Of a DNA stretch of 64,000 nt, positions 1 through 64,000 are shown in pieces. Positions within the stretch are counted from its first letter, which is position 1; each line of letters starts with the position of its first letter. The notes below the pieces were generated by a model. That model saw nothing but the letters and a program-made list of their open reading frames with translations. It was not told the origin of the DNA and searched no databases. The position numbers and the translations under genes were made by a program. Source of the DNA: Macrostomum hystrix (lineage: Eukaryota > Animalia > Platyhelminthes); NCBI GenBank assembly GCA_950097015.1, contig CATNEN010000039.1, positions 11,594,001 to 11,658,000 on the forward strand, in the 5' to 3' direction.

Positions 1-1292
1 CAAAAGCATACTTTTTAATACCATTTTTTCAGTATGTACTTTAGACGAAGATTGTATATGGTTGCTTGCCAAATAAATGACCATATATGTAGTTATTTAT
101 AGAGCATGAAAAATGCTTTCAAATTACATAATTCATGATAGTTCACCCCTTAAAATAAGATTAAACCACTCACTCAAATTTTAAAACCAAACATCAAATT
201 CTCTGTTTGGTTAGAAGATAGGCCTACATGAAAATCATTGTTTGGTTTTAGATAAAAAGCAGGAATAACTTTTTTTTCTATTTGATAAAATAGCAAAAGC
301 AGATACTTTTTAGAAAGATGTAAATGTTTTCTATAACTTGGCTTTTGATTTATCATCATATCTTAGATAGAAAATCTGTAGCTTAGGTTTGAAGTTAAAA
401 AAATACATATTCTTGTTTGGTTGATGATACATTACCCTATCTATAAGGCCTATTGAGCTTATCCCCACTGTACCGTAGAAATAATTTGTCTTATTCCTGC
501 TATCTATCTATCTATCTATCTATCTAATAGACTTCAACAATGTTGATGTTTTAGGTATTGTTTTGCTCCTTCTGCTTGTGCTATGACATATATTTCAGGC
601 CTAAGTGTTGGCACTAATTAAAATATAGGGCTTCTTGAACTTTATCCCAAAAATATAAAGGATCATATAGAATAGTTCCAGTTTAGTAGGCACATAAATC
701 TGTCTAGGCCTATATATGTTTTTGAGGGTGCTGAGATCATAAAAGAATACAATTTTGTTTTATCTTATCTACAACCACTTTCTATGGAATGGCTTCCCTA
801 TCATGGGATGACCCCACATAGGGAATTTGGAATGCTGCTTAGGAATAGGACATTTTGCTAAATTGCAAGAGTCAACCTAGTCCTAGCCCTAAGGACTTGC
901 TAGACATAAAAGTATAGAGGCCTATTTTCTTTATAAAGCAATACTGGTTATAAGAACCAAGAACAAAATACTATGCCTATAGCTAGGACTATGTAGGCCT
1001 ACCAAGGCCCAATTCCCTTGTCCATGGAAGGTTTAACTTAGTCTCACTAGGTCTACGTGTCTGTCCTTCTGTTCCAATGAAAATAACATAAAATTATATG
1101 ATTCAATATTCAAAACTAAGCCATAGTATTGTCAGTGCATAACAGCATTTTTTTAATAAAGCTACAATGATTTTTACTCATAATTTACATGTAATACGGC
1201 ATTGATTAATAATGATATGCAAAAACACATAATATTATAATTAGCTAGCTATAAAAGCTATAATATGAATTCCAAGATACATGTCCGTAACA

Positions 1293-3367
1293 GAATTCCG
1301 GTCGTTTCGGCCATACGCAGTTTCGGCCATAGCCGTTTCGACCAAAAGCCGTTTCGGCCATAGCCGTTTCGGCCAAAAGCCGTTTCGGCCTCAAACCATT
1401 TCGGCCCACATACTTATTAAGCGGCTTTATGGTATTGTTTGTTTGTCAAGGAACTTCTTTTGGCACAACTTTTTCAGTTTTGTTAACTTTCTAAACAACG
1501 ACGCTATGGCACGAATTCAACTTATACAATATTTACAACACAGATGAACATAATAATGCTACATGGACTACTAATAGTAGAAAATGGAACATAAAGAGTT
1601 CTGTCCGTAATTTTCAGTACATTTAAGCAGTCCTTAAAATGAGTTGAAGCCTAAAGGGCTGTACATCTGTAAGTTATATTTCGTCATTCGATGAGAATCA
1701 ACAATTCAATGCCTGTGCATTTAGCTATCCGTCGCGCATAAAATAACTGCTTGGTTTTATCGCGCATAAAATAACTGCTTGGTTTTACAATTATATATAC
1801 AGCAAAATATTTTTCTATGGGGCTGAGAGGTGGCATGACATATATGCATGTAGCTGAAGCTCCAAGCTTGCCCAACCCAAGAAATTTGGAGCGGATGGGC
1901 CGACGAGCGCGGCAAGCGGCTTGGCCGGAAGAACCAGTCAATTTGGACTTTGACATCCAAAAAGCAGCTGTGCCTCTGCATTTGCGCCTAAGCGACGTCC
2001 GTGCAAATGGACACCGACACATTATCGTGTACTCCGAGGCTGGCATCCGGCATCTCGCTGCTGCAAAAACCTGGTTCATGGATGGAACGTTTTACGTTGT
2101 TAAAGAACCATTTTATCAGCTGTTTACCATTCACGCCTTCCTAAAATCTAACGACAATGCCAAGCAACTGCCACTATTGTATGTCCTGATGAGCCGACGC
2201 CGAAAGAGCGACTACAAGCTGGTGCTACGCCGTATTCTACAGCTTATGCCAACTGCCCCTCGACTCCAATCAGTTGTCACTGACTTCGAGAAGGCGATCT
2301 GGAGCGCCTGCAAGTCGGTTCTGCCAGACATGCACATTCGTGGATGTTCTTTCCATTTCCGGCAAGCACTGATGAGGCACCTTCAAGAGGCTGGGTTGCA
2401 GGTGGCCTACCGAACCAATGGCACCGTGAGACATTATTGCCGAAAAGTAATGTCACTTTCCTGTCTGCCGCCTCAGCACGTCTCCCAGGCGTTCGCAGAG
2501 TTACATCGCCAAGCCACTAGTCCGCGCCTCTAGTACGCTGGATGGCGTACATCGAGAGAACGTGGCTTGATGGCGCCCTGTGGCCTCCGAGCTGCTGGTC
2601 CACCTACAGGCAGCTGTTCAGGACGAACAACGATGTCGAAGGCTGGCACAACCGCCTGAACCGAAAAGCTCGCCGTGGCTCACTGCCGTTCTACTGCTTG
2701 TTGCAGCTCATCGGTCAGGAGTGCAAGCATATTCCACTGACGGCGCGGCTGCTGACGGAGGGCAAAGCTATTCGGCTTAAGCGAAAGGCTCACAGAAGCG
2801 CCCAAGAGCAGCTGGAGGCATTATGGAACCATTTCAATCGCACGGCAGCCGATTCCATAGCAGTAAATGCCTTCTTGGACTCTGCAGCCGAACTCATCGG
2901 CAATACTCGTAACGGCAAGTGAAATGCGCTTATCGGTGGTACTGAACTATTCGCATTGGTGCAGAATATTCACGTTTTTAACATTTTTTGTTGTCTGGGG
3001 CCAGTGGCTTACCTAGGGGGGACCGGGGGGTCATATATTATGGGGGATAAACATATCCCCCAATTAGAATATCCATTTACTAAATTCGATAGGTCACTGT
3101 CTGGGCGTTTTTACATTTATACACAAAATACCAAGCCCTCTTCTTTTATTACTTTTATACTCCGCAAAAGTCAAATTCAAATTCGTGCTTTCCATCGTCG
3201 CTATCAAATAAAATTAACAACTCTTAAATAAATTAGAAATTAGCCGTAAGAATACCGCTTTAAATAAGTATTTTGTGAGTTTGGGTCCGAACTGGTTTGA
3301 GGCCGAAACGGTTTGAGGCCGAAACGGCTTTTGGCCGAAACGCCTATGGCCGAAACGACCGGTTACC
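1293..3367 (+). mobile_element. MULE/Mutator-superfamily DNA transposon with tandem-repeat TIRs
   Basis: Left end (g)aattccggtcgtttcggcc followed by ~15-bp gccgtttcggccaNa units (1298-1408). Right end is the inverted equivalent (3286-3367). Flanking direct repeat ccgtaaca(g) at 1285-1292/3 and 3368-3375/6 is an 8-9 bp TSD. Internal transposase present. Confidence 0.9.
1817..2922 (+). pseudogene. MULE DDE transposase, frameshifted near 2530
   Basis: Motifs WFMDGTF, VVTDFE, GCSFH (CxxH) and RTNNDVEGWH are split over ORFs 1817-2533 and 2542-2922 in different frames. No N-terminal DNA-binding domain is evident. Confidence 0.88.
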
Positions 3368-5106
3368 CCGTAACAGGCTGACCCAATTATTTAGTCCATT
3401 CTTTGATAAAACAAAGCATGACCGTTGCAGGTGCAGTTAATTAAAATCGTTTCTAAGTAGGAGCTTAATTGAGCTTAATCGGTTTTTATTCCGCATGAAA
3501 CATTTTTCTACATTTTGTGTAAAAAAATCCAGGTAGTCTTCCTATTTTTCACCTGACAGTATCTCGTGCTGGTTTTTATTAGCAGAAACAAAGCATGTTA
3601 TTATTAAGAAGTCTATGTTCTTTCCCATGAGGTAAGAATAATTCAAAACATGTCAGTTTGCTCGGGTAGCTCGCCACTCTTTCTCCCAGTCGAGTCCATT
3701 TTCTAATGTATATGTGCTACTTGTTAATTAATAAATGCTAATTTAATTAAGATGCATTCTTATATGGTCCGTAAGCGTGCACTTAATGCGACGCTTACGG
3801 GGGTTAATAACCGGCTGGCCATACCCGCGTCTCGTACTTTCTGACCCCCTTTTGTGCGTGCGCTGCGTCCTCCCCCCTCCGCCTTCGCCCCTTTGCACCC
3901 ACCCCCTCCCTGAGCCGCTTATATGGTTGCCCTGCCTCTCGCTCCTGTTTGTTCCGCCCGGTAGTAGAGTAGGGTAGGTAGTAGAGTAGAGTAGAGTAGG
4001 TAGCAGTCGATGCCTGCACGAAAAACATCGTGATCGGCAACCATCGGATCCCAATGCAGCTCGACACTGCAGGAGCTAGCCACTGCACTGTGAGCATCAT
4101 ATCAATTTGTAATTTAAGCCATAAAAAAACGACTTAATTGTAAGTGAGATTTTATTGACTAATTTGGGAGCATCTGTATTTTGAACGCTAAACATTTTTT
4201 TCTTCTTTACTTCGCTAATTTTGATTTGTCGAACAATACTAAATGGAGTATGTCTCAAATGTAATGCTAATTCAAGACTTCTATAAGGTACTTATAGATA
4301 GGCTTAGCCGAAGTATTGCACACAAGACTGCATAGTAAGCCGAACCTTGACCTGTCTCTTCATAACTGGAGTCTGATAGCTAGGAATAAATAATACCCTT
4401 AGAGAAGAACTTAGGCTGTCTCGATCCGGACACTTATCGACACTGGATTGGGCCCTCGGTCTTCTGCATTCCTAAAAATCATTTACGCAAAATTCCTCCG
4501 TTCTACTCCCTGAGAATAGCTCGCATAGAGTCCATATTTTCGCGGACTCTAAGCAGTTGTGCGATGTACAGCTGCATATTTTTATTGATGATGAAGTAGA
4601 AGAGCTAAGATCTGTACAAAATGCTACGTATTAACTACAATACGAAAAAAATTTGACGTCGAAGTCGAGTTTTATTTCCTGAGGATCATTTAGTGACCAG
4701 GATATATGAAAGCCACGTCATACCACTTGGGCAAGTTTAGCATCTGTTGGAGAATTGTCTCTGCAGCTGATAGTGAGTATCTGAGCAATTAAAATTTCTA
4801 GCATTTTGTGGCATACAATATGTGTGTGGTTGAGAATGCGCGATAAAAAAAGAGATTTTTTAGTCAGATGAAACAGAAGTATTTTTTTGAAATTGTATTA
4901 ACAACTCACAAGTTACTCCTTTTTCTTTTAGGTCATATGAAAATTTCCCATTTCTTTTTTATAACTTACAGGAATCTGGTTGTTCCGCTGCAAAAATTCA
5001 AAATTCACTTGTGAGCTATTATACCAAAAGAGCTCGAAAGAACGCTGAGTAATGTAACAGATTATATTGGAGTCACAGACAAGTCTTAAAAGCCTTTCTA
5101 TATGGT

Positions 5107-6164
5107 CTAAATGCCGGTAGAGGCTTCACCGGCTCGCTGATCTTCAGGTCGGTCCCGCTTTGTAGAACCCGTTGATAATTCATGCCTTCTATATGACGTC
5201 ACTCCATCAATTTGAGACTGGGTGGCCAGGCTAACAAAAATACTGTCGCCGCTTCTCAGACTGAGACTGTTCGCGGTGGAGAATGCCGAGATCTCCATCC
5301 AAGGGCACACGTCTGTGATTAGGAATAGAAAGACAGGGAGACAGGGAGATGTGTAGACAGGGAGATAAGTATATAGAAATTATCACACCTACTCCAGTTG
5401 GGCCATTCAAACTGCTTAAGAAAATCTGAGATTTTGAAACCCAAAAACCCAACACTGCACGCGAGCTCTAACTTCAAGCTTTCCAACTGGTTCCACCTGC
5501 GGGAACATTAAACAGATGCCATGATGTCATGATGGTAAAGCTGTTACATACCGCTAAAGTACGCTAAAAAACCTTAAAGTACGGTTAAACCGAAATAATC
5601 GAAGGACTTACTATCTGCGGTGTGGCCAAAAATATTCGAATAATTAGTCATGCCGAAGAAGCCGTCGATGCAAAACTTTAGTCCCGGCGAATAGATTCCC
5701 AGCCTTTGCCGCACCGATTCCATCACAGCGCCCAGTGGATAGTTATTCAAAATGCGTATCTTCATGCTTATGGTCCAATAATGCAGGCATTTGCGCGAGT
5801 ACATTTTAGATTTCTTAAACAGTCCCTGTGAGAAACACATCCAAAGCAGTGATTCGAAGTTTTTACGTCGAAAGCGAAAATAGATTGTGGCATAGTTTTG
5901 CCTATATGGGCGCAGTGTCTCTCGGTACTGCTTGGCCATAGCCGTTAGGCCATAATTGTAGGCCTCGATTTCCTGAATTAGTTTCGGTTGAGATAACATT
6001 AAAGTTCGCGCACTTCTTCCGTCTTGACTGGAATGCTATAATTGGCATTCGGAATGTCAACTTACCTCCGGAGGTGCTGGTGCTGGTGCATCCTTGTTAG
6101 CAATGGGCATGGAGTTGTTACTGCCATGCTGCAACTCGTCATTCACTTCATTGTTGGACTGCAT
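5107..6164 (-). CDS. SUMO/ubiquitin-like-fold protein, paralog A (exons 6164-6066, 5972-5612, 5312-5107; ~221 aa)
   Basis: GT-AG introns in phase 0 and phase 1 give an open spliced frame. Same exon structure as paralog B. Fold call rests on KIRILNNYPLGAVMESVRQRLGIYSPGLKFCIDG...EISAFSTANSLSLRSGDSIFVSL and is inference. Confidence 0.8.
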
Positions 6165-6517
6165 TTTAAGTCAGCTGGTTCTTGTTCGAGTTTAAAATGT
6201 ATGCAAAAAGCTTTGCGTTACATTTGGATCAATCTTGGTTCTTATCTCGACGCAGCAAATTTTGACTTAACACATTAGTCCTTCCCAACATTCGGGCCAT
6301 AGACGGTGCTCAGAAAGTTATTATACTAGTTGATGCACAGGTACATGAGCTAAGTTGAAAACGCTTGCTAAATATTTGCTAATCAATGCCAGCGTCTATG
6401 GCATAAACTGGTTTTTATAGATCTTCTTCTCTGATTTTTTACTCATTTGTTTCGCAGCTTCTCTGCAATATCTCTCTGAATTATTAGTTTTCTTCTAAAA
6501 CAGCGAAATAAAGCGAA
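6165..6517. promoter_or_regulatory. Putative bidirectional promoter/5' region of the divergent paralog pair
   Basis: Only ~350 bp separate the two divergent ATGs (6164 and 6518). No specific motif identified. Confidence 0.4.
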
Positions 6518-9500
6518 ATGCGCGACAGGTTTAGCAAAGTCACTAAAAATTCCAAGAGCGAACGCTTTCAAGGTATCCAACCTTCCATGGATGCCTCGTA
6601 TGAAGTTCCGGAAATGCCTGAGGTAATGTGTGATGTGTGATTGGAGTGGGGTGTTGTTGCCAGAATGTGTGATGTGTGTTTGGAGTGGGGTGTTGTTGCC
6701 AGAATGTGTGATGTGTGTTTGGAGTGGGCTGTTGTTGCCAGAATGTGTGATGTGTGATTGGAGTGGGGTGTTGTTGCCAGAATGTGTGATGTGTGTTTGG
6801 AGTGGGGTGTTGTTGCCAGAATGTGTGATGTGTGTTTGGAGTGGGGTGTTGTTGCCAGAATGTGTGATGTGTGTTTGGAGTGGGGTGTTGTTGCCAGAAT
6901 GTGTGATGTGTGTTTGGAGTGGGGTGTTGTTGCCAGAATGTGTGATGTGTGTTTGGAGTGGGGTGTTGTTGCCAGAATGTGTGATGTGTGTTTGGAGTGG
7001 GGTGTTGTTGCCAGAATGTGTGATGTGTGTTTGGAGTGGGGTGTTGTTGCCAGAATGTGTGATGTATGATTGGAGTGGGGTGTTGTTGCCAGAATGTGTG
7101 ATGTATGATTGGAGTGGGGTGTTGTTGCCAGAATGTGTGATGTGTGTTTGGAGTGGGGTGTTGTTGCCAGAATGTGTGATGTGTGTTTGGAGTGGGGTGT
7201 TGTTGCCAGAATGTGTGATGTGTGTTTGGAGTGGGGTGTTGTTGCCAGAATGTGTGATGTGTGATTGGAGTGGGGTGTTGTTGCCAGAATGTGTGATGTG
7301 TGATTGGAGTGGGGTGTTGTTGCCAGAATGTGTGATGTGTGTTTGGAGTGGGGTGTTGTTGCCAGAATGTGTGATGTGTGTTTGGAGTGGGGTGTTGTTG
7401 CCAGAATGTGTGATGTGTGTTTGGAGTGGGGTGTTGTTGCCAGAATGTGTGATGTGTGTTTGGAGTGGGGTGTTGTTGCCAGAATGTGTGATGTGTGTTT
7501 GGAGTGGGGTGTTGTTGCCAGAATGTGTGATGTGTGATTGGAGTGGGGTGTTGTTGCCAGAATGTGTGATGTGTGTTTGGAGTGGGGTGTTGTTGCCAGA
7601 ATGTGTGATGTGTGTTTGGAGTGGGGTGTTGTTGCCAGAATGTGTGATGTATGATTGGAGTGGGGTGTTGTTGCCAGAATGTGTGATGTGTGTTTGGAGT
7701 GGGGTGTTGTTGCCAGAATGTGTGATGTGTGTTTGGAGTGGGGTGTTGTTGCCAGAATGTGTGATGTGTGTTTGGAGTGGGGTGTTGTTGCCAGAATGTG
7801 TGATGTGTGTTTGGAGTGGGGTGTTGTTGCCTGCAGAATGTGTGATGTGTGTTTGGAGTGGGGTGTTGTTGCCTGCAGAATGTGTGATGTGTGATTGGAG
7901 TGGGGTGTTGTTGCCAGAATGTGTGATGTGTGTTTGGAGTGGGGTGTTGTTGCCAGAATGTGTGATGTGTGTTTGGAGTGGGGTGTTGTTGCCAGAATGT
8001 GTGATGTGTGTTTGGAGTGGGGTGTTGTTGCCAGAATGTGTGATGTGTGTTTGGAGTGGGGTGTTGTTGCCAGAATGTGTGATGTGTGTTTGGAGTGGGG
8101 TGTTGTTGCCAGAATGTGTGATGTGTGTTTGGAGTGGGGTGTTGTTGCCAGAATGTGTGATGTATGATTGGAGTGGGGTGTTGTTGCCAGAATGTGTGAT
8201 GTATGATTGGAGTGGGGTGTTGTTGCCAGAATGTGTGATGTGTGTTTGGAGTGGGGTGTTGTTGCCAGAATGTGTGATGTGTGTTTGGAGTGGGGTGTTG
8301 TTGCCAGAATGTGTGATGTGTGTTTGGAGTGGGGTGTTGTTGCCAGAATGTGTGATGTGTGATTGGAGTGGGGTGTTGTTGCCAGAATGTGTGATGTGTG
8401 ATTGGAGTGGGGTGTTGTTGCCAGAATGTGTGATGTGTGTTTGGAGTGGGGTGTTGTTGCCAGAATGTGTGATGTGTGTTTGGAGTGGGGTGTTGTTGCC
8501 AGAATGTGTGATGTGTGTTTGGAGTGGGGTGTTGTTGCCAGAATGTGTGATGTGTGTTTGGAGTGGGGTGTTGTTGCCAGAATGTGTGATGTGTGTTTGG
8601 AGTGGGGTGTTGTTGCCAGAATGTGTGATGTGTGATTGGAGTGGGGTGTTGTTGCCAGAATGTGTGATGTGTGTTTGGAGTGGGGTGTTGTTGCCTGCAG
8701 AATGTGTGATGTGTGATTGGAGTGGGGTGTTGTTGCCAGAATGTGTGATGTGTGTTTGGAGTGGGGTGTTGTTGCCAGAATGTGTGATGTGTGTTTGGAG
8801 TGGGGTGTTGTTGCCAGAATGTGTGATGTGTGTTTGGAGTGGGGTGTTGTTGCCAGAATGTGTGATGTATGATTGGAGTGGGGTGTTGTTGCCAGAATGT
8901 GTGATGTGTGTTTGGAGTGGGGTGTTGTTGCCAGAATGTGTGATGTGTGTTTGGAGTGGGGTGTTGTTGCCAGAATGTGTGATGTGTGTTTGGAGTGAGG
9001 TGTTGTTGCCAGAATGTGTGATGTGTGTTTGGAGTGGGGTGTTGTTGCCTGCAGAATGTGTGATGTGTGTTTGGAGTGGGGTGTTGTTGCCTGCAGAATG
9101 TGTGATGTGTGATTGGAGTGGGGTGTTGTTGCCAGAATGTGTGATGTGTGTTTGGAGTGGGGTGTTGTTGCCAGAATGTGTGATGTGTGTTTGGAGTGGG
9201 GTGTTGTTGCCAGAATGTGTGATGTGTGTTTGGAGTGGGGTGTTGTTGCCAGAATGTGTGATGTGTGTTTGGAGTGGGGTGTTGTTGCCAGAATGTGTGA
9301 TGTGTGTTTGGAGTGGGGTGTTGTTGCCAGAATGTGTGATGTGTGTTTGGAGTGGGGTGTTGTTGCCAGAATGTGTGATGTGTGATTGGAGTGGGGTGTT
9401 GTTGCCAGAATGTGTGATGTGTGTTTGGAGTGGGGTGTTGTTGCCAGAATGTGTGATGTGTGTTTGGAGTGGGGTGTTGTTGCCAGAATGTGTGATGTAT

Positions 9501-11176
9501 GATTGGAGTGGGGTGTTGTTGCCAGAATGTGTGATGTGTGTTTGGAGTGGGGTGTTGTTGCCAGAATGTGTGATGTGTGTTTGGAGTGGGGTGTTGTTGC
9601 CAGAATGTGTGATGTGTGTTTGGAGTGGGGTGTTGTTGCCAGAATGTGTGATGTGTGTTTGGAGTGGGGTGTTGTTGCCTGCAGAATGTGTGATGTGTGT
9701 TTGGAGTGGGGTGTTGTTGCCTGCAGAATGTGTGATGTGTGATTGGAGTGGGGTGTTGTTGCCAGAATGTGTGATGTGTGTTTGGAGTGGGGTGTTGTTG
9801 CCAGAATGTGTGATGTGTGTTTGGAGTGGGGTGTTGTTGCCAGAATGTGTGATGTGTGTTTGGAGTGGGGTGTTGTTGCCAGAATGTGTGATGTGTGTTT
9901 GGAGTGGGGTGTTGTTGCCAGAATGTGTGATGTGTGTTTGGAGTGGGTGTTAAAGACGCGAGCCGCACATTATCAGTCAGGTGCAGGTATTCCCACATTT
10001 GAGGATTGATACAGAAGCAAAGCATGTGGATATACTGGGTGCTTCAGAGTAGATAAACAGAAATTGTATGCATTTCTTAGCAAACCTTCGCTAGTATAAT
10101 TACATTTCTATGATTCAATAGCATGCTTTGTACCTATCCGATCTCCGAATATCTAGGAAGTAATCGCCTTCAGTGATCCAGAACTGGCTGAACTGGCTAG
10201 ACTGTTTCGGACAACATTGCGTCCGACCCGAAGCAACTCTATTTATGTGTACTTTCGCATCAGACGCAACAATTATGAAACTCTTCTTCACGAGCTTATT
10301 TCAACGGGAAAAATAACCAAACAGATGATATACTTGCCAGAATACCTGCCGCACTGGACATTGGCAATAAAATTGCGCATTTTAGTCACCATCCCGTTTG
10401 GCCAGGTTCTTGACGCAATCAGGATGCGTCTTGGAATCGAGTCACCAAGATTGAGATTCTGCATCGATGGATTCTTCGGCATGGCCAACTTTAGTGATGT
10501 CTTTGGCAAGACAGGCAGTGAGTACAAAGAGATACTACAATCTAGAACCCATACACAAAACTAACACACAACACAACAATCCAGACCCACAGCTAACACA
10601 CAACACCACAATCCAGACCCACAGCTAACACACAACACCACAATCCAGACCCTCAGCTAACGCACAACACCACAATCCAGACTCACAGCTAACGCACAAC
10701 ACCACAATCCAAACCCACAGCTAACACACAACACAACAATCCAAACCCACAGCTAACGCACAACACCACAATCCAGACCCACAGCTAACACACAACACCA
10801 CAATCCAGACCCACAGCTAACACACAACACAACAATCCAAACCCACAGCTAACACACAACACAACAATCCAAACCCACAGCAACGGCACAACACCACGGC
10901 ACGAAAACCTATCCCATCGATACCCTTTCAAGCGCAGAAACATACACGATCCTCGCCGCTGCTTTAAAAACTCATTCGCACCTGTAACCGGCCCCAACCG
11001 AATTGGCCACAACAGACGTCTGCCCTTGGATGGAGATCTCAAACAACTCATCCACAACGAGTCTTCGCCTAATGAACGGCGACAATATCTTTATGAGCTT
11101 GGCCACAATCCCGGAGATCGTATCGGTTGAGAACTGGCGCAAGCGTCACGCCACGGGTTTAAACGCGAACAATTGA
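6518..11176 (+). CDS. SUMO/ubiquitin-like-fold protein, paralog B (exons 6518-6622, 10157-10517, 11016-11176; ~208 aa)
   Basis: Exon 1 ends ...MPE|gtaatg. Exon 2 is 361 bp, the same length as in paralog A, and ~46% identical by hand alignment. Exon 3 starts (N)VCPWMEIS in both. Alternative start ATG at 6587. Confidence 0.8.
6625..9950. repeat. 39-bp tandem array (~85 units), intronic
   Basis: Unit aatgtgtgatgtgtgtttggagtggggtgttgttgccag with a few variants, including a 42-bp cctgcag form. Confidence 0.98.
10540..10880. repeat. 32-bp minisatellite (~10 units) in intron 2 of paralog B
   Basis: Unit ctaacacacaacaccacaatccagacccacag. Confidence 0.95.
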
Positions 11177-11754
11177 GCGAATGCCGCTGAAAATGATCTG
11201 TCCAACCATGAGTTCTCCGAAAACGTTCAACAATTTCCAACCATCAGGTGACTGTCCAGAAAGTAACTTTGTGCCCCGAGTTGGCCTGGTTTGTAATTAA
11301 CTATTTTCTACATTACTTAACGATGTTCTAAATATTTTTTTCTTCGAATATAATATTTACTATTAAGCCAAAACTATTTTTAAAATCACTGCACCTCTCT
11401 TCGTTCCTTACCCCCCTCGGTAAGGATCATTACCGACATAATCATTAACAGATGAGTTATGTCCGTATTTTTCGCTGACGTGCAAGGTTCATTCCTAAAT
11501 GAACCCCCTGTTTTCAGTAGCTGCATGTTTTATATTAAGTATCTCAATATGAAACTTTAAGTCCGACATTGAGAACATTTTTGTATTTGCATTCATGCAT
11601 TTTAATGAATTGATTTGCTTTATTTTTTTTGTTTCTTTCAAATATGTCAGAGCTTTGAAAGACATCAAAGCAAGAAAGTGAAAAATCGAGAAAGTGGCAA
11701 GCGAGATAAACTGTGGCATACGTCGCAGGTGAGTCAGGGCGATTGATGATTAAT

Positions 11755-12810
11755 AGGAGACATGAGTCAGGTGAGGCATGAGTCAGTGGAGAGATGAGTC
11801 AGGGGAAATGAGTCAGGCGGGGCATGAGTCAGTGGAGAGATGAGTCAGGGGAAAAATGAATCTTAGGAGACATGAGTGAGGGGAGAAATGAGTGAGGGGA
11901 GACATGAGTGAGGGGAGAAATGAGTGAGGGGAGACATGAGTGAGGGGAGAAATGAGTGAGGGGAGACATGAGTGAGGGGAGACATGAGTGAGGGGAGACA
12001 TGAGTGAGGGGAGAAATGAGTGAGGGGAGACATGAGTGAGGGGAGACATGAGTGAGGGGAGAAATGAGTGAGGGGAGAAATGAGTGAGGGGAGAAATGAG
12101 TGAGGGGAGACATGAGTCAGGTGAGACATGAGTCAGGGGAAATGAGTCAGGCGAGGCATGAGTCAGTGGAGAGATGAATCAGGGGAAAAATGAGTCTTAG
12201 GAGACATGAGTGAGGGGAGAAATGAGTGAGGGGAGACATGAGTGAGGGGAGACATGAGTGAGGGGAGAAATGAGTGAGGGGAGACATGAGTGAGGGGGGA
12301 AATGAGTGAGGGGAGACATGAGTGAGGGGAGACATGAGTCAGGTGAGACATGAATCAGTGGATGGATGAGTCAGGTGAGACAGGAGTCAGGGGAGATGAG
12401 TCAGGTGAGAGTCAGGTGAGACAGGAGTCAGGGGAGATGAGTCAGGGGAGATGAGTCAAGTGAGACAGGAGTCAGGGGAGATGAGTCAGGTGAGACAGGA
12501 GTCAGGGGAGATGAGTCAAGTGAGACAGGAGTCAGGGGAGATGAGTCAAGTGAGACAGGAGTCAGGGGAGATGAATCAGGGTAGATGAGTCAGGTGAGAC
12601 AGGAGTCAGGGGAGATGAGTCAGGTGAGACAGGAGTCAGGGGAGATGAGTCAGGTGAGACAGGAGTCAGGGGAGATGAGTCAGGTGAGACAGGAGTCAGG
12701 GGAGATGAGTCAGGTGAGACAGGAGTCAGGGGAGATGAGTCTGGTGAGACATGAATCAGGGGAGAGATGAGTCAGGGGAGAGATGAGTCAGGAGAAAGAT
12801 TAGTCATAGG
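11755..12810. repeat. Purine-rich 16-bp/30-bp compound minisatellite
   Basis: atgagtgaggggagac/a units, then gagtcaggggagatgagtcaggtgagacag units. Confidence 0.93.
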
Positions 12811-14097
12811 AGACAGTGGAGAGATTAAAGAGTAGAGAGTGAGTGTTGAAAGATCCATGTATCTGAATCTTGAATTTTTTATCTGGGCGCAGCACCTTTT
12901 TGACTCATTGCAAAAGTTGAGAAGCTGTGACGGCACTAATGTTGGGTACATTTGTATGAGTCAATTTATTTAAACAGTTCTTGAACGGATGGTTATTGAA
13001 TTTCTCGCAAAACACGCAGTGAGATTCCATTCAATTTAATTCAAAATGTGTCCCACTACGTGTGTACTATATTTATAACCATATTGTGTTTTCGTCGTCC
13101 GTGCATAGTTTATGGTTAAATTATACTAAACGTTATAACAAAATACAAATACAGCAACGATAAAAGAAGATCACACCAACACGTTGTTAGTATGCTAAAC
13201 CATAGCAACAATAACTAATTACATTTATTTCAAACACTTTTCTAACAGTAATCTTTTTACAGCGAGAAATGTAATGGCAACATGAATGACATAGTATTCG
13301 TTACTATAAGCAATTTGAGATTTTAACGTCGTTAAAACGAGAATCGATTATGGTGACCCGTGGGATTATCTGTGTTTTGTAATACTCTCTATATCTATGT
13401 TGCAGGTGTCATGAACCATATTTTCGACAATACAACAACAGCAAAGAGAAAATAAGTGGCTAATTTTGATGTGGAAGACAAACGACCGTTTTTCCCCAGT
13501 AAATTGTTTCTAATATTCGATCTAAGCATTTGTTCAAAGTGAAGTTTCGGCATCGATTGTGTCTCTTTCATAGGGAAATATATATTACAATAAATAAATT
13601 CACCAACGATATAGTCGCTCCCAATGCTTCTTTTATCCCATGCTGCCTAGGCCATCTCATGGAGCGATCATTAAGGACAATCAGAAAGGCCATAAGAGTG
13701 ACCATTCTAAGTGACCATTCTAAGGCCGCTATAGACCACATTTAGTGGAAAAGCACCCAGTGTGACTGGAGTCGTCATTTTGTCTATGGCCATAACCAAC
13801 TGTAAATAGAGGGACACGAATGTACTTTTCACACTGGCCTACTCTCGAGTCTGCTTCTTAGATATGTCTATGGTCCAAGCACTCGGGCCAGAGCAAACCT
13901 TTGGGTCTGAAATCCTTTACTTTGACTAGCCCCTAAAACAAAACAGTGCGGCGAAAACGCAATTGTCTATGGTTTAAACATACAACTCTCCGCACCCCAA
14001 ATCTCCTTTGTAGTTTGATGGGAAAAAAGTGATAAATGTGATTAAACGATGTTGCAACACATGGCTTTATGGTGATCCGTACAACATGAAGACAATG

Positions 14098-17000
14098 TCA
14101 TAAAGTGGTCACCTTCTGCTTCTCCGTGAATCCTTCTTCGCCTTCCTCAATAACCAGTGGCGCGGACACCGCGGTGACATCCTCGGCCATCTTGGCCAAG
14201 CTGCTGACGATGCTGAAGTGCCGACTTTGCTTCTCTTTGCGTTTATCAATGAAGCTTCCTAGCCAGCCTTTTAGGCGGTGCGACACCAGGTAGACAACGA
14301 TTGGGGCCGGGGTGAAAATGGCCGCAGCTAGCGGCATGATGGTGGCCAGGTCGGCTGTGGGACTGTCGCAGGACATGCGAATCGCTGGAATAGCCACCAG
14401 GCAGGCGCAGCAGGCGGTCTCGGCTGCGAGGGTTTTCCGACGCGGCTTGTCTAGCTTGACGATAAAGCTAGCCAGTCCGCCGAGACAGAATCCGGCCGCG
14501 ATAAAGGTCAGAACGCAGCCCATGGCTTTGGGCTCGAGATGGTCGATGGCGTAGTGGTTGATGTAGATTCCCAGCGTCACCATGAGGATGCTAGCCAGTA
14601 GCAGCAGCGGCCTGCCGACCCAATTCAGCGCTGCCTGGGCCAGACTTGGCCGGCAGGTGGCAACTAAGCAGCCGGTGAGCTGGCTAATGAATAAGATCAG
14701 TAGCCAAAGAACCAGGCGATAGTGAAGCAACTGCAGCTGAAGGTAGTGCGAGAACAGACTCAACCATGCCGGGGACAAACCTGTGTGACAGAGGTTTACT
14801 GCTTAAAAAATAATGATAATAATGGCAGGAGGGGTTCGGAAAATGGCACATCATTTGGTGACACTGTAATAACTAAGGCCGAGGCTCAGACAAAACTCTC
14901 ACCTTTACTGCCGCGCTGAGCGCGCGTCTATATATTATTTTCTAGAACTGGGGTGGCGACACCCACCCCGCTCCGCAACCAATCAAACGACCCAGGTGTA
15001 CACCTGGGCCTGGCTCACGTGCATACGCACACTAGACCCGCAGTCAGCGAGGAGGCAATTCTGCCCATTTCGCTGACTCCAAAGCACACACGCACACACT
15101 CACACAGGTGTGTACATCTGCCCTGACTTTCTCATCGTACACTTCATCGCCTTAGAGGTTGGCCCAAGGACTACTACAACAACACTAAACAAAAATAAGT
15201 GTTGTTTAGTAGTCCTTGGGTTGGCCCTCAGGGGCGTAAATTGCACGACAAGCCCCCAAGCCTTCTCTCCGCGGCTGCGCCCCAAATAAATGTGGCCTCG
15301 CCGTGGAATCGAACTTATGGACCTTGTAGCGAGAGGCAAACGCGTTTGACCGCTCTGCCACCGACCCCCCTGGGTGTACCGCTTTCATTTAGTTCGCTTA
15401 TATTGTTGAAAACTATTGCAGTAGATGTCTAGTCGACATATCTAAATACCTAACAGAATGAAAGTACAGTTGCTTTGATTATGTACATTCCTCAACTGTA
15501 CCAAGCAAAACAGTGAGCAAACTTACTTAACAGCACCTGCTGATTATCAATAGCAACTGTAGTGCGCCGCGTATATGCCGTTGTTTACCATTATCTCGTA
15601 TCACTGAACGTACACCTGGCTATGTACACCTGGCTATGAACACCTGGCTATGTACACCTGGCTATGTACACCTGGTTAGGTACACCTGGCTATGTACACC
15701 TGGCTATGTACACCTGGCTATGTACACCAGGCTGCCAGGTCCAAGTCAGCGGGCTGAGGTGGGTGTCTCGCCCGGCCCAGAATATATAGATTTACAATTT
15801 ATATATCTGCACCCATCACTACAATACTGCACCCATCACTACAATACTGCACCCATCACTACAATACTGCACCCATCACTACAATACTGCACCCCTCACT
15901 ACAATACTGCACCCATCACTTCAATACTGCACCCCTCACTACAATACTGCACCCATCACTTCAATACTGCACCCATCACTACAATACTACACCCATCACT
16001 ACAATACTGCACCCATCACTACAATACTGCACCCATCACTACAATACTGCACCCATCACTACAATACTGCACCCCTCACTACAATACTGCACCCCTCACT
16101 ACAATACTGCACCCATCACTACAATACTGCAACCATCACTACAATACTGCACCCATCACTACAATACTGCACCCATCACTACAATACTGCACCCATCACT
16201 ACAATACTGCACCCATCACTACAATACTGCACCCATCACTACAATACTGCACCCATCACTACAATACTGCACCCCTCACTACAATACTGCACCCATCACT
16301 TCAATACTGCACCCCTCACTACAATACTGCACCCATCACTTCAATACTGCACCCATCACTACAATACTACACCCATCACTACAATACTGCACCCATCACT
16401 ACAATACTGCACCCATCACTACAATACTGCACCCATCACTACAATACTGCACCCCTCACTACAATACTGCACCCCTCACTACAATACTGCACCCATCACT
16501 ACAATACTGCAACCATCACTACAATACTGCACCCATCACTACAATACTGCACCCATCACTACAATACTGCACCCATCACTACAATACTGCACCCATCACT
16601 ACAATACTGCACCCATCACTACAATACTGCACCCATCACTACAATACTGCACCCATCACTACAATACTGCACCCATCACTACAATACTGCACCCAGCCCT
16701 ACAATATTGTACGAGTAGATCGAGAATCGAGAATGCATCTGGTCTGAGCCCGCTGTCAAAACTACATAAATTAATTAATAAAAAATGAGTAAATAAATGA
16801 ATGATAACTACGCCTGTACATAGGAAATCAGAGACTTAGGAAATCAGAGACTTAGGAAATTAGAGATTTAGGAAATTAGAGACTTAGGAAATCAGAGACT
16901 TAGGAAATTAGAGACTTAGGAAATCAGAGACTTAGGAAATCAGAGACTTAGGAAATCAGAGACTTAGGAAATTAGAGACTTAGGAAATCAGAGACTTAGG

Positions 17001-20000
17001 AAATCAGAGACTTAGGAAATCAGAGACTTAGGAAATCAATGATTACTTACTTAATGATTACTTAATAATTGGCTTCAGGCTGCTAAAATATTGGACCTGG
17101 TACTGCCAGAGATTGGCACTTTTTAATCGGTGAGATTTACAAGTATATTATTTACTGCGAATAGAAAAAAGATGTCATCCACACTCACATTGGGTGAGAG
17201 AGCGATAGCCCACTTATAGAGTTCCTACGTTTTGCGTAGATTCAGCAGAGATAAAAGCAGGACTGTTTGGACTGAAAGAAGTGTTCTAAGACAGCTTTTA
17301 ATTCGGCGCGATTATTACCTTTATTGCTATTATTGTCAATTGGTGATTCCAATTGTAGTTTTTTAGAAGACTTGCTCAGTGGCAGTGAGCATTCTATTGT
17401 GACTGTTGACGGCTGTCAACACCGCTCGCCAGCGGCTTCAGATAGGCCCCCTAATATGGAATTTATCGCTGCCAATTGCCAAGCAGCAGCAGCAGCAGCA
17501 GCAGCAGCATCACCTCAAGCAACATCAGCTGCTGGTCGAACACTTTTCAGCACCTTCAGCATGCACCAAGTGCGTAATTGCATGTACAACGAGTCCCAAG
17601 AGGCTATCATTTCACAGATGAGGCAACTCATTGGAGATGCCAACGCCATCTCATCCAGCCAGCTGAATGATGAGTGAGTACCTCAATTAGTTTATCGGAT
17701 GTCTGTATTTTAGATCCATACAAGTCTTTCCCACAAATTAGGGCCTATACAAATACTTTAATTCGCAATAGAGTTTCATCAAATTTCTGATGCCGTCTCT
17801 TCCAGGCCAGCAAGATCTTCTAAAAACAAAATAGGAAACTAATGGAATTATAACAATATTATCAATGTGTGCAGGAGGGCTGCGGGCAAGGCCAATAATT
17901 TTGTGACACTAGACCCGCAGCTAGTGAGGAGGCAATTCTGCCCATTTCGCTGACTCCTGAGCACACACGCACACAGATGCTGTACACAGGCACGCACTCA
18001 CAGGTGTGTACATCTGCCCTGAATTTATTATCGCCAGGCAGTGTACACTTCCCTGTGCCTTCGAGGTCGGCCCTTAAGGGGCACAGCAAGCCCCCAAGCC
18101 TTCTCTCCGCGGCTGCGCCCCAATTTAATGTGGCCTCGCCGCGGAATCGAACTCAGGGACCTTTAAGTGACAGGCTAATCCCTAAATTAAGGATTTCTCA
18201 GCACTTGAAATGGACTACACTATGGACTATTTAAATCAGAAGTTATTTAATGTTGGGTTAAATGAATAGTGAACTAAATTAAATTTTGTTTTCGGAACAT
18301 TTCTAGACATCAGTTCACTTCTTTGCTGAGATTTGCAGTCGCATGTAGTGAGCTATTTTTATAGCGTAGGCTAATTCGCTACCAGAAGAAAATGTAGAGG
18401 CTAGTTGTACAGATTGAAGAGAATTATAGAAGAGTTTAGTCGGGCATTTTAGCTGCCTCAGCAAACGGGTGAGGGATGCTACGAGTCAGTTGATCCTAAT
18501 TTATACTGCGGTTAAATTAATTACAATATTTTCTGTACATAGGGAGGGAGAGTGGGGGAGCTTTCCCGCAGGAGCTTTTCCCACAGCAAGGTTTTCCCGC
18601 AGGAGCTTTTCCCACAACAACGTTTTCCCGCAGGAGCTTTTCCCACAACTGGGTTTTCCCGCAGGAGCTTTTCCCACAACAACGTTTTCCCGCAAGAGCT
18701 TTTCCCGCAACTAGGTTTTCCCGCGGGAGCTTTTCCCACAACAACGTTTTCCCGCAGGAGCTTTTCCCACAACAACGTTTTCCCGCAGGAGCTTTTCCCA
18801 CAACTAAGTTTTCTCGTGCGAGCATTTCCCACAACAACGTTTTCCCGCAGGAGCTTTTCCCACAACTAAGTTTTCTCGTGCGAGCATTTCCCACAACAAC
18901 GTTTTCCCGCAGGAGCTTTTCACACAACAAGGTTTTCCTTCAGGAGCTTTTCCCACAACTAGGTTTTCCCGCAGGAGCTTTTCACACAACAAGGTTTTCC
19001 TTCAGGAGCTTTTCCCACAACCAGGTTTTCCCGCAGGAGCTTTTCCCACAACTAGGTTTTCCCGCAGGAGCTTTTCCCACAACAAGGTTTTCGCGCAGGA
19101 GCTTTTCCCACAACTAGGTTTTCCCGCAGGAGCTTTTCCCACAACTAGGTTTTCCCGCAAGAGCTTTTCCCACAACAAGGTTTTCGCGCAGGAGCTTTTC
19201 CCACAACTAGGTTTTCCCGCAGGAGCTTTTAGTGCAGTAGCTTTTCCCGACGAGCTTTTCCTGATTTTCCACGGCGGGAGAGAATCCGCGGGAAAAACAT
19301 CTGCGTGAAACTGTCTGTGGAAACAAGTCTCATATACTCGTTTTTACGAACAGATATGAGCTCCCAAAGGTGCAATCAGGGTTAGGCGCGTTATCAAAAA
19401 AGTAACGGTGATGGCGGTACCGATCGAAACTGACCATCTGGTAACGGAAAATTGGGTAACGAAAGATTACCTAAAACATAATATCGGTCGCTACTTTCGT
19501 ATTTTTTCTTACAGTGCTACCTAAAATCTGCTATTTTACTTAACCATGTTATAATTTTGTGAAGCTTTGTTTATCTGTCATTCCACAAATCAATTGTTGT
19601 AATCGCAACATCGAATTGGAAACAGAAAAGGCTGCCGGACTTCCGATCACATGGCAACCCTATTGACATTAATTCATAAAACGAAGAAAAAGAAAAAACC
19701 TTTCCATTTAGTTTTCTTTGATTTAAAAAGCGCCTTTGACATGGTTCACCACCCAACCCTTGTGACACGATTAAAGCAGTTGGGCGTGAACCCAGCAATA
19801 ATAAGTACCATTGAGAGTATGTACTCAAGCGCGAAATTTCACCTCAAGGTGTCAGAAAGCACAGCTGCTGAGGCGTGTCAAATTACTAATGGCGTCAGGC
19901 AAGGATGCCACCTATCTCCACTGCTAGTCTCCCTATACATCGACCCGCTAAGCACAATCCTAAAAAACTCATTTCAAAGCCATACCTCCATATTGAATGA

Positions 20001-23000
20001 AGAAGTAAACAACCTGCTTTATTGTGACGGTTTGGTCATTTTTGGTGAAGACCTGACAGAATTACAAAAAGGCCTCCACAAAGTAGCAGATTTTAGCAAT
20101 ATTCAGAAATTAGAAATAAACACTGAGAAGACAAAGCTTCTGAGCTGCAATCTCCACTCAAGGGCAGCACATAGAATGTTTTTACATTGTCGAACGGTTG
20201 AACCCGTACAGCAGTGGACATATCTTGGGTTTCGCATGAAGGTGAAACCAACAATAAATAATCAAAAAGCCCGAATCGGCGTGTGCATTTCAATAATTAA
20301 AAGAATAATAATGTGCCAGAAGACGTAGACATAATCCGTGTCCACGAAGTTAACGAAATAGAAGCGTGCGTTATTTTATTGTGATGACCATGAAATGACA
20401 AATCGAAACGAAAAGTTGAATGCTTTTTTGCTTTCAATGTTTTATAACCAATGTAGTTAGTTGCTGCGCAAGCAATATATAAACGTGTCTATATTAGAGC
20501 ACAAGCGATATTTAATGGAGTGCATGAGGTCAAGCAAGGCCACGCGCACACTATGCACATCATTAGTGTTTAAATTTCAGAGCTTATAACTACATTAATA
20601 TAGCCCACAGATACTATAATAACGAAAGGAAGAAATAATTTGTCTGTTGTAACCACAGAACCACAAGTAAGTTCTGTGGCTGTAACTTTCTTTGTTGCTT
20701 GCTCTGTTGTTACTCTTTTCAATAAACCAAAAAACCAAAAAATAAAAAAATTCTACTGAATTGAAAGTAGCTTGCAAGTATATGTGTTGAGTGACCTATC
20801 TAGTTATTATAGTATCTGTGATATAGCCTAAACCATCCTCATTCCCACCTTGCAAGCTCATTGATCAGTTCAGTTTCATCTGAAATGAAAAATTCGATTG
20901 TCTTTATCCTCCTAGGTAGAAAGGAGAGAGCTGGTGCTGGTGGGAACATTTTGTTACTTATATTATGCAAACAGAGAATATCGAAGAAGCTAGTTTACTT
21001 AGGGATATACCTTTCTGCATGTTGAACACATGTTGAAGACGCCATTCTTCGTCTCGGCTATGCTCCCCATGTGACCTAAAGTGCTCGCAGTTTTTACCGA
21101 ATTGATTCTGTCTTCTATGGTACATCCCGACACCGCTGCCACGTCATACTGCTGACAGCCACGCACCAATTTGAACGCAGAAAGAACCAAAAAGGATTGA
21201 AAAAGCTATATTATCGAGCAAGAAAAAGAAAGAACAAGAAAGAACTAGTGCAGACAAATGAACTAGCAGCAACACAACTTGGTCCAAGCTTCGACATAAA
21301 GCAAATTGTGCCTTTTATTAGATTTGCTGTGAACAGTGTTACTCTCTGGATCATCAAATCATACCGCAGGTGCCGATTCATTCCAATTGGAGGTCATAGT
21401 GAATCCGCTATAATTTCTGGGTTGATTTCAGCAGCAAAATTTTTACTGATTTTTAAATTCTCAAACTGGCCAAGGCCATGCTTCTGCTGATCCTGGCACT
21501 GCAAGTTTCCATGGCAACTGCAGCCTGTGAGTTGCCGATTCGCAAGTACAATGTCTATAAATCCTGGCAGTCGTCCTTTGAGATTTTCCGCCAAAGAATG
21601 ACTTGCTTCGAAACCAGAAGCTTTCTCTTAGAGGAATATATTTTAAAGAATTATCTCCCCAGCTACGACTTCTTCCACAGCAAAGACAGAAGCTATGCAG
21701 ACGGAGGATTTCATTGGTTCGCAGTGAAGCTGTCTGGGTCAGTGATCATCAGATCAGTCACTGTGAAGGGCATAGCGGGTGAGTCACTGCTCCATTTTTC
21801 CATGCACATCAGCCTCCACTGCTTAGTCGTGAAGTTCTCACTTTTAGATGGCGCTACATATCTCTACCCGAGAGCCAGAGACATCGAGATCTGGACATCG
21901 AGCAGCAGCAGTCAGCTGTTCTCAGGTGAACACTGCATCTCAAGAAACATGAGCAGCCAGTTCAGAGAGTCTCAGCATCTCTGGAGACGGTGCGGCCTGA
22001 CGGTGAGCAAGCGGGCGCGTATCGAGGATGGTGAGATCTTCACCGTGAACTGCTTAGCGGAGGTGAGACCTGCTCTGTGCCTTGAGTTGTGCTCTTTTGA
22101 GTTCTGGATCCCACTGAGATTTCATCTGAACTCCAGGTGAGATACTTGCTGCTGCGAAGGAACATTACTGTATCACCGAATAATGAGGACTACATGAGCT
22201 TCGCAGATCTCAGACTTCAGACTGTGCAGCTGAGTGAGTTCGGGTCTTTTACTATGGACCTATTGTTGTGGAAGGGAAATTCTATAATTTCCTTGATTTA
22301 GCAATGTCAATTGGATGATTTGTAAATCTCCAGAATCCTCAGCGCCTCAGCTGGTGCCTCAGAGCTCAAAGTTCAGTGTGAGCTGCTTGCTGCACTGCGA
22401 TGGAGAAAAACTCAACTCGAGCTCAAGCGAGCTGCAGCTGTGCACTCCCAACGGCAGCTGCATAAATGGCCATGAGCTGCACATTGGCAGTGCTCAGCCT
22501 GAGCACTCAGGTGACTACAGGTGCAGATTCGGATCGATTGCAGGAACATCCACTGTCAGTGTGCTGAGTGAGTTCAATTTAAAAGTAGTTTCTCAAGCAG
22601 GAAACGCTCAAGCGGGACATTTTTACACTTCAAATCGTAGCTCGGACAAATTAGACAAACGGTCAAAAATAGCACAATGCAGAAGTTAGCCTGGGGAAAT
22701 TATTTAAAGTAGAAAGGCTGAACTAGCCAATTTAAACACGACACGACACGATAAACAATTTAGGAACTGACTGAAGAATCCAAGGTAAGCAGACAGCAAA
22801 ACAGACAGGGCAGGGTAGCAAACACCCAAAGTCAATTGAAACGCCAATAGCCAATTCAACGACCATGCTGATTAATGGAATTCATGAACTCGTTGAGAAA
22901 TCAGCTCCTCATCAACGAAAATCGATACTAGATTCCTATCCTGCCTTTACCTCGTCACAGAGACTTCAGTCACATAAAATGCATTCGATCGCTATTTGTT

Positions 23001-26000
23001 TATCTGTTTATCATACAAGCTGGTCAAAATATTTTTCAGCGGCCTCCGCGGATCAGTTTGTGGCCGTCAACTCGAGTTTCGCTGTGAGATGCGAGCTGCA
23101 CTGCAACAGCTCAATGCTGTGCTCAAACTCAAGCGGACTCCAGCTCTGCATTCCGAACGGTACCTGCATTAAAAATCACAAGACAGCAGTGGCTCGAGCA
23201 CTCCTTGAGCACTCAGGAAATTACTCTTGCAGCCTCGGCTCTGTGCAGACGCAGACCCCAGTCAACGTGCTGTGTGAGTGAGCATCCAGAATTTTTCTAA
23301 TATTTGCTCCTCATAAGAAATACTTCAGCAGCAATTTATGAAAACACCTCAAAATTCCCGCCAGACCCGCCATCGAGTCTATCGATAAAATTTTTGGAAA
23401 GCTGCAAAAGCATGGCAAGAATAACGGTACAGTTCAGATCATCGGCTTCTCACCCAATGCCTGAGCACACGTGCAACTTTCAAGCTGGCAAACTCAAGGA
23501 AAAAAAATTATCTCGAATGAAACAATGGCTACATGCCTACAGTGGCTACTTGGCTACAATGGCTACTTGGCTACAGTGGCTACTTGGCTACAATGGCTAC
23601 TTGGCTAAAGAACATGTCTCTCTGCTTTCACAGGTGAGTTGCATTCCGTGTGATTCTTGAAAGACTTGGTCGCAACACACTGTACTATATGAAACTGCAG
23701 GTGCCAGACAACAGGAGCCTCCTTACCACGTGGTCGCTCGACAGCGGTGTTGAGCATGACATGAGCAGGAGCGAAGTCTTTGTCAACTGCAGTGCGGCAC
23801 AGAACCTCCCTGAGAACATGACTTTCGGCTCACCTGTTTACACCACGGCTCGACTCGTCTGCCCTGGGGCTGGGCTCACGACTTTCACGATTGCTGTCTC
23901 AGCCATCATCGTTTTCGTTGTTGTGTCAGTCGTCTGCGCTGCATGCTTTCTGCTCATCTCGAAGGTCAGTGCAGGAAAATGTGGCGATCGTGCCCTTCAG
24001 CAGCTGACAGCTCTGAACCTTTCCATTGCAGTTCCGAGTGCCGTCAACTGAGCCTTCAGCAGCCGGGCCCAACCTAAGCTCAAGCATTCAGGAGGAATCT
24101 AAAGTGTCACCTGATGTGTTTCATCCTGCTAATTAGGTGAGTCAACGAGTCACTTAGGCTTCAGCGAGCAAACAGGGACAGTCCCGTCCGAGAAATGCCA
24201 CGTTGCTTATCCATCTCGATGGCCACTTGGCAACAATGGCTACTTGGCTACAGTGGCTGCTTGGATACAGTGGCTACTTGGCTACAGTGGCTGCTTGGAT
24301 ACAGTGGCTACTTGGCTACAATGGCTGCTTGGATACAGTGGCTACTTGGCTACAATGGCTACTTGGCTTCAGTGGCTACTTGGCTACAATGGCTACTTGG
24401 CTTCAGTGGCTACTTGGCTACAATGGCTACTTGGATACAGTGGCTACTTGGATACAGTGGCTACTTGGCTTCAGTGGCTACTTGGCTTCAGTGGCTACTT
24501 GGCTACAATGGCTACTTGGCTTCAGTGGCTACTTGGCTACAATGGCTGCTTGGCTTCAGTGGCTACTTGGCTACAATGGCTACTTGGCTTCAGTGGCTAC
24601 TTGGCTACAATGGCTGCTTGGATACAGTGGCTACTTGGCTACAATGGCTACTTGGCTTCAGTGGCTACTTGGCTACAATGGCTGCTTGGATACAGTGGCT
24701 ACTTGGCTACAATGGCTACTTGGCTTCAGTGGCTACTTGGCTACAATGGCTGCTTGGATACAGTGGCTACTTGGCTACAATGGCTGCTTGGATACAGTGG
24801 CTACTTGGCTACAATGGCTACTTGGCTTCAGTGGCTACTTGGCTACAATGGCTACTAGGCTACAGTGGCTACTTGGCTAATAACTACTTAGCTACAATGC
24901 TACTTGGCTACAATGGCTACTTGGCTACAATGGCTACTTGGCTACTATGGCTACTTGGCTACAATGGCTACTTGGCTACAGTGGCTACTTGGCTACAATG
25001 GCTACTTGGCTACAATGGCTACTTGGCTACAAGGGCTACTTGGCTACAATGGCTACTTGGCTACAATGGCTACTTGGTTACAATGGCTACTTGGCTACAA
25101 TGGCTACTTGGCTACAATGGCTACTTGCCTACAATGGCTACTTGGCTACAATGGCTACTTGGCTACAGTGGCTACTTGGCTACAATGGCTACTTGTCAGT
25201 AGTATTTCCGTTTCATTTCCGAAACTGAATGAGTGCTCAAGACTGCTCTGATTTCAGAAAACGAACGGTCCGAGTCCGAGTGCTGCTACTTGATTGTTAG
25301 CATACCAGCGACTGCTGCTGCTGGTGCTGCTGTGGAGGGGCAGGACACAGACAGCGACAGCTGCACTGACTACATTGAGATTGTTGCTGTAAGCCAATTT
25401 TTTTCGTGATCAGCCAGAGATTCATCAAACTGCACATTTTTGAGTGATTTTAGAGCTCGAAATTCTTGCATAGCTTTGCAATTCTGATTATTAAGCTCGA
25501 GTAGACGAATTTGAATTTCATATTCTGTGAATTAATTTATCATAATCAATAAATAATAAAAGAACTGTTCGTTCATTAGTTTTTGCTCTCACTAGTGGCT
25601 GATCAATTATCCATGCAGAATATGTTCAAGACTCAAATATGTCTATCTGGTTGTCACCTCTGCCAATTTATTACAGTAGCTGGGCAGAGAGTCCCAAAAA
25701 TGTTCTTATCATATCATAGCTCGTGGAAGCCCAGTTTCCTTAGACGATTCTGTCTGAATTTTCTCTGCTTTTTGAACCCAGACTGACTGCCATTCAAGCA
25801 TGCGAAAATGCGTCATAAACTGTTCTAATTACTGTTCTCAAGTGTTGCTAAAAAACATTTAAATACACTCTAACCAGAAGCATGAGTTCAATGGGCCACT
25901 CCTCATCAAATGCAGAAATTTAAAACGGAATGGACGATGAAACCCACCTCATACAAGTCACCTCTACCATCACCTGCTCGACAACCTACAGAACTCTACT

Positions 26001-29000
26001 GACTGTAGCGGAAATACGATTTTTTGAGCAGTTTTCCCTATTCAAATTTTTTCAAAGCACTCACTCTACTCAACTGTACCAAGCAAAACAGTGAGCAAAC
26101 TTACTTAACAGCACCTGCTGATTATCAATAGCAACTGTAGAGCGCCGCGTATATGCCGTTGTTTACCATTATCTCGAATCACTGAACGTACACCTGGCTA
26201 TGTACACCTGGCTATGAACACCTGGCTATGTACACCTGGCTATGTACACCTGGCTATGTACACCTGGTTAGGTGCACCTGGCTATGTACACCTGGCTATG
26301 TACACCTGGCTATGAACACCTGGCTATGTACACCTGGCTATGTACACCTGGCTATGAACACCTGGCTATGTACACCTGGTTAGGTACACCTGGCTATGTA
26401 CACCTGGCTATGTACACCTGGCTATGTACACCAGGCTGCCAGGTCCAAGTCAGCGGGCTGAGGTGGGTGTCTCACCCGGCCCAGAATATATAGATTTACA
26501 ATTTATATATCTGCACCCATCACTACAATACTGCACCCATCACTACAATACTGCACCCATCACTACAATACTGCACCCATCACTACAATACTGCACCCAT
26601 CACTACAATACTGCACCCCTCACTACAATACTGCACCCATCACTACAATACTACACCCATCACTACAATACTGCACCCATCACTACAATACTGCACCCAT
26701 CACTACAATACTGCACCCCTCACTACAATACTGCACCCATCACTACAATACTGCACCCATCACTACAATACTGCACCCATCACTACAATACTGCACCCAT
26801 CACTACAATACTGCACCCATCACTACAATACTGCACCCATCACTACAATACTGCACCCATCACTACAATACTGCACCCCTCACTACAATACTGCACCCAT
26901 CACTACAATACTACACCCATCACTACAATACTGCACCCATCACTACAATACTGCACCCATCACTACAATACTGCACCCCTCACTACAATACTGCACCCAT
27001 CACTACAATACTGCACCCATCACTACAATACTGCACCCATCACTACAATACTGCACCCTTAGAGAAATTAGAGACTTAGGAAATCAGAGATTTAGGAAAT
27101 CAGAGACTTAGGAAATCAGAGATTTAGGAAATCAGAGATTTAGGAAATCAGAGACTTAGGAAATCAGAGACTTAGGAAATCAGAGATTTAGGAAATCAGA
27201 GACTTGGGAAATCAGAGATTTAGGAAATCAGAGATTTAGGAAATCAGAGACTTAGGAAATCAGAGACTTAGGAAATTAGAGACTTAGGAAATTAGAGACT
27301 TAGAAAATCAGAGACTTAGGAAATTAGAGACTTAGGAAATCAGAGACTTAGGAAATCAGAGACTTAGGAAATCAGAGACTTAGGAAATCAGAGACTTAGG
27401 AAATCAGAGACTTAGAAAATCAGAGACTTAGGAAATCAGAGACTTAGGAAATTAGAGACTTAGAAAATCAGAGACTTAGGAAATCAGAGACTTAGGAAAT
27501 CAGAGACTTAGTAAATTAGAGACTTAGTAAATTAGAGACTTAGGAAATTAGAGACTTAGGAAATCAGAGACTTAGGAAATCAGAGACTTAGGAAATCAGA
27601 GACTTAGGAAATCAGAGACTTAGGAAATCAGAGATTTAGGAAATCAGAGATTTAGGAAATCAACGATTAAGGAAATAAAAGTTTTAAGAAATCAGGGATT
27701 TAGTTTTCCGTCCACAAAGGGGAAGGGCGACACGCAACAATTCAAACAAACACTCGAATGAAAAAATTGTTTTTGGCGGCAATTTGGTTTGAAATTGCAC
27801 AGTATTAAAAACGGGTCTGCCTCATACATTATAGGCTTTGAACGTATTCTATTTATCGCACACAATTTATCGCTGGCTTAAGATGTGGAGCTCGCACCTG
27901 CTGCAATCGTTTCATGGTCAAATTGCAGAAATGATAGTTTACAGCTTTAAAGTTTTGCTATTTTATTGTGATGACAATGAAATGACAAAGACCAGCGAAT
28001 TTCAGAGCTTATAACAAATTCATTCGCCTACAGCACCGCAGACACATAGATTCAATATCATGCCGCCAATTATTAAGAAGCCGCCCTGCCACGTGCAGTA
28101 CTCTTCAATGCAAGCTCGGGTGATGTAGGAGAATACAACGGTGCCAACGCCAGACCCGGACATTGTTAGGCCTGTGGCTAAAGCGCGTCTTTCTAAGAAA
28201 TATTAGCACACGGCCACAACAGCTGGCATGAAGGCTAAGCCGAGTCCTAAGCCAGTCAATAATCCGGCCGAGAATATAAACAGCAAAGTGCTCCGCGGCA
28301 AAAAGAAGGTTAAAACAAAGCCCAAGCCGGAGATGAGGCCCCCGGCTATTGTGACAGATCGACATCCGTATCGATCAATCAGCACCGAAGTTACCGGGCC
28401 TAATAGCAACGGAACACCAGAATGAGGCAATCCAAGAAAAATCCGAGAAGCAGCTTTAAAACAGCAATGTCTACTTAATTATTATTTTCTTTAGCTAGTG
28501 AAAGAAACGCTATTGAACTACTTACTTAATGATTACTTAATAATTGGCTTCAGGCTGCTAAAATATTGGACCTGGTACTGCCAGAGATTGGCACTTTTTA
28601 ATCGGTGAGATTTACAAGTATATTATTTACTGCGAATAGAAAAAAGATTTCATCCACACTCACATTGGATGAGAGAAAGCGATAGTGAGGTAGAGTGGGG
28701 GAGAGGGAGGGAGAGTGAGGAAGAGTGTTCATCTGTTCACTCACTCAGCATATCCCATTATCGCTGAGGTCGGGCTCAGACTCCTGCGGTTCCTTGTCAG
28801 AAACGTCACTCTGCCTGCTGTGCTTTCGGGGCCTGGAGCTCACCAGGCCGCTGTGGCACCTTTCGAATATTATTATAATGCACGATTTTAATTTTCTTAC
28901 TATTCTCGTGACGGATCCGGAAATCACGTCAGATATCTTCTCGACGACTGTAGCTGGGCCTTTCCAATAGTTGTGAAATTTTGCTCCTTCATTTGGCTGC

Positions 29001-32000
29001 AGCGCAGGTGAGAATTCTAGTACAGTATCACCGACGTCAATGTTCGGACCCCTCACTCTGGAGTCGTAAATAATTTTTTGCTTACGCTGGTAGTGCTGTA
29101 CTCGTATATTCTGTCTGACATGTGAATGTGCTTCTGCCAGTCTGTCCCCTAGCGACAATAGGTTCTCTGCGCATTTGCAGACATGGCCTCTGGCAGGTTA
29201 CCGATGTCGACTGGAAGTCCCATTTCTTTCGCGTACAGCATGTAGTACGGGGTGTACCCCGTTCCGCGATGGACGCTGCTGCGGTAGGCGAGAAGTGCAG
29301 GAGCGATCAACTCCTCCCAATCCCTCGCTCTGGCGACATACTCGTATGATCATGTTTTTCAGTGTTTTATTAAAGCTTTCAAAGCCCTAGAAAGTCAACA
29401 GAGTCTGGAATACATAAAGCAGATTGTTACACAGGAAGTAAAGGAGACCTCATCTATTGACGATCTCACATCTAAGTTAAACCGTCTGCTGGAGGAGTCC
29501 GTTCCCAAGAGCGGGGGTAAAAATATTATTCCCAACAAATTCTGGATAAACAGAGACGAAAAACTTAGGGATTCGGCTAAATCATTAAAGTACGTAGCAA
29601 GGAAAAAAAGTCGAAAGCCAGCGGACAGATCACTAGTCACAGCTAGAATACGATGAGCTTGCAAAGAAGTATATGAACCATCTAAAAAAGCTGAAAAAAG
29701 CTTACATAAATTATTTTATCCAGAAAATGGCAGCTCCAACACATCCAGGGATTTTGGTCAGGTTTAAAAAGAGCCGGGGAATTGCTGTTTCCCAACAAGC
29801 GAGTTTCCAGGGCACAACCCCCAATAGCAGATATTCAGAAGCACCTTAGCAGCATTTTCAACATGCAACCCTCAGTCAGATGCCTCCGAGGACATCCACC
29901 AAACCCAAAAATCTTTACAGACACAACAGTCAGCACCCAGGAAATTGATAAGGCAGTGAAAAAAACTAAAGAAGAAAAAGGCAACCTGCTTTATTGTGAC
30001 GATTTAGTCATTTTTGGTGAAGACCTGACAGAATTACAAAAAGGCCTCGACAAAGTAGCAGATTTTTGCAATACTCATAAATTAGAAATAAACACTGAGA
30101 AGACAGCTTCTGAGCTGCAATCTCCACTCAAGGGCAACACATAGACTGTTTTTACATGGTCAACTGGTTGAACCCGTACAGCAGTGGACATATCTTGGGT
30201 TTCACATGAACGTGAAGGGTACAATAGATACTCATGCCATAGAACTAGGTAAAAAAAGTGGATATCCAATAATGCTTCTGAGAAAGTTGGCGGGATTTCA
30301 GAAAGTAAAACACAAACAGCTCATCCTGTTTAGCACAACTTATGATTGAAAGCATAGTTCTCTATGCATCAGAGGCCTGGGGAGCCTTTGTCTCCTGGAA
30401 ACTGGGTACTTGGGATCGGAACCTTATAGAGAGAATTAATTTTAGAATCTGCAAGTCGATTCTGCAAGTTAGTCCAAACACTGACAGCAATGGTGCTCGG
30501 TCCAAATTAGGAAGACTACCACTATTATATAGTATTCAAAAAAGAAGCCTTCAATGCTGGTCCTCAGTTCGGAGCCGACCAGACTCCATCATCGCGAAAT
30601 TGGTGGCAGATACAGAATACAGCGATGTTGGCATTGGGGAAAAAATGAATAGTGAAGTAATGCGGAATCGTCAACAGACTAGAAAAACAAAGTCCATCAA
30701 AACGCACAGAGAGAATTTTGAGTCAGAGTTTCGAAGTCAGAAACTGGACTCAGAGGATGGGAAAATCAGCCAAGCTCAGCCACTTCTATTACACGTTTAA
30801 GAAATATTTCTCCCGAGAAAAGTACCTAACAATAATCTCTAACCCAGAACAAAGGCGCACAATGTCCCGATTTCGTCTAGGAAACCACAAACTGGCCTGT
30901 GCGACATTGCGCAATGTAAGACCGAAAATCGCCTATGAAAACAGAACATGTCCAAAATGTAGTCGAGATAGAGAACGAAACTCATATTCTCTTTAGATGC
31001 GATTGGTCCGTTTATGTTCCAATTAGAAATAAATTCATAGAGAAAGTAGCAGGTAACTGTTCGAAATTTCGAAAGCCTAACAGCTGATGACAAAATTGTG
31101 TATTTAATGACACAGGAAAGCACAGAATGAACAGAAAGTTTTGTGGACTTCATAGAAAGCATAATTAAAGCTAGATAAAAAGCCACTGCCCTGAGGCCCA
31201 TAGTTAGAATGCGAAAACACAATAGCTTCTCCTTTCTGTCAGTTTTTATTTTCCCTTTAAATTTAAATATTTCATTTTTTGTTTTAATGCCTTCGTTTAT
31301 TTAAAAAATTGTTTTTTTTCAATATTTTATTAACCTAAAATTACGCATGCTACTGTTTTCCTATCGCCTTCTCTTTAAAAAAATCGATTTGTTTAACCTC
31401 AAACATAAAATAAACAAAAAATCAGCACCCAATCGGCGTGCGCACCTCAATAATAATAAAAATAATAATGTACATGTATGTCAAAGTCGAAGTCTACATT
31501 CCCTTCAAAATTGCTGCATTCCTGAATAGAACTACACAAATTAATTTTCTGAACTTCTAGTCTAGGATTAAAAAAAACTAAAAGGTTGTTTTTGCGAAGT
31601 TTTTCATTCTCTCTCAGTCGCATGGAATCTTTAAGCTGGCTTAATAAAAAATAGTTTCTGGGGGCTGTTGACACTTGCACATCATTTTGTGACAGTCGAC
31701 ATGCAGCCAGCGAGGAGGGGGGTGTACATATGCCCTGATTTTCTCTGAGTGCGTCTTGCTTGGAGTTTGGTTTTCACTCCGCGGCTGCGCCCGAAATGAA
31801 CGTGGCGTCGCCGCGGAATCGAGCTCAGCTGGGATCTTAATGCGAGAGGCAAACCCGTTAGACCCCTCTGCCACTTATCCCCTTCAAGCCGGCTCATCGC
31901 GTCCTTATAAAGTCCCTCCCTTCGCCACTTCTTCACTCCTCCACTTCCCAATTCGATTTCCTCACCCAAATTGATGAGCGCATTCAACAGAGACACGGCT

Positions 32001-35000
32001 GCCGATAAATTGCGATCTCCTGCCATGAGGAATACGGTTAGGTGAGCCATGCCGCCGCCAGGCATTGTTGCTATGGCAACCAAGCCGAATCCCATGTCGT
32101 CCGTGATGCCGAACAGTTTGTAGAGGCCCAGAGCAATCTGCAGCGCATTGTGGGCAAGAGAATGAGTTGGAGGAAAGTAGCGTATAGATTATCGAGTGGA
32201 CTTTTCCCGCAGCCTAATTGGCCACATCCAAATGAAGTGAAGTGTTGAGCGAGTGAGACTAAACTGGCATTGCTCAGGAAAGACACGGATGAGAGCGGTC
32301 TAAAAATCCCTTTGATTTACGCTCTCTTCCCCAGATTTCCTAAATCAGACTGAAATCCGGTTTCATATTTTTGTCAATTTAAAATCATTACAATTATAGA
32401 AAGACGTATGGAAAATTTGTGAATAATTTTATAGATATCGCTGAGAAACGCACTAGAATGTGCTCTTTGGTATTGTCTTATCTTACCTTTGTGTTTTGTT
32501 TGTGAAAGTAAAACACATAAATTGTTCTGTACTGTTCTTCAAAAATGCTACCTAGAGCTTAAATCTACCCACAGGAATTCAGGTGGGTGTCCACGGACTG
32601 AACAGCTATAAATAACGGTATTCACCTAGGTTGTCTCCCTTCTCTTTAAGAATCGAACTCCCGACGTTCCTAGTTAAACGAAGAGACGTGAAATGCCTTC
32701 CTTCTTTCAACTTCGGTGGCTATTTCCTCGAATTGGAATTGAAGTTTGCTTCTTGTTCAAGCCAAGAAAATTTACGTACTTTAAAATACGTCAGTGTCTG
32801 TGTGTGCGTGCGTGCGTGGAGCTTATCCGCAAATCCGCTTGTGGCACAGCAAAGTTTATTTCTGGGAATTAAATTTTGTGCATATTGGACAGTATAAATT
32901 TTAAACGCTGAAAGTTGCTTGTTGTCAGTTTGTTGTGTGCTGTAAAACAAAATAATATTTTTTCCATGACTATTTCTTGCGCGAAGGAGATGCCCAGAAG
33001 CTTTAGTTCAAGGCCATGGTACACGCGGCACTTAGATGTCGGATTGATCATTTCTATTAATAGCAACTACCAAGGTCACCCAGCACGTGACGCTTGCGTG
33101 ATTGCTAGGCGCCTATTTATAACTCAAGGCGTAATTCGTAAATTAGAATGGAGTCGAACAGCTTATGGCTCTCGCACCAAGGTCTTTGAGCTCATGGCGA
33201 CGTTGGAATGCAGCCGCAGAGAGAAGGCTTGGCGGCTTGTCGTGCAATTTACGGTCTTGAGGGCCAACCTACAAGGCACAGTGAGAGTGTACACTGCCTG
33301 ACGATGAGAAAGTCAGTGCAGGGCACACCTGTATGCATTTGTGTGCTCAAGAGTCAGCGAAATAGGTAGAATTGCCTCCTGAATGACTGCGGGTCTACTT
33401 ACACTAAAAGATGTGCCAAGGCATTACACAGGCTTTCTTAGATTGGTTGAACTGTTGATTCAGTTTTTTCATTAGGACATTGCATGTAGTCGTTTTCTAA
33501 ACAGCACAGACTTTGATAGATGGACATACTGGATACATATACTCGGTGCATATGCTTATGTCGATAGAAGAGCTTTTGGAGGCAGTGAGTTCATGATGAA
33601 GGCTCATCTTGAAGCTCAGTCTCGGCCCCGCCCCTCAGCCAGAGTTTCTCCCTTCATCCCCGGGAGCACGCAACCCCATGGCCCGAGTAAATGAAGCTTC
33701 ATCCTAAGATTCCATCTTCAAGAGATAGCCCTGTCTATATAGGGATGGGATTCTGTATAGAGATGAGGGCAAACTGGGAAAATTTATTCACTGAATCAGG
33801 ATCGATCGATTTTATAAATTTCCATTTCCATAGCGGAAGTAAATAACAGTAGATTTATAGTAGATTTAGCTCCCTCCAGTCCTTCATAAGTCACGTTAAA
33901 TTCTTGTGTTTTGCAACTTAAAAAATTAAATATTTTATGAAAATTAATATTGCAGCTACTCTACTATTCTGTAGTAGATGTTCTTTCGACTCCCATGAAA
34001 TTCTTCTGCTGCTTCTGTTGATTATATGGGATTTCGATCCTCAGTTAGCCATCAAATTGGGATGAAATCCAGAGCTAGGTCTAGTCCACTCACTACCATC
34101 TGCTCAGTTTTGTGTGGTTAGTCCACTAATTTGAGTTGCTCCGCTGAATTACAGACGTGTCGCCTGAAGATCTTGAGTAGAACTCAAGATCTGTTTTAGT
34201 ATCTGTTGTCGGAAGAGACAACTAAGAGACATCAAATTCGATCGATACCAAGCCTGGCCTCTTTTAGTCTACTTAGATTCCGAGGATTCTTGTTTTCAGT
34301 TAGCGGGGTAAATTGTACGCGAGGGATATGCAATCTTATAGCTAAAGAAGTGACAAAAAAACAAATTGACTTAAACTAACGACTAGCAAAGTATAAAATA
34401 TGATAAAAATGTGAAAAGAACTTTGTTTCAACTTTCTAATCAGAAATTTTCTTATAGAAGCGAATAAGATCATCTATCCAACCGATAGCCATAGTGAGTG
34501 GCAGAGCGGTCTAGTTTGCCTCTCGCACCAATGTCCCTGAGCTCGATTCCGCGGCGAGGCAACATTCATTTATGGGCGCAGCCGCGGAAAGAAGGCTTGG
34601 GGGGCTTGTCGTGCAATTTACGACCTTGAGGACCAGCTTTCAAGTAACTGTGTGAGTGTACACTGTCGGGCGATGAGAAAGTCAGTGCAGATGTACACAC
34701 CTGTCTGCTGCCCTCAAAATGATGCGCAATTGTCCACATCCCTCCTGAAAATAAATATTAGTATCCAATAGATAGCACGGCCCTTGCAATTACCGGGGGC
34801 AGAAAGAGGTGCTGCACTATCAGGCAGGTAACTAGAGCCAGAGACTGCCGGAAATGTGGTCTCGCCTCGCGCAGGTCGCTCATGCAGCCCATGCATAGTG
34901 CTAGGACGCAGGCTACCAGGCCGATGGACCATTCGAAGGCTCTGTCGATCATGCGCGCCTTACGCAATGCCACAATGTCGATTTCGCCACCGCCGAGTGG

Positions 35001-35516
35001 CAGGCTAGCTGTGCGCCATTCCGCCCCGCCCGAGCCGGGTGGAGCTGTCGATACCAATTCGGCCCACTTGCTGATGTTATAAGCCAACAGGCTGATGAAG
35101 ATTTTTGCTCGGCCGACATTGTTAGCTTCGACAAACAGCTGCGCTGACCCGTCAGGCTGGGCGAATGGGAACTTTCGAAAAGTGCACGCGTCGCCAACTT
35201 CGCAAACTCGTCGATGGCTCGCCGGAGGCGGCTGACGCTCGCGACGATTAGCCGCTGTGACGGCGGCAATCTGTGCGTTTGACATTGCGGCTAGCACGGC
35301 CACAGTCCAGCCGGACTGGGCAAAGGAGTCACAGCAGCTGCAGTTGATGCCAAGCGGCTGGTAGGTGCCGACTATTTGGGCATCGATGAATGCCGGGCTG
35401 ACGCTTACCTCACAGCTGGCGGCCGTCATGTTGACGAGACCGGCCAAGCCATCCAATGCGGAAGTGGCGGCGGTCGTAAGGGCCAGGATCGACAGCAGAA
35501 ACAGCAGAGCCACCAT
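14098..35516 (-). CDS. SLC10-family sodium/bile acid cotransporter-like protein (exons 35516-34794, 32137-31966, 14780-14098; ~525 aa)
   Basis: Signal peptide and long luminal N-terminus. Family motifs ALCMGC, IVQHLFLPP and MPGGG..AHL..FLMAGDRNLS..NLG|LSP. Splice phases 0 and 1 join in frame. Confidence 0.88.
14812..15370 (-). mobile_element. tRNA-derived SINE (family 1), interrupted at 14865-15029
   Basis: A box tggcagagcgg, B box gttcgattcc, shared body (gtcagggcagatgtacacac; gcgaaatgggcagaattgcctcctcgct) and (att)n tail. Confidence 0.85.
14865..15029 (-). mobile_element. Solo-LTR-like insertion inside the SINE
   Basis: TG...CA ends and flanking (a)cac duplication. On the minus strand TATA-like tatatag is followed by agtaaa and terminal ttattaca. 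Confidence 0.45.
15491..17208. repeat. Composite satellite cassette, copy 1 (14-bp, 20-bp and 16-bp arrays with unique spacers)
   Basis: gtacacctggctat (15609-15735), acaatactgcacccatcact (15807-16707, ~45 units), ggaaatcagagactta (16821-17038). Spacers are near-identical to those in 26069-28686. Confidence 0.95.
17367..17673 (+). other. Orphan candidate coding exon containing a (gca)n tract
   Basis: ttttttag acceptor, open frame, gtgagt donor. No partner exons or homology recognised. Confidence 0.3.
17865..18165 (-). mobile_element. SINE family 1 copy (5'-truncated)
   Basis: Body and 3' end match the other copies. Confidence 0.85.
18553..19270. repeat. 31-bp tandem array (~22 units)
   Basis: Unit gttttcccgcaggagcttttcccacaac(aac/tag). 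Confidence 0.93.
19562..20250 (+). mobile_element. Non-LTR retrotransposon (LINE) reverse transcriptase fragment
   Basis: VFFDLKSAFDMV, GVRQGCHLSPLL, LLYCDG (YxDD decayed), LEINTEKTK, WTYLG. Confidence 0.9.
21478..25409 (+). CDS. Single-pass receptor: signal peptide, F-type-lectin-like domain, 2 Ig-like, FN3-like, TM, cytoplasmic tail; nested antisense in SLC10 intron 2
   Basis: Lectin-like motifs QSS..FFHSK..WFAVKL..IRSVTV..VRYLLL (21478-22233). Ig exons 22334-22567 (HSGDYRC) and 23040-23274 (HSGNYSC). FN3-like PDPPSSL...LGRNTLYYMKLQV. TM IAVSAIIVFVVVSVVCAACFLLI. 3' exon structure uncertain because of a TAG at 24134-24136. Confidence 0.7.
24221..25196. repeat. 17-bp minisatellite (short copy also at 23522-23606)
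   Basis: Unit acaatggctacttggct with variants. Confidence 0.95.
26069..28686. repeat. Composite satellite cassette, copy 2, with ~860-bp extra segment at 27662-28518
   Basis: Same spacers and array order as copy 1. 20-bp array at 26511-27058, 16-bp array at 27060-27661. 28519-28686 matches 17046-17208. Confidence 0.93.
28035..28425 (-). pseudogene. Monocarboxylate transporter (SLC16/MFS) gene fragment
   Basis: GPVTSVLIDRYGCRSVTIAGG...GLGLGLAFMPAVVAVC*YFLERRALATGLTMSGSGVG with an in-frame stop and a later frameshift. Confidence 0.85.
28880..29390 (-). mobile_element. Ty3/Gypsy integrase C-terminal fragment
   Basis: ALLAYRSSVHRGTGYTPYYMLY; QK..YD..VGDTVL..KFHNYWKGP (GPY/F module); frameshifted. 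Confidence 0.82.
29395..31420 (+). mobile_element. Degenerate LINE (CR1/L2-group-like), 3' part with internal RT deletion
   Basis: LLYCDDLVIF, ESIVLYASEAWG, RFRLGNHKL...RTCPKC; A/T-rich 3' end. 29982-30215 is nearly identical to 20010-20240. Confidence 0.85.
31660..31880 (-). mobile_element. SINE family 1, degenerate copy
   Basis: tggcagaggg A box, gctcgattcc B box, deleted body. Confidence 0.7.
33160..33420 (+). mobile_element. SINE family 1 copy
   Basis: Shared body gagaaggcttgg...gtcagcgaaataggtagaattgcctcct. Confidence 0.8.
34494..34760 (+). mobile_element. SINE family 1 copy
   Basis: gtggcagagcgg A box, gctcgattcc B box, shared body. Confidence 0.85.
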
Positions 35517-36164
35517 TTTGCTGCAGTTTATTGATATTCAGCAGCAGCAGAGACCAAATTCTCGCAAAGCATTCGCTAGGTCTGTTCTATTAAAAGAAGA
35601 AGATAAAAAGAAGTTAAATAATTATTCTTTCATTCCCGTCTAGTTTAGCTGGCTTGACTGGAAGAATCTGCACCGATTTGCCTATTGTTGAGGCTGGTTT
35701 TGGACTGAGTGAGAGAATAGAAGAAAGCAGAGAGAGAAAGAAATAGAAGACTAGCACGCCTTTGCCAGTCACCGGATTGGCCGTCGACCAACCCCTCCTC
35801 CCCCGCCAGACGCTGCGTGTGTGCTTGCTCCGCTCGCAAAAAAGCCTTTTCGCCTCGCCATTTGGACGCGCCCTAAAACCCTAAAACTGCTTCTCTAGCC
35901 TTCCTAGATTTCTACCTCCCTCAAAATGTCTTCCCAAAGCTTATCCAGTTGTGCAGCCACCTACTGTGCAGTTCAGTGTAGCAGATGGGCATTAAATGCA
36001 ATCTCTGTTCATATTTTTTATTGCAATTCAATGGATTCTGCTTTAGATTTTCTTTATAGTACAAAAGGGGCTCTATAGAAAGACAGCAAGGCCAAAGTGT
36101 ACTGCTGTTCAAGGCTTTCATTGTGTGTGTGTGTGTGTGTGTGTGTGCATACGTCTCATATTTT

Positions 36165-37830
36165 TAGATTCTGTGTGAATATCTGTAGATTCTGTGTGAA
36201 CATCTGTAGATTCTGTGTGAATATCTGAAGATTCTGTGTGAATATCTGTAGATTCTGTATGAATATCTGTAGATTCTGTGTGAACATCTGTAGATTCTGT
36301 GTGAATATCTGTAGATTCTGTGTGAATATCTGTAGATTCTGTGTGAATATCTGTAGATTCTGTGTGAATATCTGTAGATTCTGTTGAATATCTGTAGATT
36401 CTGTGTGAATATCTGTAGATTCTGTGTGAATATCTGTAGATTCTGTGTGAATATCTGTAGATTCTGTGTGAATATCTGTACATTCTGTGTGAATATCTGT
36501 AGATTCTGTGTGAATATCTGTAGATTCTGTGTGAATATCTGTAGATTCTGTTTGAATATCTGAAGATTCTGTGTGAATATCTGTAGATTCTGTGTCAATA
36601 TCTGTAGATTCTGTGTGAATATCTGTAGATTCTGTGTGAATATCTGTAGATTCTGTGTGAATATCTGTACATTCTGTGTGAATATCTGTAGATTCTGTGT
36701 GAATATCTGTAGATTCTGTGTGAATATCTGTAGATTCTGTTTGAATATCTGAAGATTCTGTGTGAATACATGTAGATTCTGTGTGAATATCTGTAGATTC
36801 TGTGTGAATATCTGTAGATTCTGTGTGAATATCTGTAGATTCTGTGTGAATATCTGTAGATTCTGTGTGAATATCTGTAGATTCTGTGTGAATATCTGTA
36901 GATTCTGTGTGAATATCTGTAGATTCTGTGTGAATATCTGTAGATTCTGTGTGAATATCTGTAGATTCTGTGTGAATATCTGTAGATTCTGTGTGAATAT
37001 CTGTAGATTCTATGTGAATATCTGTAGATTCTGTGTGAATATCTGTAGATTATGTGTGAATATCTGTAGATTCTATACATGTGAATATCTGTAGATTCTG
37101 TTGAATATCTGTAGATTCTGTGTGAATATCTGTAGATTCTGTGTGAATATCTGTAGATTCTGTGTGAATATCTGTAGATTCTGTGTGAATATCTGTAGAT
37201 TCTGTGTGAGTATCTGTAGATTCTGTGTGAGTATTGTGAGTATCTGAAGATTCTGTGTGAATATCTGAAGATTCTGTGTGAATATCTGTAGATTCTGTGT
37301 GAATATCTGAAGATTCTGTGTGAGTAACTGAAGATTCTGTGTGATTATCTGAAGATTCTGTGTGAGTAACTGAAGATTCTGTGTGAATATCTGAAGATTC
37401 TGTGTGAGTAACTGAAGATTCTGTGTGAATATCTGTAGATTCTGTGTGAGTATCTGAAGATTCTGTGTGAATATCTGAAGATTCTGTGTGAGTATCTGTA
37501 GATTCTGTGTGAGTATCTGAAGATTCTGTGTGAGTATCTGTAGATTCTGTGTGAGTATCTGAAGATTCTGTGTGAGTAACTGAAGATTCTGTGTGAGTAA
37601 CTGAAGATTCTGTGTGAGTAACTGAAGATTCTGTGTGAGTAACTGAAGATTCTGTGTGAGTAACTGAAGATTCTGTGTGAGTATCTGCAGATTCTGTGTG
37701 AATATCTGAAGATTCTGTGTGAGTATCTGAAGATTCTGTGTGAGTATCTGAAGATTCTGTGTGAGTAACTGAAGATTCTGTGTGAGTAACTGAAGATTCT
37801 GTGTGAGTATCTGAAGATTCTGTGTGAAAG
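36165..37830. repeat. 21-bp minisatellite (~79 units), preceded by (tg)n
   Basis: Unit tctgtgtgaatatctgtagat; variant units accumulate toward the right. Confidence 0.97.
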
Positions 37831-39164
37831 TCTTTAGATCTAGAGGTCGAATTTCATACTTTTTTTGCTCCTAGAAGACGGAAAACGAGTCTTATAACCA
37901 TTTTACTAGTTATCCTTACCTTATCCGGAATACAGCGAGGTTCCCACAATGACCAGTTCGGAATATCCGACCATACTCGCTGCGGTAGACAGTAATGGCC
38001 TTGGCTTTAAATTAGATTCCTTTTTCGAGTATCGTTGCACTTCGCAGTGTAAAGCCTCCACAAGCTGCTATTGAGATAAGGCAGCTTGGACACACACAAA
38101 AAAATCTATATGTATACCATTCACTTATATTCACTGGGGACCATTGACTGACGGCCGGATCTGAACTTGCAGCACTCCTTTCTCTCTCCCCAATATTAGG
38201 CAGTGCAGTTCAGGCAGTCCACCTTTCCCCTCGTGGGCCCAAGTGCCTCATGCTTTTCCCTGCGAAACTCACCTCCGCCACACATCCTCATCCCCATTGC
38301 ATTTGCCTATTTGCCTAGTCTATAGCCGTGGGCCATTGGATCCCTTACTTAGTCTATAGCGGACAGGCTGCGAGGCCTAAATGCTGGCTTTGACTTTTTT
38401 GGGAACTGGCTTGATGAAGCCTATATTGGGGAGTGGAGTGTGAAAAGGACTAAATTTAGACTTGGTCTGAACTGACACAGGAGGCTGCGGCTGGGGCAGC
38501 TGGGCGAGTAACTGCCTGCAAAGAAGATATTCTTTCCTGTCGTTACTTAATTTATGTAGTTATGATTGGGAGTGGGATGAAAAGAACACTGTCGTCATAG
38601 CTTGTACTTTTATGCCTGTCGAATCCATAAGACAAGACTATACCCATTTCCCCTCAGTTTCAAATTTCCTTTCGATCAACTATAAGAAAAAGTTCACACA
38701 GCTATGAATTGGGTAGCATCAAGTGGGATACAACGACAACAGTAAACAACAACAACAACAACTGACTGCCTGCCCCGAATTGACTCCGCACCGCTGTCGC
38801 CTCTGTGGCCCAAGACTAGCGGCTATTTTCGACAGTTGCATCGATGTGCTGGAAGTCCTTGGGAAGGCGGGCATCCATTGATGCCCGGAGCAATGGGTCT
38901 TGACCCGCTCTCGTCCGAAGTAGAAGAAGAAGAAGAGGTCCCGGTGCTGTACAGCAGGACGGTCTTGACCGCCGCCGCCTGAAACAGCGCCGCCCTCTGG
39001 TGATCAGGTGGGACCTCGGACTAGGAAGGACCGCCCTCACAGAACGAAAGGCTGCCCACGCTGCTAATTTTCGTGGACGTCCGGCGGGATAGAAAATTAA
39101 AGTGGATGTAACCACAGACTGAATTCACAGTACACAGTACTCAGCCTATGGATTGCTAATGAAT

Positions 39165-39455
39165 GATATTTGCAGGAGGGCTGCGGGCAATTGCACAGAC
39201 CCACAGCAGCCAGCGAGGAGACAATTCTGCCCTTTTCGCTCTCTCTCTCTCACACACACACACAGATACTGTACGCAGGCACACACTCACACAGGTGTGT
39301 ACATCTGCCCTGACTTTCTCATCGTCTGGCAGTGTACACTTTCAAAGTGCCTAGGAGGTTGGCCCTCAATGGCGTAAAAAGCCCCCAAGCCTTTCCACTG
39401 CTGCGTCCCAAGTTAATATGTCCTCGCAGCGGAATCGAGCTCAGGGACCTTGCCA
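39165..39455 (-). mobile_element. SINE family 1 copy (3' fragment also at 40100-40200)
   Basis: Shared body and 3' end. Confidence 0.82.
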
Positions 39456-40507
39456 CAGCCTCCCAGCCTATGGATGCCCCTATCGATAGTTGCAGCTGTC
39501 ACTATAGCTGCACGTTTTTCTAACTGGTCAAGGTTGGATTCCTAGTTCTGTTCGATTCCATTTGAATATTAGTTTCTCAGACACAGGGCAATTAGTGTCA
39601 ACGCGGAGTCAATTTTCTTCGGCCATCCTTCTTCGTGGCCAGTAGCTTGCTTTGAAGTTGATTACTTTAATCAGCAGCTTGCCTTTTTCTCAAAGACAAA
39701 CAGAGCTGGTAAGAAAGAGATTTGGCCAAAACAAGCCGGCGCTCTCAAAAATGGACAGAGACTGACGCCGGTTCAAGACGCGCGCTGATGTCCCAAGGCG
39801 GTCGTGCTCAAACCAGACTCAGAGAGGACGTTTCTCTTCAGGCTTTTGGAGGCGGTTGGGGATTAGAGGAGTAGATTTATTTCTGGCCAATGTAGGTAAA
39901 GCGTAATCCCAGGGGAATTAGACTCGGGCCATGGCATGGCACGCGATGGAGAACGGAAATACATTATCGTTAGCTGGTTAAAAAGAAGATTGAAGCTTGT
40001 GCTTGAGTCTGTCTTCAATACAGAAGAAGATACGCAACTGTCAGAAGCGAATCGTCAAATGTGCTTCCAGTTGAAAGCAGGGAATTGTAGACTGATAAGA
40101 AATAATAATAACTGCAGGAGGGCTGCGGGCAATGGCACATCATTTGGTGTCACTTGACCCTCAGCCAGCGAGGAGGCAATTCTGACTCCTGAGCACACAC
40201 TGTTAAATACGAGCTAGGTACCAGCATCAGCTGGGGTAATTGATGGTGGGTGTGGCGTCCCCCCTGTCCATGGACTGAACAGCCCTACAACAGCTGTACT
40301 GCGCATTCAGATCTGCTCAATATCAATTATTATTATTAAGTTAAAGTAAAAAAAGTTAAATTAGATTAATAAAATTATCTTTCACATTTGTTATATTATA
40401 TTTTTATTTATTATTTACCAAACAATACAAACAGATAATGCAACTTTGTTTGAACCATATATTTACTACTAGAGTTTGTCATTCTGACAAGTAGTCATCG
40501 ACGCGCA

Positions 40508-41678
40508 TTATATCCGGTCTCCACTGGAAATGCTAGAACTCGAACTGCTATTGTCTTCGCCGAAGCGGCAGGCAAAATAATTCAGTAGGCCATAATATGT
40601 TCCGGTGGCTAGCAGGGTCGCCAGACGGCAATAACTAGTCAGGTAAAGGTAGGTGGCGGCCTTTGGTGTACACTGGCCGCACTGATAAGAGAATTGTAGC
40701 CTAGGAAAGGCTGAGCAGGTGTGTGCTAAGCTAAATAGCATTACAATTGTTGCCATGCTGCTGTGCACCACTGTATTGCCAGTCGCTAGCCATTGCGTCA
40801 GCACCACGCTTAGGCAGAACAGGCAGCCAGTGACGCCGCTAACTAGCACGGACATGCCGGCTGATGGATTTGAGCACAGCCATTCCTGATTCATACTCGT
40901 CATATTAAATCCTGTTGAATCGAGTTTTAAGGTGTCCATCATTATGAAATATATGGTCAGGATTGCGTTGCTAGTTCGAAAAAATTGAGAACTTTAGGAA
41001 TGTTACATGTAGTTTTTTACAAGGGTTTTCTCGAGACCTGGTCGATGAATAGATTATTTTCCTTCCCTCCCGTTTTTATTACCCTATTTTGTTATGGTCA
41101 ATCTTCCATTTCATCTCAATGAACAATGTACATCCCACGGGCAGGCGGGACCGTACAACAATCCTACGTCGGCTGACGTTCATGACATCACGTCACGTGA
41201 CTGAACTACTGAACGTACAGAGAGGGACCACAATGAGACTCCAATCATCAGCGCACTTTGATCTTAAAATGACAACTCTTACCAGTGGCAATGTCGGCCA
41301 CGCCCAGAGACAAATCGGCGACGGCCACAAAGCAGGCGATGATGCCAAGGAAATTATTCATCGCCTGAAAGATCCGCAAGCTGGAGATTGGAACTCCCGA
41401 CACTCGACGTGGAGGTGTCTGGATCAACTCGCCAAGATCCACGCTGAGCTCGAGTTGATTCGCATTTGAAGCGACTGCGGCATGACCGGACATCGGGACA
41501 GCCTGGACCGCTTCGATGAACTGGGCATTAGCGCTTCTGCTTCGCTGCTGCTGCTGCAAATTCTGCTCCTTGCTAGGCAATAAAAAATTACTAGCCGAAG
41601 CTTGACGGCGTCGCGACTGCGTGACACACGCTTGTCCAAGTAGAGGCTGATTGACGACTAAATCTGAGGCTGTTATCA

Positions 41679-41713
<35 letters not shown>

Positions 41714-42390
41714 GGATTTTGCTGCTGCTGCTGATGCTGCTGCTGCAGATTTTGCTGCTGCTGAGGCTGAGGCTGCGGTGGCTGCTGTGGATGCTGTAAC
41801 GTATGGTCTTGCTGCTGTCTAGGCTGCTGCTGCGGCTGCGGATTTTGCTGCTGCTGCTGCGGCTGTGGTGGCTGCTGTAGCTGCTGTAACGGATGCTCTT
41901 GCTGCTGTCTAGGCTGCTGCGGCTGTGGCTGAGGCTGCGGCTGCGTTGGCTGCTGTAGCTGCTGTAACGGATGGTCTTGCTGCTGCGGCTGCGGAATTTG
42001 CTGCTGCAGCTGCTGAGGCTGCGATGGCTGCTTTTGCTTCTGTAACGGATGCTCTTGCTGCTGCCTAGGCTGCTGCTGCTGCGGCTGCGGATTTTGCTGC
42101 TGCTGCTGCTGCTGCGGCTGTGGTGGCTGCTTTTGCTGCTGTAACGGCTGCTCTTGCTGCTGCCTAGGCTGCTGCTGCTGCGGCTGCGGATTTTGCTGCT
42201 GCTGCTGCTGCTGCGGCTGTGGTGGCTGCTTTTGCTGCTGTAACGGCTGCTCTTGCTGCTGCTTAGGCTGCTGCGGTTGCGGCTTCGGCTGCGGCTTCGA
42301 TGGCTGCTGTAGCTGCTGTAACGAATGCTCTTGCTGCTGCCTAGGCTGCTGCTGCTTCTGCTGTGGCTGTCTACTAGCTAGACGACGCAT
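40508..42390 (-). CDS. Q/P-repeat N-terminus plus multi-pass membrane protein (possibly CD20/MS4A-like)
   Basis: ORF 42390-41248 has ~230 aa of Q/P repeats, a hydrophobic helix and a gtaag donor. ORF 40942-40508 has about 3 hydrophobic helices. The splice phases do not join directly, so the model is incomplete. Confidence 0.5.
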
Positions 42391-43975
42391 TTTAAATTGG
42401 ACTAACGTGAGGATAACTGTGGTAGCCTATAAATGCTTATCCTAAAATCTTACTTGTGGTTGATTCACGCAAATTGAACACTCTCACTCAAAATAACCCA
42501 AAGCTGGAATTACTAAGGCAGGTTACGGCCATAGAGGTGTATTCGAGGTAAATAATTTTCAAATATAAAAAAAAGCAATACTAGTGCTCAAATTAAACTA
42601 AATAAACTTCAAGCGCTTTTATGTAAATTTTTTTCGAAGGCTTATTATCTATATAAAAATGAAAGTGGGAGGCTTAATTTCTGCCACTTTATGCAAATGC
42701 CGATAACACAAAATCTCAGTTCATAGTTTCAGTGGCGCACCGAATATATAGATGACGCTCGATATATATTGTACAAAATTAGGCTAGTATAGTTTTCTTC
42801 ACAAAAAATATTTTAACATTAATATACAATTGCTTCGGGTCAATGAAATTAACAACGAGTGCAATTAGCACACAGCCATCGGATTTTGCTGGTAAAAATA
42901 AACGAAGGAAGTAGAAAAAATGTTAATACGTATTAAAAAAGGTTTCTTAAATAAACAACGCGCTGACAAAATTGCAGGCAAACGGGCGAATCAAGCTGTG
43001 GCAACAAAAAAAGGCCATATGTTGAAGTGACGAGAATATAAACACACCTTGACAGTATGGCTTAAAAGGCGTATTTTGAAGAAATGATATATATTTTATA
43101 GTTCTTGTCTAAGACATCATTGGCTTACAAGGTACATTTACTATATTTACTAGCTGTCTAAAAATCTGAGAGACTTAAAACAAAGGCATCCAACGGAGAC
43201 AATTACGTAATTGACAGAACAAAATACTCTAGCAGACACAGTAAAACTGTTAATGATATTTTTGCATTAAAAGCAAGGAAGATAGGTTTGCAATTTTTTA
43301 TGTGCATTTAGTACTTAAGTTTTTGTTTAACTACTTAAAGTTCTTTTTTTCGCACAGTTCTAAAATTTTGTTTTCTCGCAACTTTTTTAACTCACACAAA
43401 GCTGCACAATTCCGGGTTTTAAACCCTGTGACCCTGCGTTTAGTTGTAAAAACATACACAGTTATTGTGTCAAATAGAGCACTGCTTAGCATGCGAAAAT
43501 ACAATAATGGAAGGTGATGTAAGTGATTTTTCTTTGCATTGACTCTAAGAAGAAGTTTTTTGTAAGGATTAGCTTATGTTGTCATCAACATTTAACTTTC
43601 TACTCTGGCCAATATTTTCCTTTTATTTTCAAGGCTCTATGAAGCTTAAATTTGTTCATGTCTAGTTAACATTTATTTAACTTGTTAATTTTTTTATCAT
43701 GTTCTCTTAAAAAACATAGCCAACTTACTCTACCTTGACTCTAGTCTGGATTTTGGCGTCCCTGGTATGCACACTGAAATAATATTCTCTATTTTTTATT
43801 TATATGCCAAGAACGACTCTTGGTGTACGAGTCTTGCTGCTGCCTAGGCTGCTGCTGCAGCTGCGGATTTGGCTCCAAAAAAGTGAAAGCCAATACTCAT
43901 CAAAGACACCAAACAAAAGAAATCAGAATAATAAATGAAATGAAGAAAGGAAGTGCTTATTCCCATGGTCCCATG

Positions 43976-44597
43976 CCAATAATTTCAATTTTATCCACAC
44001 AGATCCATGCCAATAATTTTCTGCTTATCCACATGGCAGCTTGTATGAATAGGTCTACTTTCAAGTCCCTACCTATTCTTCTCTGAGCATTAGGCTTTTG
44101 CTTCAGAGTATAGTGTATAGTGTACACTATCAATGCATAGTGTAAAAGAATAACAATGATGTATAATATGTGTGACAAGTTTGGTGCTGACTGGAATTCT
44201 GCTGGTTGACTCGTATGATTTTCTTTGATAGGGGCTAGACTTTACTTTTTAAGTCAATACAATTCAAATGAAAACACGTAACGATATCAAAATATTTAGT
44301 GAGTTGTTATTAAAATAATTAAAAAGGATGACATTAATGTTGGTTAATGAATGTGTAGGTTGAAATATAGAACACTGTCGTAACACTGGCAACTTTGTCG
44401 ATCTATTGGCTCGAGGGTTCAACAAAACATTCAAACCTGAAAGGGATTTGTTTCAAAGAACAGAACCATGTGGATAAAGTTGAAATTAATGGCACAGCAT
44501 ATTTATATAAAGAGTTTTAGACCTATTCATACAAGCTGCCATGTGGATAAGCAGAAAATTATCGGCACGGGTCCATGTGGATAAAATTGAAATTAAC
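43976..44597. repeat. ~80-bp inverted repeat pair (43976-44058 / 44518-44597)
   Basis: ttatccacatggcagcttgtatgaataggtcta versus tagacctattcatacaagctgccatgtggataa; the right arm lies in a local tandem duplication. Confidence 0.8.
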
Positions 44598-44759
44598 GGC
44601 ACGGCATATTTATATAAAGAGTTTTAGACCTATTCATCAGAATAGAAATATTCATTATATCATTCATCATTATTCTGATCAGACCTATTCATTAAGCATA
44701 GTAGTAGTCTGTCAGTAAACAAACCTGAAGTTCATATTTAAATGTTAGCTACCAATGAT

Positions 44760-46300
44760 TGCAAGGAGTGTAGGTTAAAATAGTGTGCTTTGAACAATGT
44801 GTTTCAAACAACAATTGGTTTCATCCTCCTCTAAGTATTATTGATCTCTTCAGGAGATCTCTTCAATAAATCTTAGCTACTAGGAGTAGCTGATGCGCAA
44901 TGACTCTTTAGCCAGTTATTTACATAAATGTCCCATATAAAATAGCTCAATGGAGGACCATTTATTTGAATTCATAATAGATGCTCAATGTTGACAGATG
45001 TTAACTGTGTTCTTCTCTCATATGCTGTATGTTTATTAATGAAAATCCTCATTCTGCATCAGCTGTAGAAAGTTAGCACCACCTGAATACATTTTGAATT
45101 CTAGGCATCCATCCAATTGTCTGTACTCCCAGAATGAAATAGAACTTTTAAGCTTCTTGGCACATAATTCATTCTTGTGAGCTAAATTAAGCTATGAATG
45201 AGTACGTGAAACTGGCCAGATATTTTTCCTTGGGGAATTCCTCCCACTGTGCTTGGCTCAAATGTGAGTCAGTATCAGACAATACTGCTTTAATTTCCAC
45301 GAATAGCCACAGGTTTTTACAAGGCCGGTTGCTGTAGCTTTGCTTTCATTGTCAAGTTGTTGGAGACTTCTGATTCTACTCATTGAATCCAACATGCCAT
45401 CTAAAGTCACTTAATGTCTCAGCAAGAGAAACCTTATGCTTTACAGCATGACTCATGTAGAATTTGTGAAGCAAGTTTATGTGTGTATCCTGGCATTGCA
45501 TAAATTTTCAAAGGCATGATACATAATACATAAATTGGAAGCTCCAATTTATGTGCAGCACAATGGTGTTGGATGAAATCGTCTCTTGACCATAGTTTTA
45601 GCAAACTTGTAAGTCCAACTCAACTCCCTGTCATCACAGATAGTCTTAGCAAAACAACTGTCACAATACTATCTTGAGTAAATAAATATATTAGCCTTGA
45701 AGTTTTGTAGCACTCTCACTTCTAAGGCCATCAGTCTCAGTGTCCGAATCTGAGTCCAAATTAATAGCTGTATGTGGTTGTTGGATCCATGCTTCAGTAT
45801 CAGCATCAGCTGATGGGCAAGATTCTATAGCAATATATACAACATGAGCATTGCGCCATAGTACAAATTCTGTCTCAAGGTGCCTATAGTTTCTTCATTT
45901 ATTTAAATAACAGCTTGTATTTCAGCTGACATTACTCCAGAGTTGTTGCATATGCACCACAAATTTCAATTTCTGCATTCTGCACGGTTAGATCTTTATT
46001 AGAAGCAACAACCTCTGGATTTTGCACTACCATTAACAATCCCACTCTGAGCTTGCTGAACATTGGGATGGTGCTTCTAGTTCCCTTGAATGTGCTGCAG
46101 CTGCACCAGCACCTAATCCCTGGGCAGCACTTACAATTGCTGGTAAATTTTCTTCTAATATCCAATGCATACCAGAACAATCGTTAACTTCTCTTGGTTA
46201 CACAACCAAGTTTCCATTGTATAAAGAGCAATTTATTTTGCTCTTCAGCTGCAGAAAAGGGGGCACCAGTTGATGGAGAAAAGTCTTCATTGCCTTTTTC
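44760..46300 (-). pseudogene. Heavily decayed hAT-type transposase
   Basis: Minus-strand FIQHHCAAHKLEL (hAT CxxH motif) near 45540-45578 and a downstream RW motif; many stops. Boundaries approximate. Confidence 0.55.
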
Positions 46301-46688
46301 ATCTCCATTCATGTGCAGGATTCAGTATATAGACAGGTGCAGGTCTATCTTTAAGTAAAGTATATAATGACTCAAAGAATGTACTTGTTCTGTGTACCTC
46401 TTGAAGAAATGTAATGAGTAAATATAAAGAGACAAATACAACAAAAATGTATACAAAATGGAACAATGACAAAGGCTTCCACTTTTCCACTCTATTAGTC
46501 GGTATATTGACTACAAGTTTTGCAAAAAAATATTATAAACAAAATTCTAAGAAATAAAGAAGATAATCATTTATGTAGGAGTAGGACCTAGTGTTTCTGT
46601 TTTAATAAACCAATTTTAATTTTAAGTCTGTGTGATGCTCGCTTTTTGGTTTTGAGTATAGCCTAGATACCAAGATAGCCTAGAAGAG

Positions 46689-47465
46689 GAGAGGTTGTAG
46701 CCTAGTGGTTAAGGCGTCGGACTCACGACTTGAAGGTCGGGCGTTCGATTCCCGACTCCACTGGACTTGACTTGACCTGCGGACTGGCCGCATACCCTGT
46801 TGAGGTCAAAGGGTGACACCCTTCCCTCAGAGCCGTAGCCAGAGGTACCTGATCATGCACAGGTGCACGAACGCTGTGGACTGGCCGCATACCCTGTTAA
46901 GGTCAAAGGGTGACACCTTTCCCTCCAGCCCGGGCCTAGAGGTACCCAGTTTGGCCAGAGGCCCTGGATGGGTCATCCAGCGCTGTTTCCCATTCTGTCC
47001 GGCTGCCCTAGGGTCAGCCTTGAACACTCACGGGACGTGTACCCATGGGTCAGCTGACGGGACAGCGTGGAGGGATTCCTGCACCCGAAGGCACAGGGCA
47101 TCCTCCTGCCAAGCCTGCTTAAAAAGCGACTGCAGGTGTGAGGCATCGCAGACCTTAGCCCGTGGGCCTGGACTGACTCATACCTCACAGGCGCTGTGTC
47201 CCGCCGGTGCGAGCGACTCCACTGGAACAATTTGCATCCTTTAGCAAGACACTTAACTCTGCATTGCTTCAGTTCACCCAGCTGTTAAATGGGTACCAGC
47301 ATCAGCTGGGATAATTGAAGGTGGGTGTGGCGTCCCCCCAGTCCGTGGACTGAACAGCTGTACGCAGCCTTCAGATGCGCCGCGCATTAGCTGCAGCTGT
47401 GCTGTCGGCTGCACATCTGACCCAATTGGGGCAGGTGTAATCAATTATTATTATTATTATTATTA
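46689..47465 (+). mobile_element. tRNA-headed SINE (family 2) with CORE-like central domain, interrupted by an insertion
   Basis: A box tagcctagtgg, B box gttcgattcc; ccttTagcaagacacttaac...cttcagttcacccagctgttaaatgggtac resembles the CORE domain; (tta)n tail. Fragments at 40215-40340 and 58750-58850. Confidence 0.8.
46766..47213 (-). mobile_element. 448-bp non-autonomous retroelement with 13-bp TSD and (tcaag)n tail
   Basis: TSD cgactccactgga at 46753-46765 and 47214-47226; minus-strand end ...ggtcaagtcaag. Confidence 0.8.
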
Positions 47466-47868
47466 CTACGAGTAGATACCAAATTAGCTGTTCGTCTCTA
47501 GAAATTTAAATTTAATTCTAAGTTCCAGCAGAAGTACTATCACCAATGTAAAGAAATGTATTATTAAATTAGTAAGTTTTTTATGTAATATCCAATGCTC
47601 TTGCAGCTAAATTTGACAAAAGTTTTAGCTCACATGTAAAAAAATCAAAACAAAATGTATACTCTATATATAGCAGACCTATATCTATTGGCTATATATT
47701 TATTGTTTTCATTTTTTGTAAGAAATAAATGCTCAGTACTATCTAAAAATTGTTGTTTGGTTAGGAGATGTGTTTTTTAGGGTTTTCTTCATGTTTACCA
47801 CAACAAATTTAAATTATAAATAGTGGAAAATATATGCATTAAAACATTATATATTGTTTTAGAACATA

Positions 47869-50800
47869 ATGAAGCGCCTGACATCATATCTGGTGCCATC
47901 GTTTGTGTCTAACGCCCTGACGCCTGGTAGGCGGAACGGATCAAACTCTTCTAGCCAACTTAATGACAATCACGTTACAAGTAATGCTCACGGACAGGTA
48001 AATCGGTGCTTGTTTGCTATCTACATGGTCAATTTCTATGATAATCTTAAAAAACACTATATTACTGAAATAAATAGAATCTAACATCGGCTGAAGGTCT
48101 AGCGCAGCAGCAGCAGCAGCAGTCAGCTGTCGCGTCTTTAACAGCCGCACCGAATCTTGGCAAGCCGCAGCGTCAATCATCGCCAACGGAGGCCGATTCT
48201 CAGCAGATGCCGAAGCGACGGCGAGGCCTCGGTGGCACTCCCGCGGCTGATGACGTCGTCACTGCCTGCCCCAGCGCCGGCAATCCAGCCGGCCAACTCT
48301 GGTCCTCGTCGGCGTCGTTTTCTAATTTCAACGCCAGCGTCGGTGGTGGCAAGCGTCGCTGCGTTTTAGACGACGAATTTAGCGGTTTGAGCAGTGCGGC
48401 CAAGCGGTCTAGAACTATGCTGGCCTCGCCAACGCAGCAGTATCATCATCCTCATTATTCAACCTCTTTATCCCTGTTCTATGCTGGCCGAACTGGCTAT
48501 GGCGGTGGTTACAACGCACAAGTGCCTGGTCGGTCTGTCCGGGTTACACCGATGCAGTTGGAGCCTCACTGCGAAGGCTTCTCCAACCAGCAGCAGCAGC
48601 AGCAGCAGTTGGTTACGCCGACTGCAAAGAAGATTCTGGACTCTCTGGATCGTCTGTCAACGCCGCTAGTTGACGCCAGGCGAATGCCCCAATCATCTGC
48701 GTCGGCGCAATTTTCACCGGCTGCGGGCGCCGACGCAACCGGATCGGCGGCGCCAACAGCCGCCGCATTTGTTGCTCCCTATCGCGTCGCCTACAGGCGC
48801 AGATTTCACGCAGCCGGTGCCAGTGTTGGAACTCCGCCGACCCGCGGCCAGCAGCAGCAGCCGGCTAGTGCCTCCATCGCTGCTGATAGTTTCAGAAGTC
48901 GCGACCTGAGTGTGCCACCGACTGCAGCTTCAAATCAAGTGAGAAGGCCGAAGATAATTGAAGACGAGACACCTTTGTCGGCGATGGAGTTTCAGTTCTC
49001 GGCACCGATTTATCGGGGCGGACAGTCAAACAAAATTTCAGCTAATAGCTGGCAGTGCCTTGACTGCTTTGTAACTAACGCACCTGGTGCCATCGCTTGC
49101 ATATCTTGCTCTGTTGCTAATAAGCCAACTTCTGTCGCTAAGCCATCGTCGGCTTCCACTGCCGCTGTTGCCGCATCGTCGGCTTCCACTGCCGCTGTTG
49201 CCGCATCGTCGGCTTCCACTGCCGCTGTTGCCGCATCGTCGGCTTCCACTGCCGCTGTTACCGCATCGTCGGCTTCTACAGCTTCGACCTCAGATTGGCG
49301 CTGCAACACCTGTATGTGCACTAGTCCTGCGAGCTCACAGGTGTGCATTGTCTGCCAGGAGAAACGACCAGCGCCTATAGGAATTCCGTCATCAGCTACC
49401 ACCACAAGCAGTACAAATAGTATTGGTATTAATAATAGTGTCACCGTAGCTAAGTCTGCTAATGTTGCTAATAGCTCAGAAGTTTCCTCAGCTAGCGGTG
49501 AATGGCGCTGCAACACCTGTATGTGTACTAGCCCTGCTAGCTCGCAGGTGTGCGTCGTCTGTCAGGAGAAGCGACCCGGAGCCAGCGCTTCTCTTGCACC
49601 ATCTGAAGGTATGACTAAACGGCCAAGCTTTATCGATCGCGGACCAGCAACTGCTCCGATATTTTCTATGTTCTCGCAGCAGCAGCAGCAGAACCAGGTA
49701 ACCAATGTATCGAAGTGGCAGTGCGACACTTGCCTAGTTGAGAATGTGGCGTCTGTTAGTCGTTGCGTTGCTTGCGAATCGCCAAAACCAGGCGCTGTTA
49801 TTTCTAAGCCGACCGCATCTGAAGCGGTCGTGCCCAAGGTGAGCTTTGGCGCCCCAACCAATGCCGCCATCGGTAGCGACTCTGGACCGAAGATCAGCTT
49901 TGGCGCTCCGTCTACGGGCGAAGTGGCAATTTCCGGTCAGGGCTTCAGCTTCGGCGGTCAGTCATCAGCTGCTGGTAATTCTAGCGAATCTGCCTCGAAG
50001 ATTAGCTTTGGCATTGCTCCGACTGTCAGCGACGCCGGACCAAAGATTTCTTTCGGCGCTGCATCGACTTCAACTGCCTCCGATCCTGCGACAAAGATTA
50101 TCTTTGGCGCTTCTTCTGGTGTTACTTCGGGCGCTTCGCTGCCGAGCTTCACGTTTGGCACTCCGTCTTCTGTTGCTTCCAGCAATGCTGGAACTATGAA
50201 TAGTTTTGGGGTTCCTTCTGTTGGTGGCGACGCTAGTGCAAAGACTAGTTTTGGAACTCTTGCTACTGGTAGCAATGCTGGAACAAAGACTGGCTTTGGA
50301 TTTGCTTCATCAGTTAGTAGCGATGCTGGAACAAAAGTTTCTTTTGGAATTCCATTAACTGGAAGTGATTCTGGAACAAAGACCGCATTTGGATTAATTC
50401 CATCAACTGGAAGTGATTCTGTAACAAAGAACACCTTTGGAGTAATTCCATCAACTGGAAGTGATTCTGGAACAAAGACCACCTTTGGAGTAATTCCATC
50501 AACTGGAAGTAATACTGGAACAAAGACCGCCTTTGGAATAATTCCATCAACTGGAAGTGATACTGGAACAAATACTGCCTTCGGAATTCCATCAGCTGGC
50601 ATTAGTGCTGGAACAAAGCCTGCCTTTGGAATTCCTTCTGCTAGCAGTGATGCAGGTGCTAAATTTGCCTTTGGCGCAAGTTCAACGGACTCTACGCAGA
50701 AATTTGGTCTGGGCGCTTCGGCTTTGGCTTCCTCGGCGACCCAACTAGGAGCAGAGCCAGCTGCTCAGAAAAGAAGCTTCGGCGCATTGTCCTCTGCGCC

Positions 50801-52014
50801 AGCTGGCGAAGGTCAACCAGCAAAACCCAGCTTTGGCTCCGTTGGAAATTTTGGCAGTTCGGCGCCCAGCTTCACTGCTCCGTCTACAGACGCTAAAACT
50901 GCAAGCGATCCGTTCAATTTCGGCGCCCAGTTGCCACAGGCCAGTCAGTCCGATCAGGCTGGCGTCCCGACTAAGCAGCCAAAGGTTAGTTTTAATTTTG
51001 CCGCCGGAACACAGAATGGTAGCGGTGCCGCTATTGGTGGTGGCCTCTTCGGCGCGGCCAACGGCGGCCCGCCGGCTCCTTCACCGGTTGTTGACTTGGA
51101 CGCCAGGCCGAAGCCGCAGCCTCCATCGTTTGTATTCGGCAGCAGCGCCTCCGTCGGCGCCCAGCCGGCATTCGTCTTCGGCGCTAGTAACACAGCCAGG
51201 CCTCAGATTCCAGCAGCAACTACAGAAATGTCCAACAATCTATTATTGCAGCAACAGCAACAGCAGCTGCAATTTGCTGGCCAGGGAAATGGGCCGGCTG
51301 ATCCGTGAGTGTGATTTTATTTTACTTTTCTCTGTTAATGCTCGTATTTAAATACTTCTTCTGAAAAGTAGTAGCATGGTTAGTAAAACTGCAGGTGCAA
51401 ATCTCGACGAAATTGGAGTGTCTAATTCCCTCAATGTACTTCCACTCGAAGGCTTCGATGCACCGATTAAGCAGAGGATGCACGCGCAACGGCTTTATAG
51501 TTGTGTCATGAGGACAAAATAGCCATCTAGACACTATGACTAATTACTCAGGAGGGTCGGTGGCAGAGCGGTTAACTCGTTTGCCTCTCGCGCCAAAGTC
51601 CCTAAGTTCGATTCCGTGGCGAGGCCACATTTATTGGGTGCGCAGCCGAGGCACAGTGAAGTGTACACTGCCTGACGATTATAAAGTCAGGGGCAGATGT
51701 ACACACCTGTGTGATCGTTTACCTTCGTATGGTATTGTGTGCGTGTGTGCTCAGGAGTCAGCGAAATGGGCAGAATTGCCTCCTCGCTGGCTGCGGGGCT
51801 GGTGTCATCAAATGATGTGCCACTGCCCGCAGCCCTCCTGCAATTTATTTATTTATTATTATTACTAATTATGACCACTGACCGCTACAATTACTATTGT
51901 ACTGACATCTGTTTCAACCATGCCTGCAGAAGCAATCCGTTCAACGCCCAGTCTTCAGCCAATCGCCCAGTCCGCAGTCGCATCAGTGCCCGACGCCGAC
52001 TTGGTCCAAAGTAG
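47869..52014 (+). CDS. NUP153: Nucleoporin Nup153 (exons 47869-47997, 48207-51304, 51930-52014; upstream exon possible)
   Basis: FYAGRTGYGG and TAKKILDSLDRLSTPLVDARRMP Nup153 motifs, four RanBP2-type zinc fingers, FG repeats and a basic C-terminus (RSRISARRRL). Splice phases are consistent. Confidence 0.92.
51551..51870 (+). mobile_element. SINE family 1 copy in the last Nup153 intron
   Basis: A and B boxes, body, (tta)n tail. Confidence 0.88.
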
Positions 52015-52892
52015 TCACCGCGTGAGCATTTTTATGATCGATTATCTGTTTGAATGACCAGCTAACAGATTTAGTACAGCGCTTGGGTTCTGTGTCTGTG
52101 TTGATTTCTACACAAAACCGGTCAAAGCGTAATATATTTAGCGTGTTCAAAATAATTATCTGATTAATAAATATGTTTTATTTTTTTTGTTCCATATAAC
52201 ATCTTTTTGTATTAGCCTCCTCTAGTGCCCCCAACAGTGTTAACGTGTTACACCTTAAAAAATTTAAACGCTTTGTTTGTGACCTTGCTGCATTTTTTAA
52301 TTTTGTTCGCGAGAGCTGCTGCTGCTGCTGCAAACGGTGAAAGTTGCAAGAAATTTTTAACGCTTAACAATATAATTTTAAATTAATGAAATTTCCGCGT
52401 CAAACATCTACGGCGCATGTTTGATAGTTCTCTGGTCAAAAATACCTGGCGTAATTTGGGATCCTGTGTGTGTACTCATGACGCTGGCGAGCAAACTAAA
52501 TTCATTAATCGGAATACTACTACTCACTCCATATACTACTTAGCTATGAAAATCAACTTCGATTGAATCTTTTTTGCTCGCTTGTTCGATTAATTTTTTA
52601 ACCTTTGGGCTGTCAAAGCCCTGTTGGTATTGTTACACCTGTCCCAGCCTGTATCGACTGTGAACTTGAAGAAAAATGTTCTCAACTTTATTTTCAATCG
52701 CTATAAATTGTGTGGTGTTTAATTAATAGAGTAAATTCAGTTTTCACTCACTGGCGCCTAAAAGCACCTTCAGTGGTGCTTCGTTTAGTTAAGAAAGACG
52801 ACTCAACTAACTATAAATTCGCTTTTATTTTCCACTGTTCCTTTAGTTGATATATTAAAGTGTATCTAATTCAAAACTTCAATTATCGAAAC

Positions 52893-53350
52893 TAACTGAT
52901 AAAATTCTGATCAGTAGGTAATGACCAACTGATAACAATCTGGTCAGTGGGTAATGACCAACTGATAACAATCTGGTCAATGGGTAATGACCAACTGATA
53001 AGAATCTGGTCAGTGGGTAATGACCAACTGATAAGAATCTGGTCAGTGGGTAATGACCAACTGATAAGAATCTGGTCAGTGGGTAATGACCAACTGATAA
53101 AAATCTGGTCAATGGGTAATGACCAACTGATAAAAATCTGGTCAGTGGGTAATGACCAACTGATAAAAATCTGGTCAATGGGTAATGACCAACTGATAAA
53201 AATCTGGTCAGTGGGTAATGACCAACTGATAAAAATCTGGTCAGTGGGTAATGACCAACTGATAAAAATCTGGTCAGTGGGTAATGACCAACTGATAAAA
53301 ATCTGGTCAATGGGTAATGACCAACTGATAAGAATCTGGTCAGTGGTCAC
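52893..53350. repeat. 33-bp minisatellite (~14 units)
   Basis: Unit ctggtcagtgggtaatgaccaactgataaaaat with an internal ggtca/tgacc inverted repeat. Confidence 0.96.
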
Positions 53351-53789
53351 TGAAAAACCCTCGTAGGTGAAGCTTGTAGTGAGCAGTTTATAGGGCTACT
53401 TAAATGGATTGATCAGCTCATAGGAAACTGCAACACTCATTTTAATCATGTTTTCTTCTATCTGTCATGTTCTTAAACCTGAAGTTATGTGTTGCGCAAA
53501 GCTAATTTGTTTGTCAAGCGACAGCGTTCGCTTTATATGGAACATTCTATGTGATTCGTGTCTCCTGTATTTGAAATATACCAATGTTTGTGCTTAAAAA
53601 TGCGCTTAAATCTGTGCAGCTTTTGTGCAGCAAAATTCAATAGTTGTTTAGTGTGGCTCTCCATAATATTATTTGGATTGGACTTTATTCGTCAACAAAA
53701 TATGCCTAAGCCAGATTGTGTCGATTTCTTATTATGTCGAGTTTTTTTCATACATTTTGGCCCGGGCAGTGTCAGCGACCTCATCTCAC

Positions 53790-53913
53790 TACTGTCTCAC
53801 CTCTATGTCACCACCGAGTGCAGTCAGAGGCCAGCTGCATCGATCACGTGACTGTGGCCAGACTGTCAGCTTGCAGTCGGTGTCCACCCGGATACGAGTT
53901 CTTACTTCTCTCG
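53790..53913 (+). pseudogene. Inverted partial copy of the C-type lectin pseudogene N-terminus
   Basis: Matches the reverse complement of ~55442-55555; encodes CPPGYEF. Confidence 0.7.
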
Positions 53914-54144
53914 GTTTGACACCTTTTACATATGATGCTTTTCAATATTAGAAGCTACCTTTTTAAGTAAACTTTCACGTTATTGTTGCGTGATTTTAAA
54001 CTAGAAACTGATAAATATTTATTTGTTTTAAGGACGCACATAGTTACACATTTGCGAAAAGTGCTCTATTGTTAGGTAAAGTGGGACTTAGGAAAGTGAC
54101 TGAGTCTTGCACTAATAGCAACCGAAAACAGGTCGGAGCCTCAT

Positions 54145-54654
54145 TCAGGAGAAGGCCTCGTGGTCGTAGACAAACTCGCCGAGTCCGCTGCCCGTCCTCT
54201 TCAACTGAGTGATGTGGGCGGAGATCTTGGCGATCGCCTCCACCTGCTCCTTGAGGAACTCGCCCTCGAGGAAGTCGGTCAGCTGGGCGTCTTCGTGCTT
54301 CGAGGCGATCTTGTGCAGGTCCAGCAGGCTCTGGTTGACATCCCGCTCGAGCTGCAGCGCGTCCTCCATGGCCTCCAGCATGGAGCCCCAGGCCTGCTTG
54401 CCGGGCTTGCTGATGCTCTCCAGCACGATGGTTCCGCCGCGCTGGTTGATGAGCTTCATCAGCTTCTCGGCGTGCTCCCGCTCCTCCTTGGACTCGTTGG
54501 CGAAGTGGCCGGAGATGCCGGGCAGGGCGACGTCGTCCCGAGCGAAGTGGAAGCTCATGGCCTGGTAGGTGTAGGACGCGAACAGCTCCAGGTTCACCTG
54601 CTTGTTGAGCGCGGCCTCGCTCTCTTCGTGAAAGTTCTGCCTGATGCGGCTCAT
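54145..54654 (-). CDS. Ferritin (cytosolic, H-type), intronless, 169 aa
   Basis: SRIRQNF, ELFASYTY, EEREHAEKLM..N.RGG, LERDVNQSLLDLH, EQVEAI. Ferroxidase residues are intact. Confidence 0.97.
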   Translation of the reverse strand: MSRIRQNFHEESEAALNKQVNLELFASYTYQAMSFHFARDDVALPGISGHFANESKEEREHAEKLMKLINQRGGTIVLESISKPGKQAWGSMLEAMEDALQLERDVNQSLLDLHKIASKHEDAQLTDFLEGEFLKEQVEAIAKISAHITQLKRTGSGLGEFVYDHEAFS

Positions 54655-55060
54655 TCTGGTGGCTTTGAACTGGTGCGGTGTGACTGCAGCTCGCTAGTGA
54701 TGGCTGTCCTGGACCTGTCGGCTTGTCGATTCGATTCGCTGACCCGTGGAAGCTCTGCATTTATGCGCTCTCTGAGCAGCGCTATGTGAAAGTCACAGAA
54801 ATGTGATCGCTTATCAATGCGCCGCGACAAGATTGTGCCCAATGTTTCTCTTCACTTCTGTTCCAATTTTGCACTTGTGACTTCGTCTGTCATACGTTCT
54901 ACTTTCATGGAACTGCATGGGAATTTCACATCTAGAGATTTTGGAACTTTTATGAAACAAACTAATTAAGTCACATCAAGAATGAAAAAAATTGATAAGA
55001 ATTAACCACAAATCATGTTTGCGACTGTTATCCATTACTGTCTTTGCAACAACGTGTTGA

Positions 55061-55580
55061 TCAGAACACACTCAGGCACTCGCAGACGTACTTCAGGCTG
55101 TAGCCGCGCTGAGTACTGTCGATGCCAGTTGTTCCTGACGCAGCCCTGACTAGGCAGGCCGCTGTTCGACCTACCGGCTCCCAGATGTCACCGCGGATGC
55201 TGAGGTTGCAACACTTCCACAGACAGCCTTGCGTCACGTTCACGGACCCCGGCATCTGCTGTCCTCCCAGAAACAGGCTCTGAGCTGGTGCATTGAACGC
55301 GTTCTTGATCAACGCGAGATGCCGAGCCTTATCAGGGTCCAGAGCGTTTGCGGGCTTCGTCAGTCCGTCTTCTTGGCTGCACCTGGCGAGGGCGTCGGTT
55401 CAGTTGAGAGCTGGTGCAGCCGACGCCTTGTAGGAGGTGCCGAACCGAGAGAACTCGTAGCCGGCGGACACAGACTGTCAGCTGACAGTCGTGCCGCTGA
55501 TCTCACATACACGGTCACGTGATTAGTGCAGCTGGCCTCCGACTGCACTCGGTGGCTGCACCGATCGTGCTGAGAGCGGC
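55061..55580 (-). pseudogene. C-type lectin domain pseudogene
   Basis: CPP(fs)YEFSRFGTSYK...LN*TDALARC...LFLGG...LW...WEP...CL...YVCE; one frameshift and a TGA at the conserved Trp position. Confidence 0.75.
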
Positions 55581-56519
55581 AGTCAAGTGCAGAACTGTGA
55601 ACACAAGCCGACTTTTAGTACAATCTTTTCTTTCAGTAAATTATTATTTCTCAGCCTAGACTTAGAGCTGTGGATAAAACTTCTGAGAAAAAGAAAAATA
55701 GAGCCGCAATCAACGCTTAAGCTTCCTAAGGTACCCATGCGATATAAAAGAATGACGTTTGTTTTTAAGAAGCGACCATCTTGTGCAATACTCTTCAGAA
55801 GTATCAAATCTTAAAAAAAATTTAAAAAATTATAGGATTAATTTGCCTTTTGTTAAAAATTTTCTCCCGTTTTGATTCAACCAATCCGCGAGCGACTAGG
55901 GTCAGAGAATATCGGGCAGTACACAAACAAAGCTGAGGGAGAGGAAAGAAAGACCTCACAGAGCCCAGCCAATCGGCTCGCGACAGGACGAGAGAGGCGA
56001 GAGAGACGAGATAGACGTCTTTCTCTAATGCGAGGAAAAGCAACCAGTCAGAACTGGTTTTAGTCGATAAACGCTTCCGCTTTGAATTTTACTGTCGACT
56101 TTAAGGATAAACCTGTCATCCTAAGGTTCAGCTATTTCTACCAGAAATACGAGCTTGTTCTGCCTCCAACGATTACAGGACTACCGCAAAGAGCGCGTTG
56201 CGATCCTCAGACTCACTTCAAACTAGCGGTGATTCCCAACAAAGAAATGTCTGGTTCCCATCACCAGGCCATTACTATCGTATCCTACCTTTATCAATCA
56301 CGCCGTGAAATTTGTTGCTCAGGATTGCTTCAAAGAAATTCCCGTGTATATCTGCACCGTCCGATCCTCGGGCACACCCGCTTTCGCCGATCGTGTTGTT
56401 CCAACGCCAACTGAGCGATAGTCTGTCATTCTCCAAGAATTGGGACACTTATCTCAAGGGATTCGGAGATCCCAGAGGAAACTATGGGACAGGTGAGTGT
56501 CGTGTTGTCAGTTTAGGGT

Positions 56520-57380
56520 TGTGAGACACATTAGCGATCAGACATGAGATAGATGAGACACGGGAGAGATCAAACACGGGAGAGATGAGACACGGCAGAG
56601 ATGAGACACGGGAGAGATGAGACACGAGAGAGATCAAACACGGGAGAGATGAGACACGGGAGGGAGAGATGAGACACGGGAGAGATCAAACACGGGAGGG
56701 AGAGATGAGACACGGGAGAGATCAAACACGGGAGGGAGAGATGAGACAGGGGGAGAGATGAGAAATGGAAGAAATGAAAAACAGGAGAGATGAGACACAG
56801 GAGAGATGAGACACAGGAGAGATGAGACACGGGAGAGATGAGACACGGGAGAGATGAGACACGGGAGAGATGAGATACGGGAGAGATGAGACACTGGAGA
56901 CAGAATACATGGGAGAGATGAGACACGGGAGAGATCAAACACGGGAGAGATGAGACACGGGAGAGATCAAACGCGGGAGGGAGAGATGAGACAGGGGGAG
57001 AGATGAGAAATGGAAGAAATGAAAAACAGGAGAGATGAGACACAGGAGAGATGAGACACAGGAGAGATGAGACACGGGAGAGATGAGACACGGGAGAGAT
57101 GAGACACGGGAGAGATGAGACACGGGAGAGATGAGATACGGGAGAGATGAGACACTGGAGACAGAATACATGGGAGAGATGAGACACGGGAGAGATCAAA
57201 CACGGGAGAGATGAGACACGGGAGAGATCAAACGCGGGAGGGAGAGATGAGACACGGGAGAGATGAGACATGGGAGAGATGAGACACGGGAGAGATGAGA
57301 CATGAGATAGCGATGAGATACGGGAGAGATCAAACACGGGAGGGGGAGATGAGGCACAGGAGAGATGCGATGTGGAGATA
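56520..57380. repeat. 16-bp gagatgagacacggga minisatellite with higher-order blocks
   Basis: Directly visible tandem units; marker blocks repeat internally. Confidence 0.94.
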
Positions 57381-57969
57381 AGTCAGTTTCAATTCTTATT
57401 TATCATCGCACAGTGTTTGAGCAGCTGTCGCTGATAACTCAACTTCCAGGCTCATAACCAAATGCAATTTAGCACCTAGGATAGACGCTGACAAGTCTGC
57501 ACTGACCTCAAGTAGATTTGGAAACTCTGGTTGCTGCAGGCTTAATGACTGCCACACTGTGCATCTGAACGCACTGATAATACCTGATGCTGAACTATAG
57601 GCTTATAAATAGCAAATGCAACAATTTATTTAAATAATTGTGACTAATTGCATCATCATAAGATAAGCACACGCTAACTTGTCAGAATGTACATAGGGGT
57701 GAGAGGGTAAGGAGAGAGGTGGTTCGCCAGCCAATCGAGAGAGCGAGAGAGAGAGAGTCAAGGAGACACGTACGCCTCTCAAAAGTGCTTAGAATTGAAT
57801 TGTTGTCTAATATACGCACCAGATTTAGTATAAAAGGCAGAGAATTCTATCTAGGTCGCCAGCCAGATGTGGTGACACACGCAGCTCATGAAGTTAAACA
57901 AAAAGTATAAATTATCAATTACACTGCTTTTCCCACAGTCAGCCAGACAATACTGGTCCATCAAAGCTT

Positions 57970-58260
57970 CCCACATTAATTCTCGGGCGCAGCCGCGAAA
58001 AGAAGGCTGGGGGCTTGACGTGCAATTTACACCCTTCAGGGCCAACATCCAAGGCAGAGTGAGAGTGTGCACCGCTTGTCTATGAGAAAGTCAGGGCAGA
58101 TGTACACACCTGTGTGAGCGTGTGACTACGTACGGTATTTGTTCGCGTGTGTGCTCAGGAGTCGGCAACATGGGTAGAATTGTCTCCTCGCTGGCTGCGG
58201 GTCTAGTGTCACCAAATGGGTGTGCCATTGCCCGCAGCCCTCCTGCAATTATTATAAAAT
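57970..58260 (+). mobile_element. SINE family 1 copy (5'-truncated)
   Basis: Shared body and tail. Confidence 0.85.
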
Positions 58261-59944
58261 TGTTATTAAAAATAATATTGGTTTAAAGCAAGTTGAGAAA
58301 CGAATGGATTCATGCAGAGATGACATATCATTGTGATACACACAAGAATAGCGAGTATTGTTGAAGTCAAACACTATCAATCATTCAATTCCTTTTTGCT
58401 GAAATATACTATCGACCCAGTCGAATTGAAATCCACAGAGCATAACAATTTCTACTATCTGTAAAGTTTATAAGCAGCAGTGCAATCACAGTGCACGCAT
58501 GCGTGAGAACTGAGCCAAATGCTGCCTTATATCCAGCAATACTCTGGTCCCTGCTCCGCCCCCTATAGCTTTGAGCTCAAATCTATACTACCTTGCTCAG
58601 AAATTTTCGCATTCGAAATCCAGTGTTTTCTTTAATGATAATATTTTTATACAGATTATTAATATACAGGTTCGAACTCAGTATCTATTAATACTATTAT
58701 CTATTATCTATTACGAGGAGGTTAATTAATTATCATAATTTCAGGATATGGCTGCTGGCTGCTGGCTGCGTACGGCTGTCAGTCCCTGGACTGGTGGGAC
58801 GCCAGACCCACCCTCAATTTATCAGCTAATGTTGATAACCATTTTACCATTTAACATCTCTGAAATTTCTCATGTTAGTCTAATAATTTGAGCGAACGTT
58901 TCGTTAACGAGGGCTAATTCATCGGGTCTTTGAGACACATTGAGCACATTTTAGATTTGCACGTTGACTGCAATTGGCGTTAATTGCGATCAACAAAGCC
59001 AACTTTCGATCAAAGAGAAATAAGTTTCACTGTGTATTACGCAACAATAACTTAGATAAGTATACCAATTTTGTTATATTGCTTAACAAAATGCAATGCG
59101 AACAGGAAATTCGGTGATATTGCGTGTTTAAAATCTTGTCACCAAAGTCTTCTTTCTGTCACGATTTTGCCGGGAACCCTATAGGGCTGGAAGTGTTGAG
59201 AAAAGAAGGTGGCTTTAGAGAAAAAGGGGGAGAGGGGTAGAGTGTCAGCAACCAATAGCTAGCGAGGGTTGTGGTAAGTGGGGGGGTCGGTGGGAGGCAC
59301 CGGTGGGGGTAGTCAGAAGCGCAAGTTTAAATCTGCAACAGAATAAATATAATATAAAAAAGCAGAACTGGCATATAGCGCATGGGGTGTGAGGTGGGCT
59401 GGACTAGGGAAAGAAACTACTAGAAAATATATAAGTGAACTGGGATAAAAACACAAGGTAGAGAGAGACTTACCCCCGGCCTTGTCGATTAGCTGGCAAA
59501 TCCTGCGTACCTCACACAGTACTGTGAGTGTATAATTTCCATTCCTTCAGATCTGTCTCATATTTTCTGTCCCAACTCAAACAGGCTCTCTAGCAACCCA
59601 CCCCCCTGCCAACTATTTCTCCTAGAAAACTTTGCTTCTTGAGGCGAAATTTCTTTGCTAAATTATAGCGAGGTTAGTCGGAACTGACGGCTCTCCCGAA
59701 AGTTCCAAATCCTTACCAAAAAAATAACCTCTGGTCATATCCGCAGAGTCGACCCAGCAGTTCTGTACTGTTGTTGGAAGGCCAGCCTCGGAATCGGTGA
59801 GTTCTGCTCAAATTTTGTGCTCACTAATAGCTACCGCTCTGTTGAGTTTTTTCATTTTCTATTTTTCCTTCAGTTTTGCGTATATGTTTTACTGTTTAGT
59901 GAGTAAACCAACTCGCATAGTGGATTTGCAGATGAGATTCGAAA

Positions 59945-60800
59945 GTTGATCTCAAGGTGAGATTAGACACACTATTCTCCGGTGATATTAGACACTCGAT
60001 TCTCAGGGTGAGATTAGACACTCGATTCTCAGGTGAGATTAGACATTCGATTTTGAGGGTGAGATTAGACACTCGATTCTCAGGTGAGATAAGACATTCG
60101 ATTTTGAGGGTGTGATAAGACATTAGCTTTTCAGGGTGAGATTAGACACTCGATTCTCAGGGTGAGATTAGACACTCGATTCTCAGGGTGAGATTAGACA
60201 TTTGATTCTCAGGGTGAGATTAGACACTCGATTCTCAGGGTGAGATTAGACATTTGATTCTCAGGGTGAGATTAGACATTCGATTCTCAGGGTGAGATTA
60301 GACACTCGATTCTCAGGGTGAGATTAGACATTTGATTCTCAGGGTGAGATTAGACATTCGATTCTCAGGGTGAGATTAGACACTCGATTCTCAGGTGAGA
60401 TTAGACACTCGATTCTCAGGTGAGATTAGACACTCGATTCTCAGGTGAGATAAGACATTCGATTTTGAGGATGAGATAAGACATTAGCTTTTCAGGGTGA
60501 GATTAGACACTCGATTCTCAGGGTGAGATTAGACATTTGATTCTCAGCTGAGACTAGCCATTTAATTGTCAGGTGAGATTAGACATTCGATTGTCATGTG
60601 AGATTAGACATTCGATTCTCAGGTGAGATTAGATATTCGATTCTCAGGTGAGATTAGACATTCGATTTTGAGGGTGAGATAAGACATTCAATACTCAGGT
60701 GAGATTAGGCAATCGATTCTCAGGTGAGATTAGACATACGATTCTCAGGGTGAGATTAGACATTCGATTTTGAGGGTGAGATAAAACATTCGATCTCAAA
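59945..60800. repeat. 25/26-bp minisatellite
   Basis: Unit cagggtgagattagacactcgattct. Confidence 0.95.
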
Positions 60801-61018
60801 TCAATGATATATCAAGATTTGTATACTTGATAAAAAAAAATAAGTTTTTTTTTTATTTCATGTTGAAATCTCAGGTAAGATAAGTTAATTCCAGGTGAGA
60901 TTAGTAAATCACAGTTCAGAGTTTAGTAAATCAGTGTTGAACTACTGAAAAACGAAATGTTGACCCTAATAAACGAAAACTTAAGTGAAAGCTTTTTACT
61001 TTCCATTTCAGATTCTGA

Positions 61019-62281
61019 ATGCTTCAGAGCATCAACTCTCCGCCGCCGCCGCCGCAGCAGCAGCAGCAGCAGCAGCACGTGCCATCGACCTTGTCATACA
61101 GTAACTGCTCAACTGAATCAGACCGGTCTCCGATCATTGTTGCCATGGAAACGTCCGCCGCCGGGTCATTTTACGCGGACTCGGGGGTAGCCTTGGCTAC
61201 ACCATTCGGCCATTTTCCCGACTCCAGCAACCCGCTGGACTATTTCCAGATTGGCGCAGCTCCCCTGAATGTCCAGCAGGTAAGGAAATTACATTTCGTA
61301 ATAATTTAAAAGTGAAATTTTCCAAGAAAATGTTAGTACTCCCCTTAATTACTAACAATTGCAGGAGGGCTGCGGGCAATGGCACATCCATTTGTTGACA
61401 CCAGACCCGCAGCCAGAGAGGAGGCAATGCTGCCCATTTCGCTGACTCCTGAGCACACACGCACACAGATACCGTACGCAGGCACACACTCACACAGGTG
61501 TGTACATCTGCCCTGACTTTCTCATTGTCACGCAGTGTACACTCTCACTCTGCCTTGGAGGTTGACACTCAAGGGCGTAATTTGCACGACAAGCCCCCAA
61601 GCCTTCTCTCCGCGGCTGCGCCCCAATTGAATGTGGCCTCGCCGCGGAATCGAGCTCAGGACCTTCGTGCGAGAGGCAAACGCGTTAAGCGCTCTGCCAT
61701 TCACCCCATGGCAGAGCCACTCCTTAGAAGACCTTACTTCTCAACTAGGAAGACATGAAGTCTATCCTTAGAAGACCAGGAGTCTCACTGTAGAAGACAT
61801 CATACTTTTCCAGGTGTTTTAAAGGCTCGAGAAATTCTACCCCCTTGCTAAAAATAAAGGATAGAATAGCTAGTATAGTCTATCAAAAGAGTGAAGTTTT
61901 TTTCCAAGAAAAAGGCGAATTCACCTGATACCCAAATCATCCGGTCTTGGGCACGTTGCATCAACTCTAGCAGCCTTACACTGAATTCGGTGCCTCGCCG
62001 CACGTTGTGGCGATTTAGCAATTAACCATATTTTATTTCACAGCACAGACTAAAGGAGATTTGATAATTCAGTCAGCTTACTTCAAAAATAGGGCCAAAC
62101 CGAACCTACGTCACAAATCCACTGCCAGATGTACCACAGCCCAGCTACATCAGACGAGGCAGCATTGTCAACCGTTTACTCAAACAACGGCTCAAAAGCT
62201 CTGCTTCATCACCATGGCGACCTGCACCAAGAGCTGCCGGCACCGCTACCGCCACTGTACCCATTGATGAGTCTTGAACAT

Positions 62282-62347
<66 letters not shown>

Positions 62348-63519
62348 ATGCAGCATGAATTGCTATTAGTGAATCCTACTGACCAGCATACAAACTATTT
62401 TTGCCAAGAATCAGCTGCTTCTGTAGAACAATACTATTATCAGCAGCAGCAGCAGCAGCTTCACCAAGGATTTTATCCCGAACCAGCTTATGATCCACAC
62501 GGGTTATCTTACAATGCGGCCCTCCTGTGTCCAGAGTCTTATCAGCCGCATCATCAGCATCAGCAGCATCAGCATCAGCAGCAGCAGCAGAGATTATCAT
62601 ACTTTGATCCAACCACAATGGGATTTCCGGTAAATTGATTAATTACAAATTAGTTATCGATCTACCAGGCGCTTTCCAATGCCCTAATGAATGCTTAATG
62701 AAATATTTTACGCGAAACTCATTAAAGGATCCCATTTGCGGCTCGAGAACAGCTGATCTGTATGCCCACCAGCAGAACTATTATCAGCAGGTAAGTTTGA
62801 CGAGATGCACTTTAGGGATTCACCAATTTTTGGGCATGGTTCGGCAACCTTATATGGCTATTTTGCCAATGTGATAATCCAAAATATAACTGCTGGCTGC
62901 ATTGTCAGTGGAGAGATGAGATATGTGAGAGATGAGACAGGGGGAGAGATGAGACAGGGGGAGAGATGAGACAGGGGAGAGATGAGAAATGGAAGAAATG
63001 AAAAACAGGAGAGATGAGACACAGGAGAGATGAGACACAGGAGAGATGAGACACGGGAGAGATGAGACACGGGAGAGATGAGACACAGGAGAGATGAGAC
63101 ACGGGAGAGATGAGACACGGGAGAGATGAGACACAGGAGAGATGAGACACGGGAGAGATGAGATACGGGAGAGATGAGACACTGGAGACAGAATACATGG
63201 GAGAGATGAGACACGGGAGAGAGAAGACACGGGAGAGATGAGACACGGGAGAGATGAGACACTGGAGACAGAATACATGGGAGAGATGAGACACGGGAGA
63301 GATAAGACACGGGAGAGATGAGACACGGGAGAGATGAGACACTGGAGAGAGAAGACACGGGAGAGATGAGGCAGGGGAGAGTAAAGGCGTTGTTTTGCGA
63401 GATATGGGGTCCATTCATGCACTGCAAAGATGTCCTTTCTACGAAAGCTTTAAAGTACGACCTTCTGATCACCCATCAATCACAAGCAGCAGCATCTGCA
63501 ATCGTCGACTCCACTGCAA

Positions 63520-63583
<64 letters not shown>

Positions 63584-64000
63584 CACCACCGCCAGTGACG
63601 TCTCCAATACATCAGCCAGCAAAGCGTAATCATCAGAATCAGCAGCAGCAGCAGCCCTCCGTTTCGAAGCCAGTGGCCAAATCGGCTGCTAAATCGAAGC
63701 AAGCCAATGCCCAGTCCCAGCAGCCACCTGCTTCGGCGTCAACCGGGCTTCAGCATCAGCAGCAGCTGCCATCAACATCGTCAGCAAAGGCGTCGGAATC
63801 AGCCAGCCGGCAGATTTCATCGCCGACATCGGCTTCAAAGCTTCGGGGCAGCAACGGCTACGAGCGCAGGCGGCGCCTGCTAGGCGACATCAGCAGAGCT
63901 TCGGCTGAGCTGACTGCGGCCGCGTCGCTGATTCAAGTCGCTGGCAACCCAAGCAGGAAGGCCAACAGTCGGGGCAGCAAGGCCGCTTCCAGCAGCAGAG
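61019..64000 (+). CDS. Poly-Q low-complexity protein, 5' part (exons 61019-61279, 62129-62629, 62728-62790, ~63487 to window end)
   Basis: All phase-0 GT-AG junctions give an open frame with Q/Y/P/H-rich composition. No folded domain inside the window. Confidence 0.7.
61350..61705 (-). mobile_element. SINE family 1, near full-length copy
   Basis: tggcagagcg A box, gctcgattcc B box, complete body. Confidence 0.9.
62905..63380. repeat. 16-bp gagatgagacacggga minisatellite, intronic
   Basis: Same unit and the same marker blocks as 56520-57380. Confidence 0.94.

What the first reader, a model, noticed from the sequence alone, without database searches (positions are those of the whole stretch)
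5107..11176. Head-to-head pair of atypical SUMO/ubiquitin-like genes hidden by splicing
Seen: two divergent 3-exon genes with ATGs ~350 bp apart, identical intron phases (0,1) and identical 361-bp middle exons (~46% aa identity by hand), both with open frames. Known: SUMO/Rad60-SLD domains follow FKIK..TPL.KLM.AYC.RQG.....IRF.FDG..I....TP..L.M..GD.I.V. Here the order is IKLRILVTIPFGQVLDAIRMRLGIESPRLRFCIDG [insert] EISNNSSTTSLRLMNGDNIFMSL. Inference: a beta-grasp fold with a ~30-aa insertion after the first strand and a ~21-aa insertion after FCIDG. There is no C-terminal GG, only a shared TG (HATG / LSTG). This could be a lineage-specific, non-conjugated (or unusually processed) Ubl family, co-transcribed and possibly heterodimeric.
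Basis: partly seen in the sequence, partly recalled or inferred. Interest (0 to 1): 0.82.

Follow-up and report, generated by a model that had tools for sequence, protein, structure and literature searches.

The report
Flatworm-only SUMO-like gene pair
Two back-to-back genes in the flatworm Macrostomum hystrix encode members of a gene family, so far seen only in this genus, whose proteins fold like the protein tag SUMO but carry two extra inserted segments and lack the end needed for attachment to other proteins, so they probably act as SUMO look-alikes that bind partners rather than as tags.

Summary
Two intact three-exon paralogues lie head to head, with their ATGs 353 bp apart. Both have intron phases 0 and 1 and a 361-nt middle exon. 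They are 49% (exon 2) and 52% (exon 3) identical in protein.

The genome is Macrostomum hystrix. It holds at least 12 loci of this family. A profile search of 1.84 billion representative proteins found 20 relatives. All those looked up are M. lignano proteins, apart from one unnamed read-assembly contig.

Pfam calls no domain in any member. Three other lines point to SUMO:
- A family profile run against PDB sequences lists only SUMO in its top 30.
- hhalign against the worm's own SUMO gives 87% probability (E 4e-6).
- AlphaFold2 models of an unspliced paralogue and of the closest M. lignano homologue superpose on SUMO (Z 10.6-10.7, 73-77 residues, rmsd 1.2-1.4 Å).

No member has a Gly-Gly after β5.

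Most likely these are non-conjugatable SUMO-like binding modules. Their partners, co-transcription and heterodimerisation were not tested. Verdict: a new variant of a known kind, of moderate interest.

The parts
6066..6164 (-). Gene A exon 1 (33 codons, ATG at 6164)
   Evidence: Open frame and GT donor. MQSNN...NNSMPIANK...PPE aligns with the N-terminus of M. lignano P0009 (MVSNN...NNSMPLADK...LPE) up to the junction.
5973..6065 (-). Gene A intron 1 (93 nt, phase 0)
   Evidence: GTAAGT...TTCAG. P0009 is continuous across this junction.
5612..5972 (-). Gene A exon 2 (361 nt): pre-domain helix, beta1 (5868-5894), insertion 1 (5775-5867), beta2, alpha1, beta3, the DGFFG hallmark and the start of insertion 2
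   Evidence: 58% identical to P0009 residues 47-166 without gaps. Secondary structure transferred from the P0009 model.
5313..5611 (-). Gene A intron 2 (299 nt, phase 1)
   Evidence: GTAAGT...CACAG. Unspliced paralogues L005 and L006, and P0009, are continuous here.
5107..5312 (-). Gene A exon 3: end of insertion 2, beta4 bridge (MEIS), beta5 (SIFVSL, ends at 5227), C-terminal helix/tail, stop TAG 5109-5107
   Evidence: 52% identical to B exon 3; aligned to the family; no GG. The first full codon is GTG; the tool shows it as M, but internally it reads V.
6165..6517 (.). 353-bp intergenic spacer between the two ATGs: presumed bidirectional promoter plus both 5' UTRs
   Evidence: Coordinates. 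The promoter function is inferred, not tested. The bacterial-type scan is not informative for a flatworm.
6518..6622 (+). Gene B exon 1 (35 codons, ATG at 6518)
   Evidence: Open frame and GT donor. ...KNS...YEVPEMPE aligns with P0015 ...NNS...YVCPEMPE and with the other short-type N-termini.
6623..10156 (+). Gene B intron 1 (3534 nt, phase 0); it holds a 39-bp satellite at 6625-9951 (85 copies, 97% matches)
10157..10517 (+). Gene B exon 2 (361 nt): beta1 (10238-10264), insertion 1 (10265-10357), beta2 (10358-10384), alpha1 (10397-10432), beta3 (10451-10462), DGFFG and the start of insertion 2 (10472-10517)
   Evidence: 49% identical to A and 48% to P0010. Structure transferred through alignment A2 and the P0009 model.
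10518..11015 (+). Gene B intron 2 (498 nt, phase 1); it holds a 32-bp array at 10561-10897 (10.5 copies)
   Evidence: P0010 has the same length as B across this junction (TTG-D-SCPW against KTG-N-VCPW).
11016..11176 (+). Gene B exon 3: end of insertion 2, beta4 bridge (MEIS), beta5 (NIFMSL, 11084-11101), tail, stop TGA 11174-11176

Best explanation
Genes A and B are intact, divergently oriented paralogues in Macrostomum hystrix. They belong to a family so far found only in Macrostomum, with at least 12 loci in this genome.

Each protein has a short, poorly ordered N-terminus with a conserved N-x-S motif, a helix, and one SUMO-like beta-grasp domain. Two family-wide insertions interrupt that domain. 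The first is a helical segment of about 30 residues in the beta1-beta2 hairpin. The second is a loop of about 21 residues that begins with the hallmark DGF(Y/F)G, right after the acidic residue of SUMO's 'FDG'. A helix follows beta5. There is no Gly-Gly, so the proteins cannot be processed and conjugated as SUMO is.

The family most likely descends from SUMO. I infer that it works as a non-covalent SUMO mimic or adaptor, as the SUMO-like domains of Rad60/Esc2/NIP45 do. It would use the retained beta2/alpha1 groove (basic-hydrophobic beta2, the R-x-G at the end of alpha1) and/or the 'DG' acidic residue to bind SIM-bearing partners or the E2 Ubc9, with the insertions giving lineage-specific specificity.

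Shown: gene structure, paralogy, family distribution, SUMO-like fold with two insertions, absence of GG. Inferred: SUMO ancestry (about 0.7), non-covalent partner binding within the SUMO pathway (about 0.35), shared bidirectional promoter (about 0.5).
For: Gene models and paralogy.

Splice junctions:
- Unspliced paralogues L005 and L006 run straight through the exon 2/3 junction.
- M. lignano P0009 and the 1016-bp Logan contig protein P0010 are continuous across both junctions.

Family size and distribution:
- 14-16 six-frame matches at about 12 loci in the own genome.
- 20 hits at E<=1e-3 in 1.84e9 representatives. All of those looked up are M. lignano, plus one Logan contig.

SUMO relationship by sequence:
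- The top 30 PDB hits of the family profile are all SUMO/Smt3, and all match the beta2-alpha1-beta3 stretch.
- hhalign against the own-genome SUMO gives probability 86.9%, E 4.2e-6, 57 columns, 33% identity, with a 20-residue gap after DG.

Fold:
- AF2 model of the L005 domain has pLDDT 85.8. The P0009 model has pLDDT above 90 across the domain core.
- Foldseek top hits are SUMO1/2/3 and Nip45 SLD2, with target TM 0.8-0.89.
- VIA-align gives Z 10.6 to AtSUMO2 (77 of 77 residues, rmsd 1.4 Å) and Z 10.6-10.7 to diSUMO-2 (73 of 73 residues, rmsd 1.2 Å, 22-27% identity). Ubiquitins score Z of about 8 at 4-13% identity.

No GG after beta5 in 16 of 17 sequences. The one exception lies 24 residues downstream, in an acidic tail.

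Coding constraint: pN 0.33 against pS 0.77.
Against: - Pfam Rad60-SLD and ubiquitin models do not hit any member, spliced or not. A six-frame PF11976 scan of the genome finds SUMO and ubiquitin genes but none of the family loci.
- The fold was modelled on relatives, not on A or B themselves, from shallow alignments of 21-25 rows.
- Insertion 2 sits exactly where SUMO and Rad60 SLD2 touch the back of Ubc9. Insertion 1 could cover the SIM groove. Either could abolish the inferred interactions.
- There are no expression, interaction or localisation data.
- The A/B clade diverges fast: 52-57% identity to its nearest M. lignano relative, against about 90% for the long-type members. This fits a derived function as well as it fits a conserved SUMO-pathway role.
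Confidence: 0.7

Rival explanations
1. The SUMO-like fold is only a scaffold. The family has left the SUMO pathway and serves a lineage-specific role, for example a fast-evolving reproduction-related or regulatory function, through the new surfaces: the two insertions, the N-x-S motif and the C-terminal helix.
For: The most conserved family-specific residues lie in or next to the insertions (WT before beta2, DGF(Y/F)G, the P in insertion 2) and in the upstream N-x-S motif. The A/B clade evolves much faster than the long-type members. The family is absent outside Macrostomum.
Against: The stretch most similar to SUMO is the SIM-groove region, beta2-alpha1, at 33% identity with conserved basic/hydrophobic alternation and R-x-G. 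The acidic residue of 'DG' is kept in nearly all members.
Confidence: 0.25
2. A and B are unusually processed, conjugatable modifiers that use a non-GG C-terminus, for example cleavage at the 'TG' the reader noted.
For: Both proteins contain a TG in the tail. The domain is SUMO-like.
Against: The TG dipeptides are not aligned between A and B and are absent from the relatives. The tails vary from 26 to more than 50 residues. A confident helix follows beta5 where SUMO has its flexible ..TGG tail. No GG is present.
Confidence: 0.03
3. The models are not real expressed genes: they are decaying duplicates or chance open frames stitched together by hand.
For: No transcript data for M. hystrix could be consulted. 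Intron 1 of B is swollen by a 3.3-kb satellite.
Against: All frames are open and all eight splice sites are canonical. pN is well below pS. Family-wide hallmark residues are intact in both genes. Annotated M. lignano proteins and a contig-encoded 218-aa protein have the same architecture without interruption.
Confidence: 0.04

Closest known systems
SUMO (Smt3, SUMO1-3), including M. hystrix's own SUMO genes on contig C34
   Same: Same beta-grasp fold over the whole SUMO core: 73-77 residues at rmsd 1.2-1.4 Å, Z 10.6-10.7, with 18-27% identity in the structural alignment. The beta2-alpha1-beta3 stretch is recognisable by profile, including the R-x-G-L at the end of alpha1 and the acidic residue of F-x-F-D-G.
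   Different: No C-terminal Gly-Gly. A helical insertion of about 30 aa between beta1 and beta2, and an insertion of about 21 aa after DG. A helix after beta5. An N-terminal extension with an N-x-S motif. Below Pfam thresholds. Multi-copy and restricted to one genus.
SUMO-like domains of the RENi family (Rad60, Esc2, NIP45/NFATC2IP)
   Same: Non-conjugatable SUMO-like domains without GG embedded in larger proteins. Nip45 SLD2 (3a4r) and the NFATC2IP Ubl (2jxx) are among the best structural matches. The acidic residue that Rad60 SLD2 uses on Ubc9 (own knowledge; PDB 3rcz) has an aligned Asp in the family's 'DG'.
   Different: One SLD instead of two in tandem. Large insertions. Structural and sequence similarity is higher to SUMO itself (Z 10.6, 22-27% identity) than to Rad60 SLD2 (Z 7.8-8.3, 15% identity). 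No detectable sequence homology outside the SLD.
M. lignano hypothetical proteins BOX15_Mlig022324 (PAA86659.1; UniRef A0A1I8GFI7 'Rad60-SLD domain-containing protein'), Mlig015520, Mlig027574, Mlig014754, Mlig010594, Mlig029560
   Same: True family members. P0009 is 58% identical to A over exon 2, with the same N-terminus, the same insertions and the same tail helix.
   Different: A different species. They are uncharacterised, carry only automatic names, and no paper was found. The Pfam scan here does not reproduce the Rad60-SLD call.

Membership tests
SUMO (conjugatable modifier) | SUMO-type beta-grasp fold | tested here: met
   AF2 models of paralogue L005 and homologue P0009 superpose on SUMO at Z 10.6-10.7, 73-77 residues, rmsd 1.2-1.4 Å. 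Foldseek top hits are all SUMO. Tested on relatives, not on joined A or B exons.
SUMO (conjugatable modifier) | C-terminal Gly-Gly a few residues after beta5, exposed by a SENP/Ulp protease | tested here: not met
   No GG after beta5 in A, B or 14 of the 15 relatives. The single GG lies 24 residues downstream in an acidic tail. The models show a helix after beta5.
SUMO (conjugatable modifier) | Activation by the SUMO E1 and transfer to Ubc9 | not testable with these tools
   Needs biochemistry.
Pfam PF11976 Rad60-SLD (ubiquitin clan) | Score above the curated gathering threshold (23.8 bits) | tested here: not met
   No hit at E<=10 for the exon translations, the unspliced paralogues or 10 M. 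lignano/Logan members. The six-frame PF11976 scan of the genome lists 47 matches, none at a family locus. A UniRef record nevertheless names P0009 'Rad60-SLD domain-containing'.
RENi family (Rad60/Esc2/NIP45) | Two tandem C-terminal SUMO-like domains | tested here: not met
   There is one SLD per protein. The residues before it are low-confidence or helical in the P0009 model, and only one matched stretch per protein appears in the profile search.
RENi family (Rad60/Esc2/NIP45) | SLD without GG that binds Ubc9 or SUMO-pathway partners non-covalently | tested here: inconclusive
   Absence of GG is met. The aligned Asp of 'DG' and the groove residues are retained. Binding itself was not testable, and insertion 2 lies at the expected E2 contact.
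RENi family (Rad60/Esc2/NIP45) | N-terminal SUMO-interacting motifs | not tested
   No systematic SIM scan was done. The N-termini of A and B are 33-35 residues long and polar.

The most novel reading that the evidence does not exclude
Macrostomum has evolved its own multi-gene family of SUMO-derived, non-conjugatable 'pseudo-SUMOs'. Their two insertions re-wire the SIM groove and the E2 contact. For example, insertion 1 might act as a built-in SIM-like lid. The head-to-head pair A/B would be co-regulated and act as a heterodimeric modulator of sumoylation in germline or stem cells.
Probability: 0.12. Interest if true: 0.7.

Novelty: new variant of a known kind. Interest (0 to 1): 0.45.

Why it matters
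SUMO-like domains that cannot be conjugated are known mainly from one conserved family, Rad60/Esc2/NIP45, where they steer the SUMO E2 and genome maintenance. This is a second, independent, genus-restricted and expanded set of SUMO-derived domains, with two conserved insertions at functionally sensitive places: the hairpin next to the SIM groove and the loop that contacts Ubc9.

If these proteins still touch the SUMO machinery, they would be natural, evolvable modulators of sumoylation. M. lignano is a regeneration and stem-cell model in which transgenesis has been established (abstract of PMC5730564). If they do not touch it, they show how a modifier fold is recycled for new functions.

Practically, the finding gives M. 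hystrix and M. lignano annotators a domain call that Pfam misses.

Tried and rejected
- Pfam on each exon, on unspliced paralogues and on database homologues gave nothing relevant.
- A word search with B exon 2 was blank because of the length window and divergence.
- A PF11976 six-frame scan of the own genome finds SUMO and ubiquitins, not the family.
- I first guessed Drosophila from the sequence style. This was rejected. The assembly size of 220,453,370 bp in 42 contigs equals the M. hystrix assembly, and the relatives are M. lignano proteins.
- dN/dS between A and B cannot be computed because synonymous sites are saturated. Only pN below pS is reported.
- The supplements of the M. lignano genome paper held as text do not list the gene ids. 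The literature search for the family found nothing.
- The protein-atlas search and the look-up of encoding contigs were closed, so the M. lignano locus arrangement could not be examined.
- The sigma-70 promoter scan is irrelevant for a flatworm.
- The complementarity between the two intronic arrays is largely compositional.
Full report
**What is in the sequence**

The region 5107-11176 holds two genes on opposite strands, oriented head to head.

| | Gene B (+) | Gene A (-) |
|---|---|---|
| Exon 1 | 6518-6622 | 6164-6066 |
| Exon 2 | 10157-10517 | 5972-5612 |
| Exon 3 | 11016-11176 | 5312-5107 |

- All eight splice sites are GT..AG.
- Intron phases are 0 and 1 in both genes.
- Both middle exons are 361 nt.
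- The two ATGs are 353 bp apart.
- Intron 1 of B is 3534 nt long because it holds a 39-bp satellite (6625-9951, 85 copies). Intron 2 of B holds a 32-bp array (10561-10897).

Exon 2 of A and exon 2 of B are 49% identical in protein (E 2e-41). The first 42 residues of exon 3 are 52% identical (E 3e-15). Synonymous sites are saturated (pS 0.77) and non-synonymous sites are not (pN 0.33). This is an old duplication, and both copies remain under coding constraint.

**Whose genome**

The window lies on contig C39 of an assembly of 220,453,370 bp in 42 contigs. These are exactly the figures that Wiberg et al. 2023 give for Macrostomum hystrix (PMC10468722). All named relatives of the proteins are from M. 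lignano. This is a free-living flatworm and not human sequence.

**How I handled the spliced models**

Nature supplies the joined versions.

- Paralogues in the same genome (L005, a 257-aa open frame; L006, 245 aa) run without an intron through the place where A and B have intron 2.
- The annotated M. lignano protein P0009 (PAA86659.1, 244 aa) and a 218-aa protein P0010, encoded on a 1016-bp Logan contig, are continuous across both junctions.
- P0009 is 58% identical to A over the whole of exon 2 without a gap. It shares A's N-terminus (MVSNN...NNSMPLADK...LPE|EINAY against MQSNN...NNSMPIANK...PPE|EIEAY).
- P0010 has the same length as B across the exon 2/3 junction.

These comparisons support the start codon of A and all four junctions. 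RNA-seq would still be the direct proof.

**The family**

Six-frame searches of the M. hystrix genome with B exon 2 and with L006 find about 12 loci. A tree separates two groups:

- A short type: A, B, L003, L004 and the broken L007.
- A long type: L005, L006, L008, L009, the tandem pair L010/L011, L012 and L014.

A profile of the family, scored against 1.84 billion representative proteins, found 20 proteins at E<=0.001. Every one I looked up is M. lignano, plus one Logan contig. The two word searches added nothing from outside the genus.

The long-type members are about 90% identical to their M. lignano counterparts. A and B are only 57% and 52% identical to their nearest relative, P0009. The A/B clade therefore evolves fast.

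**What the domain is**

Pfam does not recognise it. There is no hit for the exons, the unspliced paralogues or ten database members. A six-frame scan with PF11976 (Rad60-SLD) finds the worm's SUMO and ubiquitin genes but none of the family loci.

Three more sensitive tests agree with one another:

1. The family profile run against all PDB sequences returns 30 hits, and all 30 are SUMO/Smt3. Each matches the same 36 residues, 'lrfkilrqaplkvaLnaflsRlGlesnpkivfCrDG', against SUMO2 '[35 protein letters not shown]'. The E-values are marginal: 0.0018 for a tandem SUMO and 0.2-1.3 otherwise.
2. hhalign of the family alignment against M. hystrix's own SUMO gives probability 86.9% and E 4.2e-6. It aligns 57 columns at 33% identity, from beta2 to beta5, with a 20-residue gap right after 'DG'.
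3. AlphaFold2 models superpose on SUMO.
   - The L005 domain model has pLDDT 85.8 and pTM 0.74. The P0009 model has pLDDT above 90 in the domain core.
   - Both have the order beta1, helix, beta2, alpha1, beta3, long loop with a one-residue bridge, beta5, helix.
   - Foldseek ranks SUMO1/2/3 and Nip45 SLD2 first, with target TM 0.8-0.89.
   - The Foldseek-independent aligner gives Z 10.6 to AtSUMO2 (77 of 77 residues, rmsd 1.4 Å) and Z 10.6-10.7 to diSUMO-2 (73 of 73, rmsd 1.2 Å, 22-27% identity).
   - Ubiquitins sit at about Z 8 with 4-13% identity.

About 50 residues of the 123-residue span do not align with SUMO.

- About 30 residues between beta1 (YVYFRIR in B) and beta2 (WTLAIKLRI).
- About 21 residues from DGFFG to PWMEIS.

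The intron 2 position falls inside the second insertion.

**Conjugation**

No member has Gly-Gly within reach of beta5. The only GG lies 24 residues downstream, in one acidic tail. The models place a helix where SUMO has its flexible TGG tail. The 'shared TG' is neither aligned nor conserved. The proteins are therefore not SUMO-type modifiers in the canonical sense.

**How it most likely works**

Shown:
- A SUMO-derived fold.
- Retention of the basic/hydrophobic alternation of beta2 and of the R-x-G-L at the end of alpha1. In SUMO these form the groove for SUMO-interacting motifs (own knowledge).
- Retention of the Asp in 'DG'. This corresponds to the acidic residue that SUMO and Rad60 SLD2 use on the back of Ubc9 (own knowledge; PDB 3rcz is among the structural hits).

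Inferred: the proteins act as non-covalent SUMO mimics or adaptors, like the SUMO-like domains of Rad60/Esc2/NIP45, with the insertions changing partner specificity. I give this mechanism about 0.35.

The main rival, at about 0.25, is that the fold is only a scaffold and the conserved new features carry a lineage-specific function. Those features are WT before beta2, DGF(Y/F)G, the Pro in insertion 2, an upstream N-x-S motif present in 14 of 18 members, and the tail helix. The fast evolution of the A/B clade fits this rival.

Insertion 2 sits exactly at the expected E2 contact, and insertion 1 lies next to the groove. Either could block the ancestral interactions. I could not inspect model coordinates to decide.

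Co-transcription from the 353-bp spacer and A:B heterodimerisation remain untested conjectures.

**Comparison with what is known**

The domain works like, and probably descends from, SUMO. It is not a member of the conjugatable SUMOs, because it lacks GG. It is not a RENi protein, because it has one SLD rather than two and no homology outside the SLD. It does not reach Pfam's Rad60-SLD threshold. One M. lignano homologue carries the automatic UniRef name 'Rad60-SLD domain-containing protein'. No paper on the family was found. I file it as a new variant of a known kind: a genus-restricted, expanded family of SUMO-like domains with two conserved insertions.

**Limits**

- The fold was modelled on relatives, from shallow alignments of 21-25 rows.
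- No transcript data were available.
- 'Only in Macrostomum' reflects the public protein sets searched, which hold few other macrostomorphans.

Noticed in passing
window 6625-9951 and 10561-10897: Exon 2 of gene B is bracketed by two arrays. Intron 1 holds a GT-rich 39-bp satellite (85 copies). Intron 2 holds a CA-rich 32-bp array whose unit resembles the reverse complement of the 39-mer (local score 37 against 10 for the same strand). The predicted RNA duplex is strong (-86.7 kcal/mol), but shuffles give -75.6 on average, so the pairing is mostly compositional. It could promote pre-mRNA looping, exon skipping or back-splicing.
   Followed up: partly
window 6090-6098 (gene A, NNS) and 6548-6556 (gene B, KNS); family alignment A2: A conserved N-x-S motif (mostly NNS) lies 35-45 residues upstream of beta1 in 14 of 18 family members, in both subfamilies. 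In long-type members it follows a (F)EW(L/C)D motif. No signal peptide is evident, so a glycosylation sequon seems unlikely. Its function is unknown.
   Followed up: no
L010 and L011 (G000:C7:2.887 and 2.920 Mb): A tandem pair of long-type paralogues about 33 kb apart. An apparent intron inside alpha1 stays open in frame, giving 430-439-aa uninterrupted reading frames.
   Followed up: no
L007 (G000:C41:239158-239334): A short-type family fragment with an in-frame TGA, probably a pseudogene.
   Followed up: no
window 1817-2533 (+): Open frame with a MULE transposase domain (PF10551, E 1.3e-13), 2.6 kb beyond the 3' end of gene A.
   Followed up: partly
window 19651-20328 (+): Reverse-transcriptase fragment (PF00078, E 3.7e-26), a retroelement remnant.
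   Followed up: partly
window 54145-54654 (-): Intronless 169-aa ferritin gene (PF00210, E 5.6e-38).
   Followed up: partly
window 48207-51308 (+): A 1033-aa single open frame with RanBP2-type zinc fingers and FG(A/I)-rich repeats, i.e. a Nup153-like nucleoporin.
   Followed up: partly
window 11756-12815, 15636-16718, 24195-25202, 26424-27062, 36164-37080, 52879-53366, 56570-57337, 62850-63472: The window is unusually rich in minisatellite arrays that stay open in several frames and mimic long ORFs. The arrays at 15636-16718 and 26424-27062 encode the same repeat.
   Followed up: no
G000:C34:1315739-1315945 (-) and 1324783-1324989 (+): Two identical-scoring canonical SUMO genes (ending ..QSQVGGCN) lie about 9 kb apart in inverted orientation. 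A 295-aa frame on C41:40659-41084 holds two adjacent Rad60-SLD matches.
   Followed up: no
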